The notes under the pieces: generated by a model
Databases searched by the model: none
Told to the model about the DNA's origin: nothing
What the model saw: the letters and a program-made list of their open reading frames with translations, nothing else
In this document: positions 1-64,000 of the stretch, piece by piece
Position numbering within the stretch: the stretch's first letter is position 1
How the letters are laid out: every line of letters begins with the position of its first letter
Made by a program: the position numbers and the translations under genes
DNA from: Kiritimatiellia bacterium
GTDB lineage: Bacteria > Verrucomicrobiota > Kiritimatiellia > CAIVKH01
NCBI GenBank assembly: GCA_035327665.1
Contig: DAOLCW010000002.1
Coordinates: 3,237-67,236 of the forward strand
DNA length: 64,000 nucleotides
Reading direction: 5' to 3'

Positions 1-287
1 AATGCCAGGCCGAGCGTTCGCAGCACTCGAACCGCGACAAGGCGATGAAGATGCTTTCGGCGAAGTTGTACGAACTGGAGCGGGACAAGCAACGCCGGGA
101 GATGGAACAGTTTTACGGGGACAAAGGGGAAATCGCGTGGGGGCGGCAGATTCGCTCGTACGTGATGCAACCGTATACGATGGTCAAGGACCACCGGACG
201 GGTGCGGAGACATCGAATGTGGAGGCGGTGATGGACGGGGAGCTTGATGTGTTCATCGAGGCGTACCTCAAGCAAAGGAAGGGCTGA
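1..287 (+). CDS. prfB: peptide chain release factor 2, C-terminal fragment (5' end outside window; frame of ORF 45..287 extended to pos 3)
   Basis: Frame-3 translation ...[23 protein letters not shown]...[47 protein letters not shown] matches conserved RF2 C-terminus (SQHKNKDQAMKxLKAKLYELE...GWGSQIRSYV...RTGxET.N..AVLDG.LD.FIEA.LK). Confidence 0.85.
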
Positions 288-1084
288 TGAGCAGGGATTG
301 GCTTGCGGAAATCGTGCAGAACAAGCGGGGAGAGATTGCGGAACGGATTGCCGCCGTTTCCGTGGCGAACCTGAAAGCGGCGTGCGCGAAGGTTCAGGAT
401 CGTCCGGATTTCATGTCCGCAGTGACGGGGGGCCGGATGGGTCTGATCGCAGAGGTGAAGCGTCGCTCGCCGTCGGCGGGAGCGATTCGGGAGCCGTTCG
501 ATCCCGCAGCGATTGCGAGGGCGTACGAAGCGGCGGGGGCTCAGGCGGTGTCGGTGCTGATGGATCGCGTTTATTTTGGAGGGGGCGAGGAAGATTTCCA
601 GATGGTACGGGCGGCGATTGGCTTGCCGATGCTGTACAAGGAGTTCGTGGTGGATCCGTGGCAGATCTGGCATGCGGCCTCACTGGGGGCGTCGGCGATC
701 CTGTTGATTGCCGGGGTGTTGAATGAGGAGGAGCTAAGGGACATGATGGAGGTGTGCAAAGAGGCGGGCCTCGCTCCGCTGGTGGAAGTCCATGATGAGC
801 TGGAGTTGAACCTCGCGTTGGCGGCGGGAGCGCCCTGCATTGGCATCAACAATCGCAATTTGAAGACGTTTGTCACCACCTTGGATACAACCTATACGTT
901 GTTCAAGAAGGTGCCTGCGGGATGTCCAGTGATCAGTGAAAGTGGAATTCGCACTGCGGAAGATGTGGTAGGTTTACAGGCCGCGGGGATTAAAGGTGTG
1001 CTGGTAGGTGAGCATCTGCTCCGGCAGTCTGATCCGGGCGAGGCGGTGAACGTGTTGATGGGAAGTGCATGGGCTTGTTCGTAA
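287..1084 (+). CDS. trpC: indole-3-glycerol phosphate synthase
   Basis: 265 aa; IAEVKRRSPSAG, LPMLYKEFVVDPWQI, IGINNRNL motifs typical of TrpC; precedes trpF/trpB. Confidence 0.9.
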   Translation: MSRDWLAEIVQNKRGEIAERIAAVSVANLKAACAKVQDRPDFMSAVTGGRMGLIAEVKRRSPSAGAIREPFDPAAIARAYEAAGAQAVSVLMDRVYFGGGEEDFQMVRAAIGLPMLYKEFVVDPWQIWHAASLGASAILLIAGVLNEEELRDMMEVCKEAGLAPLVEVHDELELNLALAAGAPCIGINNRNLKTFVTTLDTTYTLFKKVPAGCPVISESGIRTAEDVVGLQAAGIKGVLVGEHLLRQSDPGEAVNVLMGSAWACS

Positions 1085-1686
1085 AAATTTGTGGCTTGGC
1101 GAGACGGGAGGACATCCTGGAGGTGGCAGCCTTCCGTCCGGATGCGATGGGTTTCGTGCTGTGGCCGGATTCCCCGCGAGCGATCGCAGCCGAGGATTTG
1201 ATCCGGTGGGCTCCGCTGATTCCTCCGGGCATCCGAAAGGTCGGTGTGTTTGTGGATCCGGAACTTTCGGAAGTCCGGCGGATCGCCAATCTGTCGGGGT
1301 TGGATGTGATCCAGCTTCACCGGGTGGAAAACATCGAACGGTTTCGTATGATCGGGCTTCCGATTTGGAAAGCAATCCATGCGGACCGGATGGCTCCGGG
1401 GGAAATCGGGGAGGGGCGCGTTGACGCATGGGTAGCCGATACGTACAGTAAAGATGTGCCGGGAGGTACGGGGAAGACCGGGAACTGGGAAGCCATTCGC
1501 GGCTTGGTACGTACCTCACGAGCGCCGGTTCTTGTCGCGGGGGGCTTGAACGAAAGGAATGTGGAGGAAGCCATTCGCCACATTCGACCGTGGGGAGTGG
1601 ATGTAAGTTCGGGCGTGGAAGCCGAGCCGGGAAAGAAGAATGTGAACAGCGTAAGGGAATTTATACGAGCATGTCGAAAACACTGA
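1069..1686 (+). CDS. trpF: phosphoribosylanthranilate isomerase
   Basis: 205 aa; [10 protein letters not shown]..., [17 protein letters not shown]; overlaps trpC by 16 nt. Confidence 0.85.
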
Positions 1687-2891
1687 CCCAACCGGATGCC
1701 CGGGGCCACTTTGGAGGCTACGGGGGGATGTACGTCCCGGAAACGTTGATGACGCCGTTGATGGACCTTGAGAAGGCCTACCGGAGGATTCAGCGGGACA
1801 AGACCTTTCACAAGGAGTTGTCCTATTACCTGCGGGATTTTGTGGGGCGTCCGACCCCGTTGTATCTGGCAAGGCGGTTGTCGGAGGAGATCGGGGGAGC
1901 AGAGATCTATTTGAAGCGTGAGGATCTCTGTCACACCGGGGCCCACAAGATCAACAATTCGATGGGGCAGGTCTTGCTGGCCCGGCGTCTGGGGAAGAAG
2001 CGGATTATTGCGGAAACCGGGGCCGGGCAGCACGGGGTGGCCACTGCGACCGCGTGCGCGATGTTCGGCCTGGAGTGTGTGATCTACATGGGGAAAGTGG
2101 ATATGGCCCGCCAATCCCTGAATGTGTCCCGGATGCGGCGTTTGGGGGCGGAGGTGGTTGCGGTAACCGCAGGGCAGCAAACCTTGAAGGAGGCCATCAG
2201 CGAGGCGATGCGAGACTGGGTAACCAACATTCGCACCACCCATTACGTGATTGGATCGGCGCTGGGCGCGCATCCCTATCCCATGATGGTTCGTGACTTT
2301 CAGAGCGTCATTGGTAAGGAAGCGCGATCCCAGATCAAGAAACTGACGGGCAGGTTGCCGGATGGTTTGGTGGCCTGTGTGGGGGGAGGAAGCAATGCGA
2401 TTGGATTGTTTTATCCCTTCATCAAGGACAAAGGGGTGCGGATGATCGGCGTGGAGGCGGGAGGGGAAGGGATCCGCGATGGTCGTCATGCCGCACGTTT
2501 TGCCCAGGGCCGGATCGGCATTTTGCAAGGAACCCGAACCTATGTGCTTCAGGATGAGCATGGACAAATCATGCTCACGCATTCGGTGAGTGCGGGTCTT
2601 GATTATGCGGCGGTGGGACCGGAGCACAGTATGTTGCGGGACGAAGGCCGGGCGGAGTATGCCTATGCTTCGGACAACGATGCGATGCTCGGTGTGAACA
2701 CCCTTTGTCAACTCGAGGGTATTTTGCCCGCGCTGGAAAGCGCCCATGCCATCGGTTATCTGCTGCGCCACCCCAAAACGTTCAAGAAGGGCCAGATCGT
2801 GATTGTGAACATGTCGGGCCGGGGCGACAAGGACGTGATGGAGATGGAGCGCTGGGATGCCGAGCGGGCGCAGCGCGGAGGTCACGGATGA
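1671..2891 (+). CDS. trpB: tryptophan synthase beta subunit (ORF track starts at 1590; ATG at 1671 '[27 protein letters not shown]' preferred)
   Basis: [24 protein letters not shown] (PLP lysine motif), GGGSNAIG; classic TrpB. Confidence 0.9.
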
Positions 2892-3772
2892 CTCTGGTCA
2901 GCATGACGGGATATGGGCAGGGATCCGCGAACAAGGATGGCGTATCCATCACTGCGGAGGTCAGCTCGGTCAACCGGAAGCAATTGGATATTGTCCTGAA
3001 TCTTCCGCGATCCCTTCAACCGCTTGAAGCGATGATCACCCAATTGATCCGGGACGTGGTTCATCGGGGCCGGGTGTCGATGACGTTGTCGCTGGCCGGC
3101 GAAGGGGGGGGGTCGGGGTCGAGCCTTCGACTTGACGAGGCGCTGGCCCGTTCGGTGATCAAGCAATGTCGTGATGCGGCGGGTCGCTTGGGCGTCGAGT
3201 CGGGATTGACCCTCGCGGATGTACTCCGGATTCCCGGTGTGCTGGTTGTTCGTGATGCTGGTGCGGATGTCCAGAAGGTGGAACCACTGGTGCGCCGGGC
3301 GGTGATCAAGGCGCTCACGGGATTACGGGAGGCCCGGGGGAAGGAGGGCGAGGCGATGGCACGAGAGTGCATGCGCTGGATCACACGTAAACGTAAAACC
3401 TTGTCCTCGATCCGGCAACGGGCTCCGGGCATGGTGAAGACCTATCGCAAGCAACTTCAACAACGCATTCAAAGCCTCGCCGGAGATCTTGAGATTCCGG
3501 CAGACCGATTGGAGCGGGAAGTGGTTTTGTTTGCCGACCGCTCAGACATTCACGAGGAGATCGCAAGGTTGGAAAGCCATTTTGATCAGGCGGATAGCCT
3601 GCTTCATGAGAAAGGTCCTGTGGGCCGCAATCTCGACTTTCTCGCCCAGGAAATCCTTCGCGAGATCAACACGATTGGCTCCAAGTGTTCGGACCCGGTG
3701 ATTTCCCGCCATGTGGTCAACCTGAAAGCCGATCTTGAACGTTTTCGCGAACAAGTACAGAATGTCGAATGA
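2888..3772 (+). CDS. YicC-family stress-induced protein (UPF0701)
   Basis: ATG at 2888 overlaps trpB stop (ATGA); [13 protein letters not shown]-terminus and C-terminal [18 protein letters not shown] typical of YicC/YloC family. Confidence 0.8.
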
Positions 3773-4386
3773 TTCAAAACCGTCAACGACCCTTGCTGAT
3801 CATCATCTCCGCCCCGTCCGGCACTGGAAAAACCACGCTGTGCGACCGTTTGGTGGCAGAGTTCCCCTCCATGCGGTATTCGGTTTCCTGCACGACCCGC
3901 CAACCCCGGGAAGGGGAATTGGATGGCGTGGACTACTACTTCCTTTCCACGGCGGCCTTCGAGGAGAAGATCGCCGAAGGTGCGTTTATCGAGTACGCCA
4001 ACGTACACGGTCATTGGTACGGCACGCTCAAAAGCTCGGTGCTGGATGCGCTGGGCCGGGGGCTCGACCTCTTGATGGACATTGATGTTCAGGGCGCCCA
4101 GAAGATTCGGGATCTTATAGAACGAGGGGAAGTCGATCCCATGCTCAAGCGGGGATACGTGGACGTTTTCATCGCGCCTCCATCCCTTAAAATACTGCGA
4201 ACGCGCCTGCGGGGGCGAGGAAAAGACAGTGATGAGGTGATCGAACGGCGCATGCAGCAGGCGGAGCAGGAGATCTCGCATTGGGATCGCTACGACTACA
4301 CCATCATCAACGATCGGCTTGATGCATCGCATGATGCACTGCGCGCGGTGATCCTCGCCGAGCATCATCGTGTGGTGCGTGACTAG
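3769..4386 (+). CDS. gmk: guanylate kinase
   Basis: P-loop SAPSGTGKTTL, CTTRQPREGE, DYYF motifs; ATGA overlap with yicC. Confidence 0.9.
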   Translation: MIQNRQRPLLIIISAPSGTGKTTLCDRLVAEFPSMRYSVSCTTRQPREGELDGVDYYFLSTAAFEEKIAEGAFIEYANVHGHWYGTLKSSVLDALGRGLDLLMDIDVQGAQKIRDLIERGEVDPMLKRGYVDVFIAPPSLKILRTRLRGRGKDSDEVIERRMQQAEQEISHWDRYDYTIINDRLDASHDALRAVILAEHHRVVRD

Positions 4387-4440
4387 CGCGAGGGATGAAA
4401 CCCGCACAAAAAATATTTTCATTTTCTGATGCAACGATGA

Positions 4441-4469
4441 TTGACGTCGGAGAAAAACATTTCTATTTT
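4441..4469 (+). promoter_or_regulatory. candidate sigma70-type promoter TTGACG-N17-TATTTT in gmk/histone-like intergenic region
   Basis: TTGACG at 4441-4446, 17-nt spacer, TATTTT at 4464-4469; AT-rich context in otherwise GC-rich DNA. Confidence 0.3.
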
Positions 4470-4619
4470 GTGAGCAAGAGATCGTTGAAGAACGCTCTAT
4501 GACATCGCAAGCCAAACAATTTTTTATGCGGGCCGCTGAACAAGAGATGAAGCATCGTCCTTTGTCTTCCCGGCGCTTTGGCGTTTTGATCTCATCTCCC
4601 TTTCTTTCTCGCGTGGGTT

Positions 4620-4652
4620 GTTTTTTCACGCGTTCGTTTTTCATGGTGCGAC
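4620..4652 (+). terminator. terminator-like hairpin (CGCGTG-loop-CACGCG) followed by T-run
   Basis: cgcgtg ggttgtttttt cacgcg ttcgttttt; 6-bp GC stem, U-rich loop and tail. Confidence 0.3.
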
Positions 4653-4826
4653 ACCTTCAGTCATCTGACGCGCAAGAGTCTGGGCTTTCCCTCCGGAGGG
4701 TTCCGATCCTGGCAGAGGCAAGTGCAGGAAGGTAATGGGTCCATGCTTCCGGATTCCGGTCCGGTGGTCACCTGAAACAATCGGTACGAAACGAAAACAA
4801 CAAACCAGTAGAAGGGAGGGATAGAG

Positions 4827-4949
4827 ATGGCAAAGAAAGTAGCTAAGAAAGCAGCTGCGAAGAAGGCTCCGGCGAAGAAGGCCCCGGCCAAGAAGGCAGT
4901 AGCAAAAAAGGCCCCGGCTAAGAAAGCCGCGGCCAAGAAGAAAAAATAA
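4827..4949 (+). CDS. histone H1-like / Lys-Ala-rich nucleoid-associated small protein (40 aa; absent from ORF track)
   Basis: ATG 4827 preceded by GAAGGGAGGG RBS; translation MAKKVAKKAAAKKAPAKKAPAKKAVAKKAPAKKAAAKKKK; TAA stop 4947-4949; followed by strong hairpin + T-run. Confidence 0.6.
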   Translation: MAKKVAKKAAAKKAPAKKAPAKKAVAKKAPAKKAAAKKKK

Positions 4950-4992
4950 ACCGTAGTGCAAGTACGGTTGATTCTCGTTAAGAGAGTCCATT

Positions 4993-5046
4993 GAAATGAC
5001 GGCTCGCGACCGCCCAAGTCAAAGAGCCGTCATTTCGTTTTTCTCT
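4993..5046 (+). terminator. rho-independent terminator downstream of histone-like ORF
   Basis: gaaatgacggctc ...18-nt loop... gagccgtcatttc followed by gtttttctct. Confidence 0.6.
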
Positions 5047-5154
5047 TCATGGGCAATTTCCCAGATTCCGGCGTGGGATAGCAACGACTGTTTGGAGGAA
5101 CTTGACAGCCCCACATTCTGTAGGTAAGGGGGAGAAAGACGTAACAACATCTAG

Positions 5155-5174
5155 TGTGTACAAATATGTACACA
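5155..5174. promoter_or_regulatory. inverted repeat TGTGTACA-AATA-TGTACACA 16 nt upstream of nrdR ATG (operator candidate)
   Basis: perfect 8-bp arms; overlaps where nrdR core promoter should lie; loosely resembles palindromic NrdR-box architecture. Confidence 0.35.
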
Positions 5175-5189
5175 CGGTAAGGACCCTGC

Positions 5190-5645
5190 ATGAAGTGCCC
5201 AAAGTGTGGTCATCTGGACGATAAAGTGATCGATAGCCGGTCCATCCGCAATGGGGATGTGATCCGGAGACGGAGGGTCTGCCTGAAATGCGACTACCGT
5301 TTTACCACCTACGAAGAAGTGGTGAAGGCAACGCTTCGGATCACCAAGCGCGATGGACGGTATGAGGAGTTGGACCGGAAGAAACTGTTGAGCGGAGTGG
5401 AGCGCGCGTGTGAAAAACGACCGATCAGCACGCAGCAGATCGAGTCGTTGGTGGATGCGATCGTGACCGAACTCGAAAGCGAGTATGAGCGAGAGGTTCC
5501 GAGCACGGTCATCGGTCAAAAGGTTATGGACCGGTTGGAGGAATTGGACGAAGTGGCCTATGTGAGATTTGCTTCGGTCTATCGCCGGTTCCGGGACGTG
5601 AATCAGTTTTTGAGTGAAGTGGAAAGTTTGATCGGCCGGGAGTGA
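5190..5645 (+). CDS. nrdR: transcriptional repressor NrdR
   Basis: MKCPKCGHLDDKVIDSRS...RRRRVCLKCDYRFTTYEEV zinc ribbon + ATP-cone; 151 aa. Confidence 0.9.
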   Translation: MKCPKCGHLDDKVIDSRSIRNGDVIRRRRVCLKCDYRFTTYEEVVKATLRITKRDGRYEELDRKKLLSGVERACEKRPISTQQIESLVDAIVTELESEYEREVPSTVIGQKVMDRLEELDEVAYVRFASVYRRFRDVNQFLSEVESLIGRE

Positions 5646-5649
5646 TGCG

Positions 5650-6306
5650 TTGAGTTTTTATTGCCTGCATGAAAGAAAGGATGCGGCCAGGAGTTTTTCG
5701 GCGGTTCTTGCCGAGAAGATTCTCCGTGAGGGCGGGGTGGAACCGTCGATCCTCCGCGAAATCGAAGCGGGTTATGTTGCGGGCACTCCGGGGAGGGTGA
5801 CATCGGGAATGGGCACGACGGTATGGATTTCCCATTTGATCGGAATGATGAACCGGATGGAACAGGAGGATGTCGCGTGGAAGCTGTATCAAAGCGCAGC
5901 GGGAGCCGGACATGACCCATCATGGCTGGAGTGTTTGTTCCGATCCAGTTGCCATACTCCGGCTGCTCTGCACTTGCTGGAGTCGGGCATTGTGCATGGA
6001 TGGGATTGGGCAGGGGGGGACGTCTTATCCTCCCTCTGTGTGAACTTTAGCCGGATCGCCATAACGCCGGGGGACGGGCTCCTTCTCGCGCTTCACCAGG
6101 CAGGCCATCATGTCTTGACACCTTTCCTCGGTTGGTTCGACCAACGTTCCGGCCACTGCACGGTTCATGCCCGGGGTGTCCATGAACTCTGGCCACGGTT
6201 TGCAGGCAACCAAGGAATGAATCCGGTCCGCTGGCTTCGCGGGGAGTTCGAGGTTTGGGCGGAAAACCGGAAGTGGGAGGATACACCCTGGGTCATAGCC
6301 GCGTAA
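5650..6306 (+). CDS. hypothetical protein (TTG start; His/Trp/Cys-rich, no recognisable family)
   Basis: 218-aa ORF with genome-typical G-ending codon usage, fills gap between nrdR and mreB. Confidence 0.45.
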   Translation: MSFYCLHERKDAARSFSAVLAEKILREGGVEPSILREIEAGYVAGTPGRVTSGMGTTVWISHLIGMMNRMEQEDVAWKLYQSAAGAGHDPSWLECLFRSSCHTPAALHLLESGIVHGWDWAGGDVLSSLCVNFSRIAITPGDGLLLALHQAGHHVLTPFLGWFDQRSGHCTVHARGVHELWPRFAGNQGMNPVRWLRGEFEVWAENRKWEDTPWVIAA

Positions 6307-6440
6307 CCATTCGCGTCGGCGTGGACCATGGGACGGATTGAATCTTTCGCCGATCAGGGTGCACGGGAATTCAAGATAGCTCTTGACGGCCATCCGGCCA
6401 TCCCCCACAGTACGGCGTCTTAAAGGATGGGTAACCCTAA

Positions 6441-7481
<1,041 letters not shown>

Positions 7482-7511
7482 GTCCGGCTCACTCCGCTCC
7501 TCACACCATAA

Positions 7512-8402
7512 ATGCCGGCGGCACGGGGGCAATGCCCGGACGCCGGGGATGATGCAGGTAGCGTGAGGCAGTCGAAGTTAACAATTTGGCTCGTGATGGG
7601 CGTGGTGGTGCTCGTTCTATTGAATGTGCCCGATCCGGTCGGCAGCTCCATCCGGGGCGGTTTCCGGGAGGCATTATCCCCCTTGCAAGTGGCCTTGGCG
7701 AACGCATGGGAGAGGGTGAGCGAACAGGTTCAAGGGGTCCAACGGATGCCGACCCTGGCGGTCGAAGTGGCCCGGTTACAGGTGGACATCGAACAGTTGC
7801 AAACCCAGCTCGCCCTGTATTCCCGGTTGGAGCGGGAAAATGAGGAATTGGCCGGCGCGTTGGCGTTTGCCCGGCGGGCGCCGTACGAAGTGATTCCGGT
7901 GAGGATTATCGCGCGTTCCCGGGACGGTTGGTGGCAAACCCTGACCGTGGACAAGGGGACAGATCATGGTGTGCGTGAGCAGCAGGCGGTCATTACCCCG
8001 GAGGGATTGATCGGAAAGACGGTTCACGTATCGAGGCGATCTTCCCTGGTGTTGTTGATCTCCGATCCTTCCTTGAGGGTTTCGGTTCGTATTCCCCAGG
8101 CGGGCGCGTTTGGCATCTTGAGTGGGCGGGGTCCGTCATGGGATGGAGAAGTGGTCTGCCGGATGGAATTCATCAACCGGCGGTCGGGCGTGCGGGTGGG
8201 TGACGAGGTGGTAACGTCAGGACTGGGCGGAGTCTTTCCTCCCGATTTGGTGGTGGGAACGGTGCGTTCACTGGTTACGGATCCCTCGGGTTTGTTCCAA
8301 ACCGCATTGGTACGGGTGCGCGCAGATATTGCCGATCTACGGATTGCTTTTGTCGTATCCGATTCCTCGCCGCCGGTGCTTGAAGAGGGGGTGGCTCGAT
8401 GA
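7512..8402 (+). CDS. mreC: rod shape-determining protein MreC (start may be downstream GTG)
   Basis: N-terminal TM, coiled-coil LQVDIEQLQTQLALYSRLEREN, beta-rich C-terminus; follows mreB. Confidence 0.75.
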   Translation: MPAARGQCPDAGDDAGSVRQSKLTIWLVMGVVVLVLLNVPDPVGSSIRGGFREALSPLQVALANAWERVSEQVQGVQRMPTLAVEVARLQVDIEQLQTQLALYSRLERENEELAGALAFARRAPYEVIPVRIIARSRDGWWQTLTVDKGTDHGVREQQAVITPEGLIGKTVHVSRRSSLVLLISDPSLRVSVRIPQAGAFGILSGRGPSWDGEVVCRMEFINRRSGVRVGDEVVTSGLGGVFPPDLVVGTVRSLVTDPSGLFQTALVRVRADIADLRIAFVVSDSSPPVLEEGVAR

Positions 8403-8911
8403 TCTGGGTCGTGCTTGTTCTTGGCCTGATTATGGGAGGCGTAGCCCAAGGTCTCTTGCCGCTGGTCGAATGGGCGGGCCATTCCCCGTTGCCGTTGCTG
8501 GGAGGGTTGGTCGTTTACTACTCGCTGATGCACCGACGCGTGGTCCTGCTGACGGCGGCCAGCGTCGCGGGTCTCTTGCAAGACAGTCTTAGCTTAATGC
8601 CACTCGGTTATTCCTCCCTGTGTTTCTGTGTCATCGCGTTGGTCATTGAGCAATTCCGGGATGTATTGCTGGTCGATTTGTGGACGACCCATGGGTTTCT
8701 TGGCGGGGTAGCCAATCTGACCACGGTTGTTCTTACGTACCTTTTCCTTTTGAACGACGGTCTGAGCGGCCTTCCCGTTTGGTTTTTGGCTTCAAAGGCC
8801 TTCGGGTCGATCCTGCTCGGCGCGGTGACCGCCCCCCTGGTTTTTTGGGTGCTTCATGGTCTGGACCGGATGACCGGGTTTCATCCGGTGGAACGGGAGG
8901 GCCTGCTATGA
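8399..8911 (+). CDS. mreD: rod shape-determining protein MreD
   Basis: 170-aa polytopic membrane protein, ATGA overlap with mreC, followed by PBP2. Confidence 0.7.
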   Translation: MIWVVLVLGLIMGGVAQGLLPLVEWAGHSPLPLLGGLVVYYSLMHRRVVLLTAASVAGLLQDSLSLMPLGYSSLCFCVIALVIEQFRDVLLVDLWTTHGFLGGVANLTTVVLTYLFLLNDGLSGLPVWFLASKAFGSILLGAVTAPLVFWVLHGLDRMTGFHPVEREGLL

Positions 8912-10728
8912 GGAGGTCGAGCCCGGGATTACCCCTCGATGACGAGATTCTCCGGTTGAGGATCCTTGCCGTGGCGATGTTCCTTTTCCTTTGCGTGATT
9001 GTCGGGGCGTTGTGGCGGATTCAGGTTCGCCAAGGACACACCTACGAAGATGATCTTACCCGGCAAAGCGTGCGGAGGGTGCTGCTTCCGGGAATTCGCG
9101 GCAAAATTCATGACCGGCACGATGTGATTCTCGCCGACAACCGCCCAAGTTACAATGTGGCCTTGTATCTGGAGGAACTCCGGCAGCCCCCTCCGTGGCG
9201 ACGGACCATCGACCATGTCGAAGGATTGTTGGAGCAAATGGGACATCTGCTGGATCTCCCTCCTCAATTGTCCCGCGACGATATTTGGAACCATATACGC
9301 CGCCAACTTCCCCTTCCTTTGATTGCCTGGCGGGATATCGATGAGACGGCGCTGTCGAGGCTGTCCGAACATGCGTCGCAACTCCCGGGGGTCGATATTT
9401 ATGTGCAGGCGGTCAGGTATTATCCTTTCCGCAACTTGGGTACACATGTGATTGGCTATGTGGGTCATGCGGATCCCCCCGACAATCCCGAGGAACGGTT
9501 TGACTACTACATCGCTGACATGGAGGGGAAGGCAGGAATCGAGCGACGCATGGATTCACGGTTGAGGGGGGAGGCTGGAGGACGCCTTCTCCGGGTGGAT
9601 GTGACCGGCTACCGTCGACATGACATTGCATCAAGGCTCCCCCGCCACGGCCAGTCGATCACCTTGTCGATTGACCGGGATCTTCAGGAAATGGCGGAAC
9701 GGATCATGGGGGACGAGGTGGGGTCAGTGGTCGTCCTGGATCCGAACAATGGGGACGTGCTTGCCATGGTCAGTTCGCCAGGTTACGACCTTAATCTGTT
9801 CGTACCCCGTATTCCGCATTCCCGTTGGAATCAATTGATGAATGACCCCCGGACGCCCTTGTTGAACCGGGCCATATCCGGAGTGTATCCACCGGGGAGT
9901 ACCTTCAAACCGATCACCGCGCTGGCCGGGTTGAATGAGGGGCAGATTCCACTGAACCAAAGTTACACCTGCCAAGGATATACCCAACTGGGGCGAACGG
10001 TTTTTCGCTGTGCCGCACGGCAGGGACATGGTCCACTTGCCCTGCGCCGCTCGCTCGAGGTTTCGTGCAATGTCTATTACTATCAACTTGGTTTGGCGAC
10101 GGGAATTGATGCCATCGCCCACATGGCGTGGAGCATGGGGCTCGGTCAGCGCACGGGCATTGACCTCGACGGCGAAGCGGCAGGTTTGGTGCCGGACCGG
10201 GTATGGAAACGGCGGGTCCATCGCGATGGGTGGCGCGATGGGGACACCTTGAATGTTTCCATCGGGCAAGGTGCCCTGCAAGTCACTCCGCTTCAAATGG
10301 CGGTGATTGCGGCCACCCTCGCCAATGGAGGTACGGTGTACCGGCCGCGGCTCGTCTTGCGGTCCCATGATCCCGAGTCCGATACCACGGAAACCTTTCC
10401 CGTGACGGTGGTCAATCAGCTCTCCTGGCGGCGGGACGTAATCCGGACCATTCAGGCTGGTATGAGGGACGCCGTGATGGGGGAACAGGGTACGGGACGA
10501 AACGCCCGGATTCCCGGGGTCGAGGTGGCGGCCAAGACCGGCACGGCCGAGTTTGGTCCCAAGGAAGCCCGTCTTCGCCATGCATGGATGATTGCCTACG
10601 CTCCCGTCGAATCTCCGCGTTACGCAATCGCCATGTTGGTGGATGAGGGGGAGGGGGGAGGCGCAACCGTTGGTCCAAAGTTGCAGCGCCTGCTCCACTT
10701 TTTGTTCAGCGAGGAGGGAGCAGGATGA
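8908..10728 (+). CDS. mrdA: penicillin-binding protein 2 (elongasome transpeptidase); ORF track start 8680 rejected, ATG 8908 overlaps mreD stop
   Basis: STFK (GSTFKP), SCN (EVSCNVYYY), KTG (AKTGTAE) transpeptidase motifs. Confidence 0.85.
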   Translation: MRRSSPGLPLDDEILRLRILAVAMFLFLCVIVGALWRIQVRQGHTYEDDLTRQSVRRVLLPGIRGKIHDRHDVILADNRPSYNVALYLEELRQPPPWRRTIDHVEGLLEQMGHLLDLPPQLSRDDIWNHIRRQLPLPLIAWRDIDETALSRLSEHASQLPGVDIYVQAVRYYPFRNLGTHVIGYVGHADPPDNPEERFDYYIADMEGKAGIERRMDSRLRGEAGGRLLRVDVTGYRRHDIASRLPRHGQSITLSIDRDLQEMAERIMGDEVGSVVVLDPNNGDVLAMVSSPGYDLNLFVPRIPHSRWNQLMNDPRTPLLNRAISGVYPPGSTFKPITALAGLNEGQIPLNQSYTCQGYTQLGRTVFRCAARQGHGPLALRRSLEVSCNVYYYQLGLATGIDAIAHMAWSMGLGQRTGIDLDGEAAGLVPDRVWKRRVHRDGWRDGDTLNVSIGQGALQVTPLQMAVIAATLANGGTVYRPRLVLRSHDPESDTTETFPVTVVNQLSWRRDVIRTIQAGMRDAVMGEQGTGRNARIPGVEVAAKTGTAEFGPKEARLRHAWMIAYAPVESPRYAIAMLVDEGEGGGATVGPKLQRLLHFLFSEEGAG

Positions 10729-11834
10729 GTCTGATTCGCTTTGACGCAATACGCCGAATCGACCCGCTTTTCCTCCTGGGGATTCTAGCGCTTGTCGTGG
10801 TTGGTTTCTTCTTTGTCTATAGCGCCTCCTATCGGGGGGATGAAGATACCTTGACCACGATGACCCGGCTCCAGATCCGCTGGGCTTCGCTTGGCCTCAT
10901 CCTCTTCCTGCTTACGGTGAAGACCGACTACCGCAATCTTCAGGGTACAGCTCCTTTGATCTATTTTCTTTGCCTGGTGCTTTTGGTTCTCGTGCTGGTC
11001 ATGGGAGTGAAGATCTCCGGGGCCTACCGATGGTTAAGCCTGATGGGGGTTCGTATCCAGCCGTCTGAATTCGCCAAGCTGGGGGTCTTGCTCATGCTTG
11101 CGGCCTACCTTGGCCAGCCGGGGCGCGATATGCGTTCGGTCAAAACGCTGGTCACGGTGCTGCTACTAGCCGGAATCCCCTTCGCATTGATCCTCCAGCA
11201 GCCGGATCTGGGAACGGCGATGATGCTGGTCCCCATGGCCTTTGTGATGTTGTTCATTGCCGGGGTGCCCATCCGGTACCTTTTGGTTATGGTGGGAATC
11301 GGCATCCTGCTCATGCCCTTGGGATGGTTCCTGCTTGATGATTATCAGCATGAACGCATCCTCGTCTTTTTCGATCCTGGACGAGACCCTCGAGGCGCGG
11401 GCTGGAATAAAATTCAGTCGGAGATCGCGGTGGGTTCGGGTGGTTTGACCGGGAAAGGATTCCTCATGGGAACCCAGAACATTCTCGGGTTTCTGCCCCG
11501 GACGGTGGCTCCGACCGATTTTATTTTTTCCGTGATCGCCGAAGAGGCAGGCTTTCTTGGAAGTGTTGGGGTGATTCTTCTTTACGCGGTTTTGCTGACG
11601 CGCGGATTACGCGCGGGAATCCGTTCCCGCGATGTCTTCGGCCGGTTGCTGTGCGCGGGAATGGTCACCTTGTTGTTTGGACATGTCTTCGTCAATATGG
11701 CGATGACCATCGGGCTGATGCCGATCACCGGCTTGCCCTTGCCCCTGATCAGTTACGGAGGCTCGTTCATGATTTGCACCATGATCGGCCTGGGTTTAAT
11801 TCAAAGTGTATATGCGCGGCGGTTGCCGCGTTAA
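10725..11834 (+). CDS. rodA: SEDS-family peptidoglycan polymerase RodA
   Basis: FtsW/RodA/SpoVE 10-TM architecture, immediately downstream of mrdA with 4-nt overlap. Confidence 0.85.
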   Translation: MSLIRFDAIRRIDPLFLLGILALVVVGFFFVYSASYRGDEDTLTTMTRLQIRWASLGLILFLLTVKTDYRNLQGTAPLIYFLCLVLLVLVLVMGVKISGAYRWLSLMGVRIQPSEFAKLGVLLMLAAYLGQPGRDMRSVKTLVTVLLLAGIPFALILQQPDLGTAMMLVPMAFVMLFIAGVPIRYLLVMVGIGILLMPLGWFLLDDYQHERILVFFDPGRDPRGAGWNKIQSEIAVGSGGLTGKGFLMGTQNILGFLPRTVAPTDFIFSVIAEEAGFLGSVGVILLYAVLLTRGLRAGIRSRDVFGRLLCAGMVTLLFGHVFVNMAMTIGLMPITGLPLPLISYGGSFMICTMIGLGLIQSVYARRLPR

Positions 11835-11849
11835 GAAAGGAGAAATAAC

Positions 11850-13445
11850 ATGTGGGAGTTCGTAAAAAACCTCGCCCGCAAGAAGATCAAAAAGGAAATC
11901 ATCATCAACAAGGAGTCGCTTCAGACCCGGGTGGTGGTGCTTGAAGAAGGCAAACTCGAGGATTTCTTCATCGAACGTTCGTCGGAAGACCGTATCGTGG
12001 GAAGCATCTTCAAGGGGCGCATTCAGAACCTTGAAGACGGCCTTCAGGCCGCGTTCATCGATCTTGGCCTCAAAAAGAATGCCTTTGTGCATTACTGGGA
12101 CATGATTCCCGAGGATGCCGCCCGTTTGGAAGCGGAGGAGGGGGTGGATTTGCGTCGAGCCAGTCGCCGCCGGAAGATTTCCTCGGAAGAAATTGCCAAG
12201 CGATTTCCGGTCGGTTCGGAAATCATCGTTCAGGTCACCAAGGGAGCCATCGGGACCAAAGGTCCGCGGGTCACTGCGAACCTGAGCGTTCCCGGTCGTT
12301 ATCTGGTCATGATGCCGGGCTCCACGCTCAAGGGAGTCTCCCGCAAGATTGAGGATGCCAAGGAGCGGGATCGCTTGAAAAAGGTTCTCGCGCGGCTTCC
12401 GCTGCCTTCCGGCAACGGGATTATCGTGCGTACCGCGGGAGCGAAAGCCCGCAAAGTCAGTTTTGTGCGGGACATTCGCGCTCTTACTGAGATCTGGCAG
12501 GACATCGAGGCAGGCATGCGGGACAAGCCCGCTCCGGCCCGATTGTATCAGGAACCGGATCTGGTCGAGCGCACCGTGCGCGACCTGTTGACCGAGGACA
12601 TCGACCGGATTGTCGTCGACTCCAAGGACGAGGCCAACCGGATCAAGATGATCATCGCCAAATTTCACCGCCGTTCCCGTTGCCGGGTTCAGACGTATGA
12701 TGGCGAGGCGTCCATTTTCGAGCACTTCGACATTGAGCGGCAGTTGGAGAATGCATTCAGCCGCAAAGTCTGGCTGAAGAGCGGTGGCTCGTTGATTCTG
12801 GATGAGACCGAAGCTCTGGTTGCCATCGATATCAATACCGGTCGACACAAGGGAGGTGCCAACCAGGAAGAGTCGATCGTGCAGGTGAATCTTGAAGCGG
12901 CCGAGGAAATCGCCCGTCAACTCCGGCTAAGGAATATCGGGGGTCTGGTGGTGATCGACTTTATCGATATGAAGCAAAAGAAAAATCAGAATCTGGTTTA
13001 TCGAAGCTTTAAGGATTATCTCCAGAAGGACAAGGCACGGACCAACGTGCTTCCCTTGTCGTCGCTCGGCCTCATGGAAATGACCCGGCAACGTCAGGAA
13101 GAGAGTGTTCGAGCATCGACCTACATGAATTGTCCGTACTGTGAAGGCCGGGGCAAAGTGATGTCGGCGATGAGCATGAGTGTGGAAGTGCAACGGCGGA
13201 TCGGCGAGGTCATGCGTCGGCATCGGGGAACGGTCGAAAAGCCGTTGCCACTAAAGATTGCCGTGAACCCGCTTGTGTTGGAAAGGCTCCGCAGCGAAGA
13301 TGAGACGATTCTCGTCGAACTCGAGTCGAAATTCCATGGTCGTCTCTCCTTCGTATCCTCTCAGAACCTTCATGTGGAGGAGTTCCTGATTCAGCATGGC
13401 GAAACCAACGAGGAACTGTTTTCAAATGTAGAGCGGAAGACGTAA
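11850..13445 (+). CDS. rng: ribonuclease G (RNase E/G family)
   Basis: S1 domain RIVGSIFKGRIQN, catalytic LVAIDINTG, zinc-link CPYCEGRG; 531 aa (too short for RNase E). Confidence 0.8.
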   Translation: MWEFVKNLARKKIKKEIIINKESLQTRVVVLEEGKLEDFFIERSSEDRIVGSIFKGRIQNLEDGLQAAFIDLGLKKNAFVHYWDMIPEDAARLEAEEGVDLRRASRRRKISSEEIAKRFPVGSEIIVQVTKGAIGTKGPRVTANLSVPGRYLVMMPGSTLKGVSRKIEDAKERDRLKKVLARLPLPSGNGIIVRTAGAKARKVSFVRDIRALTEIWQDIEAGMRDKPAPARLYQEPDLVERTVRDLLTEDIDRIVVDSKDEANRIKMIIAKFHRRSRCRVQTYDGEASIFEHFDIERQLENAFSRKVWLKSGGSLILDETEALVAIDINTGRHKGGANQEESIVQVNLEAAEEIARQLRLRNIGGLVVIDFIDMKQKKNQNLVYRSFKDYLQKDKARTNVLPLSSLGLMEMTRQRQEESVRASTYMNCPYCEGRGKVMSAMSMSVEVQRRIGEVMRRHRGTVEKPLPLKIAVNPLVLERLRSEDETILVELESKFHGRLSFVSSQNLHVEEFLIQHGETNEELFSNVERKT

Positions 13446-13485
13446 CTGGACGTCCACGGTCACAAAAGCGCTTTACATTCAAGGA

Positions 13486-15879
13486 TTGCCGGGGTTTCAT
13501 CATCAGGTGAACCAACCCCGGCCATTCTTTTTTACCGCGTCGGGAAGCATCCTTCAGGCGGTGTGGTGCCTTGGTCTTGTCGCATGGAGTCATCTTGCGT
13601 ACCCAGCCATGCCTTCCCCGGAGGATTGGCGGGATATCACCATCTACCAAATCTTTACCGACCGGTTTCATGACGGAGATCCTTCCAATAATCATCTCTC
13701 CCCTTCGGTCTTCAATCCTACGGATTCAAGACGAATTCACGGAGGAGACTTCCGGGGGATCGAACAGAAGCTCGATTACATCAAGGCTCTGGGTGCGGAT
13801 GCGATTTGGATTTCGCCGATACCTTTAAATGTCGGTCATTCGGCGTACCATGGCTACGGGGCGCATGACTTTTATACCCTCTCCCCGCACTGGGGGACCA
13901 TGGCCGACCTTCGGAGCATGGTTTCCAATGCCCATGTCCGGGGGATTTATGTCATCCTCGACATTGTCACCAATCACAAGGGCGACCGCATTGGTGCCAA
14001 CCTGAATACCGGTTATCCTGCCTACAATCCATCCGGTTACCCCCTGCGATGGTGGACTTCCACGCAATACCCGCCCCCGTTCGATCAACTTGACCATTTT
14101 CACAACTTTGGTGAAATCCAAAACCTGTGGTATGACCCCCCGCAAATACTCGGCGAATTGATGGGGCTCGATGATCTCAAGACGGAGACCGAACATGTTC
14201 GCACCAACATGATCGCGATCTATTCGCATTGGATTGAACAGGGTGGTTTCGATGGGTTCCGGATCGATACGGTCAAACATGTCGAGATGGGTTTCTGGCA
14301 GGTGTTTAATCCGGCGATCCGGGAGTTTGCCGCGTCCCTCGGTAAAACCAATTTTTTTCAGTTCGGAGAGGTGTACGACGGTTCCGATGCCAAATGCGGA
14401 TCCTACACAGGGACGCAGGCGGGCGGTCCCTACGCGAATGATTCGGTCCTTGATTTTCCCTTGTACTTTCAGATCAACGATGTATTCGCCCGGGCCACCG
14501 CCCCGACCATGCGTATTCGCGACCGCTACCATCAGTTGGATCACTACCATCCGGATGCCCGGGACCGGCTCGTGACCTTTCTCGATAATCATGATTTTCC
14601 ACGTTTCATGAACGCGGCCAATGCCAACAACAATACGGCCCGCCTGCACGTTGCGACGACCTTTCTCTACACATCCCGGGGAATACCCAGCCTCTATTAC
14701 GGTACCGAACAGAACTTCAATGGAGGCCATGACCCTCAGAACCGGGAAAACATGTTCGATGGGCAATTCCCGGCCACCGGTCCCTCGGTGGGCGACCGCT
14801 TTGATATGACCGAAACCACCTTTCAACACATTGCGCGTTTGACTAATTTCCGTCGTCTCTACCCCGCGCTTCGAAGGGGGACCCACCATAACTTATGGCA
14901 CAATCCGGATGGTCCGGGTCTTTTCGCCTATGCGCGGCGACTCGAGGATCAGGAAGTTTTTGTCATGATGAACACCTCTCCCACACCCCAGCAACTTGCG
15001 GCCCGGCCAACCATGTATCCGCCCGGCACCCGGCTGGTGAACCTGCTTAACACCCAGGAAATCGTCACGGTCACCGGAGGAAATGATGGCATTCCTCCCA
15101 TCCCAATCGCTGGAACCACATCGAAAATCTTCATTGCGGAATCGTATTGGCAACCATTGAATCCGGTGGTCGTCCGACAAGCTCCCGCCCATGCAGGAGG
15201 CGGGGTGCCATGGCACGGGGGAGTCACGCTGGATTTCAGCCAACCCATGGAGACCAACGCAACTCAATCAGCGTTTTCGATTTACCCTCCCATGACGGGA
15301 TCTTTCCTTTGGTCTTCGGACCGAATGCGAATGACCTTTGTTCCCTCACTCCCGGGATTGCCCACGAACCAGCGGGTTGACTATCGCGTCGGTACGGAAG
15401 CGTTTTCGGATGCGACGGGTCAATCCATCCATGGCGGATTCGAATCTTTTTTCACGGTGGAAACCGTGAGCGGAAATCCCGCGTTGCCTGCCGACGGGCT
15501 TCCAGGGTGGTGGCGCATGCATTCGTTTGGGACCCTGGAGGTATCGCTACAAACGTCAACGCGAGCGGAGGATGATTTCGACGGCGACGGACTCTCAAAT
15601 CTTGAAGAATTTATCGCCGGCACCGATCCCGCGAATCCAGCATCCTTCCTGAAGGTTGACGATATCTACACGGGATCGGATGTCCATTTGGCCTTTCCCA
15701 CCCGTTCAGACCGATGGTACCGGGTGCTTTTCGCCGATGGTTTGGAAGGGGTTCAACACTGGGAACCGTTAAGCGAGTGGACGGAAGGAACCGGAGGTCG
15801 GAACATCCTTCTCGATGATGAACCCATGTCCCTGCGGGCCTACCGGCTTGAGGTCGGGGTCGAACCTTCCGCTCCCTGA
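13486..15879 (+). CDS. secreted GH13 alpha-amylase-family glycoside hydrolase with C-terminal TSP3-like Ca-binding repeat
   Basis: GFDGFRIDTVKHV (nucleophile Asp), GEVYDG (acid/base Glu), FLDNHD; DDFDGDGLSNLEEFIAGTDPANP near C-terminus; N-terminal hydrophobic signal. Confidence 0.8.
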   Translation: MPGFHHQVNQPRPFFFTASGSILQAVWCLGLVAWSHLAYPAMPSPEDWRDITIYQIFTDRFHDGDPSNNHLSPSVFNPTDSRRIHGGDFRGIEQKLDYIKALGADAIWISPIPLNVGHSAYHGYGAHDFYTLSPHWGTMADLRSMVSNAHVRGIYVILDIVTNHKGDRIGANLNTGYPAYNPSGYPLRWWTSTQYPPPFDQLDHFHNFGEIQNLWYDPPQILGELMGLDDLKTETEHVRTNMIAIYSHWIEQGGFDGFRIDTVKHVEMGFWQVFNPAIREFAASLGKTNFFQFGEVYDGSDAKCGSYTGTQAGGPYANDSVLDFPLYFQINDVFARATAPTMRIRDRYHQLDHYHPDARDRLVTFLDNHDFPRFMNAANANNNTARLHVATTFLYTSRGIPSLYYGTEQNFNGGHDPQNRENMFDGQFPATGPSVGDRFDMTETTFQHIARLTNFRRLYPALRRGTHHNLWHNPDGPGLFAYARRLEDQEVFVMMNTSPTPQQLAARPTMYPPGTRLVNLLNTQEIVTVTGGNDGIPPIPIAGTTSKIFIAESYWQPLNPVVVRQAPAHAGGGVPWHGGVTLDFSQPMETNATQSAFSIYPPMTGSFLWSSDRMRMTFVPSLPGLPTNQRVDYRVGTEAFSDATGQSIHGGFESFFTVETVSGNPALPADGLPGWWRMHSFGTLEVSLQTSTRAEDDFDGDGLSNLEEFIAGTDPANPASFLKVDDIYTGSDVHLAFPTRSDRWYRVLFADGLEGVQHWEPLSEWTEGTGGRNILLDDEPMSLRAYRLEVGVEPSAP

Positions 15880-15892
15880 GCGTGATGTGTCC

Positions 15893-16129
15893 CTATCCAC
15901 CCGAGACGGGGGGAAGCAACATTATACGATCCCCGTCGCGCAACGGGTGTGCCCGGTTGACAATCGCTTCGTTGACCGCAAGTCGAATGCGATCCGGTGG
16001 CCATGAAAAGCGGTGGCGATCTGCCAGATCATCGTAAAGGGCTCCTGCCGTGGTTGCGCTGGTCTCCACACATTCGGTGCGGGTTCGAGCGATCTCGGCA
16101 AGGACGCCAAAATAGGTCACTTCGATCAT
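15893..16129 (-). CDS. moaD: molybdopterin synthase sulfur-carrier subunit MoaD (start trimmed to MIEVTYFG; C-terminal GG)
   Basis: 78 aa ending ...LLPPVSGG; ATGA overlap with moaC stop. Confidence 0.7.
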   Translation of the reverse strand: MIEVTYFGVLAEIARTRTECVETSATTAGALYDDLADRHRFSWPPDRIRLAVNEAIVNRAHPLRDGDRIMLLPPVSGG

Positions 16130-16593
16130 GAGGATTTGCCCCCGGTTTTTTCGACAAGACGGATCTCCCGAATCACCATCTGGTGGGAGATCGACTTGCA
16201 CATGTCATAGAGGGTTAGCGCAGCCATGGTCACACCGGTCAAGGCCTCCATTTCCACCCCGGTCCGCCATGTGGTACGGACGGTACAGGAAAGTTGAATG
16301 CATCGAGCGCCGGGATCGGGTCGAATATCGATGGAACAATGATCGAGGGGCAGGCTGTGGCACATAGGAATGAGGCTATCCGTCCGCTTGGCCGCTTGAA
16401 TACCGGCAACGACGGCGGTCTGGAAAACCGGGCCCTTCGGGGTGACGATATCTCCTTCGTTTAGCGCGGCAAGGATGTCGGGGCCGCAGTCGAGTACAGC
16501 GGAAGCAACGGCGGTTCGCAGCGTGGGTTGCTTGGAGGAGATGTCGACCATCGAGGGCCGCCCATCCGGCGTAAGATGAGAAAAGGCATTCAT
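16126..16593 (-). CDS. moaC: cyclic pyranopterin monophosphate synthase MoaC (start at MNAFSHLTPDG)
   Basis: MVDISSK, PKGPVFQTA, LTGVTMAALTLYDMCK motifs. Confidence 0.85.
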   Translation of the reverse strand: MNAFSHLTPDGRPSMVDISSKQPTLRTAVASAVLDCGPDILAALNEGDIVTPKGPVFQTAVVAGIQAAKRTDSLIPMCHSLPLDHCSIDIRPDPGARCIQLSCTVRTTWRTGVEMEALTGVTMAALTLYDMCKSISHQMVIREIRLVEKTGGKSS

Positions 16594-16643
16594 ACGATCA
16601 TGGTCCTGTTTGGCGTAAAAAAGGCAAGTGCAATGGCAAGACA

Positions 16644-18449
16644 TCAACGGGGCGGCGGCTGATGGGCGAGGAGATCGTAAAGTTTGCGGTAATAGCCTCC
16701 GCGGGCCAGCAATTGAGGGTGGGAACCTTCCTCAACAAGTTCCCCATGGCGAAGGACGAGAATGCGGTCGACATCCCGGATGGTGGAAAGCCGGTGGGCG
16801 ATGATGATGCTGGTCCGTTCGTGAAGGATGCGATGGAGGGCGTCCTGGATCAGCAACTCGGTCTCGGTGTCGACATTGGCGGTGGCTTCATCGAGGATGA
16901 GGAGGATGTCCGGATCCTGGGCAATGGCCCGGGCCAAGGCGAGCAGTTGCTTTTGACCGGTGGACAAGCCGGCCCCTCGTTCGAGCACAGGGGCGTCGTA
17001 GCCGCCGGGACGGTTTTCGATAAAGGTATGAGCATTGACATACCGGGCCGCCTCCACCATTCGCTCGCGGGTCACTGCGGGATTAAACAGGGTGATGTTT
17101 TCACCGAGGGTGCCGGAAAAGATGAACGGATCCTGAAGCACGATTCCGATGTGGCGGCGCAGGTCAGACTGCCGGTAATCGCGTACGTCCCGGTCGTCCA
17201 CCCTCACCGAACCCTGTTGCACATCGTAGAAACGGGCGATGAGGCTGATGATGGTGGACTTGCCTGAACCGGTTGCTCCCACAATGGCGATCGACTGACC
17301 GGGCTCGATGGTGAAGGAAACGTCGTTGAGCACCCAGTGCTCGTGGTTGTAGGCAAAGCGAACGCGGTCGAATTCCACCTTTCCCTTGAAGCGGTCAAGA
17401 GGAGCAGGGGCAGCGGGGTCGTGAAGGAATTCCGGTTCGTCAATGAGGCCGAACACCCGCTCCGAGGAGGCCATCGCGGCCTGAAGGACATTTGATTTTT
17501 CCGACAAATCTTCAAGGGGTCGGAAGAAGTCGCGCAGGTAGGCAAGGTAAGCGATAAGTACGCCGATGGTGATGCCATGCTCGCCGGTAAGCAGGGCGTG
17601 TCCGCCCACAAGCAGGATAAAGGAAAGGGTCAGAGCATTCTGAATTTCCGTCACCGGGAAGGACAGGCTGAACCATTTGACGCTGTAGAGGTTGGCGTCG
17701 CGCAAGCGCTGGTTGAAGCCGTTGAAGCCGCGCCGGGTGGTTTCCTCGCGATTGAACAATTGGATGGTGGTCATTCCGGTCAACATTTCCTGTAAATAGG
17801 AATTGAGGGCGGATTGGCGCTTTCGCACCTCGCGATGAGCTTGCCGGACCTTGACGTTCAGATACACGAGGGAGATGAAGAGGAGGGGCAGCAGCACAAG
17901 AAGAATCGAGGCGAGCCGGGGACTCAGGTAGATCATGTAACCGATAATGCCGAGGATGGTGAACACGTCGACAATCAGCCCGACGAGCCCGTCGGTGAGG
18001 AGCCGCTGCATGGCATCGACATCCGAGCCGACCCGGGTCATGAGGCGTCCCACCGGATTGCGGTCGAAGTAGCGAAGAGGGAGCCGCATAATCTTGGCGT
18101 AGATATCGGCGCGGAGGTCGAACAGGATCTTCTGTCCGATCCACGACATCACGTAGCCCTGAGCGTATCTCAAGAAGACCACCACACCGGCAATGGAAAG
18201 GAAGATCCAGGCAATAGAGGTCAATTCGGCGATGCGGGTTGCCGCGTCGAGTCCGGTGGCGACAAGGGCATCGTCGATCGCCCGCTTGATGAGCAGGGGC
18301 AGGAAGTTCATCAGCAGGGTGAGGGGAAGCGTAAGGACGAGGGCGAGAAGCATGTACCCCCGGTAGGGGTAGGCATAGACGATCAACCGCCGGAGCAGGC
18401 GCTTGTCGAAAAGGCGACTGGGCATGTCCGACTCGAGGTGCTCGTTCAT
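16644..18449 (-). CDS. ABC exporter ATP-binding/permease subunit (type I exporter fold, 6 TM + NBD); non-canonical LSTGQ signature
   Basis: Walker A GATGSGKST, signature LSTGQKQ, Walker B ILLILDEATANVD, H-loop IIAHRLST. Confidence 0.85.
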   Translation of the reverse strand: MNEHLESDMPSRLFDKRLLRRLIVYAYPYRGYMLLALVLTLPLTLLMNFLPLLIKRAIDDALVATGLDAATRIAELTSIAWIFLSIAGVVVFLRYAQGYVMSWIGQKILFDLRADIYAKIMRLPLRYFDRNPVGRLMTRVGSDVDAMQRLLTDGLVGLIVDVFTILGIIGYMIYLSPRLASILLVLLPLLFISLVYLNVKVRQAHREVRKRQSALNSYLQEMLTGMTTIQLFNREETTRRGFNGFNQRLRDANLYSVKWFSLSFPVTEIQNALTLSFILLVGGHALLTGEHGITIGVLIAYLAYLRDFFRPLEDLSEKSNVLQAAMASSERVFGLIDEPEFLHDPAAPAPLDRFKGKVEFDRVRFAYNHEHWVLNDVSFTIEPGQSIAIVGATGSGKSTIISLIARFYDVQQGSVRVDDRDVRDYRQSDLRRHIGIVLQDPFIFSGTLGENITLFNPAVTRERMVEAARYVNAHTFIENRPGGYDAPVLERGAGLSTGQKQLLALARAIAQDPDILLILDEATANVDTETELLIQDALHRILHERTSIIIAHRLSTIRDVDRILVLRHGELVEEGSHPQLLARGGYYRKLYDLLAHQPPPR

Positions 18450-20248
18450 GAAGCTCCCTCCTCAAGCCGGGCTTCCAATCGCTGGGTCTCGTCGAGATCG
18501 GCGTAATAACCTCCCCGTGCGACAAGCTCTTCATGGGAACCTTCTTCGATCATGGCGCCTTCGTCGAGGACCAGAATGCGGTCGGCATGTCGGAGGGTGG
18601 AGACGCGATGGCTGATGAGGATGGACGTACGCGGACCGAGCACAGGAAGCAGTTGCTCAAGGATCCGGGCCTCGGTGTGCGTATCCACTGCGGAGAAGAC
18701 ATCGTCGAGGATGAGGATCCGGGGATCGAGGGCGAGGGCACGGCTGATTGCCGTGCGTTGGCGCTGACCGCCGGAGAGGGTCACCCCACGCTCGCCAAGC
18801 ATGGTCTGAAATTGGTTGGGAAAGCCCTCCACTTCGTCCCGTAAATGGGCGATGCATGCCGCCCACAGGACCTTTTCCTCGTGAGGCGAAGAACTTGCGG
18901 GGGGTGACGTTTCGGCGGCGGGCAGGCCAAGGGAGATGTTGTTGGCGAGGGTATCTGAGAACAAAAAGGTTTCCTGGGGAGCGACGCCCAGAGACGCCCG
19001 CAACACCTTGAGAGGGATGTGGCGAAGGTCGATTCCGCCGAGGGTAATCCGTCCCTCGGTGGGATCGATCAGGCGTTGAATCAAGGAAACGAGGAGGGTT
19101 TTCCCACCGCCGGTAGGGCCGGTGATGGCGAGGGTCTGGCCTTCGGGAATCACAAGGTTGATGTTGTGGAGGAGACGGGTGCCCCCCAGGGTAAGGGAGA
19201 CGTCCTCGAACCGGATGTCGCCTTGAATCGTGGTAAGATCATGCCGGGTGTGAGGGCCGTCGGCGATATCCGGAACCGCACCAAGGATGGTCTGGACCCG
19301 CTTCCAGCTCGCGAGGCCGCGTTGGATCAGGTTTGAAGTCCAGCCGAGGGCGAGCATCGGCCATTGCAGGTAAAGAAGATATTGGTTGAACTGGACAAAC
19401 TCGCCCAGGCTCATCTGGCCCTCAATGACCAGGCGGCCACCGACCAGCAGCAGGAGCAGGGTTCCCATGCCGAACATGAAGATCATAAACGGCCACACCG
19501 GCTCTTCCGCCCGGGTGAGGGACATATTGCGGCGGATGTATTCCTCGTTCTGCTCACGGAATCGGCCCCGCATGCGTTCCTCGATCCCGAAACCTTTGAT
19601 GGTACGGAAGCCGGCAAAGGATTCCTGGCAAAAGTTTGAGATGGTGGAAAATTGCTCCTGGCTGATGTCATAGCGGCGACGGATCACCCGGATGATGAAG
19701 AAGAACACGATGCTGATGACCGGTATGATGAGCATGATGGTCAGGGCAAGCTTAACGTTGAGGGCAAACATGATCCCGAAGGCAAAGGGAAAGCCGAGGG
19801 CAATACGGGACCCTTGGAGCAGGCCCTGACCGACCAGTTCGCGGATCGCTCCGAGGTCGGAGGACATTTTGGTCATAATGTCGCCGGTCCGCTCGCGCTG
19901 GAAAAAGGCAAAATCCAGGCGGGTCAGGGCATTGAAGACATCTTTTCGAATGTCGTATTCCACATGCTGGGCAACCCCGAGAAGGATCTTTCGCATGAGT
20001 ACGGAAAAGAACACGGCCGCTGCAGAGGCAGCAAAAAACATGGCCACAAGCTGGTGGAGTTTGCGGGCGGTAAACTCGCCGGATTCAATGCCGTCGATGA
20101 TATTCCGGAGAATGAATGGAACGATCAGGCCAAGCGCGATGGCGCCAACTACACTCAGAAATCCGAGGGTAGCCCGGGTTCGATAGGGCGCAACATAATC
20201 CTTTAAAGGTTTGGCGGGGGGTGGCATGGACGGCATACCTTGCACCAT
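18446..20248 (-). CDS. ABC exporter ATP-binding/permease subunit, partner of the preceding gene; Walker-B Glu replaced by Asp
   Basis: Walker A GPTGGGKTL, signature LSGGQRQR, Walker B ILILDDVFSAVD, H-loop LISHRVST; ATGA overlap with downstream partner. Confidence 0.85.
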   Translation of the reverse strand: MVQGMPSMPPPAKPLKDYVAPYRTRATLGFLSVVGAIALGLIVPFILRNIIDGIESGEFTARKLHQLVAMFFAASAAAVFFSVLMRKILLGVAQHVEYDIRKDVFNALTRLDFAFFQRERTGDIMTKMSSDLGAIRELVGQGLLQGSRIALGFPFAFGIMFALNVKLALTIMLIIPVISIVFFFIIRVIRRRYDISQEQFSTISNFCQESFAGFRTIKGFGIEERMRGRFREQNEEYIRRNMSLTRAEEPVWPFMIFMFGMGTLLLLLVGGRLVIEGQMSLGEFVQFNQYLLYLQWPMLALGWTSNLIQRGLASWKRVQTILGAVPDIADGPHTRHDLTTIQGDIRFEDVSLTLGGTRLLHNINLVIPEGQTLAITGPTGGGKTLLVSLIQRLIDPTEGRITLGGIDLRHIPLKVLRASLGVAPQETFLFSDTLANNISLGLPAAETSPPASSSPHEEKVLWAACIAHLRDEVEGFPNQFQTMLGERGVTLSGGQRQRTAISRALALDPRILILDDVFSAVDTHTEARILEQLLPVLGPRTSILISHRVSTLRHADRILVLDEGAMIEEGSHEELVARGGYYADLDETQRLEARLEEGAS

Positions 20249-20340
20249 ACGGGAGGAATCCGCAACCCGGGCGATGAACCTTCAACCAGAGCTTGCGGCC
20301 TCGAATTGCCAAGTTGCGGGGGGTGGCGTAGGTTTTAGTT

Positions 20341-21156
20341 ATGAGTCTTCGTGTAGTTTTGGTCATTCTGTTTATCGTATCCAGCGCCCGGTCCCGGGTG
20401 ATGGGGGAGGAGGCGTCGTCCCTTTGGTTTCCAGTAGGGGAAGTACTGGAATATACGGTGAGGTGGGGAGTCTTTTCGGTCGGGCAGGGGGTGGTAACAT
20501 CTGAATGGACGGAGGATGAGCAAGGTCGCCGACTGATCCGGATTCAATTCGACACGCGAAGCAACCGGGTTATTGCCATGTTGTATCCGGTGAAGGATTT
20601 GCAATGGGTGTTGATCGATCCCGGGACGTTTTTACCCGTCGAGGTTTACAAGGATTCCCGCCAGGGACGGTTCAAAGCTCATGAGCGGATTACCTTCGAC
20701 CATGCCCGGGGGCTTGCCCGCCATGAGTCCTTTATTGAAAAAAACGTGCGCGAAGTCCCGATCGATCCCGAGACGCGGGATCTCGTTACCTACATGTACT
20801 GGACGCGCTCGCAACCCCTTGCCCCCGGGGACCATCTAAGCTCCAGGGTCTATGCGGACGACGGGGTCCACGATTTGTCGATTGCGGTGACTGCTCGCGA
20901 AGACATCGAGTTGGATGGCCTGGGCAAAGTCGTGCCGAGCTTGAAATTTGAGCCGGAAGCGGACTTCGAGGGGCTGTTTGTGCGGCGGGACAAGATGCTG
21001 ATCTGGGTGTCTGACGATGAGCGGCGGGTCTGCACGCGCATCGCGACCAAGGTCCCGGTCGGAAGCGTGGTGATTGAATTGGTTGCGGTGTCCGGACCCG
21101 GTGACGACGGCTGGGTGCAGGAATCCGTTCGTTTGGAAGATGCGGTTCCACGTTGA
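20341..21156 (+). CDS. secreted DUF3108-like protein (tentative)
   Basis: signal peptide MSLRVVLVILFIVSSA; GEVLEYTVRWGVFSVGQG pattern recalled for DUF3108; first gene of 3-gene operon. Confidence 0.4.
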   Translation: MSLRVVLVILFIVSSARSRVMGEEASSLWFPVGEVLEYTVRWGVFSVGQGVVTSEWTEDEQGRRLIRIQFDTRSNRVIAMLYPVKDLQWVLIDPGTFLPVEVYKDSRQGRFKAHERITFDHARGLARHESFIEKNVREVPIDPETRDLVTYMYWTRSQPLAPGDHLSSRVYADDGVHDLSIAVTAREDIELDGLGKVVPSLKFEPEADFEGLFVRRDKMLIWVSDDERRVCTRIATKVPVGSVVIELVAVSGPGDDGWVQESVRLEDAVPR

Positions 21157-22367
21157 GGAATTACCGCTGGATACCAACCCGGGAGGCAGGACTCAGGGCG
21201 CTTTCCGAATTCCTGCCTCGAGCCGGGCGCGACTACGCGAGGGATCGAAATACCGACTACGGTCCATCCGACCGCAGGAACGTGTCCTGCCTTTCACCAT
21301 GGATACGATGCCGGGCGATCACGGAAGAAGAGGTGATTCGGGCAACGCTGGCCCGGCATGACTTCGCCGCCGCTGAAGCTTTTGCGCAGGAGGTCTGCTG
21401 GAGAACCTACTGGAAGGGCTGGCTGGAAATGCGTCCGGCGGTTTGGACACGATATGAATCCGCCGTGAGGGAAAGCGCGGGGCGACGGGAGTCGTGTCCA
21501 CGGTATCGTGAGGCCGTCGAAGGGCGCACCGGCATCCCCTGCTTTGATGCGTTCGTCATCGAGCTCAGGGAAACCGGCTACCTTCATAATCATGCCCGGA
21601 TGTGGTTTGCCAGTATCTGGATCTTTACCCTCGACCTGCGGTGGGAATGGGGGGCCGATTTTTTTCTCCGCCATCTTCTCGACGGCGATCCGGCCTCCAA
21701 CACCCTGAGCTGGCGATGGGTTGGAGGATTGCAAACGTCCGGAAAATTTTATGCGGCCACTCCAGACAACATCCGCCGGTTCACGTCCGGGCGGTTCCCC
21801 CATCCGGGGGAGTTGAAGATCCCCTCCGGCCCATTGGTTGAGATCGATTCTCTGCCCACCCCCCGCAACTTGCCGGCCCGCGGTCTAGAACCGCCACGGG
21901 AACCGGTCGGGGCGTTGCTTACCGAGGACGACGTCTCGGGGTGGCGGTGGATTGCCGGGTTGTATCCCGTCTGTGCTCTCGCCGGGTTGGTCCCTCGCGA
22001 GGCGTATCAGCGCCGCAAGGTGGAGGCGAAGGTCCTATCGTTCCGGGAAGCGTTGATGGGCGATGCTCTGAATTCGGGAATGGCTGAAGGACTTGCCTCC
22101 CATTTCCTTGACGTAGGGGATCCCGATGCCGCGGTGGAATGGGCCATGGGCGCGAAACTTAAAACGGTGGTGATGATTGAACCTGCGGTCGGTTACTGGG
22201 ACCGGATCAAGCCTGATCTGCAAAACGGCCTTGCCGCCGCCGGGATCGAACTCGTTTGGCTAAGGCGGCCATGGGATGATCAGTTGCATCCCCATGCGAC
22301 CGCCGGATTTTTCCGGTTCAAGAAGCGCCTGCCCGGACTTGCCGAAACGATCATGGGAAGGCCATAA
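21153..22367 (+). CDS. cryptochrome/photolyase FAD-binding-domain protein lacking the canonical N-terminal alpha/beta domain, with ~170-aa C-terminal extension
   Basis: LSPWIRCRAI (cf. LSPYLHFG), LHNHARMWFASIWIFTLDLRWEWGADFFLRHLLDGDPASNTLSWRWVGG (cf. MHNRxRMxxASFLxKxLxIDWRxGxxxFxxxLxDxDxAxNxxxWQWxAG). Confidence 0.6.
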   Translation: MRNYRWIPTREAGLRALSEFLPRAGRDYARDRNTDYGPSDRRNVSCLSPWIRCRAITEEEVIRATLARHDFAAAEAFAQEVCWRTYWKGWLEMRPAVWTRYESAVRESAGRRESCPRYREAVEGRTGIPCFDAFVIELRETGYLHNHARMWFASIWIFTLDLRWEWGADFFLRHLLDGDPASNTLSWRWVGGLQTSGKFYAATPDNIRRFTSGRFPHPGELKIPSGPLVEIDSLPTPRNLPARGLEPPREPVGALLTEDDVSGWRWIAGLYPVCALAGLVPREAYQRRKVEAKVLSFREALMGDALNSGMAEGLASHFLDVGDPDAAVEWAMGAKLKTVVMIEPAVGYWDRIKPDLQNGLAAAGIELVWLRRPWDDQLHPHATAGFFRFKKRLPGLAETIMGRP

Positions 22368-22375
22368 TCGACCTT

Positions 22376-23494
22376 ATGAGCGCGCGATTCCGTTTCCGAT
22401 GGCTCTTGATCGCCGGGGGATTCCCCCTGTTTCTTCAGGGTCAGATTGTTCCCGGACCCTGCAAGGAATGGCAGATGCCGTCGGGGGCGAGGATCCTAAC
22501 CTGCGTTCCCGCATCGGGCTGGAATGGGGATCTGATCGTTTTTGCCCGAGGGTATACGGCCTTCACGGAGCCTCTGGATTTTCAAAATCTTGAGATCGGC
22601 GGCATCTATCTGCCGGAAGTGGCCCAACGGCTCGGATTCGCGTTCGCCACCTCGACGTACCGGACAAATGGTCTCGCCGTCCTTTCCGGATTGGAAGACT
22701 TGCGCCAGGCAACCTTGGCGTTTCCGTGGGTTACCGGAAAGAAACCGCGACGAACCTTTATCGTTGGCGTTTCAGAGGGAGGGCTGATTGCTGTGCTCGC
22801 CTTGGAACGGTATCCCGAACTGTTCGCGGGTGGGTATTCGCTGTGTGGTCCGATCGGAAACTTTCAACGGCAGGCCCAGTCCTTCGCCAACTTCCGTGTG
22901 TTGTTCGATGTGTACTTCCCTGACTTACTACCCGGAGGGGCCACTGATGTTCCGAATGAACTTATTGCATCCTGGTCGAGCCTTTACCGTCCCTTGATTG
23001 AGTCCGCAGTGCTCAACAACCTCAACCAAGCGGAGGAACTCCTGCAGGTCAGTGGTGTTGCCTATGTGCCCGGGGATCCGGCCACCCTGGTAGGTTCGGT
23101 GACCGGGATGTTGTGGTACCACACGTTTGGGACTGCAAATGCCCAACAGGTGTTGCGCGGCAATCCTTTCGGAAATGAAACCCGCATCTATCGAGGTTCC
23201 TCGGATGATGCAGCATTGAATGCTGCGGTGGAGCGCGTTCGTGCTGATCCCATCACCGCTAGTAGCCTGCGACCCTATGAAACGACTGGCAAGCTCCGTC
23301 GGCCCTTGGTCGCTTTGCATACTACCGGAGATGAAATTGTGCCGTTCTGGCATCAGCGAGCCTATTTCGCGAAGACCCGGAGGGAGGGAAGCGAGATCTG
23401 GAGTTTTCCAATTGATCGTTACGGTCACTGCCAGTTCGAGTTCGGCGAGTTGATCGGCGGATTGTTCTGGATGCTTGTCCTTGCCGGTCGATAG
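22376..23494 (+). CDS. secreted alpha/beta-hydrolase-fold protein
   Basis: signal peptide; nucleophile elbow GVSEGG (GxSxG); 372 aa. Confidence 0.5.
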   Translation: MSARFRFRWLLIAGGFPLFLQGQIVPGPCKEWQMPSGARILTCVPASGWNGDLIVFARGYTAFTEPLDFQNLEIGGIYLPEVAQRLGFAFATSTYRTNGLAVLSGLEDLRQATLAFPWVTGKKPRRTFIVGVSEGGLIAVLALERYPELFAGGYSLCGPIGNFQRQAQSFANFRVLFDVYFPDLLPGGATDVPNELIASWSSLYRPLIESAVLNNLNQAEELLQVSGVAYVPGDPATLVGSVTGMLWYHTFGTANAQQVLRGNPFGNETRIYRGSSDDAALNAAVERVRADPITASSLRPYETTGKLRRPLVALHTTGDEIVPFWHQRAYFAKTRREGSEIWSFPIDRYGHCQFEFGELIGGLFWMLVLAGR

Positions 23495-23500
23495 CCGGAA

Positions 23501-24199
23501 TCAGCCACCCCGATGTCCACGCACCAACGCATAGAACCGGTCCTCATACTCCTTGAAGAGTTGAGTGCGCTGAAGAAGCGTGGCAAGCGGACTGACCTGA
23601 TTGGAATCCTTTGCGGCACGATGGAAGGCGGTTTCGATTTCCTGACGATGGCCTAGGGGATCACGCTTGAGCGCATCCGCGTGGGAGAGGGCGGACTGCT
23701 GAACGACCTCGGAAAGCAGACGGAGCAGGCAGACTTGCCAGGGTTCGTCCACTCCGCGAATCAAGGCGGTCATGGGGGCATCCTTCGCCTTCAATTCCCC
23801 GGCAATGCGCTCGACCACGGTGTCGAGCGCGTCAGTCACCAGATGCTCATTGACCGTCTCCATCCGGATACGAAACCCGTATTTTAGGAGAACCAAGTCC
23901 TCTTGATGTTGACGGAGCCACTGCAAATACCTTTCCGCTTCCGCCTCTTGAAATCCTTCAAGTATCGCTCCGGCAAGATCTTCGGGTGTCAGGATTGCGG
24001 GTCGGAACGCAGTAATCTTGCCTTCGCGGATGCGGATGCGCTGAACATCATCCATCAGCTCGGACACCAGTGTGTACTCGATGGTGGTTGAGCCGAAGGT
24101 TTCCAGGATCTTCCGGGGTTTGACCACCACTTCGGAATGGTTGATCGCGTACCAAAAATCGAATGACGGGTCGGATGACATGGGGCGAGAACCTATCAC
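23501..24199 (-). CDS. hypothetical protein
   Basis: 232-aa ORF, genome-typical codon usage, no recognisable motif. Confidence 0.4.
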   Translation of the reverse strand: MIGSRPMSSDPSFDFWYAINHSEVVVKPRKILETFGSTTIEYTLVSELMDDVQRIRIREGKITAFRPAILTPEDLAGAILEGFQEAEAERYLQWLRQHQEDLVLLKYGFRIRMETVNEHLVTDALDTVVERIAGELKAKDAPMTALIRGVDEPWQVCLLRLLSEVVQQSALSHADALKRDPLGHRQEIETAFHRAAKDSNQVSPLATLLQRTQLFKEYEDRFYALVRGHRGG

Positions 24200-24362
24200 A
24201 GGTCGTGGGCATGTAAAGCCATTGGTGAAGGGAAGATGAGGGATTCCCGTAGCCCGGGATCAGGGGTAGTTCAGGGTGGGGTTGGTGGTTGACGTTAAAG
24301 GGGTCATCCGCTACATGTATGCGCTTAACTTTTTCGGGACAACCCTGCTTCCCCGGATTTAA

Positions 24363-25394
<1,032 letters not shown>

Positions 25395-25445
25395 TCCCCG
25401 GACGGGACAGGCATCCAAAAGATAATCACACAGCGCGGAGAGCGG

Positions 25446-25470
25446 GATCAACCCGCTCTCCGTTGAGTGG
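25446..25470 (+). other. perfect 10-bp GC-rich stem-loop (GGAGAGCGGG-ATCAA-CCCGCTCTCC) between gap and pgk, no U-tract
   Basis: seen directly; located 7 nt upstream of pgk ATG region. Confidence 0.4.
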
Positions 25471-25477
25471 AGGGTGT

Positions 25478-26734
25478 ATGAATAAACTTACGGTTCGCGA
25501 TGTGGATTTGAAGGGCAAGCGCGTGCTCATGCGCGTCGATTTCAACGTGCCGATTGAAAACGGCAAGGTGATGGACGATACGCGTATCACCTCCGCTCTT
25601 CCGACAATCAAGTACGTGCTGGATCATGGAGCCTCGGTGGTGCTGATGAGCCATCTCGGGCGGCCCAAAGGCAAGCCGGATCCCAAGTACAGCCTCAAGC
25701 CGGTCGCGGATCGTTTGTCGGAATTGATGCATCGTCCGGTGATGTTCGCTCCGGATTGCGTGGGTGAAGAGGTCCGCAAGATGGCGGAAAACCTTCGCCA
25801 GGAGCAGCACATTCTCCTCCTTGAAAGCCTCCGGTTCCACGCCGAGGAAGAGGGCAAACCCAAACTTGCCGATGACGCCACCGACGACCAGAAGAAGGCG
25901 GCCAAGCTTGAAATGAAGTCCAAGCAAGCGTTGTTCGCCCGCGAACTGGCTGAACTTGGCGACCTCTACGTCAACGACGCCTTCGGCACCGCCCACCGGG
26001 CCCATGCCTCGACCGCGATCGTGAACCAGTACTTTTCCACCAACGCGGCCGGCTTCCTGATGGAAAAAGAGCTGAAGTACATGGGCGAGGCGTTGGCCAA
26101 TCCCGCCCGCCCGTTCGTGGCGATCCTTGGCGGGGCCAAGGTCAGCGACAAAGTCAATGTGATCTCCAACCTCCTGAGTAAAGTTGATGCCCTGTTGATC
26201 GGCGGAGCCATGGCCTACACCTTTTACCGGGCGATGGGAATCTCCACCGGCAATTCGCTGGTCGAGGCGGACAAGGCCGATCTCGCCGCCGACCTGCTCA
26301 AGCAGGCCGAAGCGAAGAATGTTAAGTTGATGCTTCCCGTCGACCAGGTAATCGCCGACCGTTTTGCCGCCGACGCGAACACGGAAATCGTTCCCCGCAC
26401 CGGAATCAAGGACGGATGGGAATCCCTCGACATCGGTCCGGAAACCGCTCGCCTGTACGGAGAGATCATCCGGGGAGCCAAGACCGTGATCTGGAACGGT
26501 CCCATGGGCGTGTTTGAAATGGAAGCCTTTGCTAAAGGCACCCTCGCGGTCGCGCAAGCGGTCGCCGAGGCCGATTGCCTTAGCATCATCGGTGGAGGAG
26601 ACAGTGTCAGCGCGGTCAACAAGAGCGGACTCGCCGAGAAAATGACCCATATCAGCACCGGAGGCGGAGCCAGCCTGGAGTTTCTCGAAGGCAAGGAACT
26701 GCCCGGCGTCGCCGCCCTCACCGACAAGGCGTAA
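25478..26734 (+). CDS. pgk: phosphoglycerate kinase (ORF track start 25313 rejected; ATG 25478 MNKLTVRDVDLKGKRVLMRVDFNVP)
   Basis: RVDFNVP, LMSHLGRP, GGGASLE motifs. Confidence 0.9.
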   Translation: MNKLTVRDVDLKGKRVLMRVDFNVPIENGKVMDDTRITSALPTIKYVLDHGASVVLMSHLGRPKGKPDPKYSLKPVADRLSELMHRPVMFAPDCVGEEVRKMAENLRQEQHILLLESLRFHAEEEGKPKLADDATDDQKKAAKLEMKSKQALFARELAELGDLYVNDAFGTAHRAHASTAIVNQYFSTNAAGFLMEKELKYMGEALANPARPFVAILGGAKVSDKVNVISNLLSKVDALLIGGAMAYTFYRAMGISTGNSLVEADKADLAADLLKQAEAKNVKLMLPVDQVIADRFAADANTEIVPRTGIKDGWESLDIGPETARLYGEIIRGAKTVIWNGPMGVFEMEAFAKGTLAVAQAVAEADCLSIIGGGDSVSAVNKSGLAEKMTHISTGGGASLEFLEGKELPGVAALTDKA

Positions 26735-26763
26735 GCCCCGGATTCACCAGCAAGGAAATCATC

Positions 26764-27534
26764 ATGAGCTTGAAGAAAAACCGAAAAACAATCGTGGCTG
26801 GCAACTGGAAGATGAACAAGACCGTTGCCGATGCGATCGATCTGGCTGGAGCCATCAAACGCGAACTGGGCGGCTGCAAGGAAGTGGATGTGGTGCTGTG
26901 TCCTCCGTTCACCGCATTGAAGGCGGTCAGCGATGTGATCACCGGAACCCACATCGACCTTGGAGCCCAAAACATGCACGAGGAAAAAGCGGGCGCCTAT
27001 ACCGGCGAAGTTTCGGCGGAGATGCTCCGGGAGGTTTACTGTCACTACGTCATTCTCGGTCACAGCGAGCGCCGGTCCTATTTTCATGAAACCGATGCCC
27101 TGGTAAACCGGAAGGCGAAGGCGGCTCTCGAAGCAAATCTGACCCCGATTGTATGCGTGGGCGAAACCCTCGAAGAACGGGAAGCCGGAAAGACCAATGA
27201 CGTGGTCGAGACCCAGATCCGGGGCAGCCTTAACGGCTTAAACCCCCGCGAACTCGTGGAGGTGGTAATCGCCTACGAGCCGGTTTGGGCGATCGGCACC
27301 GGAAAGACTGCAACCAGCCAACAGGCCCAGGATGTGCATGCCTTTATCCGAGGTGTGCTTCGTGATATGGCCGACGACACGGTTGCTCAATCGGTCCGTA
27401 TTCAATACGGCGGGAGTGTGAAGGCTTCAAATGCCGCCGAATTGTTCGCGATGCCGGACATTGATGGCGGGTTGATCGGCGGGGCGAGTCTTGAAGCCCG
27501 TTCTTTTGTGGAAATCGTCAAGGCGGGAATGTAA
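26764..27534 (+). CDS. tpiA: triosephosphate isomerase
   Basis: AGNWKMN, GHSERR, AYEPVWAIGTG, GGSV motifs. Confidence 0.9.
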   Translation: MSLKKNRKTIVAGNWKMNKTVADAIDLAGAIKRELGGCKEVDVVLCPPFTALKAVSDVITGTHIDLGAQNMHEEKAGAYTGEVSAEMLREVYCHYVILGHSERRSYFHETDALVNRKAKAALEANLTPIVCVGETLEEREAGKTNDVVETQIRGSLNGLNPRELVEVVIAYEPVWAIGTGKTATSQQAQDVHAFIRGVLRDMADDTVAQSVRIQYGGSVKASNAAELFAMPDIDGGLIGGASLEARSFVEIVKAGM

Positions 27535-27577
27535 ACTGGGTTGGTGAAGTTGCGGGGGGTGACCCCGGATGAGGTGA

Positions 27578-28018
27578 ATGATGGGTTTTATTACAACATT
27601 GCTTATTTTGGTGGAAATCTTGACCGCATTGCTCTTGATTGCCGTGATTCTCATGCAGCAATCGAAAGGGCAGGGCGGACTGGGCACTGCGTTTGGAGGC
27701 GGCGGCATGGGGGAGTCGATGTTCGGATCCCGGGCCGGCAACGTCCTGACCAAGACCACGGTGGTCCTCGCCGCAGTCTTCCTGCTCAACACCATGTTCC
27801 TCGCAGTATCCTTTGCCCGCAAGCATGATGACTCGATCATCGATGAGCGCAGCATGAGCATGCCGGCACCTCCGATGGGTGCTCCCCCGGCCAGGATGAT
27901 GACGGAAGCGCCCGCCGCTCCCGCCCCGGTCGCTGCGGATCCCGGCATGATCGCTGTCGAGGATGTCGCCCCGTTTGAAATGGGCGACTCCGAGCCGGTC
28001 ATGTTGATTGAGGAATAA
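27578..28018 (+). CDS. secG: preprotein translocase subunit SecG (with extended acidic/Pro-rich C-terminus)
   Basis: LMQQSKGQGGLGTAFGGGG...GSRAGNVLTKTT two-TM SecG signature. Confidence 0.8.
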   Translation: MMGFITTLLILVEILTALLLIAVILMQQSKGQGGLGTAFGGGGMGESMFGSRAGNVLTKTTVVLAAVFLLNTMFLAVSFARKHDDSIIDERSMSMPAPPMGAPPARMMTEAPAAPAPVAADPGMIAVEDVAPFEMGDSEPVMLIEE

Positions 28019-29813
28019 AAAGGTCCCGGTTGACGCCATGCGGAAGGGCGTCACACCCATGTTGCCTGATCAAAGGGGAAGGGCCTGCTCTTTTCAGTGC
28101 ATCCGATTGACCCTTCTGGGGGGAAGCCTTGCGCTTGGATTGCTCGCATCCGCTTGCTCCTCCCGGGAGACGACTTCTGCTGGAAACCGGGATGATGCCC
28201 TTCATCTTGTCACCCAGCGTATTCGTGGTTTTGACCCGGCCCGGGCCGCCGATGTCTCTAGCTCAATGGCCATCGCCCGCATTTACGAAACCCTGGTAGA
28301 ATACGATTACCATGAACGGCCCTACCGGCTCCAACCTCTACTAGCGGAAAAGATGCCCGAGGTCAGCGAGGACGGTTTGACCTATCGCTTCCGGCTTCGT
28401 TCCGGCATCTTCTTTTCCGATGATCCCTGTTTCGCGGAAACCGGGGGAGAAGGCCGGGAACTCGTCGCCGGGGATGTCGTCTATTCCATCAAGCGCATCG
28501 CCGACCGGAAGAATGCTTCCACCGGTTGGTGGGCGTTTCGAAGTCGAATTGCCGGACTCGACGCGTTCCGTGAGGCCTCCGAGGGCGACGGCCCGACCGA
28601 CTATGACCTCGAGGTGGAAGGGTTGCGAGCGCTCGACCGCTACACCGTGGAAATCACCCTCGTCAAGCCGTACCCGCAGTTGATGTGGATTCTCGCCATG
28701 ACCTATGCAGCGGTGGTTCCGAGGGAGGCGGTAGAGCATTATGGAGCGGCCTTCAATCATCGTCCGGTAGGAACCGGACCGTTCCGTCTCGCATCATGGC
28801 GGAGAAACTACCGTCTTGAATACCATCGCAATCCCGCGTGGGAGCGCAGCGGACGGGAACCCGTTGGATTGAACCGGATGGTCGATTTGGTAGTGGCGGA
28901 TCCCGCGACCCGGTGGATGATGTTCCTAAACCGGCAGTTGCACCTCACGGGAGTGACCCGCGATCAGTGGGAGTCCGTGGTTCGGCCCGACTTCAGTCTT
29001 GCCCCCTCGTTTGTTGAACGAGGCATCCGGCTGGAAGTCAACCCGAGCCTGCGCATCAACTACATCGCGTTTAACATGGATGACCCGGTGGTCGGCCCCA
29101 ACCGGGCTCTGCGCCAAGCCATGACCTCGGCGTTCAACACTGCCGAATGGCTGACCCTTCACAACCATGCCGTGGTCCGCCCGCCCGGTCCAATTCCCGC
29201 CGGCCTCGCCGGCTACGATCCCGAGGCCGAACGTTTTCCGTTTGACCTCGATCGGGCAAGGGAATGGCTTGCCGAAGCTGGGTATCCCGGGGGACGCGAT
29301 CCACAGACCGGTCGCCGCTTGAGTCTTACCCTCGAGTTCGGCCGGGCCGATGATCAGGAACTGCGACAGGCGGCAGAGCTTATCCAGCAGTTCATGGCCC
29401 GGATCGGCATCGAATTGAATCTGGTGTTCCAGCATGGCCCCGCGTTTTTCGAGCGTCTGGAGCGCCGCCAGGCCCAGATGTTCTACCTCGGCTGGATCGG
29501 GGATTACCCCGACGCGGAGAACTTTCTTCAATTGTTCTACGGGCCGAATGTCTCACCCGGCTCCAACCGCTGCAACTACCGCAACGAGGACTACGACCGC
29601 CTGTTCGAGCAAGCCCGGATCTTGCCCGACGGGCCGGAACGTACCGAGTTGTATCGTCGCCTCGCGGCGATCATTATCGAGGACAGCCCGTGGATTCTCG
29701 CCAGCCAACCCATGGATGTGGTGCTTGTTCAGGGTGTTGAGGGATATCGGTCCCACTCATTTCCGTATGGTATGGAAAAACATCTTCGCCTAAGCGGGGG
29801 AGGGGACCGATGA
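28008..29813 (+). CDS. ABC transporter substrate-binding protein, family 5 (peptide/opine/nickel type); alternative start 28059
   Basis: N-terminal signal with ...LLASAC; SBP_bac_5-like size (~600 aa) and motifs; followed by two cognate permeases. Confidence 0.8.
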   Translation: MRNKKVPVDAMRKGVTPMLPDQRGRACSFQCIRLTLLGGSLALGLLASACSSRETTSAGNRDDALHLVTQRIRGFDPARAADVSSSMAIARIYETLVEYDYHERPYRLQPLLAEKMPEVSEDGLTYRFRLRSGIFFSDDPCFAETGGEGRELVAGDVVYSIKRIADRKNASTGWWAFRSRIAGLDAFREASEGDGPTDYDLEVEGLRALDRYTVEITLVKPYPQLMWILAMTYAAVVPREAVEHYGAAFNHRPVGTGPFRLASWRRNYRLEYHRNPAWERSGREPVGLNRMVDLVVADPATRWMMFLNRQLHLTGVTRDQWESVVRPDFSLAPSFVERGIRLEVNPSLRINYIAFNMDDPVVGPNRALRQAMTSAFNTAEWLTLHNHAVVRPPGPIPAGLAGYDPEAERFPFDLDRAREWLAEAGYPGGRDPQTGRRLSLTLEFGRADDQELRQAAELIQQFMARIGIELNLVFQHGPAFFERLERRQAQMFYLGWIGDYPDAENFLQLFYGPNVSPGSNRCNYRNEDYDRLFEQARILPDGPERTELYRRLAAIIIEDSPWILASQPMDVVLVQGVEGYRSHSFPYGMEKHLRLSGGGDR

Positions 29814-31108
29814 CTCGCTTTCTGTTGCGCCGTTTCCTCCACATGATCCCCACCGTGGGCGGGGTGTTGCTCATCACGTTTATCCTTTTTAATCTCGTCG
29901 GGGGTAGTCCGGCCCTTATGACCCTCGGCGACAAGGCCACTCCGTTGCAACTGGAGGAATTCGATGAGGTGCGAGGCTTCAACCGACCCTTGTTGTTTGG
30001 CTGGCGGGGACCTACCCGGGCTCTCCCGTTTACTGACTTCACCCAAAGCCTCGGCCCCTGGAGTGCATGGCCGGAGGCCACCCTCGATTCTCGGGGATTC
30101 CTGAGTCTGCCCGGTCCGGCTACCGTCGAGCTGCCACTTGCCTTTTTACTCTTCCCGAACGCAACGTACGAACTCAAGGTGCGCTATCGTTCCGATCAGC
30201 CGGTGAAGGTACACCACGCGATGCTGCCCGCAGCGTCGGATTGGCAAGTTCAAACCCTGAGGATTGAGGCTGGGGATACGGCGGATGAGCGCCGCATCCG
30301 CATGAAGGTCGAAGGAACGCGATTCGAATTGGCCGAAGTGGACTTGTTTCGACGAATGGACTCCCCCTGGCATTCCCAGTTCACCTATTACCTTCGCCAT
30401 CTTGCCCGGCTGGACTTTGGAGTATCCCACAGCGCGAACGAGCCGGTGATCGATCTCTTGAAATCGGGGATTGTCCCGACCCTGCTTCTCGCCACCCCGA
30501 TCCTCTTCGGCGAACTCCTGATCAGTGTGGTGTTCGCCCTGATCTGCGCCCGCTATCGCAACCGGTGGCCGGATCGCCTTCTTCTCGTCCTCAGCGTGGC
30601 CCTGATGAGCGTAAACTATCTGGTTTGGATTGTCGCCGGCCAGTACCTGCTCGCCTTCAAGCTCGGATGGTTCCCGGTGTGGGGATTCGAGTCATGGCAC
30701 TACCTTTTACTCCCCGTGCTGATCGGAACGCTCCATGGACTTGGCAGCAACATCCGTTTCTACCGCACGGTTATGCTCGATGAGATGTACAAGGATTATG
30801 TTCGTACCGCATTCGCCAAGGGGGCCGGAGAGGCCCGGGTCCTGTTCCGGCACGTCCTTCCCAATGCCATGATTCCCGTAATCACCAACGTGGTTCTCTC
30901 GCTGCCCTTCCTCTATACGGGAAGTCTTCTTCTCGAAAGTTTCTTTGGCATTCCCGGACTGGGCTACCTCAGCGTGAACGCGATTCACTCTTCGGATGTG
31001 GACGTGGTTCGGGCAGTGGTTCTTATCGGTTCGGTGTTGTATGTGGTTGCGAACCTCATCGCCGACCTGCTTTATGCATGGGTCGACCCGAGGGTGAGGT
31101 TGTCATGA
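29810..31108 (+). CDS. ABC transporter permease (DppB/OppB-like) with ~190-aa periplasmic insertion between TM1 and TM2
   Basis: EAA-loop region ...YVRTAFAKGAGEARVLFRHVLPNAMIPV; 432 aa. Confidence 0.8.
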   Translation: MTRFLLRRFLHMIPTVGGVLLITFILFNLVGGSPALMTLGDKATPLQLEEFDEVRGFNRPLLFGWRGPTRALPFTDFTQSLGPWSAWPEATLDSRGFLSLPGPATVELPLAFLLFPNATYELKVRYRSDQPVKVHHAMLPAASDWQVQTLRIEAGDTADERRIRMKVEGTRFELAEVDLFRRMDSPWHSQFTYYLRHLARLDFGVSHSANEPVIDLLKSGIVPTLLLATPILFGELLISVVFALICARYRNRWPDRLLLVLSVALMSVNYLVWIVAGQYLLAFKLGWFPVWGFESWHYLLLPVLIGTLHGLGSNIRFYRTVMLDEMYKDYVRTAFAKGAGEARVLFRHVLPNAMIPVITNVVLSLPFLYTGSLLLESFFGIPGLGYLSVNAIHSSDVDVVRAVVLIGSVLYVVANLIADLLYAWVDPRVRLS

Positions 31109-31998
31109 GCGCAAACGAGACATTGCCCGCTCGAAAAGGGGTGTGGTCGATCCTGTGGCGGGGCCGCTTGTCGCGAGTTTGCCTGCTCGTGGTCGGGTTC
31201 TACACGGTGGTCGCCCTTGCCGGGGAGTTCCATTGTGCATGGCACAAGATCCAGGACACCTTGCCGACCTACCAACGCCAGCAACTCGACCAGCGGTTTC
31301 AACCGCCCGGACCTGGCCACTGGCTCGGCACGGATGCCCTCGGCCGGGATGTCGGCTTGCGGTTGGTGCAAGGAACACGCATCGCCTTTCGGGTGGGAAT
31401 TATCACCTCGCTGATCGCCATTCCCATCGGCGTACTCCTCGGCTGCCTCGCCGGCTATTTCCGGGGCCGGGTCGACGATGTTATTGTCTGGCTCTACACC
31501 ACCTTTGCCTCCATTCCGGGGTTACTTTTCATTCTTGCCATCGCGATGGTGGTCGGCAAGGGCTTGCTCGGTATCTACCTGGGAATCGGCCTCACCACGT
31601 GGGTGGGGGTTTGCCGCTTGATCCGGGCTGAAGTGATGAAGCACCGCGACCGCCCTTACGTGCAAAGTGCCCGGGTGCTGGGCCTCGGCCATTTCCGTAT
31701 TCTCTTCCGGCATATCCTGCCCAATGTCAGCCATGTCATCATTGTCGCATTCACCCTGCGATTTCCGGCATCGATCGGAACCGAGGTCTTCATGAGCTTC
31801 CTCGGGATCGGCGTACAGGGTGAACCTTCCTGGGGAATCATGATCAACAACGCCCGCCTCCGTCTTTGGGAAGGGGTATGGTGGGAAATGACGTTTGTCA
31901 CCTTGGCGGTATTTTTTATTGTACTCGCCTTCAACCTCCTCGGCGATGCTCTCCGCGATGCCCTCGACCCCCGTCTCCAGGCGACAGAGGAAGGGTAA
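31105..31998 (+). CDS. ABC transporter permease (DppC/OppC-like)
   Basis: ATG 31105 overlaps upstream stop; ...YVQSARVLGLGHFRILFRHILPNV EAA motif. Confidence 0.8.
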   Translation: MSANETLPARKGVWSILWRGRLSRVCLLVVGFYTVVALAGEFHCAWHKIQDTLPTYQRQQLDQRFQPPGPGHWLGTDALGRDVGLRLVQGTRIAFRVGIITSLIAIPIGVLLGCLAGYFRGRVDDVIVWLYTTFASIPGLLFILAIAMVVGKGLLGIYLGIGLTTWVGVCRLIRAEVMKHRDRPYVQSARVLGLGHFRILFRHILPNVSHVIIVAFTLRFPASIGTEVFMSFLGIGVQGEPSWGIMINNARLRLWEGVWWEMTFVTLAVFFIVLAFNLLGDALRDALDPRLQATEEG

Positions 31999-32106
31999 CA
32001 ACCATCATCCAAACGGGGCTCACCGGAACATTTCGCCCGACCACGCATGTCCATGTCAGGTAGGGCGAGGCGTCCCGCCGAGCCGCGGCCGGTATTGGAC
32101 TAACGT

Positions 32107-33141
32107 TCAGCTCGAGATTGTCGTGGCTTTCTCGAACAGGTAGTGGGCCACAAACCATTCCTCCCCGTTGTGGTAACCAAACAGCTCGGCGCAGGCCATG
32201 AAGAACACCCGCCAATACACTCTCCAGGTTGCGGCCTCGGCTCCATAGGCATCACGAAGGACCGGCATGACCTCGTCATTGCGGGCGTCCATGCGTTTGA
32301 GCCATTCATTCAGGGTACGCTCGTAATGGCGCCCATTGACTCGCCACTGGTGGGCAATCCGGAGATGTTCACCAAAGTGTTGGTAGAGGTTTTCCGAAGG
32401 CATGATCCCACCGCTGAAGAAGTAGCGGGCCATCCAGTCGTCCTTCTCCCCGGTGGTAAAGAAATAGGGGCGGCTGGCATGGCAAAAGATGTGGACGAAT
32501 AATTTTCCGTCCGGCTTCAGCCAGCCGGCGATGCGTTTCAGGAGTTCCTGGTAATTCTGCATGTGTTCGAACATCTCAACGGAAACCACGCGGTCGAACG
32601 AGCGGCCAATGTTGAAGTCATTCATGTCGGCAGTAATCACGGTCAGGTTGGTCAGACCCCGCCGCCGGGCTTGGTCGTCGATATAGTCTTTTTGGGTAGA
32701 GGAATTGGAGACGGAGGTTATCGTGGCTTCGGGAAAGGTTTCCGCCATGTAGAGGGAGAGGGAACCCCAGCCGCATCCCAGCTCGAGGATCTGTTGCCCC
32801 CCCGCAAGTTCGGCCCGCTCGCAGGTCAGAGCCAGCATGGCTGCTTCGGCTGCGTCGAGGTCGTCGACCCCTTCCGGCCAAAGGCATGAGCTGTATTTGA
32901 GATGCTTACCGAGAACGAGCCGGAAAAATTCGGTGGGAACTTCATAATGCTGCTCGTTCGCTTTTTCCGGCACGGCGGCCACCGGACAGGTCCGCAGGGT
33001 GTCGGCAAATGCCTTTTCAACTTGGGCCGCATCCCCTTTGGCTGCCTCTTCCTTGAGACGCTGGGCAAGCAAACGTCGAATGCCGGCACGAATCAACGGA
33101 TCGGGAAGCAGGTTCGCCTTGAGCAGGGGAAGGTACCACAT
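32107..33141 (-). CDS. cfa: cyclopropane-fatty-acyl-phospholipid synthase family SAM-dependent methyltransferase
   Basis: VLELGCGWGSLSLYMAE SAM-binding motif, CFA-synthase-like length and C-terminal region. Confidence 0.8.
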   Translation of the reverse strand: MWYLPLLKANLLPDPLIRAGIRRLLAQRLKEEAAKGDAAQVEKAFADTLRTCPVAAVPEKANEQHYEVPTEFFRLVLGKHLKYSSCLWPEGVDDLDAAEAAMLALTCERAELAGGQQILELGCGWGSLSLYMAETFPEATITSVSNSSTQKDYIDDQARRRGLTNLTVITADMNDFNIGRSFDRVVSVEMFEHMQNYQELLKRIAGWLKPDGKLFVHIFCHASRPYFFTTGEKDDWMARYFFSGGIMPSENLYQHFGEHLRIAHQWRVNGRHYERTLNEWLKRMDARNDEVMPVLRDAYGAEAATWRVYWRVFFMACAELFGYHNGEEWFVAHYLFEKATTISS

Positions 33142-33144
33142 ACA

Positions 33145-33930
33145 TCAGCCTTTCTTGGGAAACCAGGGCACGAAGGCGCTGGTGGATTGTTGGTAGCTCC
33201 GGTACGCCTCGCCTTTGCTGCGTAGCGCTTGGGCTTCGGTGGCGGGAATTCCGGTTACTTTGAACAAAAAATAAAGCATGAGGGCGGGGCATAGCCAGGC
33301 CAGATACCCATGAGGAGCGGGTGTCGCGGCAAGGGCCACGGCCACCCAGATGCACCACTCGAAGAAGTAATTGGGATGCCGGGAGTACTTCCATAATCCC
33401 ACGGCGCACACCTTGCCACGGTGAGCAGGGTTGGCCTTGAAGGCTGCCAGTTGAGCGTCGGCGGCCGCTTCCCCGATCCATGCTCCAACAAATAAAACCG
33501 CGGCGAACAACTCCAACGGGTGAAGGATCGTACTGACGTTGTGGAAAACAAGCAGGTAAGGCCCAGCGAACAACAACGCGGCTACCGCTTGGAATTGAAA
33601 GAACCAGAAAAAATTTCGCTGGGCGTGTTCACCCCACGATTCCCGTAGTGTCCGGTAGCGTCGATCTTCAACCTCGCCATGGGAACGCCGGTGAATGTGT
33701 ACAACCAGGCGCCCTCCCCAGAGAAACGCCAATGCCGTGAACAACAAGGCCCGTGGCCATGGGGCAGGGGAGGCGAGGCCAAATCCCGCGACGAGAAGGG
33801 GAATCGAACCCGACCAGCCGACATCGACAATCCCTGCATTGTGGGTGCGTCGTTGCTGCCACCACAAACCTGTCATGAACAGGGTGACAAACAGGAAACC
33901 ATATCCGAGAAAAGGCAGCAGATGAATCAT
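33145..33930 (-). CDS. DUF1295 / steroid-5-alpha-reductase-like membrane protein (start at MIHLLPFLGYG)
   Basis: GLWKYSRHPNYFFEW motif; frequently co-operonic with cfa. Confidence 0.6.
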   Translation of the reverse strand: MIHLLPFLGYGFLFVTLFMTGLWWQQRRTHNAGIVDVGWSGSIPLLVAGFGLASPAPWPRALLFTALAFLWGGRLVVHIHRRSHGEVEDRRYRTLRESWGEHAQRNFFWFFQFQAVAALLFAGPYLLVFHNVSTILHPLELFAAVLFVGAWIGEAAADAQLAAFKANPAHRGKVCAVGLWKYSRHPNYFFEWCIWVAVALAATPAPHGYLAWLCPALMLYFLFKVTGIPATEAQALRSKGEAYRSYQQSTSAFVPWFPKKG

Positions 33931-34454
33931 GGGATGGACGTTGATGCAGGTAGAACCGCGCGTTGAAGGTGCATCCTCCGGATCACCGGATAGAGAAGTG
34001 CCGCGAGTAGAAGCGTACCCGGAATCGCGAAGGTTGCCCACGCGACGGATGCAAAGACAATCGCATGGCCAAATTCTGCCAAGGTACCCAAAAAGTCAGC
34101 GGAAAATTTATCGGCGAGTTCAGTCGGGGCAAGCGGGATGGGGTCGCTGCCAAACCACCGGGAGCCCAAGGTGACAAAAGGGATGATCAGTAGAAGTTGA
34201 GCGGGGTAAACCAGCCAGTTGGTGAGTTGAATGGCCACCGGGTTCAGGCGCAATCCAAGCGAAACAACCAGACAGAGCATGGTGGTGGTACCAATGACGG
34301 GAAAGATGCCAATCATCGCCCCCGCGGCAAGGCTTATGGAAAGGGGAGCCGGGGCAATCCCTTGCCGGATCAATCCAGCCACGGGGCTGATCACCGTGCG
34401 GCGAAGCCAAGAATTCGAACCAGGTAATGAAGTTGGGGCAAGGGATTCGTTCAT
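33927..34454 (-). CDS. DUF2062-like membrane protein (start trimmed to MNESLAPTSL)
   Basis: small polytopic membrane protein, ATGA overlap with downstream DUF1295 gene. Confidence 0.4.
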   Translation of the reverse strand: MNESLAPTSLPGSNSWLRRTVISPVAGLIRQGIAPAPLSISLAAGAMIGIFPVIGTTTMLCLVVSLGLRLNPVAIQLTNWLVYPAQLLLIIPFVTLGSRWFGSDPIPLAPTELADKFSADFLGTLAEFGHAIVFASVAWATFAIPGTLLLAALLYPVIRRMHLQRAVLPASTSIP

Positions 34455-34577
34455 AAAAATAGTCAATGGAACCACACCATCATACCGCAACCCGAGAAAA
34501 AGACAAATTCCAGCCGTTGACTTTCCTGGTCCCCCTCCGATAGGATGCTTAGCTAATTTATTTCCGGAGCTATTGAC

Positions 34578-35282
34578 GTGACGATGATTGACCAACTACT
34601 CGAATTGCAGGACTACGACCGCCGCATCCGTCAGTTCACTCGGGAGTCCAAGGACATACCCGCCCGCAAGGCCATGGTGGAAAGTCGTTTGCAACAGCAT
34701 CGGGACAGTCTCGAACAGTCCCGGGAAGCCCTGAAAAAAACGTTGTCGGCAACCAAACAGGTCGAATTGGACATTGAAGCCCGACAAGACAAGATCCGCA
34801 AGTACCTTGAGCAGCAAAACAAGGTCAAGAACAACGAGGAATACCGGGCTCTCGAGACTGAAATCAAGGGCTTGCGCAAACAAGTCAAGGAATTGGAAGA
34901 GAAAGAAATTTCCTTTATGGAGCAGGCCGAAGCCGACAAGGCCCGGAGTGCGGACCTCGAGGGCTCGCTGGCTGGTGAGGAACAAACGGTCGCTGGGGAT
35001 ACCGGCATGCTCGACGAACGACTGGTCCGTATCCAGGAAGAATTGGCCAAGGTCACCGAAATGCGCAATGCCAAGGCAAAAGAGATCGATCCGATCTGGC
35101 TTTCGCGTTATGACCGGATCTTCAAGAATAGGGGCGATTTCGCGATTGTTCCCGTGGACAACGGAACAACGTGCGGGGGGTGCCGCCTCAAACTTCCGCC
35201 CCAGGTGGTCCAAGACGTCAAGCGTGGTGATACCATGGCGTCCTGCCCGCACTGCGGTCGGCTCTTGTATTGGCCGGGCTAA
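34578..35282 (+). CDS. zinc-ribbon coiled-coil protein (COG1579 family)
   Basis: long coiled-coil then C-terminal CGGCRLKLPPQ...CPHCGRLL C4 zinc ribbon. Confidence 0.6.
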   Translation: MTMIDQLLELQDYDRRIRQFTRESKDIPARKAMVESRLQQHRDSLEQSREALKKTLSATKQVELDIEARQDKIRKYLEQQNKVKNNEEYRALETEIKGLRKQVKELEEKEISFMEQAEADKARSADLEGSLAGEEQTVAGDTGMLDERLVRIQEELAKVTEMRNAKAKEIDPIWLSRYDRIFKNRGDFAIVPVDNGTTCGGCRLKLPPQVVQDVKRGDTMASCPHCGRLLYWPG

Positions 35283-35300
35283 TCGCGTAGGTTGTCTTTC

Positions 35301-35714
35301 GAGCGGGTGGGCGGATGATCGCTCTGCGGTTGGAAACAACGCGCGGGGAGGAAAGTCCGGACTCCACAGGGCAGGATGTCCCCTGGGCCGTTTTAGACGG
35401 GGCGGGGAGAGTTCCGGGCAAACCGGGATGACGGAAAGTGCCACAGAAAACAGACCGCCCCGAAGCAGTCCGAAAGGCGGTTTCGGGGTAAGGGTGAAAA
35501 GGCGGTGTAAGAGACCACCGGGCGGTTTCGCGAGAAACCCCGCAGGGTAAACCCCATCCGGAGCAAGATCAAATAGGGAACGGGAGGCGGCCCGCCTCAC
35601 TTCCACGCGAGTGGAAAACGTTCCGGGTTGATCGCGCATGCCGACATCGGCGAGATAAATGATCATCGTCCCGTTTCGGCGGGAAACAAAATCCGGCTTA
35701 CAACCCACCCGCTC
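35301..35714 (+). ncRNA. rnpB: RNase P RNA, bacterial type A
   Basis: GGAGGAAAGTCCGGACTCCACAGGGCAGG (P4 5' strand), GTGCCACAGAAAACAGACCGCC, AAATAGGGAACGG, ACAAAATCCGGCTTACAA (P4 3' strand); P1 helix GAGCGGGTGGG/CCCACCCGCTC at termini. Confidence 0.85.
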
Positions 35715-35736
35715 ACTTCTTTGATCGGATTGTCGC

Positions 35737-36678
35737 TTGATGACCCGGCACGTCAGGCTTAGGATGCGTCCCATGTTGACATCGTCGCAATGGATGCAGG
35801 CGGGTCGAGTCGCGGCTTTGGTCTTGTGGTTTTTAGCCGGGATGTTGGCCGTGTGGTATGGATGGCGCTGGCTGGGTCCGGACCCGGGCCAACTTCCGGT
35901 GTCCAAACCCCGGGACATTCCCGGTCAGGATGCAAGCGTGCGTTTCGATGCGCGGTCCTGGGAGGTATTTCAACGTACCGACCGGACGGAAGAGCCTCAG
36001 GATCCCGCCGCCAATCGCTACCGGTTGGCAGGAACGTTCTTTATTCAATCCGAGGACGCCAATGTCATTCCGCAGCGAAGCGCTATTCTTGATGATCTCG
36101 GCGAGCAGCGCCAATACCTCGTCCGCGAGGGCGATCGGGTTGCTACCCTCGAAATTATTCGAATTTATGCGGATCGTTTAATTGCCCGTTCACAAGGACG
36201 GGATATCGAGATCCGGCTCGGCTTTACCGAACCGATTGCGCGGGCTACCGCCACGACGGAAGCATCGGACGAACGATTTACCCAGCACGGGGAACGCATC
36301 CTCTCCGAAACGAAGTTCGGACAGCAGATCGCCGAAACCCGTTGGGTGATGAGCCGGGACGCCTTGATGGGCTATTATCGGGCGGTCCTCGACCAGCCGG
36401 AGCGGGTGGCCTCTCTTTACATGTCGATGAAAGGGGTTCGCGATGAAGAAGGGGAGCCCGACGGATTTCGATTGGAACCGGTGGGGGAGCGGGAGTTTTT
36501 CGAGGCGGTCGGCTTGCGTGAAGGGGATGTCATCCGGGCCGTGAACTCGATGCGGATGACCAGCCAGCCCCGGGCCGAATACTTCCTCAGCGAATTTGTT
36601 CACGAGCGGCTCAATGCGGTGGTGATCGATGTCGACCGAGCCGGCGAATTGACTCAACTCATTTATCTCTTGCGCTGA
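35737..36678 (+). CDS. hypothetical membrane-anchored protein (possibly GspC/PilP-like; start uncertain)
   Basis: single N-terminal TM (VAALVLWFLAGMLAVWYGW) then soluble domain; no firm motif. Confidence 0.4.
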   Translation: MMTRHVRLRMRPMLTSSQWMQAGRVAALVLWFLAGMLAVWYGWRWLGPDPGQLPVSKPRDIPGQDASVRFDARSWEVFQRTDRTEEPQDPAANRYRLAGTFFIQSEDANVIPQRSAILDDLGEQRQYLVREGDRVATLEIIRIYADRLIARSQGRDIEIRLGFTEPIARATATTEASDERFTQHGERILSETKFGQQIAETRWVMSRDALMGYYRAVLDQPERVASLYMSMKGVRDEEGEPDGFRLEPVGEREFFEAVGLREGDVIRAVNSMRMTSQPRAEYFLSEFVHERLNAVVIDVDRAGELTQLIYLLR

Positions 36679-38906
36679 CCGCGTCCGCCGCGAGGTCGTT
36701 TACCCGAACGACCGGAACGTTGGGAACGTCCATCCGGGTCCTTCGTCGCTTCGGCGCTGGGACCCACCCCGAAATCGATCTGCCGCTTGCGGGCATCCAC
36801 CCGCAACAGGGTGGCGGGAAGAACATCGCCGACCCGGTACTGGACCTTGCCCTTGTGCATCACCCGGCCCTTGTCCACATCCGGATCCATATAGCCGATG
36901 GTGATATCCCGGAAGGCAATAAATCCCTTTTGCAAGGTCGGCACGATTTCTATCATCATCCCGCGTTGGTTGATTCCCAATACCAACGCATCCTCCGGAC
37001 CAATGTCTCCTTCCTCCAGCCTTCGCTCGTAAAATTGAATCCGCTTCACGGCAAGGCTTTCCTCTTCGGCCTTGTCAGCGTTCCTTTCGGTCTCCGAACA
37101 ATGGAAGCCCACTGCGTCCAGTTCGTCCTTGGAATAGGGCGGGCGCTGGTTTCGGTCGAGTGCATCGAGAATACGATGGACCAACAAGTCCGGGTAACGT
37201 CGGATCGGGGACGTGAAGTGGGTGTACCGGGGAAAGGCGAGGCCGAAATGGCCGAGGCAGGTGGAGGTGTACATCGCCCGCTTGAAATTCTTCAGCATGG
37301 CAAGGTTGATCGCATACTCGGCCGGGGTTCCCCGCACGTCGCGGCAAATCCGGTTTAAATCCTCTCGACAGGTGGGCTCATCGGTGCGGCCCAGCATCCG
37401 AAGGTCCACCGCCATCTGGGTCCATTGCTCCTCCGAAGGTTCCTCGTGAATGCGATACAAACCGGGAAGGCCCGCCTCTACAAACCGATCCGCCACCGCG
37501 CAGTTCGCGGCGAGCATAAATTCCTCGATCAAATGATAAGCCTCGGGTGCGTTGCGGCGGGTCAAGGAGACCGGCCGACCCTCCTCGTCGAGAATGCACT
37601 CCACCTCCGGCAGGGCGAGATCAATCGCTCCCGCCTCGAACCGCAGGGCCCGCAATTTTAGCGCCAGCCCGTTCATCTCAGTCAACAGTGGGCGAAGCTC
37701 TGGAGCCACCGGCGACTCCCCGCCGGTCAGAAACGCCTGAACATCTTCATAAACAAGGCACGCTCGCGAACGGATCACCGACCGATAGGTTTCCGCGGAA
37801 ATGCGGTGGCCGTCCTTGTCGATCCGGATATCCACTGAGTAGGCAAGCCGGTCCACGCCCTCGCGAAGACTGCATACATCGGCGGTTAAATGCTTTGGGA
37901 GCATAGGGATGAACCGGTCGACCATGTACACACTGTTTCCCCGTTGGCGTGCTTCAAGGTCAATGTCGGAATCGGGGGTCACGAAATGGGAGACATCCGC
38001 GATATGCACTCCAAGGATCCAATCGCCATCCCGCTCTTCGAGAGAAACCGCGTCGTCGTAGTCCTTGGCGGTTCGAGGATCGATGGTAATGAGCAAGCGG
38101 TCGCGCAAATCGCGACGACCCCGGTAGTCGCGATCGGAAAGGGTGGGGGAGATTGACTTGGCTCCAGAAAGCACCTGGTCGGGGAATTCGGTCTGGATGC
38201 CCCGGTTGACCATGAGCACCGCCATATCGACTCCCGGCAGATCCACCGGTCCAAGATGCTGGATGACGCGCCCGGTTTGAACCCGGGCAGGTAAAACGGG
38301 ATCATCCAATTCAAGGACAACCATGTCCCCTTGAGGAATCCGTTCGAGTGAGGGTTCCACCTCCCGCACATGAAGCGTGGAACGGATGCGCGGGTCACCG
38401 GGAATAACATAGGGATAATAGGACCCAAGCATAAACTGCCCCGCGACCTTGCGCCAATGACGCGTTATGATCGCGGTAATGATTGCTTCTGGCTTATCGG
38501 TGTCGGACGGACGGCGTCGCCCGCTTTTTCGTGTCGGCTCGATGCGTACCCGGTCTCCCGGCATCGCGCTGCCCAGCGCTGCGGGTGGAATAAAGTATTC
38601 CTGCTTGTTGGGCGGATCCATCACGACAATCCCGAACCCCGCCGAGGTAATTAACAATTGCCCTTCCACCGCCAAAGCATTCGGATACGAAGCAGCGGTA
38701 GCTGCTTCCCAACGATTGCCTTTTGACTTTACGGCCTTGCCCTCGCGTTCGAGAAGGCGCAAAGCATAACGAATGTCCCTGGGGGAGGCATCGAGATCCG
38801 GACGCCGGGCAAGATCGTGATCCTTGCTTGGCCGGTAGCCTGGTTCCTCCAATATTTTAAATAGGCGGGCGGCAAGAGATTGGGTAAAGTCGGATGGTCG
38901 TTTCAT
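36663..38906 (-). CDS. rnr: ribonuclease R (start at MKRPSDF; ORF track start 38963 would overlap divergent glgA)
   Basis: RNB-domain motifs (DPRTAKDYDDAVSLE, HFGLAFPRYTHFTSPIRRYPDLLVHR), S1 domain, basic Lys/Arg/Gly-rich C-terminus. Confidence 0.85.
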   Translation of the reverse strand: MKRPSDFTQSLAARLFKILEEPGYRPSKDHDLARRPDLDASPRDIRYALRLLEREGKAVKSKGNRWEAATAASYPNALAVEGQLLITSAGFGIVVMDPPNKQEYFIPPAALGSAMPGDRVRIEPTRKSGRRRPSDTDKPEAIITAIITRHWRKVAGQFMLGSYYPYVIPGDPRIRSTLHVREVEPSLERIPQGDMVVLELDDPVLPARVQTGRVIQHLGPVDLPGVDMAVLMVNRGIQTEFPDQVLSGAKSISPTLSDRDYRGRRDLRDRLLITIDPRTAKDYDDAVSLEERDGDWILGVHIADVSHFVTPDSDIDLEARQRGNSVYMVDRFIPMLPKHLTADVCSLREGVDRLAYSVDIRIDKDGHRISAETYRSVIRSRACLVYEDVQAFLTGGESPVAPELRPLLTEMNGLALKLRALRFEAGAIDLALPEVECILDEEGRPVSLTRRNAPEAYHLIEEFMLAANCAVADRFVEAGLPGLYRIHEEPSEEQWTQMAVDLRMLGRTDEPTCREDLNRICRDVRGTPAEYAINLAMLKNFKRAMYTSTCLGHFGLAFPRYTHFTSPIRRYPDLLVHRILDALDRNQRPPYSKDELDAVGFHCSETERNADKAEEESLAVKRIQFYERRLEEGDIGPEDALVLGINQRGMMIEIVPTLQKGFIAFRDITIGYMDPDVDKGRVMHKGKVQYRVGDVLPATLLRVDARKRQIDFGVGPSAEATKDPDGRSQRSGRSGKRPRGGRGQRKR

Positions 38907-38944
38907 GGGTGTAGCGTTCAGTATGGCATGACGGGACAACAATC

Positions 38945-40411
38945 GTGAAAAAGAAAATCGCATTTATTTCCAGCGAGATCACCCCCTATGCCTCAACCGG
39001 TGGCTTGGCCGAGGTTACAGCCGCCCTTCCCATCGCCCTCCGCAAGCTCGGTTGGACCGTTCTGCAGATCATGCCTTTGTATCGTCAGGTTCGGGAGTCC
39101 GGACTCCCGCTTCGATTTACCGGGCAAATGTTGAGTATTCCTGTGGGATTTCACACCCTCCGGGCTGAAGTGTGGGTCTCCAATGATCCCGCACGATCGG
39201 ACTTGGTATTCATTGCCCGCGATGAATTTTTCGACCGGTCCTTCCTCTACACTGTTTCCGACCGGGACTATGATGACAATTTCGAGCGCTTCGTTTTTTT
39301 CCAAAAAGCGGTGGTGGCCTATCTCGATACCCTCGCTGAACCCGTGGATTTGGTTCACTGCCACGACTGGCAAACCGGTCTCATGCCGCTTTACCTTCGA
39401 TACGGGTTGAAGGGGGAGGGGAGACCTTGGCGTGAAAAAACCGTCTACACCCTCCACAATCTTGCCTTCCAAGGCGTTTTTGATGGGAATCTGTTCTCCT
39501 ATTCCAATCTTCCCTTTTCCTGCTTCAATGTGGATTGCCTCGAGTACTATGGGAATGTGAATTGTATGAAAGGGGGAATCATTGCCGCCGATGCAATCAC
39601 CACCGTAAGCAAAACCTACTCCAAGGAAATTCAAACCCAAACATTCGGATGCGGTCTTGAGGGGGTTCTTGCCGAGTGCCAAAACAAGCTTCAGGGTATT
39701 GTAAATGGGATCGACACCGAGAAGTGGAATCCACAAAAAGACCATCACCTTGCCCATCGATTCTCGGTGTTTAATCTCAAAGGTCGCAAAACCTGTAAAC
39801 AGGATCTGATCCATCGCTCTGGATTAAACCTGCCGGATCAAGGACCGCTTGTCGGCATGGTCTCCCGTTTGACGAGTCAAAAAGGGATCCCAATGATCCA
39901 TTCTCTGATCGATGCATGGATGACCCGTTACCCGGATATGGGGTGGGTCATCCTCGGAGATGGACCGGAATCAATGGCCGCTCTGGTCTACCGATGGGAG
40001 AGGCAGTGGCCGGGCCGAATTCGATTCTTCAAGGCCTTCGATCCGATTCTGGCCCGGAGGATCTTTGCTGGTGTGGATATGTTCATGATGCCATCCGAAT
40101 TCGAGCCCTGCGGATTGAACCAATTTTATTCCATGCGGTATGGAGCACCACCGATCGTTCACGCAACTGGAGGTTTGGCCGACACCGTGATCGATGCCTG
40201 CCTCCATCCTGAATCAGGGAATGGTTTCGTGTTCAAGGAATTCACGCCGCAAGCGCTGGATCAAACCGTCGAAAAGGCCGTTGAGATGTACCGTGGCAAA
40301 CGGCCGGCCTGGACGCACGTCATCGAGCAAGCCATGCGGCGAGACTCCTCGTGGACGCAAAGCGCCATGCAATATGCTCAACTCTACGAGAAGCTGATTA
40401 ACCGAACCTGA
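38945..40411 (+). CDS. glgA: glycogen synthase (GTG start)
   Basis: KIAFISSEITPYASTGGLAEV (K-X-G-G-L motif region), GT5/GT1 C-terminal motifs; 488 aa. Confidence 0.85.
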   Translation: MKKKIAFISSEITPYASTGGLAEVTAALPIALRKLGWTVLQIMPLYRQVRESGLPLRFTGQMLSIPVGFHTLRAEVWVSNDPARSDLVFIARDEFFDRSFLYTVSDRDYDDNFERFVFFQKAVVAYLDTLAEPVDLVHCHDWQTGLMPLYLRYGLKGEGRPWREKTVYTLHNLAFQGVFDGNLFSYSNLPFSCFNVDCLEYYGNVNCMKGGIIAADAITTVSKTYSKEIQTQTFGCGLEGVLAECQNKLQGIVNGIDTEKWNPQKDHHLAHRFSVFNLKGRKTCKQDLIHRSGLNLPDQGPLVGMVSRLTSQKGIPMIHSLIDAWMTRYPDMGWVILGDGPESMAALVYRWERQWPGRIRFFKAFDPILARRIFAGVDMFMMPSEFEPCGLNQFYSMRYGAPPIVHATGGLADTVIDACLHPESGNGFVFKEFTPQALDQTVEKAVEMYRGKRPAWTHVIEQAMRRDSSWTQSAMQYAQLYEKLINRT

Positions 40412-40490
40412 GAGACGGGCGTAGTAGCGAATTCATGCCACAATCCGGGGGAACCCCAAGGAATAGATTGCCAAACCATTCATTTGTAGA

Positions 40491-40506
40491 CATAATATAT
40501 ATTATG
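40491..40506. repeat. perfect 16-bp AT-only palindrome CATAATATATATTATG in convergent glgA/lepB intergenic region
   Basis: seen directly; striking AT island in GC-rich DNA. Confidence 0.5.
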
Positions 40507-40559
40507 CGACGTTGTATAAGGGGGTTGCTTCGGATGTTTTTCCGATGATTCCTGCTAGG

Positions 40560-41660
40560 TTAATGAATCCAACCCCAGCGCTTGGTAAAGGGCCAATAGA
40601 CCCAGAAAGCCGGACCAATGATCTCGCGGTTACGAACCGCCCCAAAATACCGGCTGTCGAGGCTGGCCCGGGTATTGTCCCCAAACGCAAGGTATTCACC
40701 CTTCCCTAATTGAATCGAAGCCGCCGGAGTGGTCAGCCGGGCAAAAGGCGGCGTCCCATCCACCAGGGAATATCCGTGGTATCCCGGTGCTTCGAGGATG
40801 GTTTGAAAGATTTTCGGCTCCATGACCCGTTTGCCGTCGGCAACCAAATATGGTGGCACAATCGCGATGCGCTCATGGGGCAACCCCACCATGCGCTTAA
40901 TGTAAAACGCGTCTGGACGAATTTGTACATGCTCTATGGCCCGCGTGCTGAACACAAAAACGTCCCCCCGACCTGGTCGTACAAAGTTGTACTTCATCCG
41001 GTTGACAAAGATGTGATCTCCGATCTGTCGACGCCCACTCGCAATCAGATCCCCTTGATTGAACACTGGCGGTGCTCCAAAGGGATTGAAGTACAACCTC
41101 ATGTCCTGGTGAACGACATGCAATTTTCCGTTGATTGCGAAGACGAGCTGACTGTCTTCGCTTCGTTGGCCGACCAGTTGCAGGGTACCCGTATCCTTGG
41201 CCCGGACCTCGACATAGCGTTCACCAAACAGAGCCAAGCTGACCATGGAAAAGGGAAAACGATCGTGCCACTGCCGTTCCGCCGCAGGATCCATGGTTAT
41301 GCCATTGAGGGTCGGCTGCATGGAGCCGGTGGGAATCTTGAACGGCTGAATGAAATACGCCCGAAACGCCATCGCGACAGCAATGGCGACCACAAAGATT
41401 TCCAAATTCTCCCGCAGGCGTGGTTTGGATCGAGGCGGATAGATGGCTTGAATCGCCTTTTCCACCTCCTCCATGGCATGGTCCAGCTCCCCCTCCCCTG
41501 CTTGCCGATCCCATGCCGCCCGCAGGGCGGCCGCACGATCCTTGACGCGTTCGAATACGGGTGCCTCTGCCACATCTCCCCGCATGTTCATGGCATGGCG
41601 CGCTTCGTGCAGCAAATGGCGGATGGCTTTGCGATAGCGGCGGCGTTGAAAAAACGTCAT
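40560..41660 (-). CDS. lepB: signal peptidase I (S26) with N-terminal extension
   Basis: catalytic Ser region IPTGSMQPTL, Lys box, GDNTRASLDSRYFG box E. Confidence 0.8.
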   Translation of the reverse strand: MTFFQRRRYRKAIRHLLHEARHAMNMRGDVAEAPVFERVKDRAAALRAAWDRQAGEGELDHAMEEVEKAIQAIYPPRSKPRLRENLEIFVVAIAVAMAFRAYFIQPFKIPTGSMQPTLNGITMDPAAERQWHDRFPFSMVSLALFGERYVEVRAKDTGTLQLVGQRSEDSQLVFAINGKLHVVHQDMRLYFNPFGAPPVFNQGDLIASGRRQIGDHIFVNRMKYNFVRPGRGDVFVFSTRAIEHVQIRPDAFYIKRMVGLPHERIAIVPPYLVADGKRVMEPKIFQTILEAPGYHGYSLVDGTPPFARLTTPAASIQLGKGEYLAFGDNTRASLDSRYFGAVRNREIIGPAFWVYWPFTKRWGWIH

Positions 41661-41666
41661 CGGAGA

Positions 41667-43478
41667 TTACCCTTTCAGAACCTTGACGAACGCTTCCTGG
41701 GGAATGCTCACCCGTCCAATTTGCTTCATCTTCTTTTTGCCTTCCTTCTGCCGCTCGAGAAGTTTTCGCTTGCGCGTGATATCGCCGCCGTAACATTTCG
41801 CCGTCACATCTTTTCGCATCGCCCGGATGGTTTCCCGGGCAATGATCTTCCGGTTCACCGACGCCTGAATCGCAATGGGAAACATCGCGGGCGGAATCAA
41901 ATCCTTTAACCGCTCGCAAATTTGCCGGCCCCGCGCCTCCGCCTTGGTTCGGTGAATAATGCAGGAAAACGCCTCGACCGGCTCCCCGTGCACGAGAATC
42001 TCCAGCTTGACCAGATCCGACTCCTGATACCCCGCATGCTCGTAATCCATCGAGGCGTACCCCCGGCTGATGCTTTTCAACCGGTCGTGAAAGTCGATGA
42101 GGATCTCATTGAGGGGCAGCATGCCGGTCAGCATCACCCGCTTGTGGTCGATGGAATCGGTCTTCTCCACCGTCCCCCTGCGGTCGACCATCAGTTGAAG
42201 CATGTCCCCGATTGTCTCGTTGCTACAGATCAGAAACACCTTGATCATCGGCTCTTCGATCGACCGCATGAGGGTCGGGTCGGGCAGTTTGGTCGGATTC
42301 TCGATCTCCTCCACCGTGCCATCGGTCTTGTTGACCCGGTAGATCACGTTAGGGTACGTGGTGATTAGATCAACATCGTATTCCCGGCGCAACCGTTCCT
42401 GAACCACTTCCATATGTAGCAACCCGAGGAAGCCGCACCGGAAGCCCAGACCGAGGGCCACAGAGGACTCGGGCATGTACGAAAACGAGCTGTCGTTCAG
42501 CTTGTATTTGTCCAGGCTGAACCGGAGTTTTTCAAAGTCATTGGTGTCCACCGGATAGATGCCGCTGAACACCATGGGGTGAACCATCTGGAATCCCGGC
42601 AGAGCCTGGTCGGCGGGGAAACGGGCCTGGGTCACGGTATCACCGGTCTTGATTTCCGAGGGATCCTTGATGTTGCTGATGATGTAGCCGACATCTCCGG
42701 CCTCCAGCAACTTGCGGGGGGTCAGGTCGGGATCGAAGATCCCCACTTCTTTCACCTCGTAGTCGTTGCCGGTGCTGAGCAGGCGGATCCGGTCGCCGGT
42801 GGCAATCGCCCCATCGACCACCCTGACGTAGGTAATGACCCCCCGGTACACATCATAGTCCGAATCAAAAACCAGCGCCCGTGTCCGTTCCTGGGTGGTC
42901 GTGGGTGGCGGAATTCGTTCCACCACCATCTCCAGCACATCCGGGACCCCCAGTCCGGTTTTCGCGCTCACCATCGCGCAGTCGTTGGCGGGAATAGCGA
43001 GAATCTCTTCGATCTGATGGCAGACATCCTCGACATCTGCGCTTTGCATGTCGATTTTGTTGAGCACAGGAACCAGGGTCAGGCCTTGGGATTCCGCGAG
43101 GTAGGTGTTGGCCACGGTCTGGGCCTCCACCCCCTGGGTCGCGTCCACCACCAGCAACGCCCCTTCGCACGCGGCGAGGCTCCGCGTCACTTCGTAGGAA
43201 AAATCCACATGTCCAGGCGTGTCGATGAGGTTGAATGTATAGGTCTGCCCGTTCCGTGCCTTGTAGGACATGGTCACCGGATGAGCCTTGATGGTGATCC
43301 CCCGCTCTCGCTCCAAGTCCATGTCGTCGAGCAGTTGTTCCTTGAGCTCCCGCTTCTCCACCGTATGGGTCAACTCGAGCATACGGTCAGCCAGGGTGGA
43401 CTTCCCGTGGTCGATGTGGGCGATAATACAAAAGTTGCGGATGTGGCTTAAATCTTTCATACCGTAAAGTTTTTCCAT
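41667..43478 (-). CDS. lepA: elongation factor 4 (start at MEKLYGMKDLSHIRNFCIIAHIDHGKSTLADR)
   Basis: GTPase G1-G4 motifs and LepA-specific C-terminal domain; ORF track start 43601 rejected. Confidence 0.9.
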   Translation of the reverse strand: MEKLYGMKDLSHIRNFCIIAHIDHGKSTLADRMLELTHTVEKRELKEQLLDDMDLERERGITIKAHPVTMSYKARNGQTYTFNLIDTPGHVDFSYEVTRSLAACEGALLVVDATQGVEAQTVANTYLAESQGLTLVPVLNKIDMQSADVEDVCHQIEEILAIPANDCAMVSAKTGLGVPDVLEMVVERIPPPTTTQERTRALVFDSDYDVYRGVITYVRVVDGAIATGDRIRLLSTGNDYEVKEVGIFDPDLTPRKLLEAGDVGYIISNIKDPSEIKTGDTVTQARFPADQALPGFQMVHPMVFSGIYPVDTNDFEKLRFSLDKYKLNDSSFSYMPESSVALGLGFRCGFLGLLHMEVVQERLRREYDVDLITTYPNVIYRVNKTDGTVEEIENPTKLPDPTLMRSIEEPMIKVFLICSNETIGDMLQLMVDRRGTVEKTDSIDHKRVMLTGMLPLNEILIDFHDRLKSISRGYASMDYEHAGYQESDLVKLEILVHGEPVEAFSCIIHRTKAEARGRQICERLKDLIPPAMFPIAIQASVNRKIIARETIRAMRKDVTAKCYGGDITRKRKLLERQKEGKKKMKQIGRVSIPQEAFVKVLKG

Positions 43479-44191
43479 AGGTCGGGTTGAGTGGCCCCGT
43501 TCGCAGCCCGTTCCCGGAGCTCCCGGATCCCCGCAGCAAGATCCGGATGCCGGAACAAGGCGGTCCCCGCGATAAATAGATTGGCCCCCGCCGACGCGCA
43601 AGCCCCGATCGTCTCCGGTCCCACGCCCCCGTCCACCGATAGATTTAAATCAGGCGCCCACGCCCGCAACGTGGCAATTTTTCCGAGGGCCGAAGGCATG
43701 AACGATTGTCCCCCAAAACCCGGATGAACCGACATGATCAACACCTCATCGACCTGATCGAGGTAGGGCCGGACCGACTCCGCCGGGGTTTCGGGATTGA
43801 GGACAATTGCATTTTTAAGGCCGAGTTCCCGGATCGCGGCGAGAACCTCGCCCGGCTCGCATCGTGACTCGACATGAATCTGAATCATCTCCGATCCCGC
43901 CGCGACAAACGCATCAAGTACATCCTGAGGGTGGGTAACCATCAAATGCACATGCCGGTAAAGATCCGGAGCCACCCTCCGTGCCATATCGACCACGGCC
44001 GGACCCATGCTGATGTTGGGAACAAAGTGGCCATCCATCACATCGAGGTGCAATCCATCCGCCCCCGCCTCATGGCACCGGGTGCACGCTTCCCCCAGCC
44101 GGGCAAAATCAGCGGCTAAAAGGGAGGGATAAATATGAACAGGCAGATTCAAGGTTGGTTCCACAAAAGTGCCGTAGGCTACTCGACCCAC
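43457..44191 (-). CDS. rpe: ribulose-phosphate 3-epimerase (true start probably internal TTG/GTG near 44152-44164)
   Basis: IYPSLLAADFARLGE, HLDVMDGHFVPN, DGGV motifs. Confidence 0.8.
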   Translation of the reverse strand: MGRVAYGTFVEPTLNLPVHIYPSLLAADFARLGEACTRCHEAGADGLHLDVMDGHFVPNISMGPAVVDMARRVAPDLYRHVHLMVTHPQDVLDAFVAAGSEMIQIHVESRCEPGEVLAAIRELGLKNAIVLNPETPAESVRPYLDQVDEVLIMSVHPGFGGQSFMPSALGKIATLRAWAPDLNLSVDGGVGPETIGACASAGANLFIAGTALFRHPDLAAGIRELRERAANGATQPDLWKNFTV

Positions 44192-44221
44192 CCTCCCCCG
44201 TCAAGGAACCCGGAGGGTCGG

Positions 44222-45013
44222 TCAGCCCCTCTCGCCACGACTCGACTTGGGATAAAACACCTTCCACAAAAACAGTCCGTTCGGACTTGCCGTTGGCACA
44301 CGGGCGGTGCGCTCTTTACCGGCAAGAATGGCCAATGCCATTTCCGGCGGCAGGTCCCCCACCCCGACCCGGATGAAAAAGCCGGCGAGGCTACGCACCA
44401 TCCGATAGAGAAAGCCTTCGCCCCGGGCAATCAGCGTGACGTCCTTGCCTTTGCGGGTGATCGAGAGGCAGTCAATCCGGCGCACGGTTCCGCCTCGATC
44501 ATAGCCAGGGTTGGTCGAGAACCCGGCAAAATCATGGGTCCCTTCCAGAAATCCCGCCGCTCGCCGCATCGCTTCAAGATCCAAAGGCTTCCGAACGTGC
44601 GTCCGGTAGAAACGAAGATGCGGGGGCAGAATAAAATCATTCCAGATAAAATACCGGTACTCTTTACCGGTGGCGGTCATCCGGGCATCGAAATCCGGCT
44701 TGACCCTGGCCACCTTCATCACCCGGATGGCATCGGGAAGAAAACGGTTGAGTCCGAGCATCATCTGATCTGGACGCTGCTGAATCTGAAGATCCATATG
44801 GATGACCTGACCTACCGCATGTACCCCGGTGTCGGTGCGCCCGCTGGCAAAGACCCGGACCTCCTGGCGCGTCAGCTCATAAACCGCCCGCTCCAGCTCG
44901 CCTTGAATCGTCGTCTTTCCCGGCTGGACTTGCCACCCCGCAAACGCATGGCCGTCATAGGCCACCACCGCCTTGTACCGCTGGATCGATTCGGTCGGCT
45001 TCATGTCGGACAC
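44222..45013 (-). CDS. truA: tRNA pseudouridine(38-40) synthase
   Basis: KAVVAYDGHAFAGWQVQ, catalytic Asp in RTDTGVHA. Confidence 0.85.
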   Translation of the reverse strand: MSDMKPTESIQRYKAVVAYDGHAFAGWQVQPGKTTIQGELERAVYELTRQEVRVFASGRTDTGVHAVGQVIHMDLQIQQRPDQMMLGLNRFLPDAIRVMKVARVKPDFDARMTATGKEYRYFIWNDFILPPHLRFYRTHVRKPLDLEAMRRAAGFLEGTHDFAGFSTNPGYDRGGTVRRIDCLSITRKGKDVTLIARGEGFLYRMVRSLAGFFIRVGVGDLPPEMALAILAGKERTARVPTASPNGLFLWKVFYPKSSRGERG

Positions 45014-45423
45014 TGGGCGTCGAGATAATGCTGGAGGAGAATTTGCGCCGCAACCTTATCGACCACATCCTTGCGTTTTTCCCGTCGTGTCCCCGCTTCG
45101 ATGAGTGCATCATGGGCGCTCTTGGTCGTCAGGCGTTCGTCCCACAACACCACCGGCACCGCGACCACCCCCCGCAACTTCTCCGCAAACGCTTCCGCCG
45201 CTTCCGCCGCCGGACCCTTGGTGCCATTCATGTTCAATGGCAGTCCCACCACCACCCGCTCCACCTCCTGACGGCGGCAAAGTTCCTCCAGCCGGGACAG
45301 GCAGGCCGCAACCGGCGTCGCCGGAATCACCTCCAGCGCACTCGCGAACATCTGCATGGGATCGCTTGAGGCAATCCCGATCCGGTGCGTTCCGTAGTCA
45401 ACCCCGAGGATTCGCCCCATCAA
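45001..45423 (-). CDS. ruvX: Holliday-junction-resolvase-like YqgF/RuvX (pre-16S rRNA nuclease)
   Basis: ILGVDYGTHRIGIA..., DERLTT motifs; 140 aa. Confidence 0.8.
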   Translation of the reverse strand: MMGRILGVDYGTHRIGIASSDPMQMFASALEVIPATPVAACLSRLEELCRRQEVERVVVGLPLNMNGTKGPAAEAAEAFAEKLRGVVAVPVVLWDERLTTKSAHDALIEAGTRREKRKDVVDKVAAQILLQHYLDAQCPT

Positions 45424-46505
45424 AGAACCTCTTCGTAGCCGCCCTTTGAACGCAGGTCGGCCACCAGTATCTTAATGTCCTGGGCCTTTTCGCGCGGGCA
45501 GATCAGCGTGACACCCGGAGCCTGAACCACGATCAAATCGTCCACCCCGACCAACGCGGTAAGGTGACCCTTGGAATAGACAATGTTTCTGCCGGAATCC
45601 AAGGCCTCGCAGGACCCGATTAAGGTATTCTCCGAAGCATCGGCGGCAAAATGATTGGATAAAGCCGGCCATGCCCCCACGTCATCCCACGTGAACACGC
45701 TCTTCGCCACGAGAATGTTGTCGGACTTCTCCATGATCGCATAGTCCACCGAGATTTTCTCCAAGCCTGCGAACTGTTGGTCCAATTCCTCCCCGAACGC
45801 CGGGGTAAACGCCACCGCCGCAAGCGCGTCAATCAACTCCGCAAGTCCGGGACGGTGGCGGCGGAAGGCGGTCTCGATGCTTCGCACCGACCAGATAAAC
45901 ATACCCGAATTCCAGACGTAGTGCCCCGCCTCCAGATAACGTTGGGCCGTCCCCGCATCCGGCTTCTCCACAAACCGCCGGGCCTTGAAGAATTCAATGC
46001 CATCCGCCGCGCGAACCGGATCGCCCATATCAATATAGCCGTACCCTGTCGAGGGTTCGGTGGGCCGGATCCCGATGGTGATCAAAACCTCCTCCTTCTC
46101 CGCGAGGCGCAGGCATTCCCGCAGCGTCACCCGGAACCGGTCCAGTTCCCCAATCACATGGTCAGCGGTCAAAATGCAAAACGACGCCTCCGGATCGCGG
46201 GCCTTAACCAACGCCGTGCCCAAGGCCACCGCGGCCGCTGTGTCCCGGCCCACCGGCTCCCCGATTACCTGCTCGGCCGGCACTTCCGGCACCGCCAGTC
46301 GCGTCGCTTCTACGAGATCGCGGTTGGTAACGATAAAAACCCTCTCGGGCGGAATCAGTCCCTCCAGTCGTTCCACTGCCTGAGCCAGCATGGGGCGCTC
46401 CCCCACCAAGTCCAGCAACTGCTTCGGGCGCTTGCCCGTGCTCAGTGGCCAGAACCGTTCGCCCTTGCCACCCGCTAAAACTACCGCATACCACGTTTCC
46501 GACAT
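45420..46505 (-). CDS. manC: mannose-1-phosphate guanylyltransferase
   Basis: AVVLAGGKGERFWPLS nucleotidyl-transferase motif; 361 aa (no PMI domain). Confidence 0.8.
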   Translation of the reverse strand: MSETWYAVVLAGGKGERFWPLSTGKRPKQLLDLVGERPMLAQAVERLEGLIPPERVFIVTNRDLVEATRLAVPEVPAEQVIGEPVGRDTAAAVALGTALVKARDPEASFCILTADHVIGELDRFRVTLRECLRLAEKEEVLITIGIRPTEPSTGYGYIDMGDPVRAADGIEFFKARRFVEKPDAGTAQRYLEAGHYVWNSGMFIWSVRSIETAFRRHRPGLAELIDALAAVAFTPAFGEELDQQFAGLEKISVDYAIMEKSDNILVAKSVFTWDDVGAWPALSNHFAADASENTLIGSCEALDSGRNIVYSKGHLTALVGVDDLIVVQAPGVTLICPREKAQDIKILVADLRSKGGYEEVL

Positions 46506-46506
46506 C

Positions 46507-47313
46507 CTACGTCTCCTTTACTGCCCGAACCAGGCCGCCCACCCAGGCTGCAGCCTGCTGGCGCCCCTTCGCCGTCTTTGGTTCTTGATGAAACCGACTT
46601 ACAATCGCGCTACCCACCACCACCGCGTCCGATGGCTTGGCCGCCGCCCGCGCATGATCGGGAGTCGAGATTCCGAATCCCAGAGCAAGCGGAAGCTTCG
46701 TATGCTTGCGGGTCCGCTTCACCAAATCCAGGGCGCCCTTGCCCAGCTTCTCCTGAACCCCCGTCACCCCTTCCCGCGAGACACAATAAATAAAGCCTGA
46801 CGCCGTCGCCGCGATCTTCTTGATCCGTTCTTCCGGTGTGGTGGGCGTGACCAGACAGATAAAATTCAAACCGTGCCCGGCAAGAATCCCCGGTTCATTA
46901 GTCGCCTCCTCCACCGGCAGGTCGAGCAGTAGCAATCCATCCAGTCCCGCCTCCGCCGCCCGCTTTGCGAACCGCTCAAATCCCAGGGCGACCAGTGGGT
47001 TCATATACGTGTAGCACATCAGCGGAATCTGCGACCGCTTCCGGATCTTCGCCACACAGTCCAACACTCCAAAAGGCGTCGTACCCGCTTCGAGAGCCCG
47101 CGCCGCCGACTCCTGGTTGACCTTCCCGTCGGCCAGCGGATCCGAAAACGGAAGTCCAAGCTCGATGACATCCACCCCCTCCTGTTCCAGACGGAGCACG
47201 ATGTCTACCGTCGCATCCAGGTTCGGATCCCCAGCCGTGATGTAGGCGATAAACCCCTTCTGCTTCGCCTTGCGAAGTCCGGCAAACGCATGATCAATTC
47301 TCGTCATAGTCAT
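46507..47313 (-). CDS. trpA: tryptophan synthase alpha subunit
   Basis: IELGLPFSDPLADG, GFGIS motifs; 268 aa. Confidence 0.9.
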   Translation of the reverse strand: MTMTRIDHAFAGLRKAKQKGFIAYITAGDPNLDATVDIVLRLEQEGVDVIELGLPFSDPLADGKVNQESAARALEAGTTPFGVLDCVAKIRKRSQIPLMCYTYMNPLVALGFERFAKRAAEAGLDGLLLLDLPVEEATNEPGILAGHGLNFICLVTPTTPEERIKKIAATASGFIYCVSREGVTGVQEKLGKGALDLVKRTRKHTKLPLALGFGISTPDHARAAAKPSDAVVVGSAIVSRFHQEPKTAKGRQQAAAWVGGLVRAVKET

Positions 47314-47550
47314 AGGCTGATGCTCACGGTCAAAAAGGTCATGGAATCAAAAAACACCCGTACAAAATGACGTTCCCCGCCTCGAAAGTCCAGTGCGCAG
47401 TCGGACTTGCGATCTCAATGGGTCATCTTCAGCTTTGTGTAATCAGGCAGTCGCAACACCCGCAGTGCAGATCATTCCGCTTTTGGGAGGGCGGAGCTAC
47501 GCGACGCCGCATTCGGGACAAGATGCATAAATTCGGCGATGCGCCCGACC

Positions 47551-48313
47551 TCAACCCTGATTCAACCCGTAAATACACGCCAGCCCGAACAACGTGATGT
47601 CCGCATCCACGGTCATCGCCGGCCGCAACCCCTCCACAATCCGCCCCGCGAAGCCGCCCGTCGCCACCAGCTTCGCCCGCTTCAGATCAGGCCGTCGCCG
47701 CAACTCATGGAGAATTTCCCGTACCATCCCCCGATACCCCCACTGGGCTCCAAGTTGCATCGCCTGCCGCGTACTCTTGCCCACCGTGGCCCGGGTCGCC
47801 TCGATTTTCAGGTGCGGAAGTTTCGCCGTCTTCTCCGCGAGGTAGTCGAACATCAACGGCAAGCCGGGGGCAATAATCCCTCCGCAATACCCTTCCTCCC
47901 GGGTGATCACATCAAACGTCACCGCCGTGCCAAAGTCCGCGATAATCAACGGCCGACCATACCGGAACGCTCCCCCGCACGCATTCGCCAACCGGTCAGC
48001 CCCGATGCTTGCCGGCTTCGGATAGGTCACTGGAACTCCCAGCCGCAACCGATGCGTCACCTCCAGCGGTGACCCCCCGCAAGTTGCCGCCATCGCTTCG
48101 CTCCACATCCGGGTCGATCCCGGGACCACCGAAGCCAGCGCTGAACCCGACACCTTGCTCGCGCCCGCGACCTTCCGCAGAACCTTCGCGATCGTCTCCG
48201 GCCGCTGATCCTTGCCCTCAAGCCGGGCCAACCGGGTGACCCGGTAATTCCTCACCAGGCCCAGCGTCGCGCTCGTATTGCCGAGATCGACCACCACCAA
48301 CGGTCCCGGAAGT

Positions 48314-48337
<24 letters not shown>
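47551..48337 (-). CDS. coaX: type III pantothenate kinase (start at [11 protein letters not shown])
   Basis: [30 protein letters not shown] motifs. Confidence 0.85.
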
Positions 48338-50383
<2,046 letters not shown>

Positions 50384-50444
50384 CCCCGTACCCTACTTCA
50401 CCCCCCCATCCCCGACAATGCCCAACTCAGCTTTTGCCACCAAA

Positions 50445-51329
50445 TCAGATCTTCTTCCTCAACACCAAAAGGATATCCGCATACTCGTCGTCAAACCTGC
50501 GGGGGGCGGCGAGGTCATACCGGAAGTCATAACAAGCCGCCACCTCCAAACCGGGCGCCCCCTCCCGAACCGTCCGCTTCAGTTGAGCCGCGTTATACGT
50601 CCGGAACGTCCACGACGTTTCATAATGTTGCGGGGGGTGCCCCCCCTTGATCACCTTCAACCGCGACCGCACCTCCTCCGTGCGCTGCTTCCGGTCCGGT
50701 GGCCATCCCCGAATGTTGCACACCACATCCACCCCGTCCCGCGAGGCCGTCCATCGCTCATGTTCGTAGACCGTCCTCGAATAGTCGGTCAAATGCACCC
50801 CCAGCAAATAGAGCCCGCCCGGCAGCAAGGCCTCTGCGACAAGATGGAGATGGGCTTGCGCCTCCTCCTCGGTAAGCAGATACTTAAACGTGCTCACTAA
50901 GCAATGGGCCAGCGCATACCTCTGACCGTTCGGAGGCGTGAACGCCTCCATCCGGTCCGGCCAGACCCGAACCGATCCACATCCCTCGACGGCAAGACGG
51001 CGTTCCGCGTAATCGATCATTCCCGGATGGGCATCAAAACCATGAGCGATCCATCCCTGACGATGAAATTGCCCCATCAGCCGCCCGCTTCCACATGCCG
51101 GTTCCAGGACATAGAGGGGGTCCGGCACCCGGGCAAGCCGGTGATGCCGCTGCCACGCCCCCACTAAAAACGCAGTTTCCCGCTCCGACCCGACATCAAA
51201 GATCATGTCGTAATAAACCGGCGTTTCGTACCAATCAAACGGTGTCAATTTTGCCATCCACACGTTCTTAAGCTGAATGCAGGCAATTGGCAAGGACTGC
51301 AAACTGAAATCCCTTCCCAACGACCGCAA
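50445..51329 (-). CDS. class I SAM-dependent methyltransferase (start possibly 51257)
   Basis: VLEPACGSGRL SAM motif I. Confidence 0.55.
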   Translation of the reverse strand: MRSLGRDFSLQSLPIACIQLKNVWMAKLTPFDWYETPVYYDMIFDVGSERETAFLVGAWQRHHRLARVPDPLYVLEPACGSGRLMGQFHRQGWIAHGFDAHPGMIDYAERRLAVEGCGSVRVWPDRMEAFTPPNGQRYALAHCLVSTFKYLLTEEEAQAHLHLVAEALLPGGLYLLGVHLTDYSRTVYEHERWTASRDGVDVVCNIRGWPPDRKQRTEEVRSRLKVIKGGHPPQHYETSWTFRTYNAAQLKRTVREGAPGLEVAACYDFRYDLAAPRRFDDEYADILLVLRKKI

Positions 51330-51364
51330 TCTACCGTTATGTTCTCCGCTATCACTCCTTTAAC

Positions 51365-51450
51365 GCCCGGGTGGTGAAATGGCAGACACAAGGGACTTAA
51401 AATCCCTTGACCGCAAGGTCGTGCGGGTTCGAGTCCCGCCCCGGGCACCA
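51365..51450 (+). tRNA. tRNA-Leu (anticodon UAA)
   Basis: 7-bp acceptor GCCCGGG/CCCGGGC, D-arm GTG-AAATGGCAGA-CAC, anticodon arm AGGGA-CTTAAAA-TCCCT, 15-nt variable arm, T-arm GCGGG-TTCGAGT-CCCGC, ACCA 3' end. Confidence 0.85.
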
Positions 51451-51558
51451 CATCATGCAACAAGGGGTCATACCATATCCTAGTCCCGTCTCAGAGATTT
51501 TCTGATTCGGATTGATTTCAGGTTTCGTTTCCCATATGTATGAATTGTTTGCATTGAA

Positions 51559-53010
51559 GTGGTTTTTATGTCCTCGTTACGTGGTTGCAGTGTAGTGCTG
51601 ATCCAGCCGCCGGACCCGGTTCCTGCGGCCACAGCGGTTGATTCCGGTGGAGGCGTATCCCTGCGCTTTTCTCCACCGTGGGATTTGCTCTGCCTTCGCG
51701 CCTTTCTTCTTAACCGGACCAGCCACCCCTGCCGGATTGTCGATACCCGCCTATTCGACCAATTCGAAACCAAGCTGAAGGATGCGTTGCGGGATATTGC
51801 TAAACCCGCTGTGGCGGTCATTCCCGTGCAGACCACCGGTCTGGGCGAGGCCAGCGCGGTGATTGATGTACTTCATCGCAACTATCCGGACATGCTGATC
51901 GTGACCTGCGGGCAGCACCCCTCAGACTTTCCCGAACTTGCCTTGAGTCTGCCCCATGTGCGCTATGCGCTCTGCGGCGATCCCGAGCCAATCCTCCGCA
52001 ACCTGCTTGATTACCACGATATCGAACGGCGCCTCCATCTGACGCCCGGATTGGCCTCTGCGGGAAATCCGGTACCTCAACCCTATTGGTTGCCCGACCT
52101 TCGCAGCCTTAACGTGGCAGACTGGACTCACCTCGACTGGGCGGGCTATGCCTCGGCCAGTCCGGCTGGCCTCCGGGCCGACATCCGGCTTTCCCGCGGC
52201 CACCCCCGATCTCCCGCCGATGTTGCCTCTGGCCAATCCGCTCAGCCCCTCCGCGAGTGGCCCCTCGATCGGGCGGCTGCGATGATCCAGCGATGCGCCC
52301 ATCATGGAATTGTGGAAGTGTTTCTCGGCGATTCCCCCGGTTATTGGACCGAGCAGCGACTCATCGCGTGGTCAAAGCAACTGATCACCCTCCGCTCCAC
52401 CCAAGCGTGGTCCGCTCAAATCCTGCCCCGGATGCTTAGTGAAAACGCCTTGAATTTCCTCTTCGACAGTCGCTGCCGGCGCATGGAAATCCTCTTCCCT
52501 TCCTGCGATCCGGAACGCCTGAAAACGGCCGGTGCCCTCCATGAACCAGCCAAAATCGCCGCCGCCATCGCCACGATTCGCAAGGCCAACATCGATGTGA
52601 ACCTGCGCTTCTGGGTCGGCGGCCCCCACGAGCGCCCCCGGGAGCGGGATCGAATTCTCGCCATGATCCGTCTGCTCGACGACTGCCCCTACTTTCTCTA
52701 TCCCTACCCTTACGAACCGACCGCTCCGGTTTTCCAAACCGAAGATTCGCCGGTTCTCGCCTCGGCAGGAATTCAACAATGGTTGAGCTGGGCCAAGGAA
52801 CCATGGCTTGCCGAGCGTCCGACGGCATTCTGGTCCGGCAAAGAAGGCGCAGATGCCTGCCAGCAGGTCATTCTTGATGTTCAACGCAAAGTCCACTTGA
52901 ACCCCGGCCGGCGCTTGCGCAAGACCCTTCGCCACCTCCGTTCGATCGATTGGATCGTGGCGTGGGAGCGAAGGGCCCTCGCCTTGTTCGCCAAACGCTT
53001 GGAAAGCTAG
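51559..53010 (+). CDS. B12-binding-domain / radical-SAM-like protein apparently lacking the CxxxCxxC cluster motif (hypothetical)
   Basis: N-terminus VVLIQPP...PPWDLLCLRAFLL...RIVDTR resembles B12-binding domain of class B rSAMs; position of Cys motif reads LSRGHPRSPAD. Confidence 0.4.
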   Translation: MVFMSSLRGCSVVLIQPPDPVPAATAVDSGGGVSLRFSPPWDLLCLRAFLLNRTSHPCRIVDTRLFDQFETKLKDALRDIAKPAVAVIPVQTTGLGEASAVIDVLHRNYPDMLIVTCGQHPSDFPELALSLPHVRYALCGDPEPILRNLLDYHDIERRLHLTPGLASAGNPVPQPYWLPDLRSLNVADWTHLDWAGYASASPAGLRADIRLSRGHPRSPADVASGQSAQPLREWPLDRAAAMIQRCAHHGIVEVFLGDSPGYWTEQRLIAWSKQLITLRSTQAWSAQILPRMLSENALNFLFDSRCRRMEILFPSCDPERLKTAGALHEPAKIAAAIATIRKANIDVNLRFWVGGPHERPRERDRILAMIRLLDDCPYFLYPYPYEPTAPVFQTEDSPVLASAGIQQWLSWAKEPWLAERPTAFWSGKEGADACQQVILDVQRKVHLNPGRRLRKTLRHLRSIDWIVAWERRALALFAKRLES

Positions 53011-53055
53011 CTCGCTGAACACTCGCCGCGTTCGCAGGAACGCGGAGGATCAAGC

Positions 53056-54972
53056 TTATTTCTCGAAGTAGGTATATCCGCTCAATCCCGTCTCATAGGC
53101 GGCCATGATCTGACGGCGCTCTTGAGGCGTGATGCGGCCTTCACGCACCGCCCGTTCTGCCGTGCGGCGCATTTGGTCGACCATGTCCTTCGGATCGTAC
53201 TCAACGTACGAGAGCACATCCGCCACGGTATCGCCGGAGATCTCCCGGACATATTCGGGATGACCGTTCTCGCCCAATCGAACACTCACCACATTGGTGT
53301 CACCCAGCAGATTGTGCAGGTCGCCCAACGTTTCTTGATAGGCACCGACCAGAAAGACACCGAGAAAATAGTCGCCACCCGCACTGATATCGTGAAGCGG
53401 CAGCGTCTTTTTCACATCGTGCAAGTCGATGAACCGGTCGATTTTCCCATCGCAATCACAGGTGATGTCGGCCAACACCGCCTTGCGGGTCGGTGTCTCG
53501 TTCAGCCGGTGAATCGGAACAATCGGGAAAAGCTGCTCGATCGCCCACGAGTCAGGTAGCGACTGAAACACACTGAAGTTCCCAAAATATACGTCGGCAA
53601 TCGCCGTCTCCAGATCTTCCAATTCGTCGGGAATGTATTTTCGCTCCCGGATTTCCTCGGCAATCCGGTGAATGATCTTCCAAAAGATCTTCTCGGCGAG
53701 CGCCCGCTCCCGCAGGGAAACTGAACCCTGGTTGAACAGGGACCGGACCTCGTCCCGGTAGAACACCGCATCGTGATAGCATTCCTGAACGTTTTTAGGA
53801 GTGAGGGTATTGTTAACCTCCTGGAGGTTCTTGAGCATATCGTGGGATTCCGCCGGCAACTCCAGTTCACTGGGAGCCACGTTCATCCGGCTCACATCAA
53901 AGATGTCGAACAATAGCACCGAATGATGGGCCACCGTGGCCCGGCCCGACTCGCTGACAATCGTCGGGTGGGGAACTCCCGCAGCATCCGCCGTCTTTTG
54001 GATTTCCTCGATAATGTCGGCCGCATATTCGTCGATGTTGTAATTGGCCGAGCTGGCAAAGTTCGAGTGGGATCCATCGTAGTCTACGGCTAGCCCCCCC
54101 CCCACATTGAGCATGCCCATCCTCGCCCCCTCCTTGACCAGATCGACATACATCCGGCTGGCCTCCACGATCCCTGAACGAATGTTACGAATGTTGGGAA
54201 TCTGGGACCCCAGATGGTAATGTAGCATTTCCAGGCATTCCAGTTTGCCGCGGGACCGGAGATTGTCCACAAGGTCAATGATTTGCGCGGCATTCAGCCC
54301 GAACTGGCTGCGGTCGCCTCCTGACTCGTTCCAATGGCCCCCGCCCTTGGCGGCCAGCTTGGCCCGCACCCCGATGCGCGGCGTAACCCCCATCCGCTCG
54401 GCCCGGCTCAGGATCATCTCCAACTCGCTCGGCATTTCGATTACCATCACCGCCTGCAAGCCCATCTTCAAGGCATACAAGGCAAGATCGATGAACTCCT
54501 CATCCTTGTACCCGTTACAAACGATCAACGCCTCAGGATTGTTGCAGTAGGCCAGAGCGGTGATCAATTCGGCCTTGCTGCCCGCTTCCAACCCGTAATG
54601 AAACGGCTGGCCATACGCCACGATGTCCTCGATTACCTGCTGCTGCTGATTGACCTTGATTGGATAAACCCCCCGGAACTTGCCCTGATAGCCGCTCTCT
54701 TTCATCACCCGGGCAAAACACTGGTTGATCCGGGCGATACGCGAGGCAAGAATGTCCCCGAAACGCAACAGCACCGGCATGCCGATGCCCCGCGCCCGCA
54801 ATCCGTCCACCAACTCCATCATCGAAACCGCCGGTGAGTTCTTCTCCCCCTTCGGTCGAATCAGGATCTCCCCTTGTTCGGAAATGTCAAAATACCCTCC
54901 GCCCCAATTGCGGATCCCGTAAAGTTCCGCCGAAGCTTCGGCTGTCCAGCGAGAAAGTGTCTCCGTTTTCAT
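53056..54972 (-). CDS. speA: biosynthetic arginine decarboxylase
   Basis: 638 aa; PLP-fold motifs (YPIKVN, LECLEMLHYHLGSQ, GGGLAVDYDG) typical of SpeA. Confidence 0.9.
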   Translation of the reverse strand: MKTETLSRWTAEASAELYGIRNWGGGYFDISEQGEILIRPKGEKNSPAVSMMELVDGLRARGIGMPVLLRFGDILASRIARINQCFARVMKESGYQGKFRGVYPIKVNQQQQVIEDIVAYGQPFHYGLEAGSKAELITALAYCNNPEALIVCNGYKDEEFIDLALYALKMGLQAVMVIEMPSELEMILSRAERMGVTPRIGVRAKLAAKGGGHWNESGGDRSQFGLNAAQIIDLVDNLRSRGKLECLEMLHYHLGSQIPNIRNIRSGIVEASRMYVDLVKEGARMGMLNVGGGLAVDYDGSHSNFASSANYNIDEYAADIIEEIQKTADAAGVPHPTIVSESGRATVAHHSVLLFDIFDVSRMNVAPSELELPAESHDMLKNLQEVNNTLTPKNVQECYHDAVFYRDEVRSLFNQGSVSLRERALAEKIFWKIIHRIAEEIRERKYIPDELEDLETAIADVYFGNFSVFQSLPDSWAIEQLFPIVPIHRLNETPTRKAVLADITCDCDGKIDRFIDLHDVKKTLPLHDISAGGDYFLGVFLVGAYQETLGDLHNLLGDTNVVSVRLGENGHPEYVREISGDTVADVLSYVEYDPKDMVDQMRRTAERAVREGRITPQERRQIMAAYETGLSGYTYFEK

Positions 54973-55183
54973 ATCCGTATCATCCCCTAGCGGTGGTCAT
55001 CTGGTCGTGGTTCTCCTTGGATCAAGGAATCGCAAAAAGATAACGGCCTTTGCCCCCGTCACAACCTAAAAGATGCCCCTGACCAAAACTTTTTTGACCC
55101 CTGCAACCGGGCATTGCCAGAACCCACCCTCTTTGCATACACTCCCGCATCTCAACCAAGGACCGATTCAAGGAAGGACAATC

Positions 55184-55987
55184 ATGATTGAAAAAGGCGC
55201 AACGTATGTGGTGATGGGCTTGCTGGATCCAGACTCCATCGCGTATTCCGTCGGACGGGACATCCAGAAGTATGGCGGCAAGGTCATCTACACCGCCCAG
55301 AACGAAAGGCTCAAATCCATCTTCTTCGACCGCAGCAAAAAACTCACCGAGGGAGAAAAAGAAAACATCATCATCGAGTATTGCGATGTGACCAAAGAAG
55401 AGGAAGTCGCCGCCCTCTTCGCAAAAATCGGACCTGTGGCCGGGGTCGTCCATTCCATCGGCTACGGCAATCCCAAAACGTGCCTCGGACAGGAGTTCCA
55501 TACCGATGCCGTGGAAGACTTGAAATTATCCTACCATATCAGTTGTGTCTCCTTCGCTACCGTGGCCCGCCATGCCGCCCCCTACATGAAGCACGGCGGA
55601 TCGCTTGTGACCCTGACCTTCGAATCGGCAAAGGCCTTCGCCTACTACAACTGGATGGGTGTGAACAAGGCCGCCCTCGAAGCCCTTACCCGCGGCATGG
55701 CCCGCCGCCACGGCAAGGATCTCATCCGGGTCAATGCCGTTTCTGCCGGCCCCTTGACCACCAAAGCCGCCAGCTCCATCCCCGGGTTCAGCGAACTCGC
55801 CCACACCTGGAACAAACAAAGCGCCCTCCCCTGGGACATCATCAACGACAAGGACGAAGTCGCCCATGCCGTACTTTTCCTTCTCGGACCCTACTCGAAG
55901 AAAATCACCGGCCAAACCATCTATGTCGACGGTGGCGCGTCCGTCATCGGTGGCGAACTGCTCCCTTTTGAGCGTGCGGGCGGCTGA
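55184..55987 (+). CDS. fabI: enoyl-[acyl-carrier-protein] reductase FabI-like (ORF track start 55073 trimmed to ATG 55184 with AGGAAGGA RBS)
   Basis: YVVMGLLDPDSIAYSVG (cf. LIMGVANxRSIAWGI), Y-x6-K (YNWMGVNK), 267 aa. Confidence 0.75.
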   Translation: MIEKGATYVVMGLLDPDSIAYSVGRDIQKYGGKVIYTAQNERLKSIFFDRSKKLTEGEKENIIIEYCDVTKEEEVAALFAKIGPVAGVVHSIGYGNPKTCLGQEFHTDAVEDLKLSYHISCVSFATVARHAAPYMKHGGSLVTLTFESAKAFAYYNWMGVNKAALEALTRGMARRHGKDLIRVNAVSAGPLTTKAASSIPGFSELAHTWNKQSALPWDIINDKDEVAHAVLFLLGPYSKKITGQTIYVDGGASVIGGELLPFERAGG

Positions 55988-56010
55988 TTCGATCCGCTCG
56001 TTCCCGGGAA

Positions 56011-56050
56011 CCGTCCGGCATGAGGCCGGACGGTTAGAATCGCTTTATTC
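56011..56050 (+). terminator. rho-independent terminator after fabI
   Basis: CCGTCCGGC-ATGAG-GCCGGACGG perfect 9-bp stem followed by TTAGAATCGCTTTATTC. Confidence 0.55.
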
Positions 56051-56077
56051 GACAACCTGTGGCCCCCACCGGAACCT

Positions 56078-56968
56078 TTGGCCATGATCGATTGGATCTG
56101 GCGGCAGATCGGCGTGTCCCTCCCTCCCGACTGGGAAATGCTACAATTCTCCCGCGAATCGAAGCGCGGCCGATGCGCCTTCGCTGACCGACGCCGCTTT
56201 CGCTTCGAGCTCAACTGGCATGCTTTTGCGGCGGAACCCGACTTCGACCGGATGATGACGGACTACGCATCCACCCTCGATGCGAATTGGCACGACATCC
56301 AATCCCTCCGGTGTGCCGGATGGCCCGGACTCACCGGTCGAAGAGAACATGAAATCGTCTCCCGTTTCGGACGTTATTTCCCCCTGATTGGCGTTCTCGT
56401 GGAAGCTGTGGTCATCCATCCCGAGACCCGCGATTCCGAACTCGAATCCCGGATTTTGGGTTCCATACGTCCCGTACCGGTTGATCCTGAAGGATATCAA
56501 CGCTGGCGAACCTTCGGCATGGACCTCAAGGTCCCCGCATCTTTTTCCTTCGCCGAGTCACAAGTCCAACCCGCCCGGTGCGGTTTGCTCTTTCAGTCCG
56601 ACAAAGGACCCGACCGATGGATCTTTCGCCGATATGGCATGCTTAAATCCTGGTTGAAAACACCCCTGCGCGAATGGCTGGAATCCCAAACCGACCCCGC
56701 CGTTCGCTACCGTAGGCTTGAAAGTGGCCTCATCCACACAATCCCCGTTGAGCGCGTTCATGGTGAATGGCGACCTCGTGGCCTACTCTTGAAAAAGGGA
56801 CTGTATGCCGCCTCGGCATGGATCGACCCACGCGATCAGCGCCTCTATCATGTGCAATGCATCACCTCAAAATCCAACCACGCCTTTCACCCTCGCGAAC
56901 GTGCGGAGAAGATCATGGCATCCTGCCCGGAGTTCTTCTCCCTTCCCAAACCCTCGATCGGCAAATGA
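56078..56968 (+). CDS. hypothetical protein, first gene of 6-gene operon (TTG 56078 or ATG 56084)
   Basis: 296-aa ORF, C-ending codon usage, no recognisable motif; stop overlaps next gene start (ATGA). Confidence 0.45.
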   Translation: MAMIDWIWRQIGVSLPPDWEMLQFSRESKRGRCAFADRRRFRFELNWHAFAAEPDFDRMMTDYASTLDANWHDIQSLRCAGWPGLTGRREHEIVSRFGRYFPLIGVLVEAVVIHPETRDSELESRILGSIRPVPVDPEGYQRWRTFGMDLKVPASFSFAESQVQPARCGLLFQSDKGPDRWIFRRYGMLKSWLKTPLREWLESQTDPAVRYRRLESGLIHTIPVERVHGEWRPRGLLLKKGLYAASAWIDPRDQRLYHVQCITSKSNHAFHPRERAEKIMASCPEFFSLPKPSIGK

Positions 56969-57360
56969 AATCCGAACGCACCACCACGTCTGAATTGCCC
57001 GCCTTATGGCAAGATCTGCTTTCCGCCGTTCTCCTTCGCAATCAAGCCGCTGAAGTCCTCGACGAAGCCCCCGACGGCTCGGTCATGCTCGCCGTCCCGA
57101 CCCGCAAGCCCGGCTTCCTGATCCCCCCCTTTTCATGGATCATCCGCCCGCCTCGGGAGCGCCTTACCCACCTCGACCCTATCGGGGCATCCCTGTGGCG
57201 AGCCTGCGATGGACGGGCCACTGTGGAGTCCCTTGTGGAAAAGTTTGCCATTCAGCACAGTTTAACTTTTCATGAGAGCCGTGTTTCTGTTACCTCCTAT
57301 GTCACGTCCTTGCTCCGCCGCGGTGTTCTTGCTGTGGCGGTAGGCACAGGTCAACCTTGA
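56965..57360 (+). CDS. PqqD-family / RiPP-recognition-element (RRE)-like protein
   Basis: ORF track start 56767 trimmed to ATG 56965; ...LDPIGASLWRACDGRATVESLVEKFAIQHSLTFHESRVSVTSYVTSLLRRGVL matches PqqD pattern (LN.tga.iW.lcDG.rtv.eI...l...y.......a..Dv..fl..L...gL). Confidence 0.6.
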   Translation: MKSERTTTSELPALWQDLLSAVLLRNQAAEVLDEAPDGSVMLAVPTRKPGFLIPPFSWIIRPPRERLTHLDPIGASLWRACDGRATVESLVEKFAIQHSLTFHESRVSVTSYVTSLLRRGVLAVAVGTGQP

Positions 57361-57415
57361 AAACCAAGCCTCGGAAAAAGCCCATCCGAATGAATACCAT
57401 CACGAGAATCAAGAT

Positions 57416-59506
57416 GTGACCTTCCGAGCCGTCATTCTGGGACTGCTGGGAGTTGCCTTCGTTAACTCCTACACCTACTTCAACGACTGGATCATGCGCC
57501 AGACCATGTTCGTGGGCAATTTCATGCCCATTTCCGTCTATGGCCTGCTTGTGATCTTCCTTGCTTTCCTCTACCCCCTCCTTTCCAAAATTAGCCGCGC
57601 CCTCCTGCTCCGCCGTTCCGAACTCGCGGTCATTCTCGTCCTCGTCCTCGCCTCCTGCGCGATCCCCGGCTCCAACCTCCTCCGCCTCTTTACCCCCGCC
57701 CTTGTCATGCCCCACCGTTTCGAAAAAACCGAACCGGGCTGGCAAAACCAACGCATCATGGATCTCGTCCCCGACGGCGCCTTTTCCATCGGAGCCGGCA
57801 AGACCGTCCCCTACTCCATGCTCGTCGACGTCTCCCGCGACGAAGAACTCGTACTCAGCGGCTTCACCCGCGGCCTCAGCGAAGCCTCCGACCGCCTCGC
57901 CTTCTCCGAGGTGCCATGGGACGCCTGGCAACCCGCCCTCATCTTCTGGCTCCCCATCATTCTCAGTTTGTGGATCGCCCTCGTCTGCCTTGCCCTCGTC
58001 GTCCATCGACAGTGGGCCGACCACGAGCACCTGCCCTACCCCATCGTCACCTTCACCAAATCCCTCCTCCCCGAGGAAAATGGCGACCGCGGTCCCATCC
58101 TCAGCAGCAAACTCTTCTGGCTCGCCCTCGGCGCCGTCTTCGCCATTCACGGCTACAACTACCTCAACCTCTGGTTCTCCAATTACCTGTTTGGCCAAAT
58201 TCCCCTCGGCATCGACTTCTCCTCCCTCTCCAACCTTTCCGACACCTTTGAAAAAGGCGGCGGACGCCAGCTCCTCGAAAAATTCACCCTCTACTTTACC
58301 GTGGTCGCCGTCGCCTACTTCCTCCCCAAGGAAGTCTCCCTCTCCCTCGGCATCGGCCCCTTTATCTGGATCTTCATCGCCGGCATGTTCGCCACCTACG
58401 GCGTCGGCGTCGGCGGCTGGCAGGGAAGCTGGCCGTTTGGCCTCACCATGGACGCCATGATGATCATGGGCGCCTACTTCGGCATGCTCGTTGTCCTCCT
58501 TTACACCGGCCGCCAATACTATTCCGCCGTGTTCCGCCGGGCCTTCGGCATCCCCTCCCGTGAACCCGTGGAAAGCTCCGCCATCTGGGGCGCCCGCTTC
58601 TTCATGATCGGCATGGCCTTCTTCACCGTGTACTCCGCCCTCGTCGCCGGACTCGACTGGCCCATCGCCCTCCTCTTCGGCCTCGGCCTCGTCGCTGTCT
58701 ACCTTGTCATGGCTCGCCTCCTCGCCGAAACCGGACTCTTCTTCATCGTCACCACCGGCACCCCCGCCACCCTCATCTGGGCCTTCTTCGGAGCCCGCGC
58801 CCTCGGCCCCGAAATCCTCTTCCTCATGTTCATGTTCTGCATCGTGCTCTTCTACGACACCCGCGAAGCCCTCATGCCCTATGTCGTCAACGGCCTCAAA
58901 CTCGCCGACGACTGCAAAGCCAAGGTGGGCCGCACCGCCTTCTTCGTCATCGTCGCCATTTTCGTCGGCCTCGGCGTCGGACTTCCCGTGACCCTCTACT
59001 TCCAATACTCCAACGGCGTCGATGTCTCCCTCTGGAAAATCGAGCAGGCCAAGCGCCCCTTCAACGAGACCATCAGCATCATGCAACGACTCGATGCCCA
59101 GGGCCAACTGGAGGAAGCCGGTCAGGTCACCGGAATCAAGCGCTTCCTCGAAGCTTCCCCCCATCGCAACGGCCTCATCGCCTTCTTCGCCGCCGCCGGG
59201 CTCGTCATCGGATTTTCCTTCCTCCGCCTCCGCTTCACCAACTGGCCGCTCCACCCCGTCATGTTCCTCGTCTGGTCCACCTATGCCGGCGACTCCTTCG
59301 CCCAGTCCTTCCTCGTCGGATGGTTGATCAAGCTCCTCATCACCAAATATGGCGGCATGGGCATCTACCAGAAATGCAAGCCCATCATGTTCGGACTCAT
59401 CGCCGGGGAAATGCTTGGCGGCGTCGTCCCCATGGTCGTCAGCCTCATCTACTACATCACCACCGGCGGCGAGCTGCCCAAACCCTTTGCCATCATGCCC
59501 GGATAA
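57416..59506 (+). CDS. large polytopic integral membrane protein, unknown family (GTG start)
   Basis: 696 aa, more than 12 predicted hydrophobic helices, several W/G/Y-rich loops. Confidence 0.55.
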   Translation: MTFRAVILGLLGVAFVNSYTYFNDWIMRQTMFVGNFMPISVYGLLVIFLAFLYPLLSKISRALLLRRSELAVILVLVLASCAIPGSNLLRLFTPALVMPHRFEKTEPGWQNQRIMDLVPDGAFSIGAGKTVPYSMLVDVSRDEELVLSGFTRGLSEASDRLAFSEVPWDAWQPALIFWLPIILSLWIALVCLALVVHRQWADHEHLPYPIVTFTKSLLPEENGDRGPILSSKLFWLALGAVFAIHGYNYLNLWFSNYLFGQIPLGIDFSSLSNLSDTFEKGGGRQLLEKFTLYFTVVAVAYFLPKEVSLSLGIGPFIWIFIAGMFATYGVGVGGWQGSWPFGLTMDAMMIMGAYFGMLVVLLYTGRQYYSAVFRRAFGIPSREPVESSAIWGARFFMIGMAFFTVYSALVAGLDWPIALLFGLGLVAVYLVMARLLAETGLFFIVTTGTPATLIWAFFGARALGPEILFLMFMFCIVLFYDTREALMPYVVNGLKLADDCKAKVGRTAFFVIVAIFVGLGVGLPVTLYFQYSNGVDVSLWKIEQAKRPFNETISIMQRLDAQGQLEEAGQVTGIKRFLEASPHRNGLIAFFAAAGLVIGFSFLRLRFTNWPLHPVMFLVWSTYAGDSFAQSFLVGWLIKLLITKYGGMGIYQKCKPIMFGLIAGEMLGGVVPMVVSLIYYITTGGELPKPFAIMPG

Positions 59507-59508
59507 CC

Positions 59509-60981
59509 ATGAAGCCCATTGATGTCAAAGAACAACCCATCCTCAGCGCCGGGCGCGTCTTCCAAATCGCCCTCTCCGGCGTCAAATACCGCCTCTTTCG
59601 CGCCGCCGTCACCGTCGCCGTCATCACCGTGGCCATGGCCTTCCTCATGAACATCCTCACCGAGAGCCTCATCAAACGGGCCGTCGCCGACTCCGTCCGC
59701 GAGCAAATCGAGGATCTCCGCACCGTCGACGCCTGGATCGCCAAACTTTCCATCCCTCAGACCACCGAGGAAATCCTCGAACAGATCGCTTCCGTCTCCC
59801 AATCCGAACTCGACCTCCACGAACTCGTCCACATGAGCGGAAAGCCCTCCGAAGCCCTCCTCGCCGCCGAACCCGTCGCCCGCGACGCCCTCTTCTATCT
59901 CCGCTTCTTCAACGACATGAACTTTGGCCGCCGCCGCGTCCTCGTCGGTAGCGCCGAAGCCACCCGGATCTTCGACCACCTCCAAACCCCCGCCGCCTGG
60001 CAAACCTTTACCGCCAACCTCGCCGACATGCACACCATCCGCTTCCCTGCCGCCGTGGAGGACTTCGAAGCCTTCCTCGCCGCCTGGCCTGACCTTCGCT
60101 CCCTCGTCGCCTCCGTTCGCGACGGCCAGGCCCGGGCCATCCGACACGTCCAGCGAAACCTCGGCGACACCCCGCTCGCTCAAGCCCTCCGCGCCGCCGA
60201 CGGCCCCTTCGGCGAAGTCCTCCGCGAGGCAGGCTTCGCCCTCTCCGAACGTCAGGCCGCCACCCTCTCCACCGAAGTCGAACGCCTCGAAGCCATCCAG
60301 CGCATCGAAGGCACCATTAACAACCCCGGCATCCGCCAGGCCGTTGCCGCCGACCGCGATGTCCTCCCCGGCGACGTCTCCATGCAACTCATCTGGGGAC
60401 TCCTTCGCCAACGCGACCGCAGCGAGTGGTTCTACGACCTCATGGCCGAGCATGGCCTCAACGTCGATCAACTTTCCCCCCAACGCATCGAGGAACTCGC
60501 CGCCCATCAAGGCCACGTTCGCCTCCTCAAAATCGCCGAACGCCAGACCACCGGGGCTGGCGGCGGCTTCATGGACATCGGACCCCGCATGACCTGGCTC
60601 GCCATGGTCTCCATGCTCGTCTGCGCCGTCGGCATCACCAACGCCATGCTTATGTCCGTCACCGAACGCTTCCGCGAAATCGCCACCCTGAAATGCCTCG
60701 GCGCCCTCGATGGCTTCATCATGGTCGTCTTCCTCATCGAAGCCGGCATCCTCGGCATCGTCGGCGGCATCGGCGGGGCCATCATCGGACTCCTCCTCGG
60801 CTTCGTCCGCATGCTCTTCACCTTCCAAAGCCTCGCCTTCAACGCCTTCCCCCTCACCCAACTCCTATACGCCGGACTCATCTCCATCGGTCTCGGCATG
60901 ATCCTCGCCGCCGTCGCCGCCGTGTACCCGTCCATGCGGGCCGCCCGGCTCGCTCCCATGGAGGCCATGCGCATCGAATGA
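59509..60981 (+). CDS. FtsX-family (type VII ABC / MacB-LolC-like) permease with single N-terminal TM, ~340-aa extracytoplasmic alpha-helical domain, then 3-TM FtsX domain
   Basis: ORF track start 59320 trimmed to ATG 59509; C-terminus ...MSVTERFREIATLKCLGALDGFI...YPSMRAARLAPMEAMRIE is canonical FtsX. Confidence 0.75.
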   Translation: MKPIDVKEQPILSAGRVFQIALSGVKYRLFRAAVTVAVITVAMAFLMNILTESLIKRAVADSVREQIEDLRTVDAWIAKLSIPQTTEEILEQIASVSQSELDLHELVHMSGKPSEALLAAEPVARDALFYLRFFNDMNFGRRRVLVGSAEATRIFDHLQTPAAWQTFTANLADMHTIRFPAAVEDFEAFLAAWPDLRSLVASVRDGQARAIRHVQRNLGDTPLAQALRAADGPFGEVLREAGFALSERQAATLSTEVERLEAIQRIEGTINNPGIRQAVAADRDVLPGDVSMQLIWGLLRQRDRSEWFYDLMAEHGLNVDQLSPQRIEELAAHQGHVRLLKIAERQTTGAGGGFMDIGPRMTWLAMVSMLVCAVGITNAMLMSVTERFREIATLKCLGALDGFIMVVFLIEAGILGIVGGIGGAIIGLLLGFVRMLFTFQSLAFNAFPLTQLLYAGLISIGLGMILAAVAAVYPSMRAARLAPMEAMRIE

Positions 60982-61745
60982 CCGCCACCCTTCCAGCCTC
61001 CCCGACCATCGATCCGGCCACCTCCCAGCGCGTGATCATCCGCACCGTCGGCATGAAGAAGATCTACCGCCGCGGCGAGGAAATCACCCATGCCCTTCGC
61101 GGCGTCGATGTCGAAATCTACACCGGCGAATTCATCACCGTCATGGGCCCCTCCGGCTCCGGAAAGAGTACCTTCTTCAACATGATCGGCGCTCTCGACA
61201 GCCCCTCCGAAGGCCGCGTCTTCATCGATGAAGTCGATGTCGCCCAACTGACCGCCGAGGAACTCGCCTTCCTCCGGTGCCGCAAGATCGGCTACATCTT
61301 CCAGTCCTACAACCTCATCCAATACATGACCGCCCTTGAAAACGTCACCACCCCCATGGCCTTCGGCGGCGTCTCCCCCGACGTCGCCCGCGGACGCGGC
61401 ATGGATCTGCTCGACCTCGTCGGCCTCAAGCCCCGCTGGTTCCACCGCCCCATCGAAATGTCCGGCGGCCAGCAGCAGCGCGTCGCCATCGCCCGCGCCC
61501 TTGCCAACCAACCCTCCATCCTCCTTTGCGACGAGCCCACCGCCAACCTCGACCACCGCACCGGCGACGAAATCCTCGATATTCTCCAGAAGCTCAACAA
61601 GGAACGCGGCGTGACCATCATTTGCGCAACCCATGACCACCGCATGATGAACATCTGCGACCGCCTCATGTGGATACGCGACGGCGGCATCGAACGCATC
61701 GCCCGCCGCGACGAAGTTCAAGTGGAGGTCGGCAGCATTGAGTGA
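60978..61745 (+). CDS. ABC transporter ATP-binding protein, MacB/LolD/FtsE-type
   Basis: ATGA overlap with FtsX gene; Walker A GPSGSGKST, Q-loop, signature MSGGQQQRVAIARAL, Walker B ILLCDEPTANLD, H-loop ATHD. Confidence 0.85.
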   Translation: MTATLPASPTIDPATSQRVIIRTVGMKKIYRRGEEITHALRGVDVEIYTGEFITVMGPSGSGKSTFFNMIGALDSPSEGRVFIDEVDVAQLTAEELAFLRCRKIGYIFQSYNLIQYMTALENVTTPMAFGGVSPDVARGRGMDLLDLVGLKPRWFHRPIEMSGGQQQRVAIARALANQPSILLCDEPTANLDHRTGDEILDILQKLNKERGVTIICATHDHRMMNICDRLMWIRDGGIERIARRDEVQVEVGSIE

Positions 61746-64000
61746 CCTCCTCTCCAACCTCACCGCCGCCCGCCTGTTCCTCGTCGCCGGGATCTGGCTT
61801 GCCGCCGTCGCCCCCGCATCCGCCTCCCTCCGCGCGGATGTCGAAGCCCTCACCCGTCATCCCCACCGCTTAAGCGGCACCCCCGAATACGCCGCCGCCG
61901 CCGATCACGTCGAGCAGCGCCTTCGCGACATCGGAATCACCAACCTCGTCGTTCAGGAATTCCCCTCCGTCCAAAACAAAATCCTCCGGGCTGAACTTGT
62001 CGCCGGCGAAACCACCTTCCCCCTCGTCCCCGCCCGACCCAACGGCATCATCCCCCCCACCACCCCGCCCGCAGGCATCACCGGCGAACTCATCGACCTC
62101 GGCGACGCCACCGACGACGACCTCAACCGCATCAACGTCCATGGCCGCATCGTCGTCATGTCCTACAACGCCCACATGCAGTGGTACAAAGCCTTCCGCC
62201 TCGGCGCCCGCGCCGTCATCTTCACCGATGGCCACGAAGGCGACTCCCTCCACCAACACTACCTCCGCGTCAATGCCAACCTCCCCCGCTATTACTACGA
62301 GGGCGACCGCGCCAGCCTCCCCTTCGGCCAGACCGTAACCCTCCATTCCGAAGTCACCTGGCAACGAACCACCGGCCGCAACATCATCGCCTTCCTTCCC
62401 GGAACCGACCCCGTCTTCGACCTCGGTCGCGAAGAAGTGGTCATCATCGCCGCCAACCTCGACACCTTCGGCGACTTCCCCGCCGCCTCCCCCGGCGCCC
62501 GCTCCGCCGCCAACGTCGCCGGCCTCCTCCACCTTGCCGAAACCTTCAAGAACAATCCCCCCCGCCGCCACATCGTCCTCGCCTTCTTCGACAACCAAGC
62601 CCGCTCCCATGCCGGAGCCATCGCCTTCTACTGGGCCCTCGAAAACCGCATCCCCGAAGCCACCATCGCCGCCCGCCTCGAATCCTGGCAGGCCGAAGTC
62701 GAATTCCTCGCCAACATCAGCGCCATCCTCGCCCAATCCAACCCCCTCGAGCACCTCGCCATGCCCGGCGGACGCCGCCTCGACGACCGCCTCAACGACA
62801 AGGCCCGCGACCTCGCCCTCGACCTTCGCGGACGCCTCATGCAAATGCGCGAAGCCTACCTCGCCCACGCCGAGGACCACCCCGATGACGAAACCCGCCG
62901 CCAGCAGCTCCGCCTCGACATCGAAACCGCCGAAGCCGAATTCGACCTCTGGAACGACCTGCGCCGGGCCCTTCGCCGGGCCCGCGGCATCCCTCCCGAA
63001 CTCCAGCCCCAGCTCGACCGCGTCATCCAATCCGTCCGCGACGACGTCGCCCGCCGCCAGCAGGAACTCCGCGACACCGAATCCATGCTCCTTTCCTCCA
63101 AGCGCATCTTTGACCTCCTCGGCGATCGCTGGATCACCCTCCACACCTCGCTTATCCTCGGCGACAGCACCGCCCGCTGGGGCGTCATCATCGGCGGCGA
63201 CTCGGAAATCCGCAACGCCGACCTCGACCAGCCCGGCCTCTACGGCCGCGTCCAGCAAAGTTTCCTTCGCGCCTTCGACGCCCAAGTCCGGGCCGGCCAG
63301 CCCGCCCGCAATTTCGAACGGGCCACCGTCGACGCCACCCTCACCCAGCCCCGCCTCATCTGGGCCGCCCGCGGCCTCATCCACAGCGGTGAAGTCTCCG
63401 GCCGCTACGGCATCTACAACATCGTCCTCGGCACCACCCACGAAACCCTCCCTCGCGAAGGCACCCCCGCCGACACCCTCGACCAGCTCGACCTCGATCG
63501 CATCGAAACCAAAATCCGCGAAATCGGCGGCATCATGACCGCCCTCGGCAACCTCAACGCCCAGGTCGGCGAGGTCGAAGCCGTCGCCGACCAGCGCGGC
63601 CTTTCCCTCCGCCGGGTCATCGGCACCGACTACTCCTACATCAACCCCCGCTTCCGCAACCAGGTCAGCGAAGGCGCCATGGCCATGGGTCGCCATCGCG
63701 GCAGCTCCATCCCCAACCTCCCCGTCCGAAATGCCGTCATTCAGGTCAACATGGTCCAGCCCTGGAACCGCATCATCTGGCCCCACAACAAATACCCCGC
63801 CTTCGATCCCTTCCAGGTCATCATGACCGACCAAAACGGCTCCTACACCATCGGCGGCCTCGCCAAGCAGGACTCATGGCCCCAGCCCACCGCCTTCGCC
63901 GCCCGCTTCAATGCCCGCGGCGTCCCCTTTGAAGTCTCCGACATGCGGTCCGTCAACTCCCTCCGCACCCGCATCAACATGGTCCGGGCCCGCGGCGGCT
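61738..64000 (+). CDS. secreted PA-domain M28-family homologue with degenerate metal-ligand motifs (pseudo-peptidase) and long helical C-terminal region; 3' end beyond window; TTG start tentative
   Basis: not in ORF track (no in-window stop). Signal peptide LFLVAGIWLAAVAPASA; PA-like GRIVVMSYNAHMQWYKAFRLGARAVIFTD; M28 motif positions read AANLDT / GARSAANVAGL / FFDNQ. Confidence 0.6.
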   Translation, partial: MSDLLSNLTAARLFLVAGIWLAAVAPASASLRADVEALTRHPHRLSGTPEYAAAADHVEQRLRDIGITNLVVQEFPSVQNKILRAELVAGETTFPLVPARPNGIIPPTTPPAGITGELIDLGDATDDDLNRINVHGRIVVMSYNAHMQWYKAFRLGARAVIFTDGHEGDSLHQHYLRVNANLPRYYYEGDRASLPFGQTVTLHSEVTWQRTTGRNIIAFLPGTDPVFDLGREEVVIIAANLDTFGDFPAASPGARSAANVAGLLHLAETFKNNPPRRHIVLAFFDNQARSHAGAIAFYWALENRIPEATIAARLESWQAEVEFLANISAILAQSNPLEHLAMPGGRRLDDRLNDKARDLALDLRGRLMQMREAYLAHAEDHPDDETRRQQLRLDIETAEAEFDLWNDLRRALRRARGIPPELQPQLDRVIQSVRDDVARRQQELRDTESMLLSSKRIFDLLGDRWITLHTSLILGDSTARWGVIIGGDSEIRNADLDQPGLYGRVQQSFLRAFDAQVRAGQPARNFERATVDATLTQPRLIWAARGLIHSGEVSGRYGIYNIVLGTTHETLPREGTPADTLDQLDLDRIETKIREIGGIMTALGNLNAQVGEVEAVADQRGLSLRRVIGTDYSYINPRFRNQVSEGAMAMGRHRGSSIPNLPVRNAVIQVNMVQPWNRIIWPHNKYPAFDPFQVIMTDQNGSYTIGGLAKQDSWPQPTAFAARFNARGVPFEVSDMRSVNSLRTRINMVRARGG

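Follow-up and report, generated by a model that had tools for sequence, protein, structure and literature searches.

Known short photolyases and the present locus

The closest described relatives of the protein analysed here are short photolyases with an inverted domain order, in which the catalytic FAD-binding domain comes first and is followed by a Z-domain of about 150 residues. Exactly this architecture was described in Emmerich et al. 2020 study under the name NewPHL (PMC7736829), and in Xu et al. 2021 study the class was independently named "short photolyase-like" (SPL) and stated to be the same as NewPHL (PMC8476157). The characterised NewPHL proteins, both from alphaproteobacterial hosts, are DsNewPHL of Dinoroseobacter shibae (UniProt A8LJA9) and MmNewPHL of Methylobacterium mesophilicum (M7YZC8), for which FAD binding and CPD repair specific for single-stranded DNA (ssDNA) are reported from experiments (PMC7736829); FAD binding and CPD repair were also reported for RfSPL of Rhodococcus fascians (PMC8476157). 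RfSPL, which belongs to subgroup Ac, has a [4Fe-4S] cluster with four cysteines, as does subgroup C of the cyanobacteria. The view preferred in both founding papers is that the NewPHL/SPL class is the minimal ancestor of the photolyase family (PMC7736829, PMC8476157).

Two further groups serve as references. Among solved structures, the catalytic half of the present protein is closest to the class I CPD photolyases (E. coli PhrB, 1DNP; S. elongatus, 1TEZ/1OWL), with 26% identity and a phmmer E of about 1e-16. These have the same FAD and CPD pockets, from which the same photochemistry would be expected, but differ from the present protein in their N-terminal antenna domain, their long inter-domain linker with its phosphate-binding loop, their full Trp triad, and their activity on double-stranded DNA, and they have about 55 more C-terminal helical residues. 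The Cry-DASH ssDNA photolyases share with the present protein the proposed niche of CPD repair limited to single-stranded DNA, but in them the domains follow the canonical order from N- to C-terminus and the antenna is MTHF.

The locus described here lies in a window of 64,000 nucleotides from a Kiritimatiellia MAG (PVC group). Its product is very probably a photolyase of the NewPHL/SPL class. The inverted or permuted architecture suggested in the original prediction is supported, with the FAD domain at the N-terminus and the Z-domain of an AlphaFold2 (AF2) model at the C-terminus; this domain order was already published in 2020–2021, and the gene adds a member to a described class. The features of the locus are as follows.

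20341..21156, + strand: DUF3108 gene, upstream, with a signal-peptide-like N-terminus (PF11306, E=5e-32; context only)
21153..22367, + strand: complete gene of the probable NewPHL/SPL-class photolyase, 404 codons and stop, TTG start (ORF list)
21153..21332, + strand: first 60 codons, left out of the public gene call (public product 344 aa, start V61)
21153..21782, + strand: N-terminal all-helical catalytic FAD-binding domain, residues 1–210 (PF03441, NCBIfam/PDB alignments, Foldseek, AF2 helices)
21390..21728, + strand: active-site stretch, residues 80–192 (mapped to E. coli PhrB and DsNewPHL residues, PMC7736829)
21783..21905, + strand: linker between the domains, non-regular, residues 211–251 (DSSP and pLDDT 85–95 of the AF2 model)
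21906..22364, + strand: C-terminal Z-domain, residues 252–404 (five parallel-type β-strands alternating with helices in the model, Rossmann/HUP-like)
22305..22313, + strand: GFF motif G385-F386-F387 (published NewPHL Z-domain hallmark, PMC7736829; family conservation)
22376..23494, + strand: alpha/beta-hydrolase-like gene, downstream, with a signal-peptide-like N-terminus (weak Peptidase_S9/Hydrolase_4 matches; context only)

Catalytic domain and active site

In a Pfam scan of the 404-aa protein, a check that had been proposed together with the original prediction, PF03441 (FAD_binding_7) was the sole domain, at residues 77–196 with E=1.8e-23 and 83.5 bits (cutoff 27), and PF00875 (photolyase N-terminal domain) had no match even at E≤1. 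The PF03441 match spans only positions 1–122 of the 203 of the profile, and the NCBIfam and PDB searches pair residues 8–191 with positions of about 206–394 in class I photolyases. The NCBIfam photolyase/cryptochrome models (471 aa) align residues 8–190 with positions of about 206–391, at 24–74 bits against cutoffs of 317–885, while phmmer against all PDB sequences gave the class I photolyases 1OWL/1TEZ as the best match (E=1.1e-16, residues 8–191 against chain positions 208–394) and no solved relative nearer than these. Taken as a whole, residues 1–210 correspond to residues of about 200–415 in class I photolyases. The strong FAD-binding homology noticed earlier in the sequence is confirmed in this way; the match starts earlier than the span given for it, residues 45–235 approximately, the alignments beginning at residue 8.

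Conservation was followed in 81 family sequences, which come from Alphaproteobacteria, Gammaproteobacteria, Microbacteriaceae, and Opitutales. By alignment with PhrB the predicted CPD-binding residues are E80, W83, N146, M150, and W189 (E. coli E274, W277, N341, M345, and W384), each of them present in all 81 sequences. The predicted FAD residues are R149, D177, S182, N183, and S186 (E. coli R344, D372, A377, N378, and G381), where R149, D177, and N183 are likewise found in 81 of 81. Two Trp residues predicted to transfer electrons, the proximal W187 and the medial W164, form a dyad that is complete throughout the set (both 81/81); the distal Trp of the triad (E. coli W306) is replaced by R112, and none of the 81 sequences has Trp at this position, while W98, which is not fully invariant among them, is a possible third Trp.

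In the FAD pocket S182 and S186 depart from the residues of class I enzymes, and RfSPL likewise has Ala/Gly there; this is an observation that speaks against the proposed explanation. In the family Ser predominates at each of the two positions (75/81 at S182; 68/81 at S186, the other 13 having Gly), and the swaps are conservative and family-typical.

Assignment to the class

The similarity to DsNewPHL extends to dimensions and spacing. DsNewPHL has 405 aa with the Z-domain at 256–405, against 404 aa and 252–404 in the present protein, where the catalytic FAD domain and the Z-domain follow in the same order. The DsNewPHL residues E81, W84, W99, N151, W169, W192, and W194 correspond to E80, W83, W98, N146, W164, W187, and W189, a comparison that, like that with RfSPL, is one of residue numbers printed in the papers and not of full-sequence identity. 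The spacings 3, 15, 18, 23, and 2 are identical, and the one change of offset (from −1 to −5) coincides with a 4-residue deletion in a variable loop near residue 115, as seen in the homolog alignment. In both proteins the Trp triad is replaced by a dyad, the Z-domain carries the GFF motif, and the Fe-S cysteines are lacking.

The Fe-S-containing subtype of SPL was considered and rejected. When the cysteine positions of RfSPL are located by the constant −25 offset of its mapped residues, C155, C239, C242, and C248 fall on C130, R214, H217, and I223, only the first of the four being Cys, and at the last three positions Cys occurs in 0 of 81 relatives. Because three of the four positions are R214, H217, and I223, no Fe-S cluster is expected, and judging by these residues the protein resembles the cluster-free type represented by the enzymes of D. 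shibae and M. mesophilicum.

Other members of the photolyase family were also tried as candidates. A canonical class I/III CPD photolyase is rejected by the lack of PF00875 and by scores far under the model cutoffs (TIGR03556, 74 bits against 885; NF007955, 60.5 against 506). A place among the DASH-like or NewCRY proteins of Emmerich et al. 2020 is rejected because the present protein keeps E80 and N146 and is without the N-terminal domain; its score with the Cry-DASH model TIGR02765 is 57.5 bits against a cutoff of 317.

Reading frame and extent of the family

The open reading frame is present as first claimed, with 404 aa and a TTG start, and the peptides quoted from it were found at residues 145–192 (HNHARMW...WRWVGG) and at about residues 336–393 (KTVVMIEP...FKKRL). 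The start (cacgTTGAgg) shares 4 bp with the stop codon of the upstream gene. A database entry of 100% identity is labelled [quoted passage not shown]. The first 60 codons, omitted from the public gene call, hold Y28, S45, L47, and S48, which stand in invariant alignment columns and align with Y222, S235, L237, and S238 of PhrB, in a conserved segment at the N-terminal side of its catalytic domain that binds the FAD phosphate, and residues 11–60 have pLDDT of 94–98 in the AF2 model. As these columns indicate, the public annotation of the locus begins 60 codons too late and cuts off invariant residues.

On the other side of the start codon, four in-frame stops occur in the 60 codons upstream, where the DNA is that of the DUF3108 gene. 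Because these stops and the DUF3108 gene fill the space, the N-terminal domain is truly missing, with neither a frameshift nor a mis-assembly behind its absence; together with the negative PF00875 scan this upholds the original statement that the canonical N-terminal α/β domain is lacking.

Relatives of the protein are numerous. At least 8000 scored database matches were obtained, all with E≤0.001; among the 120 matches listed the length is 378–451 aa, and almost all of them cover 94–100% of the query; for homologs of 385–430 aa the coverage is 97–100%. A relative is present in at least 598 species-representative genomes, and full-length relatives of 44–49% identity are found in Thalassobacter stenotrophicus and Ruegeria, both of them genera that Xu et al. 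list among the carriers of SPL (PMC8476157), in whose taxon list Kiritimatiellota and Verrucomicrobia are absent.

These data bear on the explanation that the gene is a truncated or rearranged remnant of a two-domain photolyase, either a pseudogene or an assembly artefact. It is suggested by the incomplete Pfam match with the missing N-terminal domain and by the public gene call, which is shorter still, but it is hard to reconcile with the abundance of significant relatives, nearly all of full length among those listed, with their distribution over so many species genomes, with the presence of the same gene on several independent contigs, and with invariant residues spread over the entire protein up to the C-terminus, which is modelled at high confidence as well. 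The remnant explanation is effectively refuted by this conservation.

Structure of the Z-domain

The AF2 model, built on a 47-sequence alignment, has a mean pLDDT of 93.8 and a pTM of 0.92, and therefore both domains and their packing are confidently modelled. Residues 10–210 are all helical in it, residues 211–251 form an ordered linker, and residues 252–404 are composed of strands and helices with pLDDT of about 90–98. When the whole model was compared by Foldseek with PDB, the matches were photolyases and cryptochromes only, over about 230 columns and with a query-normalised TM of about 0.4; the match was confined to the catalytic half, no solved structure with the whole architecture was returned, and the search of this PDB copy revealed no structure of a NewPHL protein.

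The Z-domain is conserved in all homologs, and several conserved positions characterise it, in agreement with the published hallmark of a GFF motif together with a conserved Trp. Within the GFF motif G385 and F387 are found in 81 of 81 sequences and F386 in 77, and by the alignment columns the motif is surrounded by the conserved D260, G347, W374/D375, P380, and A382. At W374 the 47 closest homologs all have Trp, and 77 of the 81 sequences overall have an aromatic residue; W330 occurs in 60 of 81. The positions counted as invariant, D260, G347, W374-D375, P380, and G385-F386-F387, lie at the C-terminal edge of the Z-domain sheet.

In Emmerich et al. study the PSIPRED prediction gave a Z-domain with three strands and an order of elements unlike the Rossmann fold, and the covariation remark in the same paper held that the first 125 residues resemble the antenna domain (PMC7736829). 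The present model indicates a five-stranded, photolyase-N-like Z-domain, against the secondary-structure reading of 2020 and in agreement with its covariation remark.

Despite this likeness at the level of fold, which is supported by the model, sequence profiles give no confirmation of homology. In hhalign the Z-domain profile and the photolyase N-domain profile were related with a probability of 4% (9% with a larger profile of 127 sequences), hmmsearch between them gave 0–2 bits in both directions, and the Z-domain profile had no matches at E≤10 among all PDB sequences. When 35 isolated Z-domains were scanned with Pfam, PF00875 was the top recurrent family, yet it appeared in only 2 of 35 with a best E of 0.0022, which is not significant. 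The original prediction had seen in the C-terminal LVWLRRPWDD a likeness to the photolyase motif LVWFRRDLR; this did not hold, as it is not significant by any profile method and concerns the wrong strand. LVWLRRPWDD lies on strand 5 of the Z-domain, whereas in PhrB the motif (LVWFRQDLR, residues 5–13) is on the first strand, and no method aligns the two.

Homology of the Z-domain to the photolyase N-domain is thus plausible and unproven. A more specific proposal makes the Z-domain and the N-terminal antenna (HUP/Rossmann-like) domain true homologs, with the NewPHL/SPL proteins being circularly permuted and C-terminally trimmed descendants of a two-domain photolyase; this can be put forward only tentatively, and its chances are judged to be slightly under even.

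Genomic neighbourhood

The three genes at the locus run in one direction, the photolyase gene overlapping its upstream neighbour by 4 bp and being followed after an 8-bp gap by the hydrolase gene, and because of this arrangement they are probably co-transcribed in the present genome. Of the neighbours named in the original prediction the DUF3108 gene is confirmed, while the matches of the downstream gene to alpha/beta hydrolase/S9 families are weak (E=4e-6). A promoter and terminator scan of positions 20000–24400 is uninformative on operon structure, because the sites were no more numerous than in shuffled sequence.

The probable co-transcription could be read as participation of the photolyase-like protein in a joint cell-envelope or lipid pathway with the secreted DUF3108 protein and the alpha/beta hydrolase, its flavin chemistry being unrelated to DNA. 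Such a pathway is very unlikely in view of the comparison with other genomes, in which neither neighbour accompanies the gene across 80 related loci, and around the two nearest homologs that were looked at (53–54% identity) the neighbours are quite different, namely SOUL-family and ATP-cone/PRK genes or unrelated genes. Moreover, as read from the sequences, the photolyase is without a signal peptide, whereas the N-termini of both neighbours are signal-peptide-like. A conserved operon with DUF3108 and hydrolase genes is rejected by the same comparison of loci, and the odd secreted-protein context of the photolyase gene is incidental.

Proposed function

The explanation preferred here, that the protein is a NewPHL/SPL-class photolyase without an Fe-S cluster which repairs CPDs in ssDNA, is considered likely as a whole, the ssDNA-repair function being graded by analogy somewhat below the class membership. 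The anatomy of the active site and the fold are established by the comparisons described above, and the steps of the mechanism are carried over from the characterised members. The protein would bind one FAD molecule without any antenna chromophore. Under blue or near-UV light FAD would be reduced to FADH- by way of W187 and W164 and perhaps further W98. A CPD would lie between W83 and W189, with hydrogen bonds to E80 and N146; the excited FADH- would pass an electron to it, after which the cyclobutane ring would split and the electron return to the flavin. Repair would be expected on single-stranded DNA only, since the protein lacks the last helices of the canonical enzymes and their phosphate-binding loop between the domains. 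In ordinary photolyases the pyrimidine edge of FAD is sealed by the N-terminal antenna domain; in the present protein the Z-domain is expected to pack on the catalytic domain and to seal this edge from solvent.

The main competing explanation is a bacterial cryptochrome-like photoreceptor, in which photoreduction of FAD alters the C-terminal domain and a signal is passed onward, the repair activity being vestigial. Such a function was speculated upon in Xu et al. study, where a regulatory role was raised, the C-terminal extensions were said to recall plant and animal cryptochromes, and RfSPL contributed little to photoreactivation in vivo (PMC8476157). In addition, in 8 of the 80 related loci the gene adjoins a two-domain family member without the repair residues, which has R at the position of E. 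coli E274 and F at that of N341 and is therefore a NewCRY-like putative photoreceptor; this residue mapping also rejects the view that these neighbours are canonical photolyases backing a repair role. Against a photoreceptor stand the five CPD-binding residues, which vary in none of the 81 sequences, as would hardly be expected if lesion binding were not under selection; the CPD repair in vitro by all three characterised members (PMC7736829, PMC8476157); and the Z-domain itself, which in the model is a compact, folded domain rather than a flexible tail. On balance the photoreceptor explanation is improbable, and repair of CPDs in ssDNA remains the preferred function.

As to the other repair genes, it is published that 94–96% of NewPHL/SPL carriers also have a class I/III CPD or (6-4) photolyase, and in Emmerich et al. 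study NewPHL and DASH are almost mutually exclusive across genomes (PMC7736829). A tblastn search of the 64-kb window found no second photolyase-family gene, class I or (6-4) included.

Implications

Kiritimatiellia are mostly anaerobes of dim habitats, and an ecological need for photorepair in them is not obvious. The class is now extended to Kiritimatiellota, a phylum not in the published taxon lists, and the family amounts to thousands of sequences, far above the roughly 200–600 analysed in the founding papers. The late-start error seen at this locus may recur widely in MAG annotations of NewPHL/SPL proteins. If the permutation reading of the Z-domain is true, D260, G347, W374-D375, P380, and G385-F386-F387 could mark the FAD-sealing interface or an undetected ligand or antenna site. 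Further, the photolyase-N-like model of the Z-domain bears on the debate whether the class is ancestral to photolyases and cryptochromes or is a permuted derivative of them.

Start codon of the NewPHL gene

In the public annotation the NewPHL gene encodes 344 aa and begins at V61, so that 60 codons are left out (window 21153-21332; compare 6001-7035 of L088, the public contig copy of the locus). The omitted codons include Y28, S45, L47 and S48, all of which are invariant in the family and align with Y222, S235, L237 and S238 of E. coli PhrB, respectively. The coverage by homologs, together with pLDDT values of 94–98 across the omitted N-terminal residues in the predicted structure, supports the longer TTG-initiated ORF.

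Genomic surroundings

Genes around the NewPHL unit in the window
16644-20248, minus strand: two neighbouring 600-aa half-transporter genes, each with ABC_membrane and ABC_tran, overlapping by 4 bp
23501-24199, minus strand: ORF of 232 aa that converges on the hydrolase gene; the public contig has it as a gene of 226 aa
24381-27534 and onward, plus strand: glycolytic cluster gap-pgk-tpiA, then secG, directly downstream

The ABC pair is of the heterodimeric exporter type and is divergent from the DUF3108-NewPHL-hydrolase unit. The 232-aa ORF had zero matches at E<=1 in Pfam and NCBIfam. The ordinary housekeeping context of gap-pgk-tpiA-secG points to the chromosome, and not a mobile element, as the site of the locus.

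The GC skew of the plus strand falls from +0.26 at the left end of the window to -0.34 at the right end (1-64000), changing sign around 28000-42000 with a cumulative maximum near 34-36 kb. It is not merely a coding-strand effect, since it stays positive over the minus-strand ABC transporter genes (16.6-20.2 kb), and a replication terminus may lie inside the window.

Partners of NewPHL genes in related loci

The translationally coupled partner differs between homologs, being the DUF3108 gene in the window but, for the homolog P0009, an upstream gene of the heme-binding SOUL family that overlaps the NewPHL gene by 4 bp (L082 5360-7185, L083 97-1922).

Eight of the 80 related loci have, within about 1 kb of the NewPHL gene, an ORF of the photolyase family with two domains and a length of about 500-520 aa.

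Two-domain photolyase-family ORFs near NewPHL genes (locus, coordinates)
L016, 6319-7689
L019, 6353-7735
L022, 6282-7634
L031, 6418-7797
L037, 3644-4990
L049, 5676-7085
L071, 9500-10879
L075, 161-1552

At the positions of E. coli E274, N341, M345 and N378 all eight carry R, F, A and H, respectively, which is the signature of NewCRY, the repair-deficient class of Emmerich 2020 (PMC7736829). These residue patterns suggest that a NewPHL-NewCRY gene pair recurs in Alphaproteobacteria.

Follow-up and report, generated by a model that had tools for sequence, protein, structure and literature searches.

What is a type VII ABC module doing next to a PqqD-like protein, a large polytopic membrane protein and a peptidase-like domain? 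Systems of this type, MacB, LolCDE, FtsEX and BceAB among them, provide the model of mechanotransmission across the inner membrane of bacteria. The genes in question close a 64,000-nucleotide stretch of a Kiritimatiellia contig (the window), and the original prediction described them as one tightly packed unit around such a module, a view that the present analysis supports. But how large is the unit? How many permeases does it have? What does the peptidase-like domain do, and what could the whole assembly carry?

Gene content and boundaries of the unit

The window is shown here to hold five genes (g1–g5) and the first 47% of a sixth (g6) from a conserved eight-gene envelope unit. The six plus-strand ORFs first reported are present at their coordinates, listed here with the features that precede them:

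55184–55987: fabI-like gene upstream of the unit, matching adh_short_C2
about 56008–56035, + strand: terminator-like hairpin 3' of the fabI-like gene, a 10-bp inverted repeat, ACCGTCCGGC...GCCGGACGGT
56084–56968, + strand: g1, 294-aa cytoplasmic protein with tandem Mog1/PsbP-like domains
56965–57360, + strand: g2, 131-aa PqqD/RRE-like peptide-binding protein (PF05402, E 1.7e-7)
57416–59506, + strand: g3, 696-aa polytopic membrane protein, DUF6785/DUF6784 (E 2.5e-75 and 2e-20)
59509–60981, + strand: g4, 490-aa FtsX-type permease (PF02687, FtsX C-terminal domain, E 9e-14)
60978–61745, + strand: g5, 255-aa ABC ATPase of the LolD/MacB/FtsE type (PF00005, E 2.5e-30)
61738–64000, + strand: g6, FtsX-family permease of about 1,600 aa, 5' 47%, cut by the window end
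61828–62667, + strand: PA domain and first half of an M28 aminopeptidase-like (nicastrin-like) module, within g6

The hairpin marks the 5' boundary of the unit, and the flanking genes in the window are housekeeping genes, with no sign of an island. The overlapping or near-abutting junctions are all as described: g1 and g2 share an ATGA at 56965, the stop of g3 (59506) and the ATG of g4 (59509) leave a 2-nt gap, g4 and g5 share an ATGA at 60978, and the TTG start of g6 at 61738, with a GGAGG 8 nt upstream, overlaps the g5 stop at 61743–61745. No riboswitch was found near the cluster with Rfam, and PADLOC gave no defence assignment, only generic ATPase matches and one match of a membrane core discussed below.

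The unit is longer than the six genes first proposed. In related loci g6 is followed by an OPT transporter gene (g7), directly 3' in 31 of 31 loci with room for it, and then by a second ABC ATPase (g8), which comes directly after g7 in 18 of 21 loci; in the remaining three an inserted gene precedes the ABC gene. One related locus (L084) ends after g8, and another (L047) has all eight genes in the order g2-g4-g5-g6-g7-g8-g3-g1. The neighbourhood is indeed conserved: homologues of the window genes co-occur, in the same or a shuffled order, in Kiritimatiellia, Sumerlaeia, Brocadiia, Victivallales, Opitutales and other Planctomycetota. The related loci are GC-rich and carry long antisense ORFs. 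The unit consists of three paralogue pairs (OPT fold, FtsX and ATPase) plus a cytoplasmic adaptor pair, and the architecture proposed for it is very probably correct.

Could these be two or three independent systems, for instance proton-coupled OPT importers beside an unrelated ABC exporter, that are merely co-located or co-regulated? DUF6785 proteins are also found alone, and to our knowledge OPT proteins function without ATPases in all known cases. However, in no fewer than five lineages at phylum or class level all eight genes are kept together although their order has changed, their spacing is tight or overlapping, and chance co-location hardly explains a pattern of three paralogue pairs. 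Independence is therefore quite improbable.

The small permease and the two ATPases

The domain calls for g2, g4 and g5 hold in HMM searches. TM prediction gives g4 one helix, a helical outer domain of about 310 aa and three further helices (TM2–4). In a profile search of the PDB only residues 324–490 find matches (MacB, LolF, LolC, YtrF or FtsX), and the outer domain (residues 50–360) matches no solved Lol or MacB domain. The ATPase g5, with 70–95% identity across phyla, shows the highest conservation among the window genes of the unit. It is a paralogue of g8 (50% identical), and Walker A, signature, Walker B and H-loop are intact in both. LolD is the top NCBIfam match of each, at 214.8 bits for g5 and 238.9 bits for g8 against a cutoff of 307.75 (TIGR02211); the best ATPase matches include the exporters LolD, DevA and MacB and the darobactin exporter DarD.

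A second FtsX permease with a dead PA/M28 module

The last gene of the window had been read as a secreted, soluble M28-like protein with a long helical tail. Since the window ends inside g6, this reading missed a second permease. The window holds the first 754 of its about 1,600 codons, which encode a signal or anchor segment and the greater part of the outer region at the N-terminus, and the remainder is inferred from orthologues. These are 1,575–1,690 aa long and continue into seven further TM helices and an FtsX domain. Their layout is a signal or anchor, an outer region of about 920 aa, three TM helices, a full FtsX unit (at about residues 1360–1470) and a conserved cytoplasmic tail of 160 aa, with the TM helices at about 947–1093 and 1357–1464; the supposed tail is an internal segment. 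An exhaustive search gave 155 clusters at E<=1e-30, and most of the non-fragment representatives have 1,550–1,900 aa. In 2 of 12 members the second loop weakly matches MacB_PCD (E 0.01–0.045). The FtsX unit is common to g4 and g6 (hhalign probability 93.7%), so the earlier statements that there is a single FtsX permease and no LolE paralogue do not stand: g6 is a second one, and the order g4-g5-g6 resembles lolC-lolD-lolE.

The membrane core of g6 (three TM helices and FtsX unit, residues 948–1515) also matches the PADLOC model PDLC01991, 'CARF_m8--CARF_LolE_TM', with an E value of 3.8e-57. Unlike that model, g6 has no detectable CARF domain and the unit has no CRISPR or defence context, and all the match shows is that such a core is reusable as a module.

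What is the outer region? The Pfam match to M28 is marginal (21.6 bits, cutoff 21.3), and a direct sequence search of the PDB with the window part of g6 found no match; an orthologue profile was required. With this profile, residues 31–310 match the PA-domain M28 aminopeptidases 2ek8 (E 1.3e-10) and YwaD (6hc6, 3.6e-7) and nicastrin of gamma-secretase (5a63, 2.8e-4), and Lol-family structures are among the other matches of the g6 profile. The original prediction had noted substituted catalytic residues, and this is borne out at the first three ligand positions of the co-catalytic zinc site (His, bridging Asp and Glu-Glu), which the comparison covers, in 12 orthologues: HxD is replaced by N/P/G-L-D, GAxDD by GARGAAN, and EE by QA, EA or KA, the Sumerlaeia protein alone retaining the His. 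Judged by these residues, the M28-like module has lost its catalytic activity throughout the family. Like nicastrin, g6 presents a membrane-anchored M28-like ectodomain lacking metal ligands, and by this analogy its role is likely to be substrate binding or gating rather than cleavage. It differs in that the ectodomain sits on an ABC permease and not in an intramembrane protease complex, and in that sequence comparison detects no more than the first half of the M28 fold.

Comparison with FtsEX, LolCDE and MacB

These results bear directly on the central analogy first drawn for the locus, in which a single FtsX/FtsE pair activates a separate secreted dead M28 protein by mechanotransmission, as FtsEX does with EnvC. 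Two elements of that model are real, and FtsEX-EnvC, PcsB and RipC have them too: a type VII ABC module and, outside the membrane, a catalytically dead module with a peptidase fold. But this dead module belongs to the M28/PA fold and not to M23/LytM or CHAP, and in the orthologues it is the N-terminus of an FtsX membrane protein of about 1,600 aa, covalently part of the second permease, with no separate coiled-coil partner. There are two permeases and two ATPases, with no divisome context and no hydrolase gene. FtsX models score 20–30 bits against cutoffs of 225–255, and FtsE 197.8 bits against 264.85. The model is already contradicted by the gene structure and retains almost no probability.

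The closest arrangement is that of LolCDE of E. coli, another type VII ABC system, in which a MacB/LolD-type ATPase lies between two FtsX-type permeases that differ from each other. The same gene order is seen here, with two paralogous FtsX-type permeases and a LolD-type ATPase in one operon and g8 as an extra; both systems do without a membrane-fusion protein (MFP), and both are expected to work through mechanotransmission on the outward-facing side of the inner membrane. Is the unit a divergent Lol-like system of PVC-type diderms that draws lipoproteins, or some other lipid-anchored part of the envelope, out of the inner membrane? The top LolD matches of both ATPases, their very high conservation, the housekeeping neighbourhood and the presence of LolF and LolC among the PDB matches would all fit. 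Every Lol model, however, stays far under its cutoff, the ATPases against LolD as given above and lolCE (TIGR02212) with 44.3 bits against 362.45. No Porter/Sabre-like domain with a LolA hook was found: the outer domain of g4 is all-helical and has no such match, and the second loop of g6 shows the weak MacB_PCD match. Unlike its Lol counterparts, g6 has about 1,600 aa, a dead PA/M28 region, three extra TM helices and a cytoplasmic tail, and the unit adds a second ATPase, two OPT-fold proteins and the PqqD/Mog1-like pair; the ATPase, the OPT-fold proteins and the PqqD protein have no Lol role. Many Lentisphaerae DUF6785 proteins, moreover, stand without ABC genes. A Lol-like function is accordingly unlikely.

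With MacAB-TolC, PvdRT, DevBCA and DarBCD the unit shares the FtsX unit and the type of nucleotide-binding domain, besides the weak MacB-like core in the second loop of g6. It differs in having an unfused nucleotide-binding domain, a heteromeric assembly and no MFP or outer-membrane factor. The absence of an adjacent MFP, part of the first description, agrees with the window ORFs, and neither an MFP nor an outer-membrane factor occurs among the called genes of the two annotated related loci (L082 and L084). The unit was also called no described system, and this judgement survives: its scores stay below the curated cutoffs for LolCDE, MacB and FtsEX, and no matching publication was found. Literature searches returned nothing relevant on DUF6785/DUF6784, on FtsX combined with PqqD, M28 or nicastrin, on OPT with FtsX in PVC taxa, or on CARF with LolE.

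Two OPT-fold membrane proteins

The 696-aa protein g3 was initially thought to have no counterpart. Fold comparison gives it the OPT/Yellow-Stripe transporter fold (TC 2.A.67), shared with the structure of barley Yellow Stripe 1 (7wsr), and the cluster contains a canonical OPT gene as well, since g7 of related loci carries PF03169. Unlike members of that family, g3 is undetectable as OPT by sequence: Pfam assigns it DUF6785 and DUF6784, not PF03169, a PDB profile search with g3 found no match, and hhalign against one cluster OPT protein gave a non-significant probability below 1%. The relationship is thus settled by fold comparison only. We know of no OPT member genetically tied to an ABC system.

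Free-standing DUF6785 paralogues lie among polysaccharide-degradation genes (polysaccharide lyases, sulfatases, sugar enzymes), which means that proteins of this fold may carry something other than peptides. In a neighbour-joining tree ABC-linked and free-standing DUF6785 proteins are not cleanly split outside Kiritimatiellia and Opitutales. Variants of 915–932 aa were considered as g1 fusions and rejected, as the extra length is a loop insertion of about 250 aa.

The cytoplasmic pair and the question of export

The start of g1 is more likely the ATG at 56084, in agreement with orthologues. The protein has a non-enzymatic, binding type of fold; a PDB profile search with it found no match, and the family it represents is new, with no Pfam model. 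Its partner g2 is translationally coupled to it through the ATGA overlap, adjoins it in loci from several phyla and scores 31.9 bits for PF05402 (cutoff 23.4), while every score against the NCBIfam PqqD-type equivalogs is under cutoff. A g1-PqqD fusion exists and was counted in support of the explanation favoured below. The adaptor pair is not found everywhere: in Brocadiia loci neither g1 nor g2 lies beside the cluster.

RiPP maturation is the best-known setting of PqqD/RRE domains, and the one in g2 would therefore favour export. Are peptides, RiPPs or lipopeptides exported, with g1-g2 binding a leader, an OPT-fold protein moving the product to the periplasmic side and the MacB-like module expelling it or handing it on? 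Consistent with this, the Mog1/PsbP fold also includes Eag-type secretion chaperones, exporters are among the best ATPase matches, and MacB-type systems work on substrates that are periplasmic or in the outer leaflet. Against it, no RiPP precursor gene or modifying enzyme was seen: a gap of only some 96 nt precedes g1 and contains no small conserved ORF, nor is there one 3' of g8 in the short downstream sequence of related loci. The lack of an MFP or outer-membrane factor in L082 and L084, the location among housekeeping genes and the fact that characterised OPT family members are importers also weigh against export, which is possible though doubtful.

Proposed mechanism

The explanation preferred here is that g4, g6, g5 and g8 together would form a fully heteromeric type VII ABC mechanotransducer, working with OPT-fold carriers and probably on peptides; taken as a whole, it is given a probability of about 0.5. 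Like MacB and LolCDE, the ABC module would have no transmembrane channel of its own, and ATP hydrolysis would be converted into movement of the large outer domains of g4 and g6. In an alternative stoichiometry, g4 and g5 could make up one homodimeric transporter and g6 and g8 another, separate one. The path across the inner membrane would be provided by the OPT-fold pair g3/g7. Yellow Stripe 1 is a homodimer for which an elevator mechanism has been proposed (PMC9691689); g3 and g7, by comparison, would probably form a heterodimer.

What would be carried? Oligopeptides or a peptide-like oligomer seem plausible, because peptide-related parts occur at each level: a pseudo-aminopeptidase receptor on the outer side, OPT carriers within the membrane and a PqqD/Mog1-like binder in the cytoplasm. 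The preferred direction is capture outside and delivery inwards, with g1-g2 receiving the cargo or feeding back on the ATPases. Characterised MacB-type systems extract or expel substrates, which speaks against the import direction; we know of none that imports. In these details the mechanism is tentative and may well be wrong, direction and substrate being its weakest steps.

A bolder version, which is rather unlikely, is that the two ATPases and two FtsX-type couplers are the direct energy source of OPT-fold carriers of the elevator type. They would then represent a new class of ATP-driven transporter, similar to ECF systems, in which free-standing DUF6785 proteins are exchangeable, substrate-specific carriers for one energising module and the dead PA/M28 ectodomain is the outer receptor. 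ECF transporters likewise combine two different ATPases and membrane coupling subunits with elevator or toppling carriers, and have extra carrier paralogues scattered in the genome beside catabolic genes. This is an analogy only, as the membrane parts are not homologous and ABC energising of OPT-fold proteins is hypothesised here.

Significance

In this unit a fully heteromeric type VII module bears, as a built-in ectodomain, a dead aminopeptidase resembling nicastrin, and its genes are firmly linked to those of two OPT-fold transporters and of the PqqD/Mog1-like pair in the cytoplasm, a combination for which we know of no precedent. DUF6785/DUF6784 gain a fold assignment and hence a likely transporter role, and g1 defines a new protein family. 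The phyla that carry the unit have almost no genetics. For PVC bacteria that degrade polysaccharides, the analysis suggests OPT-fold proteins as a main route of uptake. Should OPT-fold carriers be powered or gated by the ABC module, the principle of transport would be a new one; should they not, the unit is still a conserved and probably important envelope system.

Gene layout in the window

ORF calling over 56,078-64,000 recovers six ORFs, all on the + strand, with the junctions laid out as in the original prediction, and domain assignment of the window proteins with Pfam and NCBIfam agrees with the domain calls made there. Proteins P0001 and P0130 match at 100% identity and place the source in a Kiritimatiellia MAG.

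Genes of the unit carried by the window
56084-56968, +: g1, Mog1/PsbP-like, start ATG 56084
56965-57360, +: g2, PqqD/RRE-like, PqqD domain
57416-59506, +: g3, OPT fold, DUF6785 and DUF6784
59509-60981, +: g4, FtsX permease, FtsX C-terminal domain only
60978-61745, +: g5, LolD/FtsE/MacB-type ABC ATPase
TTG 61738, still open at 64000, +: g6, marginal M28 match (residues 215-297)

The g1 start at ATG 56084 agrees with the orthologues better than TTG 56078; the protein has no Pfam or NCBIfam match. The ATPase g5 scores under every NCBIfam equivalog cutoff. Neighbouring genes are tightly packed: ATGA overlaps join g1 to g2 and g4 to g5, 2 nt separate g3 from g4, and g5 overlaps g6 by 8 nt, with a GGAGG upstream of the g6 TTG. 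A 10-bp hairpin lies 3' of the fabI-like gene that precedes the unit, and a scan for promoter and terminator consensus sequences gave no signal above background. The upstream genes (RNase R, lepB, lepA, GDP-mannose pyrophosphorylase-like, trpA, coaX, uvrB, methyltransferase, speA and fabI) are housekeeping genes, so the unit is not in an island. Divergent from speA is a 483-aa ORF (51559-53010, +) with a sub-threshold match to a B12-binding domain (23.1 bits, cutoff 32.1), which is not kept beside the cluster in other loci. Between 56000 and 64000 the + strand carries far more C than G (GC skew -0.25 to -0.38 at 60-68% GC), an excess that produces very long spurious antisense ORFs; the long - strand ORFs of the g1-g6 region, such as 57302-59254 and 61870-63834 (650 aa and 654 aa), were rejected as artefacts on this basis.

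A second, giant FtsX permease

Is g4 the only permease of the unit? In the original prediction the unit had one FtsX permease, lacked a LolE paralogue and used a secreted pseudo-peptidase as partner. In every locus with enough sequence, g6 orthologues are 1,575-1,690 aa long. Pfam places an FtsX domain at ~1360-1470 in 12/12 of them, finds the M28 match in 7/12, and gives a weak MacB periplasmic core in the loop ahead of the FtsX domain. Hydropathy gives an N-terminal signal or anchor segment, a ~920-aa outer region, three TM helices at ~947-1025 and one at ~1075-1093, a ~260-aa loop, three further TM helices at ~1357-1464 and a ~160-aa tail; conservation is highest in the TM region and the tail. 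These full-length orthologues and their FtsX domain make g6 a second, giant FtsX-family permease whose gene is cut by the window end. The gene set is thus FtsX-ATPase-FtsX, like lolC-lolD-lolE, and the M28-like module belongs to a large membrane permease; all three parts of the earlier description have to be given up.

An exhaustive HMMER search with the 754 window residues of g6 returned 155 cluster representatives at E<=1e-30, and the non-fragment relatives among them are mostly 1,550-1,900 aa. On a 2.96-Mb contig (locus L084) g6 is split or frameshifted between its two halves into pieces of 1,047 aa (10001-13144, outer region and three TM helices) and 669 aa (13108-15117, FtsX), which overlap by 37 nt. 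Several relatives of ~900-1,050 aa in the same search may be split forms of this kind or contig-end fragments.

The two permeases have an FtsX unit in common (hhalign probability 93.7%). Only TM2-4 of g4 match solved FtsX-type proteins, and its helical outer domain (~310 aa) has no known relative. The g6 membrane core (residues 948-1515 of the L009 copy) matches the PADLOC model CARF_m8--CARF_LolE_TM with an E-value of 3.8e-57, which indicates that its 3-TM-plus-FtsX core is a module used elsewhere, common to CARF-fused proteins. Neither the PADLOC search nor the neighbouring genes gave a defence context at the unit. The core is followed by the conserved cytoplasmic tail of ~160 aa, in which no family was detected. 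At the same relative position the PADLOC model has an unmatched C-terminal end of 215 positions, assumed to hold the CARF domain.

What is the function of the outer region? A 12-orthologue profile (residues 31-310) matches the PA-domain M28 aminopeptidases 2ek8 (E 1.3e-10) and YwaD (3.6e-7), and also nicastrin (2.8e-4). The alignment covers the first three ligand positions, where the family has replaced the HxD His, the GAxDD bridging Asp and the Glu-Glu pair; only Sumerlaeia g6 keeps the His. This replacement of metal ligands across the family bears out the view of the module as a pseudo-peptidase. It is an integral ectodomain, and its logic resembles nicastrin more than EnvC.

Conservation and genes beyond the window

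A DUF6785 profile scan of one genome per species gave 260 relatives, from which 80 loci were retained and searched by tblastn with the six window proteins. The six-gene set is together in all Kiritimatiellia loci. It is also present in Sumerlaeia (L039), Brocadiia (L041, L044), Victivallales (L047), other Planctomycetota (L049), further PVC MAGs (L059, L068) and Opitutales (L077, L078), several of these in the shuffled order g3-g1-g2-g4-g5-g6. The grouping originally proposed holds in other genomes, in part reordered. The organisms are mostly uncultured. Across phyla g5 is 70-95% identical to the window copy, and g5, g7 and g8 are much more conserved than g1, g4 and g6 (31-67%).

Directly 3' of g6, in 31/31 loci with room, lies g7, a canonical OPT gene (PF03169, ~662 aa; 52-100% identical to the L009 query copy). 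A second ABC ATPase, g8, directly follows g7 in 18/21 loci and is the last gene of the cluster in L084; it is 50% identical to g5, with motifs intact in both. The other three, from one Kiritimatiellia clade, have a 23S rRNA intervening-sequence protein gene (PF05635; L082 21433-21969, also L019 and L020) between g7 and the g8 position, and in the annotated L082 an ABC gene then follows. L047 has all eight genes, in the order g2-g4-g5-g6-g7-g8-g3-g1. In L041, read directly, two tandem DUF6785 genes (10001-12022 and 12079-14100) stand ahead of g4-g5-g6-g7; a merged 1,413-aa ORF call suggests that L044 is arranged alike. We did not find g1 or g2 near the cluster in these two Brocadiia loci. In P0178 (418 aa, Verrucomicrobia MAG) a g1-family protein is naturally fused to a PqqD domain, which argues that g1 and g2 work as one unit. 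The g5-g6 spacer of L049 carries an Acido-Lenti-1 RNA motif (6983-7028, - strand; Rfam RF01687, 47.5 bits).

Many Lentisphaerae and Planctomycetota genomes (L083, L085 and L086, and others among L045-L076) hold several DUF6785 paralogues without ABC genes. Their neighbours are PL8 polysaccharide lyase, heparinase II/III, sulfatase, GlcNAc 2-epimerase, sugar oxidoreductase and GntR regulator genes. These glycan-degradation neighbours imply that the fold is not limited to peptides, and in these polysaccharide-degrading bacteria the family may import glycan products. Five long variants (P0080, P0081, P0085, P0094 and P0103; 915-932 aa) were considered as g1 fusions and rejected: their extra length is a partly helical ~250-aa insertion in the loop after g3 residue 113.

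A candidate transport system

We read the unit as paralogue pairs of OPT-fold proteins (g3, g7), FtsX permeases (g4, g6) and ATPases (g5, g8), with g1 and g2 as a cytoplasmic adaptor pair. The Kiritimatiellia order, g1 g2 [g3 g4 g5] [g6 g7 g8], suggests that an OPT-FtsX-ATPase triad was duplicated long ago. The unit is clearly one of the type VII ABC systems, but tests for membership in FtsEX-EnvC, LolCDE and MacAB-TolC all failed; the original prediction likewise called it no textbook system. Lol-like extraction would fit the FtsX-ATPase-FtsX order and, with LolCDE membership failing, is improbable.

How would such a machine move its cargo? Membrane domains of the MacB type contain no transmembrane channel, so in the simplest logic the path through the membrane would come from the OPT-fold proteins, and ATP-driven motion of the large outer domains from the ABC part. 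Three parts are peptide-related, namely the OPT family, PqqD and the pseudo-aminopeptidase, and they point to peptides as cargo. Such cargo would be captured outside and delivered inward, a direction that is favoured on a weak case. Export, with PqqD binding a leader and MacB-type expulsion, is in our view unlikely, if less so than Lol-like extraction. A minority reading, about as improbable as the latter, is an ECF-like system in which the ABC module energises exchangeable OPT carriers; if true, it would be categorically new.

To our knowledge, none of the described systems pairs a type VII ABC module with OPT-fold proteins, and a literature search for DUF6785/DUF6784 and this gene combination found neither. 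Function is inferred only; the architecture itself is surprising, and the comparative data support it well.

Follow-up and report, generated by a model that had tools for sequence, protein, structure and literature searches.

The initial annotation of this locus had described an orphan protein with a PqqD/RRE-like (RiPP recognition element) domain, encoded beside genes for membrane and ABC proteins and apparently lacking both RiPP maturation enzymes and a precursor. The question raised by such a locus is whether the protein is a genuine RRE and, if so, what it does when the pathway to which RREs normally belong is missing. The gene (gene B) is located in a window of 64,000 nucleotides (the whole stretch of DNA analyzed, from a Kiritimatiellia bacterium), within a run of genes on the forward strand:

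56078-56968 (+): gene A, TTG start at 56078 (ATG 56084 in the deposited protein), soluble protein of 296 aa
56965-57360 (+): gene B, ATG start at 56965 and TGA stop at 57358-57360, 131-aa protein with the PqqD/RRE fold
57390-57419 (+): uORF MNTITRIKM of nine codons, whose stop codon (57417-57419) overlaps the GTG at 57416
57416-59506 (+): gene C, GTG start at 57416, polytopic membrane protein of 696 aa with DUF6785 and DUF6784
59509-60981 (+): gene D, FtsX-type permease of 490 aa (MacB/LolC-like, type VII ABC), start confirmed
60978-61745 (+): gene E, ABC ATPase of 255 aa, start confirmed, with an ATGA overlap onto gene D
61738-64000 (+): gene F, 5' part only, running off the window; it starts at a TTG that overlaps the gene E stop

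A set of 91 further loci was obtained from context look-ups and from a scan in which each species was represented by one genome, and their ORFs were labelled with profiles of seven families (A-G), the last being an OPT-like permease (gene G). The gene B family was also searched by profile against 1.84 billion cluster representatives (50% identity clusters), which gave 1218 matches at E<=1e-3 and 457 at E<=1e-10.

Fold and sequence of the gene B product

The product of gene B is identical to a deposited "PqqD family protein [Kiritimatiellia bacterium]" and has 37 close homologues, with identities of 46-100%. The profile search proposed for its C-terminal 60 residues, which had been said to fit the PqqD/RRE pattern, gave a clear match to Pfam PqqD (PF05402) over residues 63-122 (31.9 bits, gathering threshold 23.4, E 1.7e-7); orthologues of gene B scored 29.6-45.2 bits against the same model. 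The N-terminal β-strand region with a proline-rich insertion, also anticipated from the sequence, was found again in the AF2 model (pLDDT 78), in which three N-terminal strands are followed by a Pro-rich loop (approximately residues 46-64, modelled with lower confidence) and then by a strand-helix-strand-helix-helix arrangement.

This model superposed on solved RREs as a winged helix made of a β-sheet and three helices. Its best structural matches were lasso B1 proteins, and the scores obtained were 8.2 for TigE, 7.5-8.1 for MibB, NisB and MadB, 7.4 for the RRE of PbtF and 7.2 for PqqD, whereas DNA-binding winged helices reached only about 5. The Pfam PqqD match and the RRE scores above those of DNA-binding winged helices confirmed the RRE fold of gene B. 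That the gene encodes instead a winged-helix DNA-binding regulator of the operon, misread as an RRE since the two folds are related, was considered highly improbable.

When the PDB was searched by sequence with the gene B profile, only PqqD (3g2b) was returned, with an E value of 0.22. Scores against the type-specific NCBIfam models all fell below the cut-offs: 12.6 bits for the PqqD of PQQ biosynthesis (TIGR03859, cut-off 46), 17 for lasso B1 (NF033536, cut-off 80), 26.9 for ScmD (TIGR04248, cut-off 100) and 16.1 for the GeoRSP PqqD (TIGR04302, cut-off 100); no pqq genes were found near gene B. The protein is soluble and of near-neutral charge, and hydropathy analysis detected no hydrophobic or transmembrane segments in the products of genes A and B. 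Two parts of gene B were nearly invariant across phyla, namely the motif L-x-F-H-E-S-R-V-S-V at the α2-α3 junction and the strand that aligns to RRE β3. Promoter, terminator and Rfam scans around gene B gave nothing informative.

Search for RiPP components around gene B

Near gene B, the window contains neither a lasso cyclase or lasso protease nor a YcaO or functional radical SAM enzyme, and no RiPP modifying enzyme was present in the module across the 91 loci. The earlier statement that RiPP enzymes were lacking within about 8 kb was thus right as far as functional enzymes are concerned, but it left out a radical SAM-like ORF at 51559-53010 (+). This ORF of 483 aa gave sub-threshold Pfam matches to B12-binding and radical-SAM domains, lacks the CxxxCxxC motif (it reads SRGHPRSPADV there) and may be a degenerate, non-catalytic relative of the radical SAM enzymes. 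A class I SAM methyltransferase gene (50445-51329, -) is divergent from it. The radical SAM-like ORF, the methyltransferase, SpeA and FabI were rejected as partners of the operon and regarded as chance neighbors, since they were found beside it in none of the 91 other loci.

The absence of a precursor was also borne out, as no conserved small ORF was detected in or between the operon genes of the 91 loci. The sole recurrent insert was a gene of about 160 aa that separates genes D (FtsX) and E (ATPase) in three loci unrelated to one another (L027:14871-15329, L038:14856-15350 and L054:8531-9028). By their length, these inserts were taken as members of the "23S rRNA intervening sequence"/four-helix-bundle type (compare the PF05635 gene beside the module at L010:21396-21827). 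The nine-codon uORF reported at 57390 does exist in the window, but it is not conserved: no counterpart of MNTITRIKM was found in 57 other junctions between gene B and the next gene, and it is probably fortuitous. The claim that the stop codon of gene B overlaps the start of the 696-aa gene had to be corrected, because the two are separated by 55 nt in the window and only the stop of the uORF overlaps the GTG at 57416. Apart from the fold, the RRE features that define membership of a RiPP pathway are all missing at these loci.

Gene A and the conserved operon

The 296-aa protein encoded upstream, to which the initial annotation had pointed as one of several possible interactors, turned out to be the constant partner of gene B and is often fused to it. 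The stop codon of gene A overlaps the start of gene B (ATGA at 56965-56968). Gene A was directly followed by gene B in 63 of 73 species loci, and was found without an adjacent gene B in the other 10. Both genes shift together when the gene order changes (L011 and the orders that begin with CAB). Fused A-B proteins, with lengths of 338-507 aa, accounted for 20 of the best 150 cluster representatives of the gene B family, so that the fusion was regarded as recurrent; the N-terminal part of these 20 proteins matched the gene A profile with E values from 7e-29 to 2e-95. In the fusions P0204 (418 aa) and P0257 (481 aa) the PqqD domain is C-terminal.

No Pfam, NCBIfam or PDB sequence match was obtained for the gene A product, which has 173 homologues. 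Structural matches of its AF2 model, which is of very high confidence (pLDDT 95), point to a β-sheet fold like that of Mog1, PsbP, DcrB and the Eag chaperones, which is a non-enzymatic binding scaffold. The structural resemblances of its lobes include SciW and PA0094 (Eag chaperones), DcrB and LpqN, and a similar fold is found in PsbP, Mog1 and the T6SS immunity proteins TplEi and Tsi3. Since each structural match takes up roughly half the chain, with a secondary-structure pattern that recurs, the protein is apparently composed of two lobes; a sequence repeat was not detectable inside it. The motif GRCAFADR and several Arg and Trp residues are invariant in the family. A Cys-His protease triad is unlikely because no His is invariant. 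In comparison with Eag/DUF1795, DcrB, PsbP/Mog1, TplEi and Tsi3, gene A resembles them in fold without belonging to any of these families at the sequence level, and differs in having two lobes in one chain, in being cytoplasmic and coupled to an RRE, and in its own GRCAFADR motif.

Additionally, copies of gene A without an adjacent PqqD gene were observed in Kiritimatiellae MAGs (L021:1042-3430, L023:2162-4577 and L024:4747-7135). These copies are 51-54% identical to gene A of the window and are located directly downstream of a gene of about 500 aa, which in L021 is photolyase-related according to Pfam. At L010:8587-9932, gene A is missing and a gene for an IS200-type Y1 transposase lies directly upstream of the PqqD-like gene; gene A may have been replaced there through insertion.

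The term orphan did not hold for gene B, which has a fixed place in a multi-gene module conserved in four or more phyla of the PVC group. Eighty of the loci, counted by species, came from Kiritimatiellae, Lentisphaerae/Victivallales, Verrucomicrobia (with Opitutaceae among them) and Planctomycetota; some others were labelled Omnitrophota or Sumerlaeia, and one came from the cultured Oligosphaera ethanolica DSM 24202. Among the 52 loci with at least 6 kb of downstream sequence, 36 showed A-B followed by D, E and F (and by G where the sequence reached that far), and in at least 14 loci gene B is translationally coupled to the membrane gene that follows it, C or D, whose start its stop overlaps. 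These data agree with the earlier proposal that gene B is tied genetically to the membrane/ABC machinery. In the remaining 16 long loci, A or A-B was located apart from the transporter genes, with housekeeping neighbors (a photolyase-related gene, LigA, a SurA-like gene and a polyprenyl synthase). The linkage of A-B to the transporter genes is strong, but not obligate, and the module as a whole has the behavior of a housekeeping operon conserved in the PVC group.

Three gene orders were observed: ABCDEFG in Kiritimatiellia, with gene C after B; CABDEFG in many Lentisphaerae, Opitutaceae and Victivallales, with gene C before A; and ABDEFG, with gene C locally absent, in about a dozen loci. Gene C is the mobile piece of the module, and the FtsX, ABC, giant and OPT genes stay. 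The 696-aa DUF6785 protein is not the constant neighbor of gene B, being upstream of the pair or locally absent elsewhere. It was also discarded as an obligate receiver, given this variable position, its absence from those dozen or so loci and its stand-alone occurrence in sugar/sulfatase contexts. The genes flanking the module differ between genomes, which placed its boundary at gene A. Further downstream in the window, C and D are 2 nt apart, D and E overlap in ATGA, and E and F overlap by 8 nt. No gene for a membrane-fusion or TolC-like protein or for a recognizable enzyme was found in the operon, and no paper was found on DUF6785, DUF6784, this combination of genes or the system.

Some particular features of the region were also noted. 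The locus L082:1-20789 carries tandem paralogous modules, in the order F G D E B' E and then A B D E F G; the first of them lacks gene A, has two ATPase genes, a diverged PqqD-like protein (B') without FHESRVSV and an OPT-like protein with a diverged N-terminal tail. In the window, three antisense ORFs of 469-654 aa, low in complexity and rich in G, E, A and D, lie over the operon (57302-59254, 59452-60861 and 61870-63834, all on the minus strand) and have the look of shadow ORFs produced by the GC-rich coding strand. The operon region has a strongly negative GC skew.

The product of gene C matched DUF6785 (254 bits) and DUF6784 (73 bits) in Pfam and has about 15 hydrophobic segments. Aligned with gene G by hhalign, it was collinear from end to end but with weak support (E 7e-4, probability 26%), a hint from sequence that gene C and the DUF6785/6784 family are possibly distant OPT-like permeases. 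Homologues with about 45% identity were found without the rest of the module (L007:10001-12082 and L008:10001-12022). The neighbors of stand-alone DUF6785/6784 genes included sulfatases, a polysaccharide lyase, GFO/IDH oxidoreductases and GntR/TetR regulators, which suggests that some members of the family are permeases that act independently and are linked to the use of glycans. In the DUF6785/6784 proteins P0117, P0122 and P0140 (918-932 aa) the first large loop carries a charged, coiled-coil-like insertion of about 250 aa. A gene of this insertion type, at L009:1589-4387, is followed by FtsX and giant genes and has no PqqD gene immediately upstream.

Genes D, E and F show the features of a type VII ABC system, namely an FtsX permease, a large periplasmic loop between TM1 and TM2, and an ABC ATPase. 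Gene D matched Pfam FtsX with 52 bits, and MacB and LolCE only below threshold; hydropathy placed its transmembrane segments at residues 32-50, 364-382, 403-421 and 452-470, with a periplasmic loop of about 310 aa after TM1. Gene E matched ABC_tran with 106 bits, and its best NCBIfam matches were ATPases of the LolD/DevA/FtsE/MacB/DarD type, all below the cut-offs (DarD, 194 bits). The transporter genes of the window also stayed below the equivalog cut-offs of LolCE (44 versus 362), MacB (48 versus 966), LolD (215 versus 308) and FtsE (198 versus 265).

Gene F has a signal-like N-terminus and encodes about 1600 aa in relatives (L001:14894-19660 and L069:13818-18674). In its orthologues, a PA/M28 (nicastrin-like) ectodomain is followed by several transmembrane segments and by a MacB-type periplasmic domain with an FtsX module; long coiled-coil-like stretches were also seen in relatives. 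Pfam analysis of the L001 and L069 proteins gave FtsX (40-48 bits), Peptidase_M28, Nicastrin and a weak MacB_PCD; the Peptidase_M28 match is partial (model positions 1-64 of 193), and the Nicastrin match was in L069. The metal-binding positions were assigned on the basis of the M28 pattern, with His/Asp/Glu/Asp/His as zinc ligands and a catalytic Glu. In an alignment of 15 sequences, GAxD is replaced by GAR[SA]A and EE by DN, and Asn mostly stands in place of the first His. As judged from this alignment, the domain looks like a pseudo-peptidase, apparently devoid of metal ligands, and with those ligands apparently lost gene F could not act as a leader peptidase. An architecture in which a pseudo-peptidase is joined to a type VII ABC permease is unusual. 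Finally, gene G was compared with Pfam OPT (gathering threshold 25.8), which was passed by the L069 protein (33.1) and not by that of L010. Its mean column identity is 74%, including a conserved N-terminal tail of about 30 residues before TM1.

Possible roles of the A-B module

Taken together, gene B, a genuine RRE-fold protein, appears to be used outside RiPP biosynthesis, as part of a peptide- or tail-binding A-B subunit of a type VII ABC/OPT-like machine, a reading to which we give slightly more credence than doubt. A and B would form a soluble two-part cytoplasmic module, in separate chains here and in one fused chain in many relatives, and would be a dedicated subunit of an enzyme-free type VII (MacB/LolCDE/FtsEX-like) ABC machine. 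The permease would probably be a heterodimer of the 490-aa FtsX protein D and the FtsX module of the giant protein F, together with a dimer of E. Protein F would contribute its apparently inactive M28/nicastrin-like ectodomain, and one or two OPT-like permeases (C, with DUF6785/6784, and the OPT-like G) would work together with the machine. Whereas the fold of gene B, its partnership and fusions with gene A, its place in the operon and the lack of RiPP genes at these loci were observed, the physical complex is one that we infer, as are the ligand, the cargo and the direction in which it is transported.

Within such a complex, the RRE would take up an extended peptide segment as an added strand beside the β3/α3 groove, the gene A product would supply a second binding surface, and gene B might hand a peptide over, as had been suggested initially. 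Since the groove motif is near-invariant and the operon is not accompanied by any small ORF, a conserved segment would be the most likely ligand, and not a variable leader. The conserved cytoplasmic N-terminal tail of gene G, of about 30 residues, is our first candidate, although a doubtful one, guessed from conservation alone; the alternative would be a peptide cargo encoded elsewhere. A fuller version of this role was held more tentatively, as plausible but short of probable: the RRE would have been permanently recruited with an Eag/PsbP-like protein as the cytoplasmic recognition subunit of an undescribed, PVC-wide transport machine, recognizing either a tail of the machine or unmodified ribosomal export peptides. 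It counts against the proposed role that, to our knowledge, type VII ABC systems make no use of cytoplasmic peptide adaptors, and that A or A-B lies apart from the transporter genes in 16 of the 52 long loci and gene A lacks an adjacent gene B in 10 of 73.

Known systems resemble the module only in part. In contrast to the lasso B1 RREs (TbiB1 and TfuB1) and PqqD, the partner of gene B is a non-enzyme, with no B2 protease, C cyclase, radical SAM enzyme or precursor gene at the locus, and the context is a transporter operon. The protein also has an additional N-terminal helix and a Pro-rich loop of 20 residues, its groove motif is invariant across phyla, and the RRE is C-terminal in the A-B fusions. 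As in MacB, LolCDE, FtsEX, DevCA and DarCD, D is a 4-TM FtsX permease with a large periplasmic loop and E a LolD/MacB-like ATPase; the presence of two different FtsX-bearing proteins, D and F, suggests a likeness to the LolC/LolE heterodimer. Unlike type VII ABC systems, the module has no membrane-fusion or TolC-like partner, the permease of F is fused to an ectodomain of about 900 aa with an apparently inactive M28/nicastrin-like domain, OPT-like permeases and a cytoplasmic RRE module are added, and the equivalog scores are far below the cut-offs. An RRE protein docked on an ABC exporter is found in NisB-NisC-NisT, where NisB is a dehydratase and NisT a type IV-fold exporter. The dehydratase, the type IV-fold exporter and the co-encoded precursor are all absent from the module.

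Two other explanations for a soluble RRE protein in a transporter operon were weighed. Gene B could be a RiPP RRE acting in trans, with its precursor and enzymes encoded elsewhere or belonging to an unrecognized class, and with the ABC/OPT genes exporting the product. RREs are indeed overwhelmingly associated with RiPPs, and their occurrence near transporters is treated as a marker of RiPPs (PMC7470986). The lasso B1 proteins as best structural matches, and the darobactin exporter DarD among the MacB-type relatives of the ATPase (below the cut-off), point in the same direction. Nevertheless, the 91 loci without a precursor-like conserved small ORF or a modifying enzyme, the apparent inactivity of the sole peptidase-like domain (gene F) and the non-enzymatic binding fold of the fused partner A all speak against it. 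So do the invariance of the RRE motif across phyla, unlike that of RREs coevolving with leaders, the housekeeping-like, phylum-wide distribution of the module and the scores far below the cut-offs of the type-specific RRE models; this explanation was therefore regarded as quite improbable.

Alternatively, A-B could act transiently as an assembly chaperone of the Eag/DUF1795 kind, shielding hydrophobic or transmembrane segments of F or of another subunit before insertion. SciW and PA0094, which the lobes of gene A resemble together with DcrB and LpqN, are Eag chaperones that grip transmembrane helices; A and B are, moreover, the only soluble cytoplasmic products of the operon and are tightly co-translated with the membrane genes. 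The resemblance of gene A to these chaperones is, however, generic, since such folds also occur in the non-chaperones PsbP and Mog1 and in T6SS immunity proteins, and the signal-like N-terminus of F suggests ordinary Sec targeting. A chaperone function was considered unlikely. The preferred reading remained that of A-B as a subunit of the transport machine.

The RRE fold itself was already known; what is new is its undescribed, non-biosynthetic operon context. The paper describing RRE-Finder regards discrete RREs outside RiPP clusters either as false positives or as possible members of classes not yet known (PMC7470986). RRE domains serve as a class-independent marker in the mining of RiPP clusters, and the gene B subfamily (457 clusters at E<=1e-10) would be a systematic false positive for RRE-based mining. 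Furthermore, an uncharacterized seven-gene envelope/transport module has been defined, which is present in a cultured organism, O. ethanolica DSM 24202, and which gives DUF6785 and DUF6784 a concrete functional context. If the proposed role is true, a stand-alone RRE would for the first time have a housekeeping role unrelated to RiPPs, and the leader-recognition fold would have a role outside natural-product biosynthesis.

Follow-up and report, generated by a model that had tools for sequence, protein, structure and literature searches.

The last gene in a 64,000-nucleotide stretch of DNA from a Kiritimatiellia bacterium (hereafter the window) raises the question of what a protein related to the PA-domain M28 aminopeptidases, and lacking their catalytic machinery, does in an operon that encodes an FtsX-type permease and an ABC ATPase. 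The first-pass annotation had taken it for a secreted pseudo-enzyme, transferrin receptor (TfR)-like or EnvC-like, read from a TTG codon and without a stop in the window. The frame stands as described: on the + strand it is open for 754 codons from 61738 up to the window end, and a GGAGG Shine-Dalgarno sequence at 61724–61728, read directly from the sequence 9 nt upstream of the TTG (61738–61740), supports the start (both elements together, 61724–61740, +). The start of the gene overlaps the end of the upstream ATPase gene, whose TGA stop lies at 61743–61745. The full C terminus, which had been asked for as a check, was obtained from a second contig (L002) with 100% DNA identity across 2,501 nt, where the whole gene of 1,612 codons is present; the window (61738–64000, +) holds the first 754 of these, or 47% of the 1,612-aa product, P0010, which is 100% identical to the window fragment across the fragment.

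The full-length sequence changes the picture of a secreted protein, as the same frame runs on for 858 codons into seven TM helices and an FtsX domain. P0010 starts with a signal peptide, an M28/PA ectodomain whose M28 fold takes up a helical insertion of ~150 aa, and a beta-sandwich; after three TM helices come a permease module of the FtsX/MacB type, complete, and a domain that forms the cytoplasmic tail. Hydropathy and models place all seven TM helices C-terminal to the signal peptide. P0010 is a polytopic inner-membrane protein with a periplasmic ectodomain of ~900 aa.

Within the window, where all features lie on the + strand, the protein opens with a signal peptide or signal anchor (aa 1–29, 61738–61824; boundary between ...AVAPASA and SL, hydropathy peak at 13–31, helix 5–22 at low pLDDT), followed by the N-terminal segment of the M28 fold (aa 30–99, 61825–62034), assigned from the model and from profile alignment to 2ek8, beginning at family profile position 23. 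An inserted PA (protease-associated) domain comes next, its edges approximate (~aa 100–205, 62035–62352; alignment to 2ek8, BSAP and PaAP), and then a central M28 segment with three degenerate motifs (aa 206–305, 62353–62652; profile alignments). The PA (apical) domain lies within the protease-like domain, and in a homologue (P0103) it is matched by Pfam PA above threshold. The helical insertion (aa 306–461, 62653–63120), delimited by conservation and by model secondary structure at pLDDT >90, has predicted helices at 310–331, 345–380, 385–414 and 420–461 and carries a conserved WNDLRR motif (W405, N406, R410). In the model it sits between the third motif and a strand at 465–473, i.e. inside the protease-like domain, the second half of the M28 fold (aa 462–600, 63121–63537) containing the conserved residues H469, D476 (63163–63165), H549 (63382–63384) and E552 and a GTPxDT motif. 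In two models a beta-sandwich starts at aa 630 (aa 630–754 in the window, 63625–64000) and reaches ~aa 810 beyond it, a region that matched no Pfam family, and a helical stalk then leads straight into the membrane. The ~350 aa after the motifs, earlier described as strongly helical, are thus predicted to be so at ~306–461 only, 462–600 being the second M28 half and 630–754 beta-rich, and a dimerisation domain like that of TfR does not fit a helical region that the model places inside the M28 fold and not C-terminal to it.

The assignment to the M28/PA homologues itself is borne out by the agreement between the predicted model, which has the M28 alpha/beta aminopeptidase fold, and profile alignments to real M28 enzymes, and the best sequence and structure matches of the ectodomain are PA-domain M28 aminopeptidases. 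Pfam PF04389 scored 21.6 bits, its gathering threshold being 21.3, over profile positions 1–76 of 193 only, full-length P0010 had no M28 Pfam match at E<=0.1, and some homologues score 31–32 bits. A PDB search with the single fragment sequence gave noise only; the M28 structures emerged with the family profile.

Three of the five co-catalytic ligands of the M28 enzymes (His, Asp, Glu, Asp, His) are missing, and the general base with them. In the profile alignments the first His ligand corresponds to N240 (62455–62457) in AANLDT and the bridging Asp to S256 (62503–62505) in GARSAAN, both as first proposed, while the Glu-Glu pair, earlier read as DN, is indeed lost at both positions but in a different register, falling on Q287-A288 (62596–62601) and not on D285-N286, with the general-base Glu replaced by Q287 and the ligand Glu by A288. 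Profile alignment, which had been suggested as a check, therefore does not restore the canonical His, Asp and Glu-Glu at motifs 1–3. The losses extend across the family. An alignment of 115 sequences has Asn (50), Pro (29) or His (14) at position 240, Gly (54), Ser (16), Ala (16), Asn (13) or Pro (10) and never Asp at position 256, Gln in 94 sequences at 287 and Ala in 96 at 288. The Glu-Glu pair occurs in 0/314 aligned family domains; Asp at 256 is confined among them to a divergent sub-clade without the first His, in which the position of the last His is Asp (once Thr) where the second half aligned. As the whole family is without the first His, the bridging Asp and both Glu residues (ligand and general base), the M28 module, judged by its sequence, cannot work the way co-catalytic zinc aminopeptidases canonically do. 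The fourth and fifth ligands, which fall beyond the helical insertion, may be kept as D476 and H549, in a register that is unproven: one profile alignment sets the ligand Asp on I473, 3 residues off D476, and no M28 structure was retrieved when the C-terminal M28 half was used as a profile by itself, so that these two positions are not fixed at residue level.

The canonical ligand positions vary while the residues around them stay fixed. D242 (200/202), R255 (185), N259 (198), D285 (188), H291 (171), D476 (173/199) and H549 are all strongly conserved near the former metal site, and such conservation points to a pocket that has not simply decayed and that putatively retains a binding function. 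Two conserved arginines, R255 and R289, adjoin the former ligand positions. Such residues would suit the binding of an anion or a carboxylate better than that of a metal.

The C-terminal part of P0010 has the features of a Type VII ABC permease. Pfam PF02687 (FtsX) matches residues 1339–1450 with 37.5 bits, and the PDB profile matches of the module are 5xu1, YtrF, MacB and LolF. Preceded by the three extra TM helices, the module runs from an amphipathic helix through TM1 and a large Porter/Sabre-type extracytoplasmic domain to TM2–4, forming the four-TM unit with its FtsX domain (TM2–TM4) and major coupling region, and a conserved cytoplasmic domain of ~145 aa closes the protein. NCBIfam scores are far under the equivalog cut-offs of MacB, LolC/E and FtsX. 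Two genes of the operon encode cognate ATPases of the LolD/MacB/FtsE type, in each of which the Walker A/B, signature and H-loop motifs are intact. A degenerate ATPase as the sign of an obligate heterodimer was considered and rejected, both being canonical, and motif degeneracy consequently gives no clue to one hetero-complex versus two transporters.

Upstream of the fusion gene, and likewise on the + strand, the window encodes a conserved soluble protein of the cytosol, 296 aa long (56078–56968; syntenic in 40/50 loci) with no Pfam, NCBIfam or PDB match, a small soluble PqqD-like protein of ~131 aa (56965–57360; Pfam PqqD 30.6 bits, no TM segment), a polytopic DUF6785+DUF6784 membrane protein with ~12 TM helices by hydropathy (57416–59506; Pfam 254 and 73 bits), a second FtsX-type permease of ordinary size (~490 aa; 59509–60981, from Pfam FtsX, hydropathy and start refinement) built of TM1, a periplasmic domain of ~300 aa and TM2–4, and the first ATPase (255 aa; 60978–61745), of LolD/MacB/FtsE type with canonical motifs. 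The fusion gene had been called the terminal gene of the operon, but two conserved genes follow it, for an OPT/YSL-family transporter and then the second ATPase. This tightly coupled eight-gene operon is co-linear in 80 genomes, mainly of Kiritimatiellia, Verrucomicrobiota, Lentisphaerota and Planctomycetota, in the usual order DUF6785/6784, 296-aa protein, PqqD-like protein, FtsX permease, ATPase, M28-FtsX protein, OPT-family peptide transporter and second ATPase; the window differs in having DUF6785/6784 between PqqD and the FtsX permease. Synteny by locus is 68/70 for the FtsX permease, 73/79 for the first ATPase, 65/69 for the fused C-terminal module, 65/66 for the OPT transporter, 55/57 for the second ATPase and 45/52 for PqqD. 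The M28-FtsX family comprises 1,061 cluster representatives at E<=1e-30, and the operon is kept down to about 26–30% identity; one homologue (L003) stands alone, without it. A single hit, Verrucomicrobia bacterium LW23 (locus L067), comes from a source other than a MAG. A relationship between the OPT-like partner and the DUF6785 protein was rejected (hhalign probability 0.5%), the two sharing an ERLP[FY]P motif only. A literature search found nothing relevant on DUF6785/DUF6784, on FtsX with M28 and PqqD, or on OPT with FtsX in PVC phyla, and no published study of the M28-FtsX family or of its operon.

An M28/PA fold without catalytic machinery, linked to an FtsX permease and its ATPases, makes a non-proteolytic role the best reading, in keeping with what the first-pass annotation had suggested. 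We consider it fairly probable that the protein is a Type VII ABC mechanotransducer in which the fused, non-catalytic M28-like periplasmic module serves as a ligand-binding receptor. By analogy with other Type VII ABC systems, for which mechanotransmission and periplasmic partners, including the catalytically dead M23 protein EnvC, have been described (PMC5985334, PMC7668044, PMC12646458), ATP binding and hydrolysis by the ATPases would drive mechanotransmission via the FtsX-fold helices to the periplasmic side. The moving part would be the covalently attached, catalytically dead M28/PA module, which as a receptor would capture a ligand, present it or pass it on to a partner, for instance the OPT-family transporter. 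Judging by the partners PqqD and OPT, this ligand may be a peptide or the terminus of a protein, and on the family names PqqD, OPT and M28/PA it is probably one or more peptides. A fuller version can be offered tentatively, as a possible and not an expected arrangement: a previously unrecognised envelope machine, mainly of PVC bacteria, whose heteromeric Type VII ABC motor and nicastrin-like dead-peptidase receptor would capture periplasmic peptides or protein termini and gate their transfer to the OPT transporter and/or DUF6785/6784, with the cytoplasmic PqqD-like and START/KA1-like modules coupling it to the cell interior.

Could the module instead be a remodelled active enzyme, hydrolase or other, with a non-canonical and probably mononuclear metal site made of D285, H291, D476 and H549 (with E552), to which the ABC module feeds substrate as YbbAP feeds TesA? 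Next to the lost ligands, residues are 85–99% conserved in the 115-sequence alignment, above expectation for a decayed site, D476 and H549 coincide with or adjoin ligand positions 4 and 5, and there is a precedent in a Type VII ABC transporter that works with an active hydrolase of the periplasm (PMC12646458). We nevertheless think an enzyme unlikely, given that most members (94/115) have Gln in place of the general-base Glu, that the Glu-Glu pair is never present, that H549 drops to 145/193 in the wider family and that the arginines next to the former ligands would favour an anion over a metal. The bridging Asp, needed by M28 peptidases and by the single-zinc glutaminyl cyclases of the same fold, is moreover absent except in the divergent sub-clade, which is without other ligands.

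Similarly improbable, in our estimate, is an EnvC-like regulator, in which the dead M28 module, together with its bundle of helices, would bind no transported ligand and would, upon ATP hydrolysis, switch on or off another enzyme in the periplasm, such as a hydrolase acting on the cell wall or envelope. The combination of a Type VII ABC module, a non-catalytic metallopeptidase fold and long antiparallel helices recalls FtsEX-EnvC, and the conserved WNDLRR motif on the surface of the helical insertion would suit such a role; yet the conserved operon encodes no candidate target enzyme, its conserved partners being transporters (OPT, DUF6785/6784) and a PqqD-like protein of peptide-binding type and not hydrolases, and a LytM domain is absent. 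The first-pass reading, in which an FtsX/ATPase operon ends with a gene for a soluble, secreted pseudo-enzyme resembling TfR or EnvC, has in its favour the signal-peptide-like N terminus and the dead M28/PA fold, but it is refuted by the full-length sequence and keeps practically no chance: the fusion to the C-terminal permease module recurs across the loci compared, two further conserved genes lie downstream and the helices are inserted within the M28 fold.

To our knowledge, the periplasmic partner is what defines every known Type VII ABC system (MacAB-TolC, LolCDE-LolA, FtsEX-EnvC, YbbAP-TesA). A mechanotransducer with a permease-fused, catalytically dead M28/PA module would add a new kind of partner, one in which the fusion sets the stoichiometry of the M28 module to the permease and makes the path of mechanotransmission physically continuous. 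The family is large and unstudied, its operon occurs in phyla about whose envelopes little is understood, and it offers a testable functional context for DUF6785 and DUF6784, of unknown function, and for bacterial OPT-family transporters. It would also add a bacterial case to nicastrin, nicalin, GPAA1 and TfR, the M28-like pseudo-peptidases that serve membrane machines as receptors. Were the envelope-machine version true, it would be a bacterial counterpart of the eukaryotic substrate-receptor complexes with a dead M28 ectodomain and would for the first time connect Type VII ABC systems functionally with OPT transporters.

Among known proteins, the PA-domain M28 aminopeptidases (2ek8 from Aneurinibacillus, BSAP/YwaD of B. 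subtilis, PaAP of P. aeruginosa) share the fold and the PA insertion point with the M28-FtsX protein. They are active di-zinc enzymes with the H, D, E, D, H ligands and the Glu-Glu pair, whereas here three of five ligands and the general base are gone, a 150-aa helical module follows the third motif and an ABC permease is joined to the domain. Nicastrin- and nicalin-type receptors also place an M28-like ectodomain without metal ligands on a multi-pass membrane complex, a resemblance in kind for which orthology is not claimed; Pfam Nicastrin exceeds its threshold in one homologue only (P0003, 25.2 versus 25), and the M28-FtsX protein is unrelated to gamma-secretase, the BOS complex and GPI transamidase. 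Unlike nicastrin, nicalin, GPAA1 and TfR, which are eukaryotic and single-pass anchored, it is bacterial and fused to the membrane machine, and where TfR and GCPII have a helical dimerisation domain at the C terminus it has an internal helical module, with a beta-sandwich after the M28 fold.

With MacB, LolCDE and YbbAP-TesA the operon has in common a pair of distinct genes for permeases, like LolC and LolE, and a periplasmic partner, as with TesA for YbbAP (PMC12646458). It differs in the ectodomain of ~900 aa and three extra TM helices that precede the module, in having two different ATPase genes, and in having no gene for an adaptor/TolC, LolA or TesA-like protein.

The earlier likening to EnvC holds as a functional comparison, covering a dead metallopeptidase fold, long helices and an FtsX-type ABC system, and fails as a statement of descent: Pfam, NCBIfam and PDB searches gave no M23/LytM match to the M28-FtsX protein, which without a LytM domain is not a member of the EnvC family. 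Family membership and a TfR-like C-terminal helical domain are ruled out by the absence of LytM and by domain order, respectively. FtsEX-EnvC activates amidases, whereas no amidase-type target lies near the genes described here, which include OPT, DUF6785/6784 and PqqD-like partners. The dead fold is M28/PA (clan MH) in one case and M23/LytM in the other, and it is fused in cis via the stalk and three extra TM helices here, while EnvC is separate and docks on the FtsX periplasmic domain; the modelled insertion helices of 36, 30 and 42 residues might putatively dock on FtsX periplasmic domains as those of EnvC do. Both systems combine an FtsX-fold permease and a LolD/FtsE-type ATPase with a periplasmic effector in which long antiparallel helices accompany a metallopeptidase fold devoid of catalytic residues. 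FtsEX-EnvC, whose partner protein is a catalytically dead M23/LytM one, belongs to the Type VII ABC systems (PMC7668044), and by analogy the logic expected of the M28-FtsX system would be the same, ATP-driven mechanotransmission and not transmembrane transport (PMC7668044).

The frame that opens at TTG 61738 on the plus strand runs without a stop for 754 codons, up to the end of the window, with a GGAGG Shine-Dalgarno sequence 9 nt upstream, which bears out the TTG-start gene proposed in the first-pass annotation. The start overlaps the stop codon of the preceding ABC ATPase gene, suggesting translational coupling. The by-eye assignment of the product to M28 would be shaky on the Pfam and NCBIfam results alone: the Peptidase_M28 match is marginal (21.6 bits against a cut-off of 21.3, residues 215–297, profile positions 1–76 of 193) and an NCBIfam search of the window fragment gave no match. 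A profile of 115 family sequences used against PDB structures matched the PA-domain M28 aminopeptidase 2ek8 (E = 9e-14), BSAP (E = 1e-10) and nicastrin (E = 1e-7), and the AlphaFold model from this alignment is very confident (mean pLDDT 93.6, pTM 0.92), with Foldseek returning PA-M28 enzymes, GCPII and the transferrin receptor at E of ~1e-14 to 1e-16. Together these data confirm that the M28 fold and the inserted PA domain are real, as had been proposed.

Profile alignments to 2ek8, BSAP and PaAP were used to set the register of the metal ligands. The first His ligand (the His of SHHDS) is N240 here, the bridging Asp (the second Asp of GANDDASG) is S256, and the general base and Glu ligand (the EE of GAEENG) are Q287-A288. 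The earlier claim of lost ligands therefore stands, although it had set the EE pair two residues too early (D285-N286). In the 115-sequence alignment position 240 is Asn (50), Pro (29) or His (14), position 256 is Gly (54), Ser (16), Ala (16), Asn (13) or Pro (10) and never Asp, and positions 287 and 288 are Gln (94) and Ala (96). A wider alignment of 314 domains from 264 proteins, divergent cluster representatives included, has the EE pair in 0/314 domains, and Asp at 256 is confined to one divergent sub-clade in which the first His is absent and the last-His position, where the second half aligned, is Asp (once Thr). Judged from these alignments, ligand loss holds family-wide. D476 and H549 would, from topology and motif spacing, be the equivalents of the ligand Asp and His; in one profile alignment the PaAP ligand Asp falls on I473, three residues N-terminal of D476, and a profile of the C-terminal M28 half alone found no M28 structure by sequence. 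While the canonical ligand positions vary, adjoining residues are almost invariant (D242 in 200/202, R255 in 185/202, N259 in 198/202, D285 in 188/202, H291 in 171/202, H469 in 194/200 and D476 in 173/199) and the pocket periphery is conserved, a pattern which indicates that the pocket is under continued selection even though the di-zinc machinery has been lost.

A profile search recovered the full-length protein, P0010 (1,612 aa, from a Kiritimatiellia MAG), which is 100% identical over the window fragment, and the contig L002, 100% identical in DNA to window 61500–64000, carries the complete gene; these supply the full C-terminus that the first-pass annotation had sought. Hydropathy and a second AlphaFold model (residues 600–1612, pLDDT 79, soluble parts confident) delineate a signal peptide (aa 1–29), the M28 N-segment, PA domain and central M28 segment (aa 30–305), a helical insertion with helices 36, 30 and 42 residues long (aa 306–461), the second M28 half (aa 462–600), a beta-sandwich region (aa ~632–810), helices (aa 848–893), a 52-residue helix running into the first TM helix (aa 897–948), three TM helices (aa ~925–1003), a cytoplasmic linker with an amphipathic helix (aa ~1004–1052), FtsX TM1 (aa 1053–1071), a periplasmic core domain (aa 1073–1328), TM2–4 (aa 1337–1444; Pfam FtsX, 37.5 bits) and a conserved cytoplasmic alpha/beta domain (aa 1469–1611). 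With its TM helices and FtsX module the giant protein is not secreted, and the full-length sequence refutes the secreted TfR-like or EnvC-like protein suggested earlier. The M28-like module is instead the ectodomain of a polytopic FtsX/MacB-type ABC permease, on the same side of the membrane as the permease's own periplasmic domain.

The three extra TM helices between ectodomain and FtsX module (P0010 aa 925–1003, beyond the window) rank with the best-conserved stretches of the protein and hold a buried charged pair in FAFALERLLIG, features that suggest a partner contacted within the membrane. The motif WNDLRR (window 62950–62967, aa 405–410), in the middle helix of the insertion, is almost invariant (W in 181/201, R410 in 190/202) and is a candidate interaction surface. 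Databases label family members 'FtsX-like permease family protein', 'M28 family peptidase' or hypothetical. Some assemblies call the gene as two overlapping genes (1,047 aa and a 669-aa FtsX), as for P0003 (L001:10001–15117); the first product departs from the family consensus within the second extra TM helix, and the two-gene call probably reflects a frameshift or misassembly, not a natural split.

After refinement of gene starts, the plus-strand operon in the window consists of tightly coupled genes for a 296-aa soluble protein of no known family (56078–56968), a PqqD-like protein (56965–57360), a DUF6785+DUF6784 membrane protein with ~12 TM helices (57416–59506), an ordinary FtsX permease (59509–60981), a LolD/MacB-type ATPase (ATPase 1, 60978–61745) and the giant M28-FtsX protein (61738 onward). 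The mechanically called ORFs of the ATPase (60426–61745), the small FtsX permease (59320–60981) and the PqqD-like protein run ~65–185 codons 5' of the likely true starts (60978, 59509 and 56965, respectively), which either overlap the preceding gene in an ATGA-type junction or follow it after 2 nt. Coding-strand GC skew over 57000–64000 is strongly negative (-0.25 to -0.38; GC 60–68%), and the antisense 'shadow' ORFs over real genes at 61870–63834 (654 aa), 60507–61853 (448 aa) and 57302–59254 (650 aa) we take as composition artefacts. A tRNA-Leu gene (anticodon TAA) lies upstream (51365–51450, plus strand).

The giant gene had been described as terminal in its operon, but in L002 and all relatives it is followed by genes for a 665–670-aa polytopic protein and a second LolD/MacB-type ATPase (ATPase 2). 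The former belongs to the OPT/YSL oligopeptide-transporter family (precomputed PF03169 in most members; NCBI names 'peptide transporter' or 'OPT/YSL family transporter'), and the two ATPases are paralogues, 51–56% identical, with canonical motifs in both. Directly downstream of the giant gene (L002:5118–6461; L004:14987–16999), the OPT/YSL protein is unusually conserved, with 66–81% identity across the Lentisphaerota, Kiritimatiellia, Verrucomicrobiota and Planctomycetota members listed, far above the 26–65% of the M28-like ectodomain. OPT transporters are not known to work with ABC ATPases.

With each GTDB species sampled by a single genome, a scan recovered 114 relatives, the best 80 of which are from Kiritimatiellia, Verrucomicrobiota (Opitutales included), Lentisphaerota/Victivallales and Planctomycetota, with sporadic matches in Omnitrophota, Sumerlaeia, Fibrobacterota, Armatimonadota, Anaerolineales and Myxococcales. 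When 1.84 billion cluster representatives were searched exhaustively with a profile, 1,061 matched at E<=1e-30, mostly of ~1,600 aa. When the window's proteins were compared by tblastn with the best 80 of the 114, each count being restricted to loci with sufficient flanking sequence, the block proved co-linear: the small FtsX permease is in place in 68/70 loci, ATPase 1 in 73/79, the fused C-terminal permease module in 65/69, the OPT-family transporter in 65/66, ATPase 2 in 55/57, the PqqD-like protein in 45/52, the 296-aa protein in 40/50 and DUF6785 (upstream) in 37/50. The eight-gene operon (DUF6785/6784, 296-aa protein, PqqD-like protein, FtsX permease, ATPase, giant M28-FtsX protein, OPT-family transporter and second ATPase; window 56078–64000 and beyond, L002, L001 and L004–L085) is co-linear in 80 genomes, to ~26–30% identity, with DUF6785/6784 not in first place but between PqqD and the FtsX permease in the window and its closest relatives.

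The sole match not labelled as a MAG among the best 80 loci, Verrucomicrobia bacterium LW23 (L067, QAZA01000001.1), keeps the core genes co-linear, with DUF6785 moved downstream on the opposite strand, and is a possible model for experiments. P0009, a distant relative (30% identity, L086:8001–17926), is without the helical insertion and lies in the order M28-like, FtsX, 655-aa hypothetical, DUF6785/6784, TPR, ExbB, ExbD, ExbD, TonB, with no ATPase within 8 kb; this single locus hints at an uptake role and an older M28-like/FtsX/DUF6785 partnership. P0028 (1,386 aa, L003:10001–14161, on a 5.97-Mb contig) stands alone, with no operon partners except a weak ATPase-like match directly upstream.

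In Type VII ABC systems ATP moves periplasmic domains (mechanotransmission), and each system has a periplasmic partner, MacA-TolC, LolA, EnvC or TesA (PMC5985334; PMC12646458). EnvC has an M23 metallopeptidase fold without catalytic residues, and long antiparallel helices connect it with the periplasmic domains of FtsX (PMC7668044). The giant protein combines a Type VII permease module, with cognate ATPases in the operon, and a covalently attached periplasmic M28/PA module in which the canonical catalytic residues are absent, together with a conserved helical projection and OPT, DUF6785/6784 and PqqD-like partners. By analogy with EnvC and the other partners, the M28/PA module would act as the periplasmic effector of the system, a binding module that the ATPase cycle may move or make more or less accessible. 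The PqqD-like protein's family is peptide-binding, OPT proteins transport oligopeptides and the M28/PA fold recognizes peptide termini, so that a peptide or protein terminus would be the most likely ligand, which could plausibly be passed on to the OPT-family transporter.

We hold with high confidence that the module is the ectodomain of a Type VII ABC permease and is non-canonical, most likely non-catalytic; the specific model of peptide capture and hand-off is tentative, and the explanation as a whole, which combines the two, is more likely than not. A metal site remodelled from D285, H291, D476 and H549 and still active appears improbable, given that the general base and bridging Asp are universally lost. 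The architecture would also allow the module to activate a separate periplasmic enzyme, as EnvC does, but the operon has no conserved gene for such a target and we consider this role unlikely.

We found no paper, in open-access text, on the family, DUF6785/6784 or the gene combination, which should interest specialists in ABC transporters, pseudo-enzymes and PVC envelopes. The giant protein belongs to the Type VII ABC permease superfamily, with every tested feature present, and its M28 part, having failed on the defining catalytic features, is a non-peptidase homologue of M28. It does not belong to the EnvC family because it has no LytM domain, nor does it have the TfR/GCPII architecture, since its helical module lies within the protease-like domain instead of at the C-terminus; the proposed TfR-like dimerisation domain falls with this. 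What survives of the EnvC-like proposal is a functional resemblance to FtsEX-EnvC, and the giant protein resembles in function the eukaryotic dead M28-like receptors nicastrin, nicalin and GPAA1.
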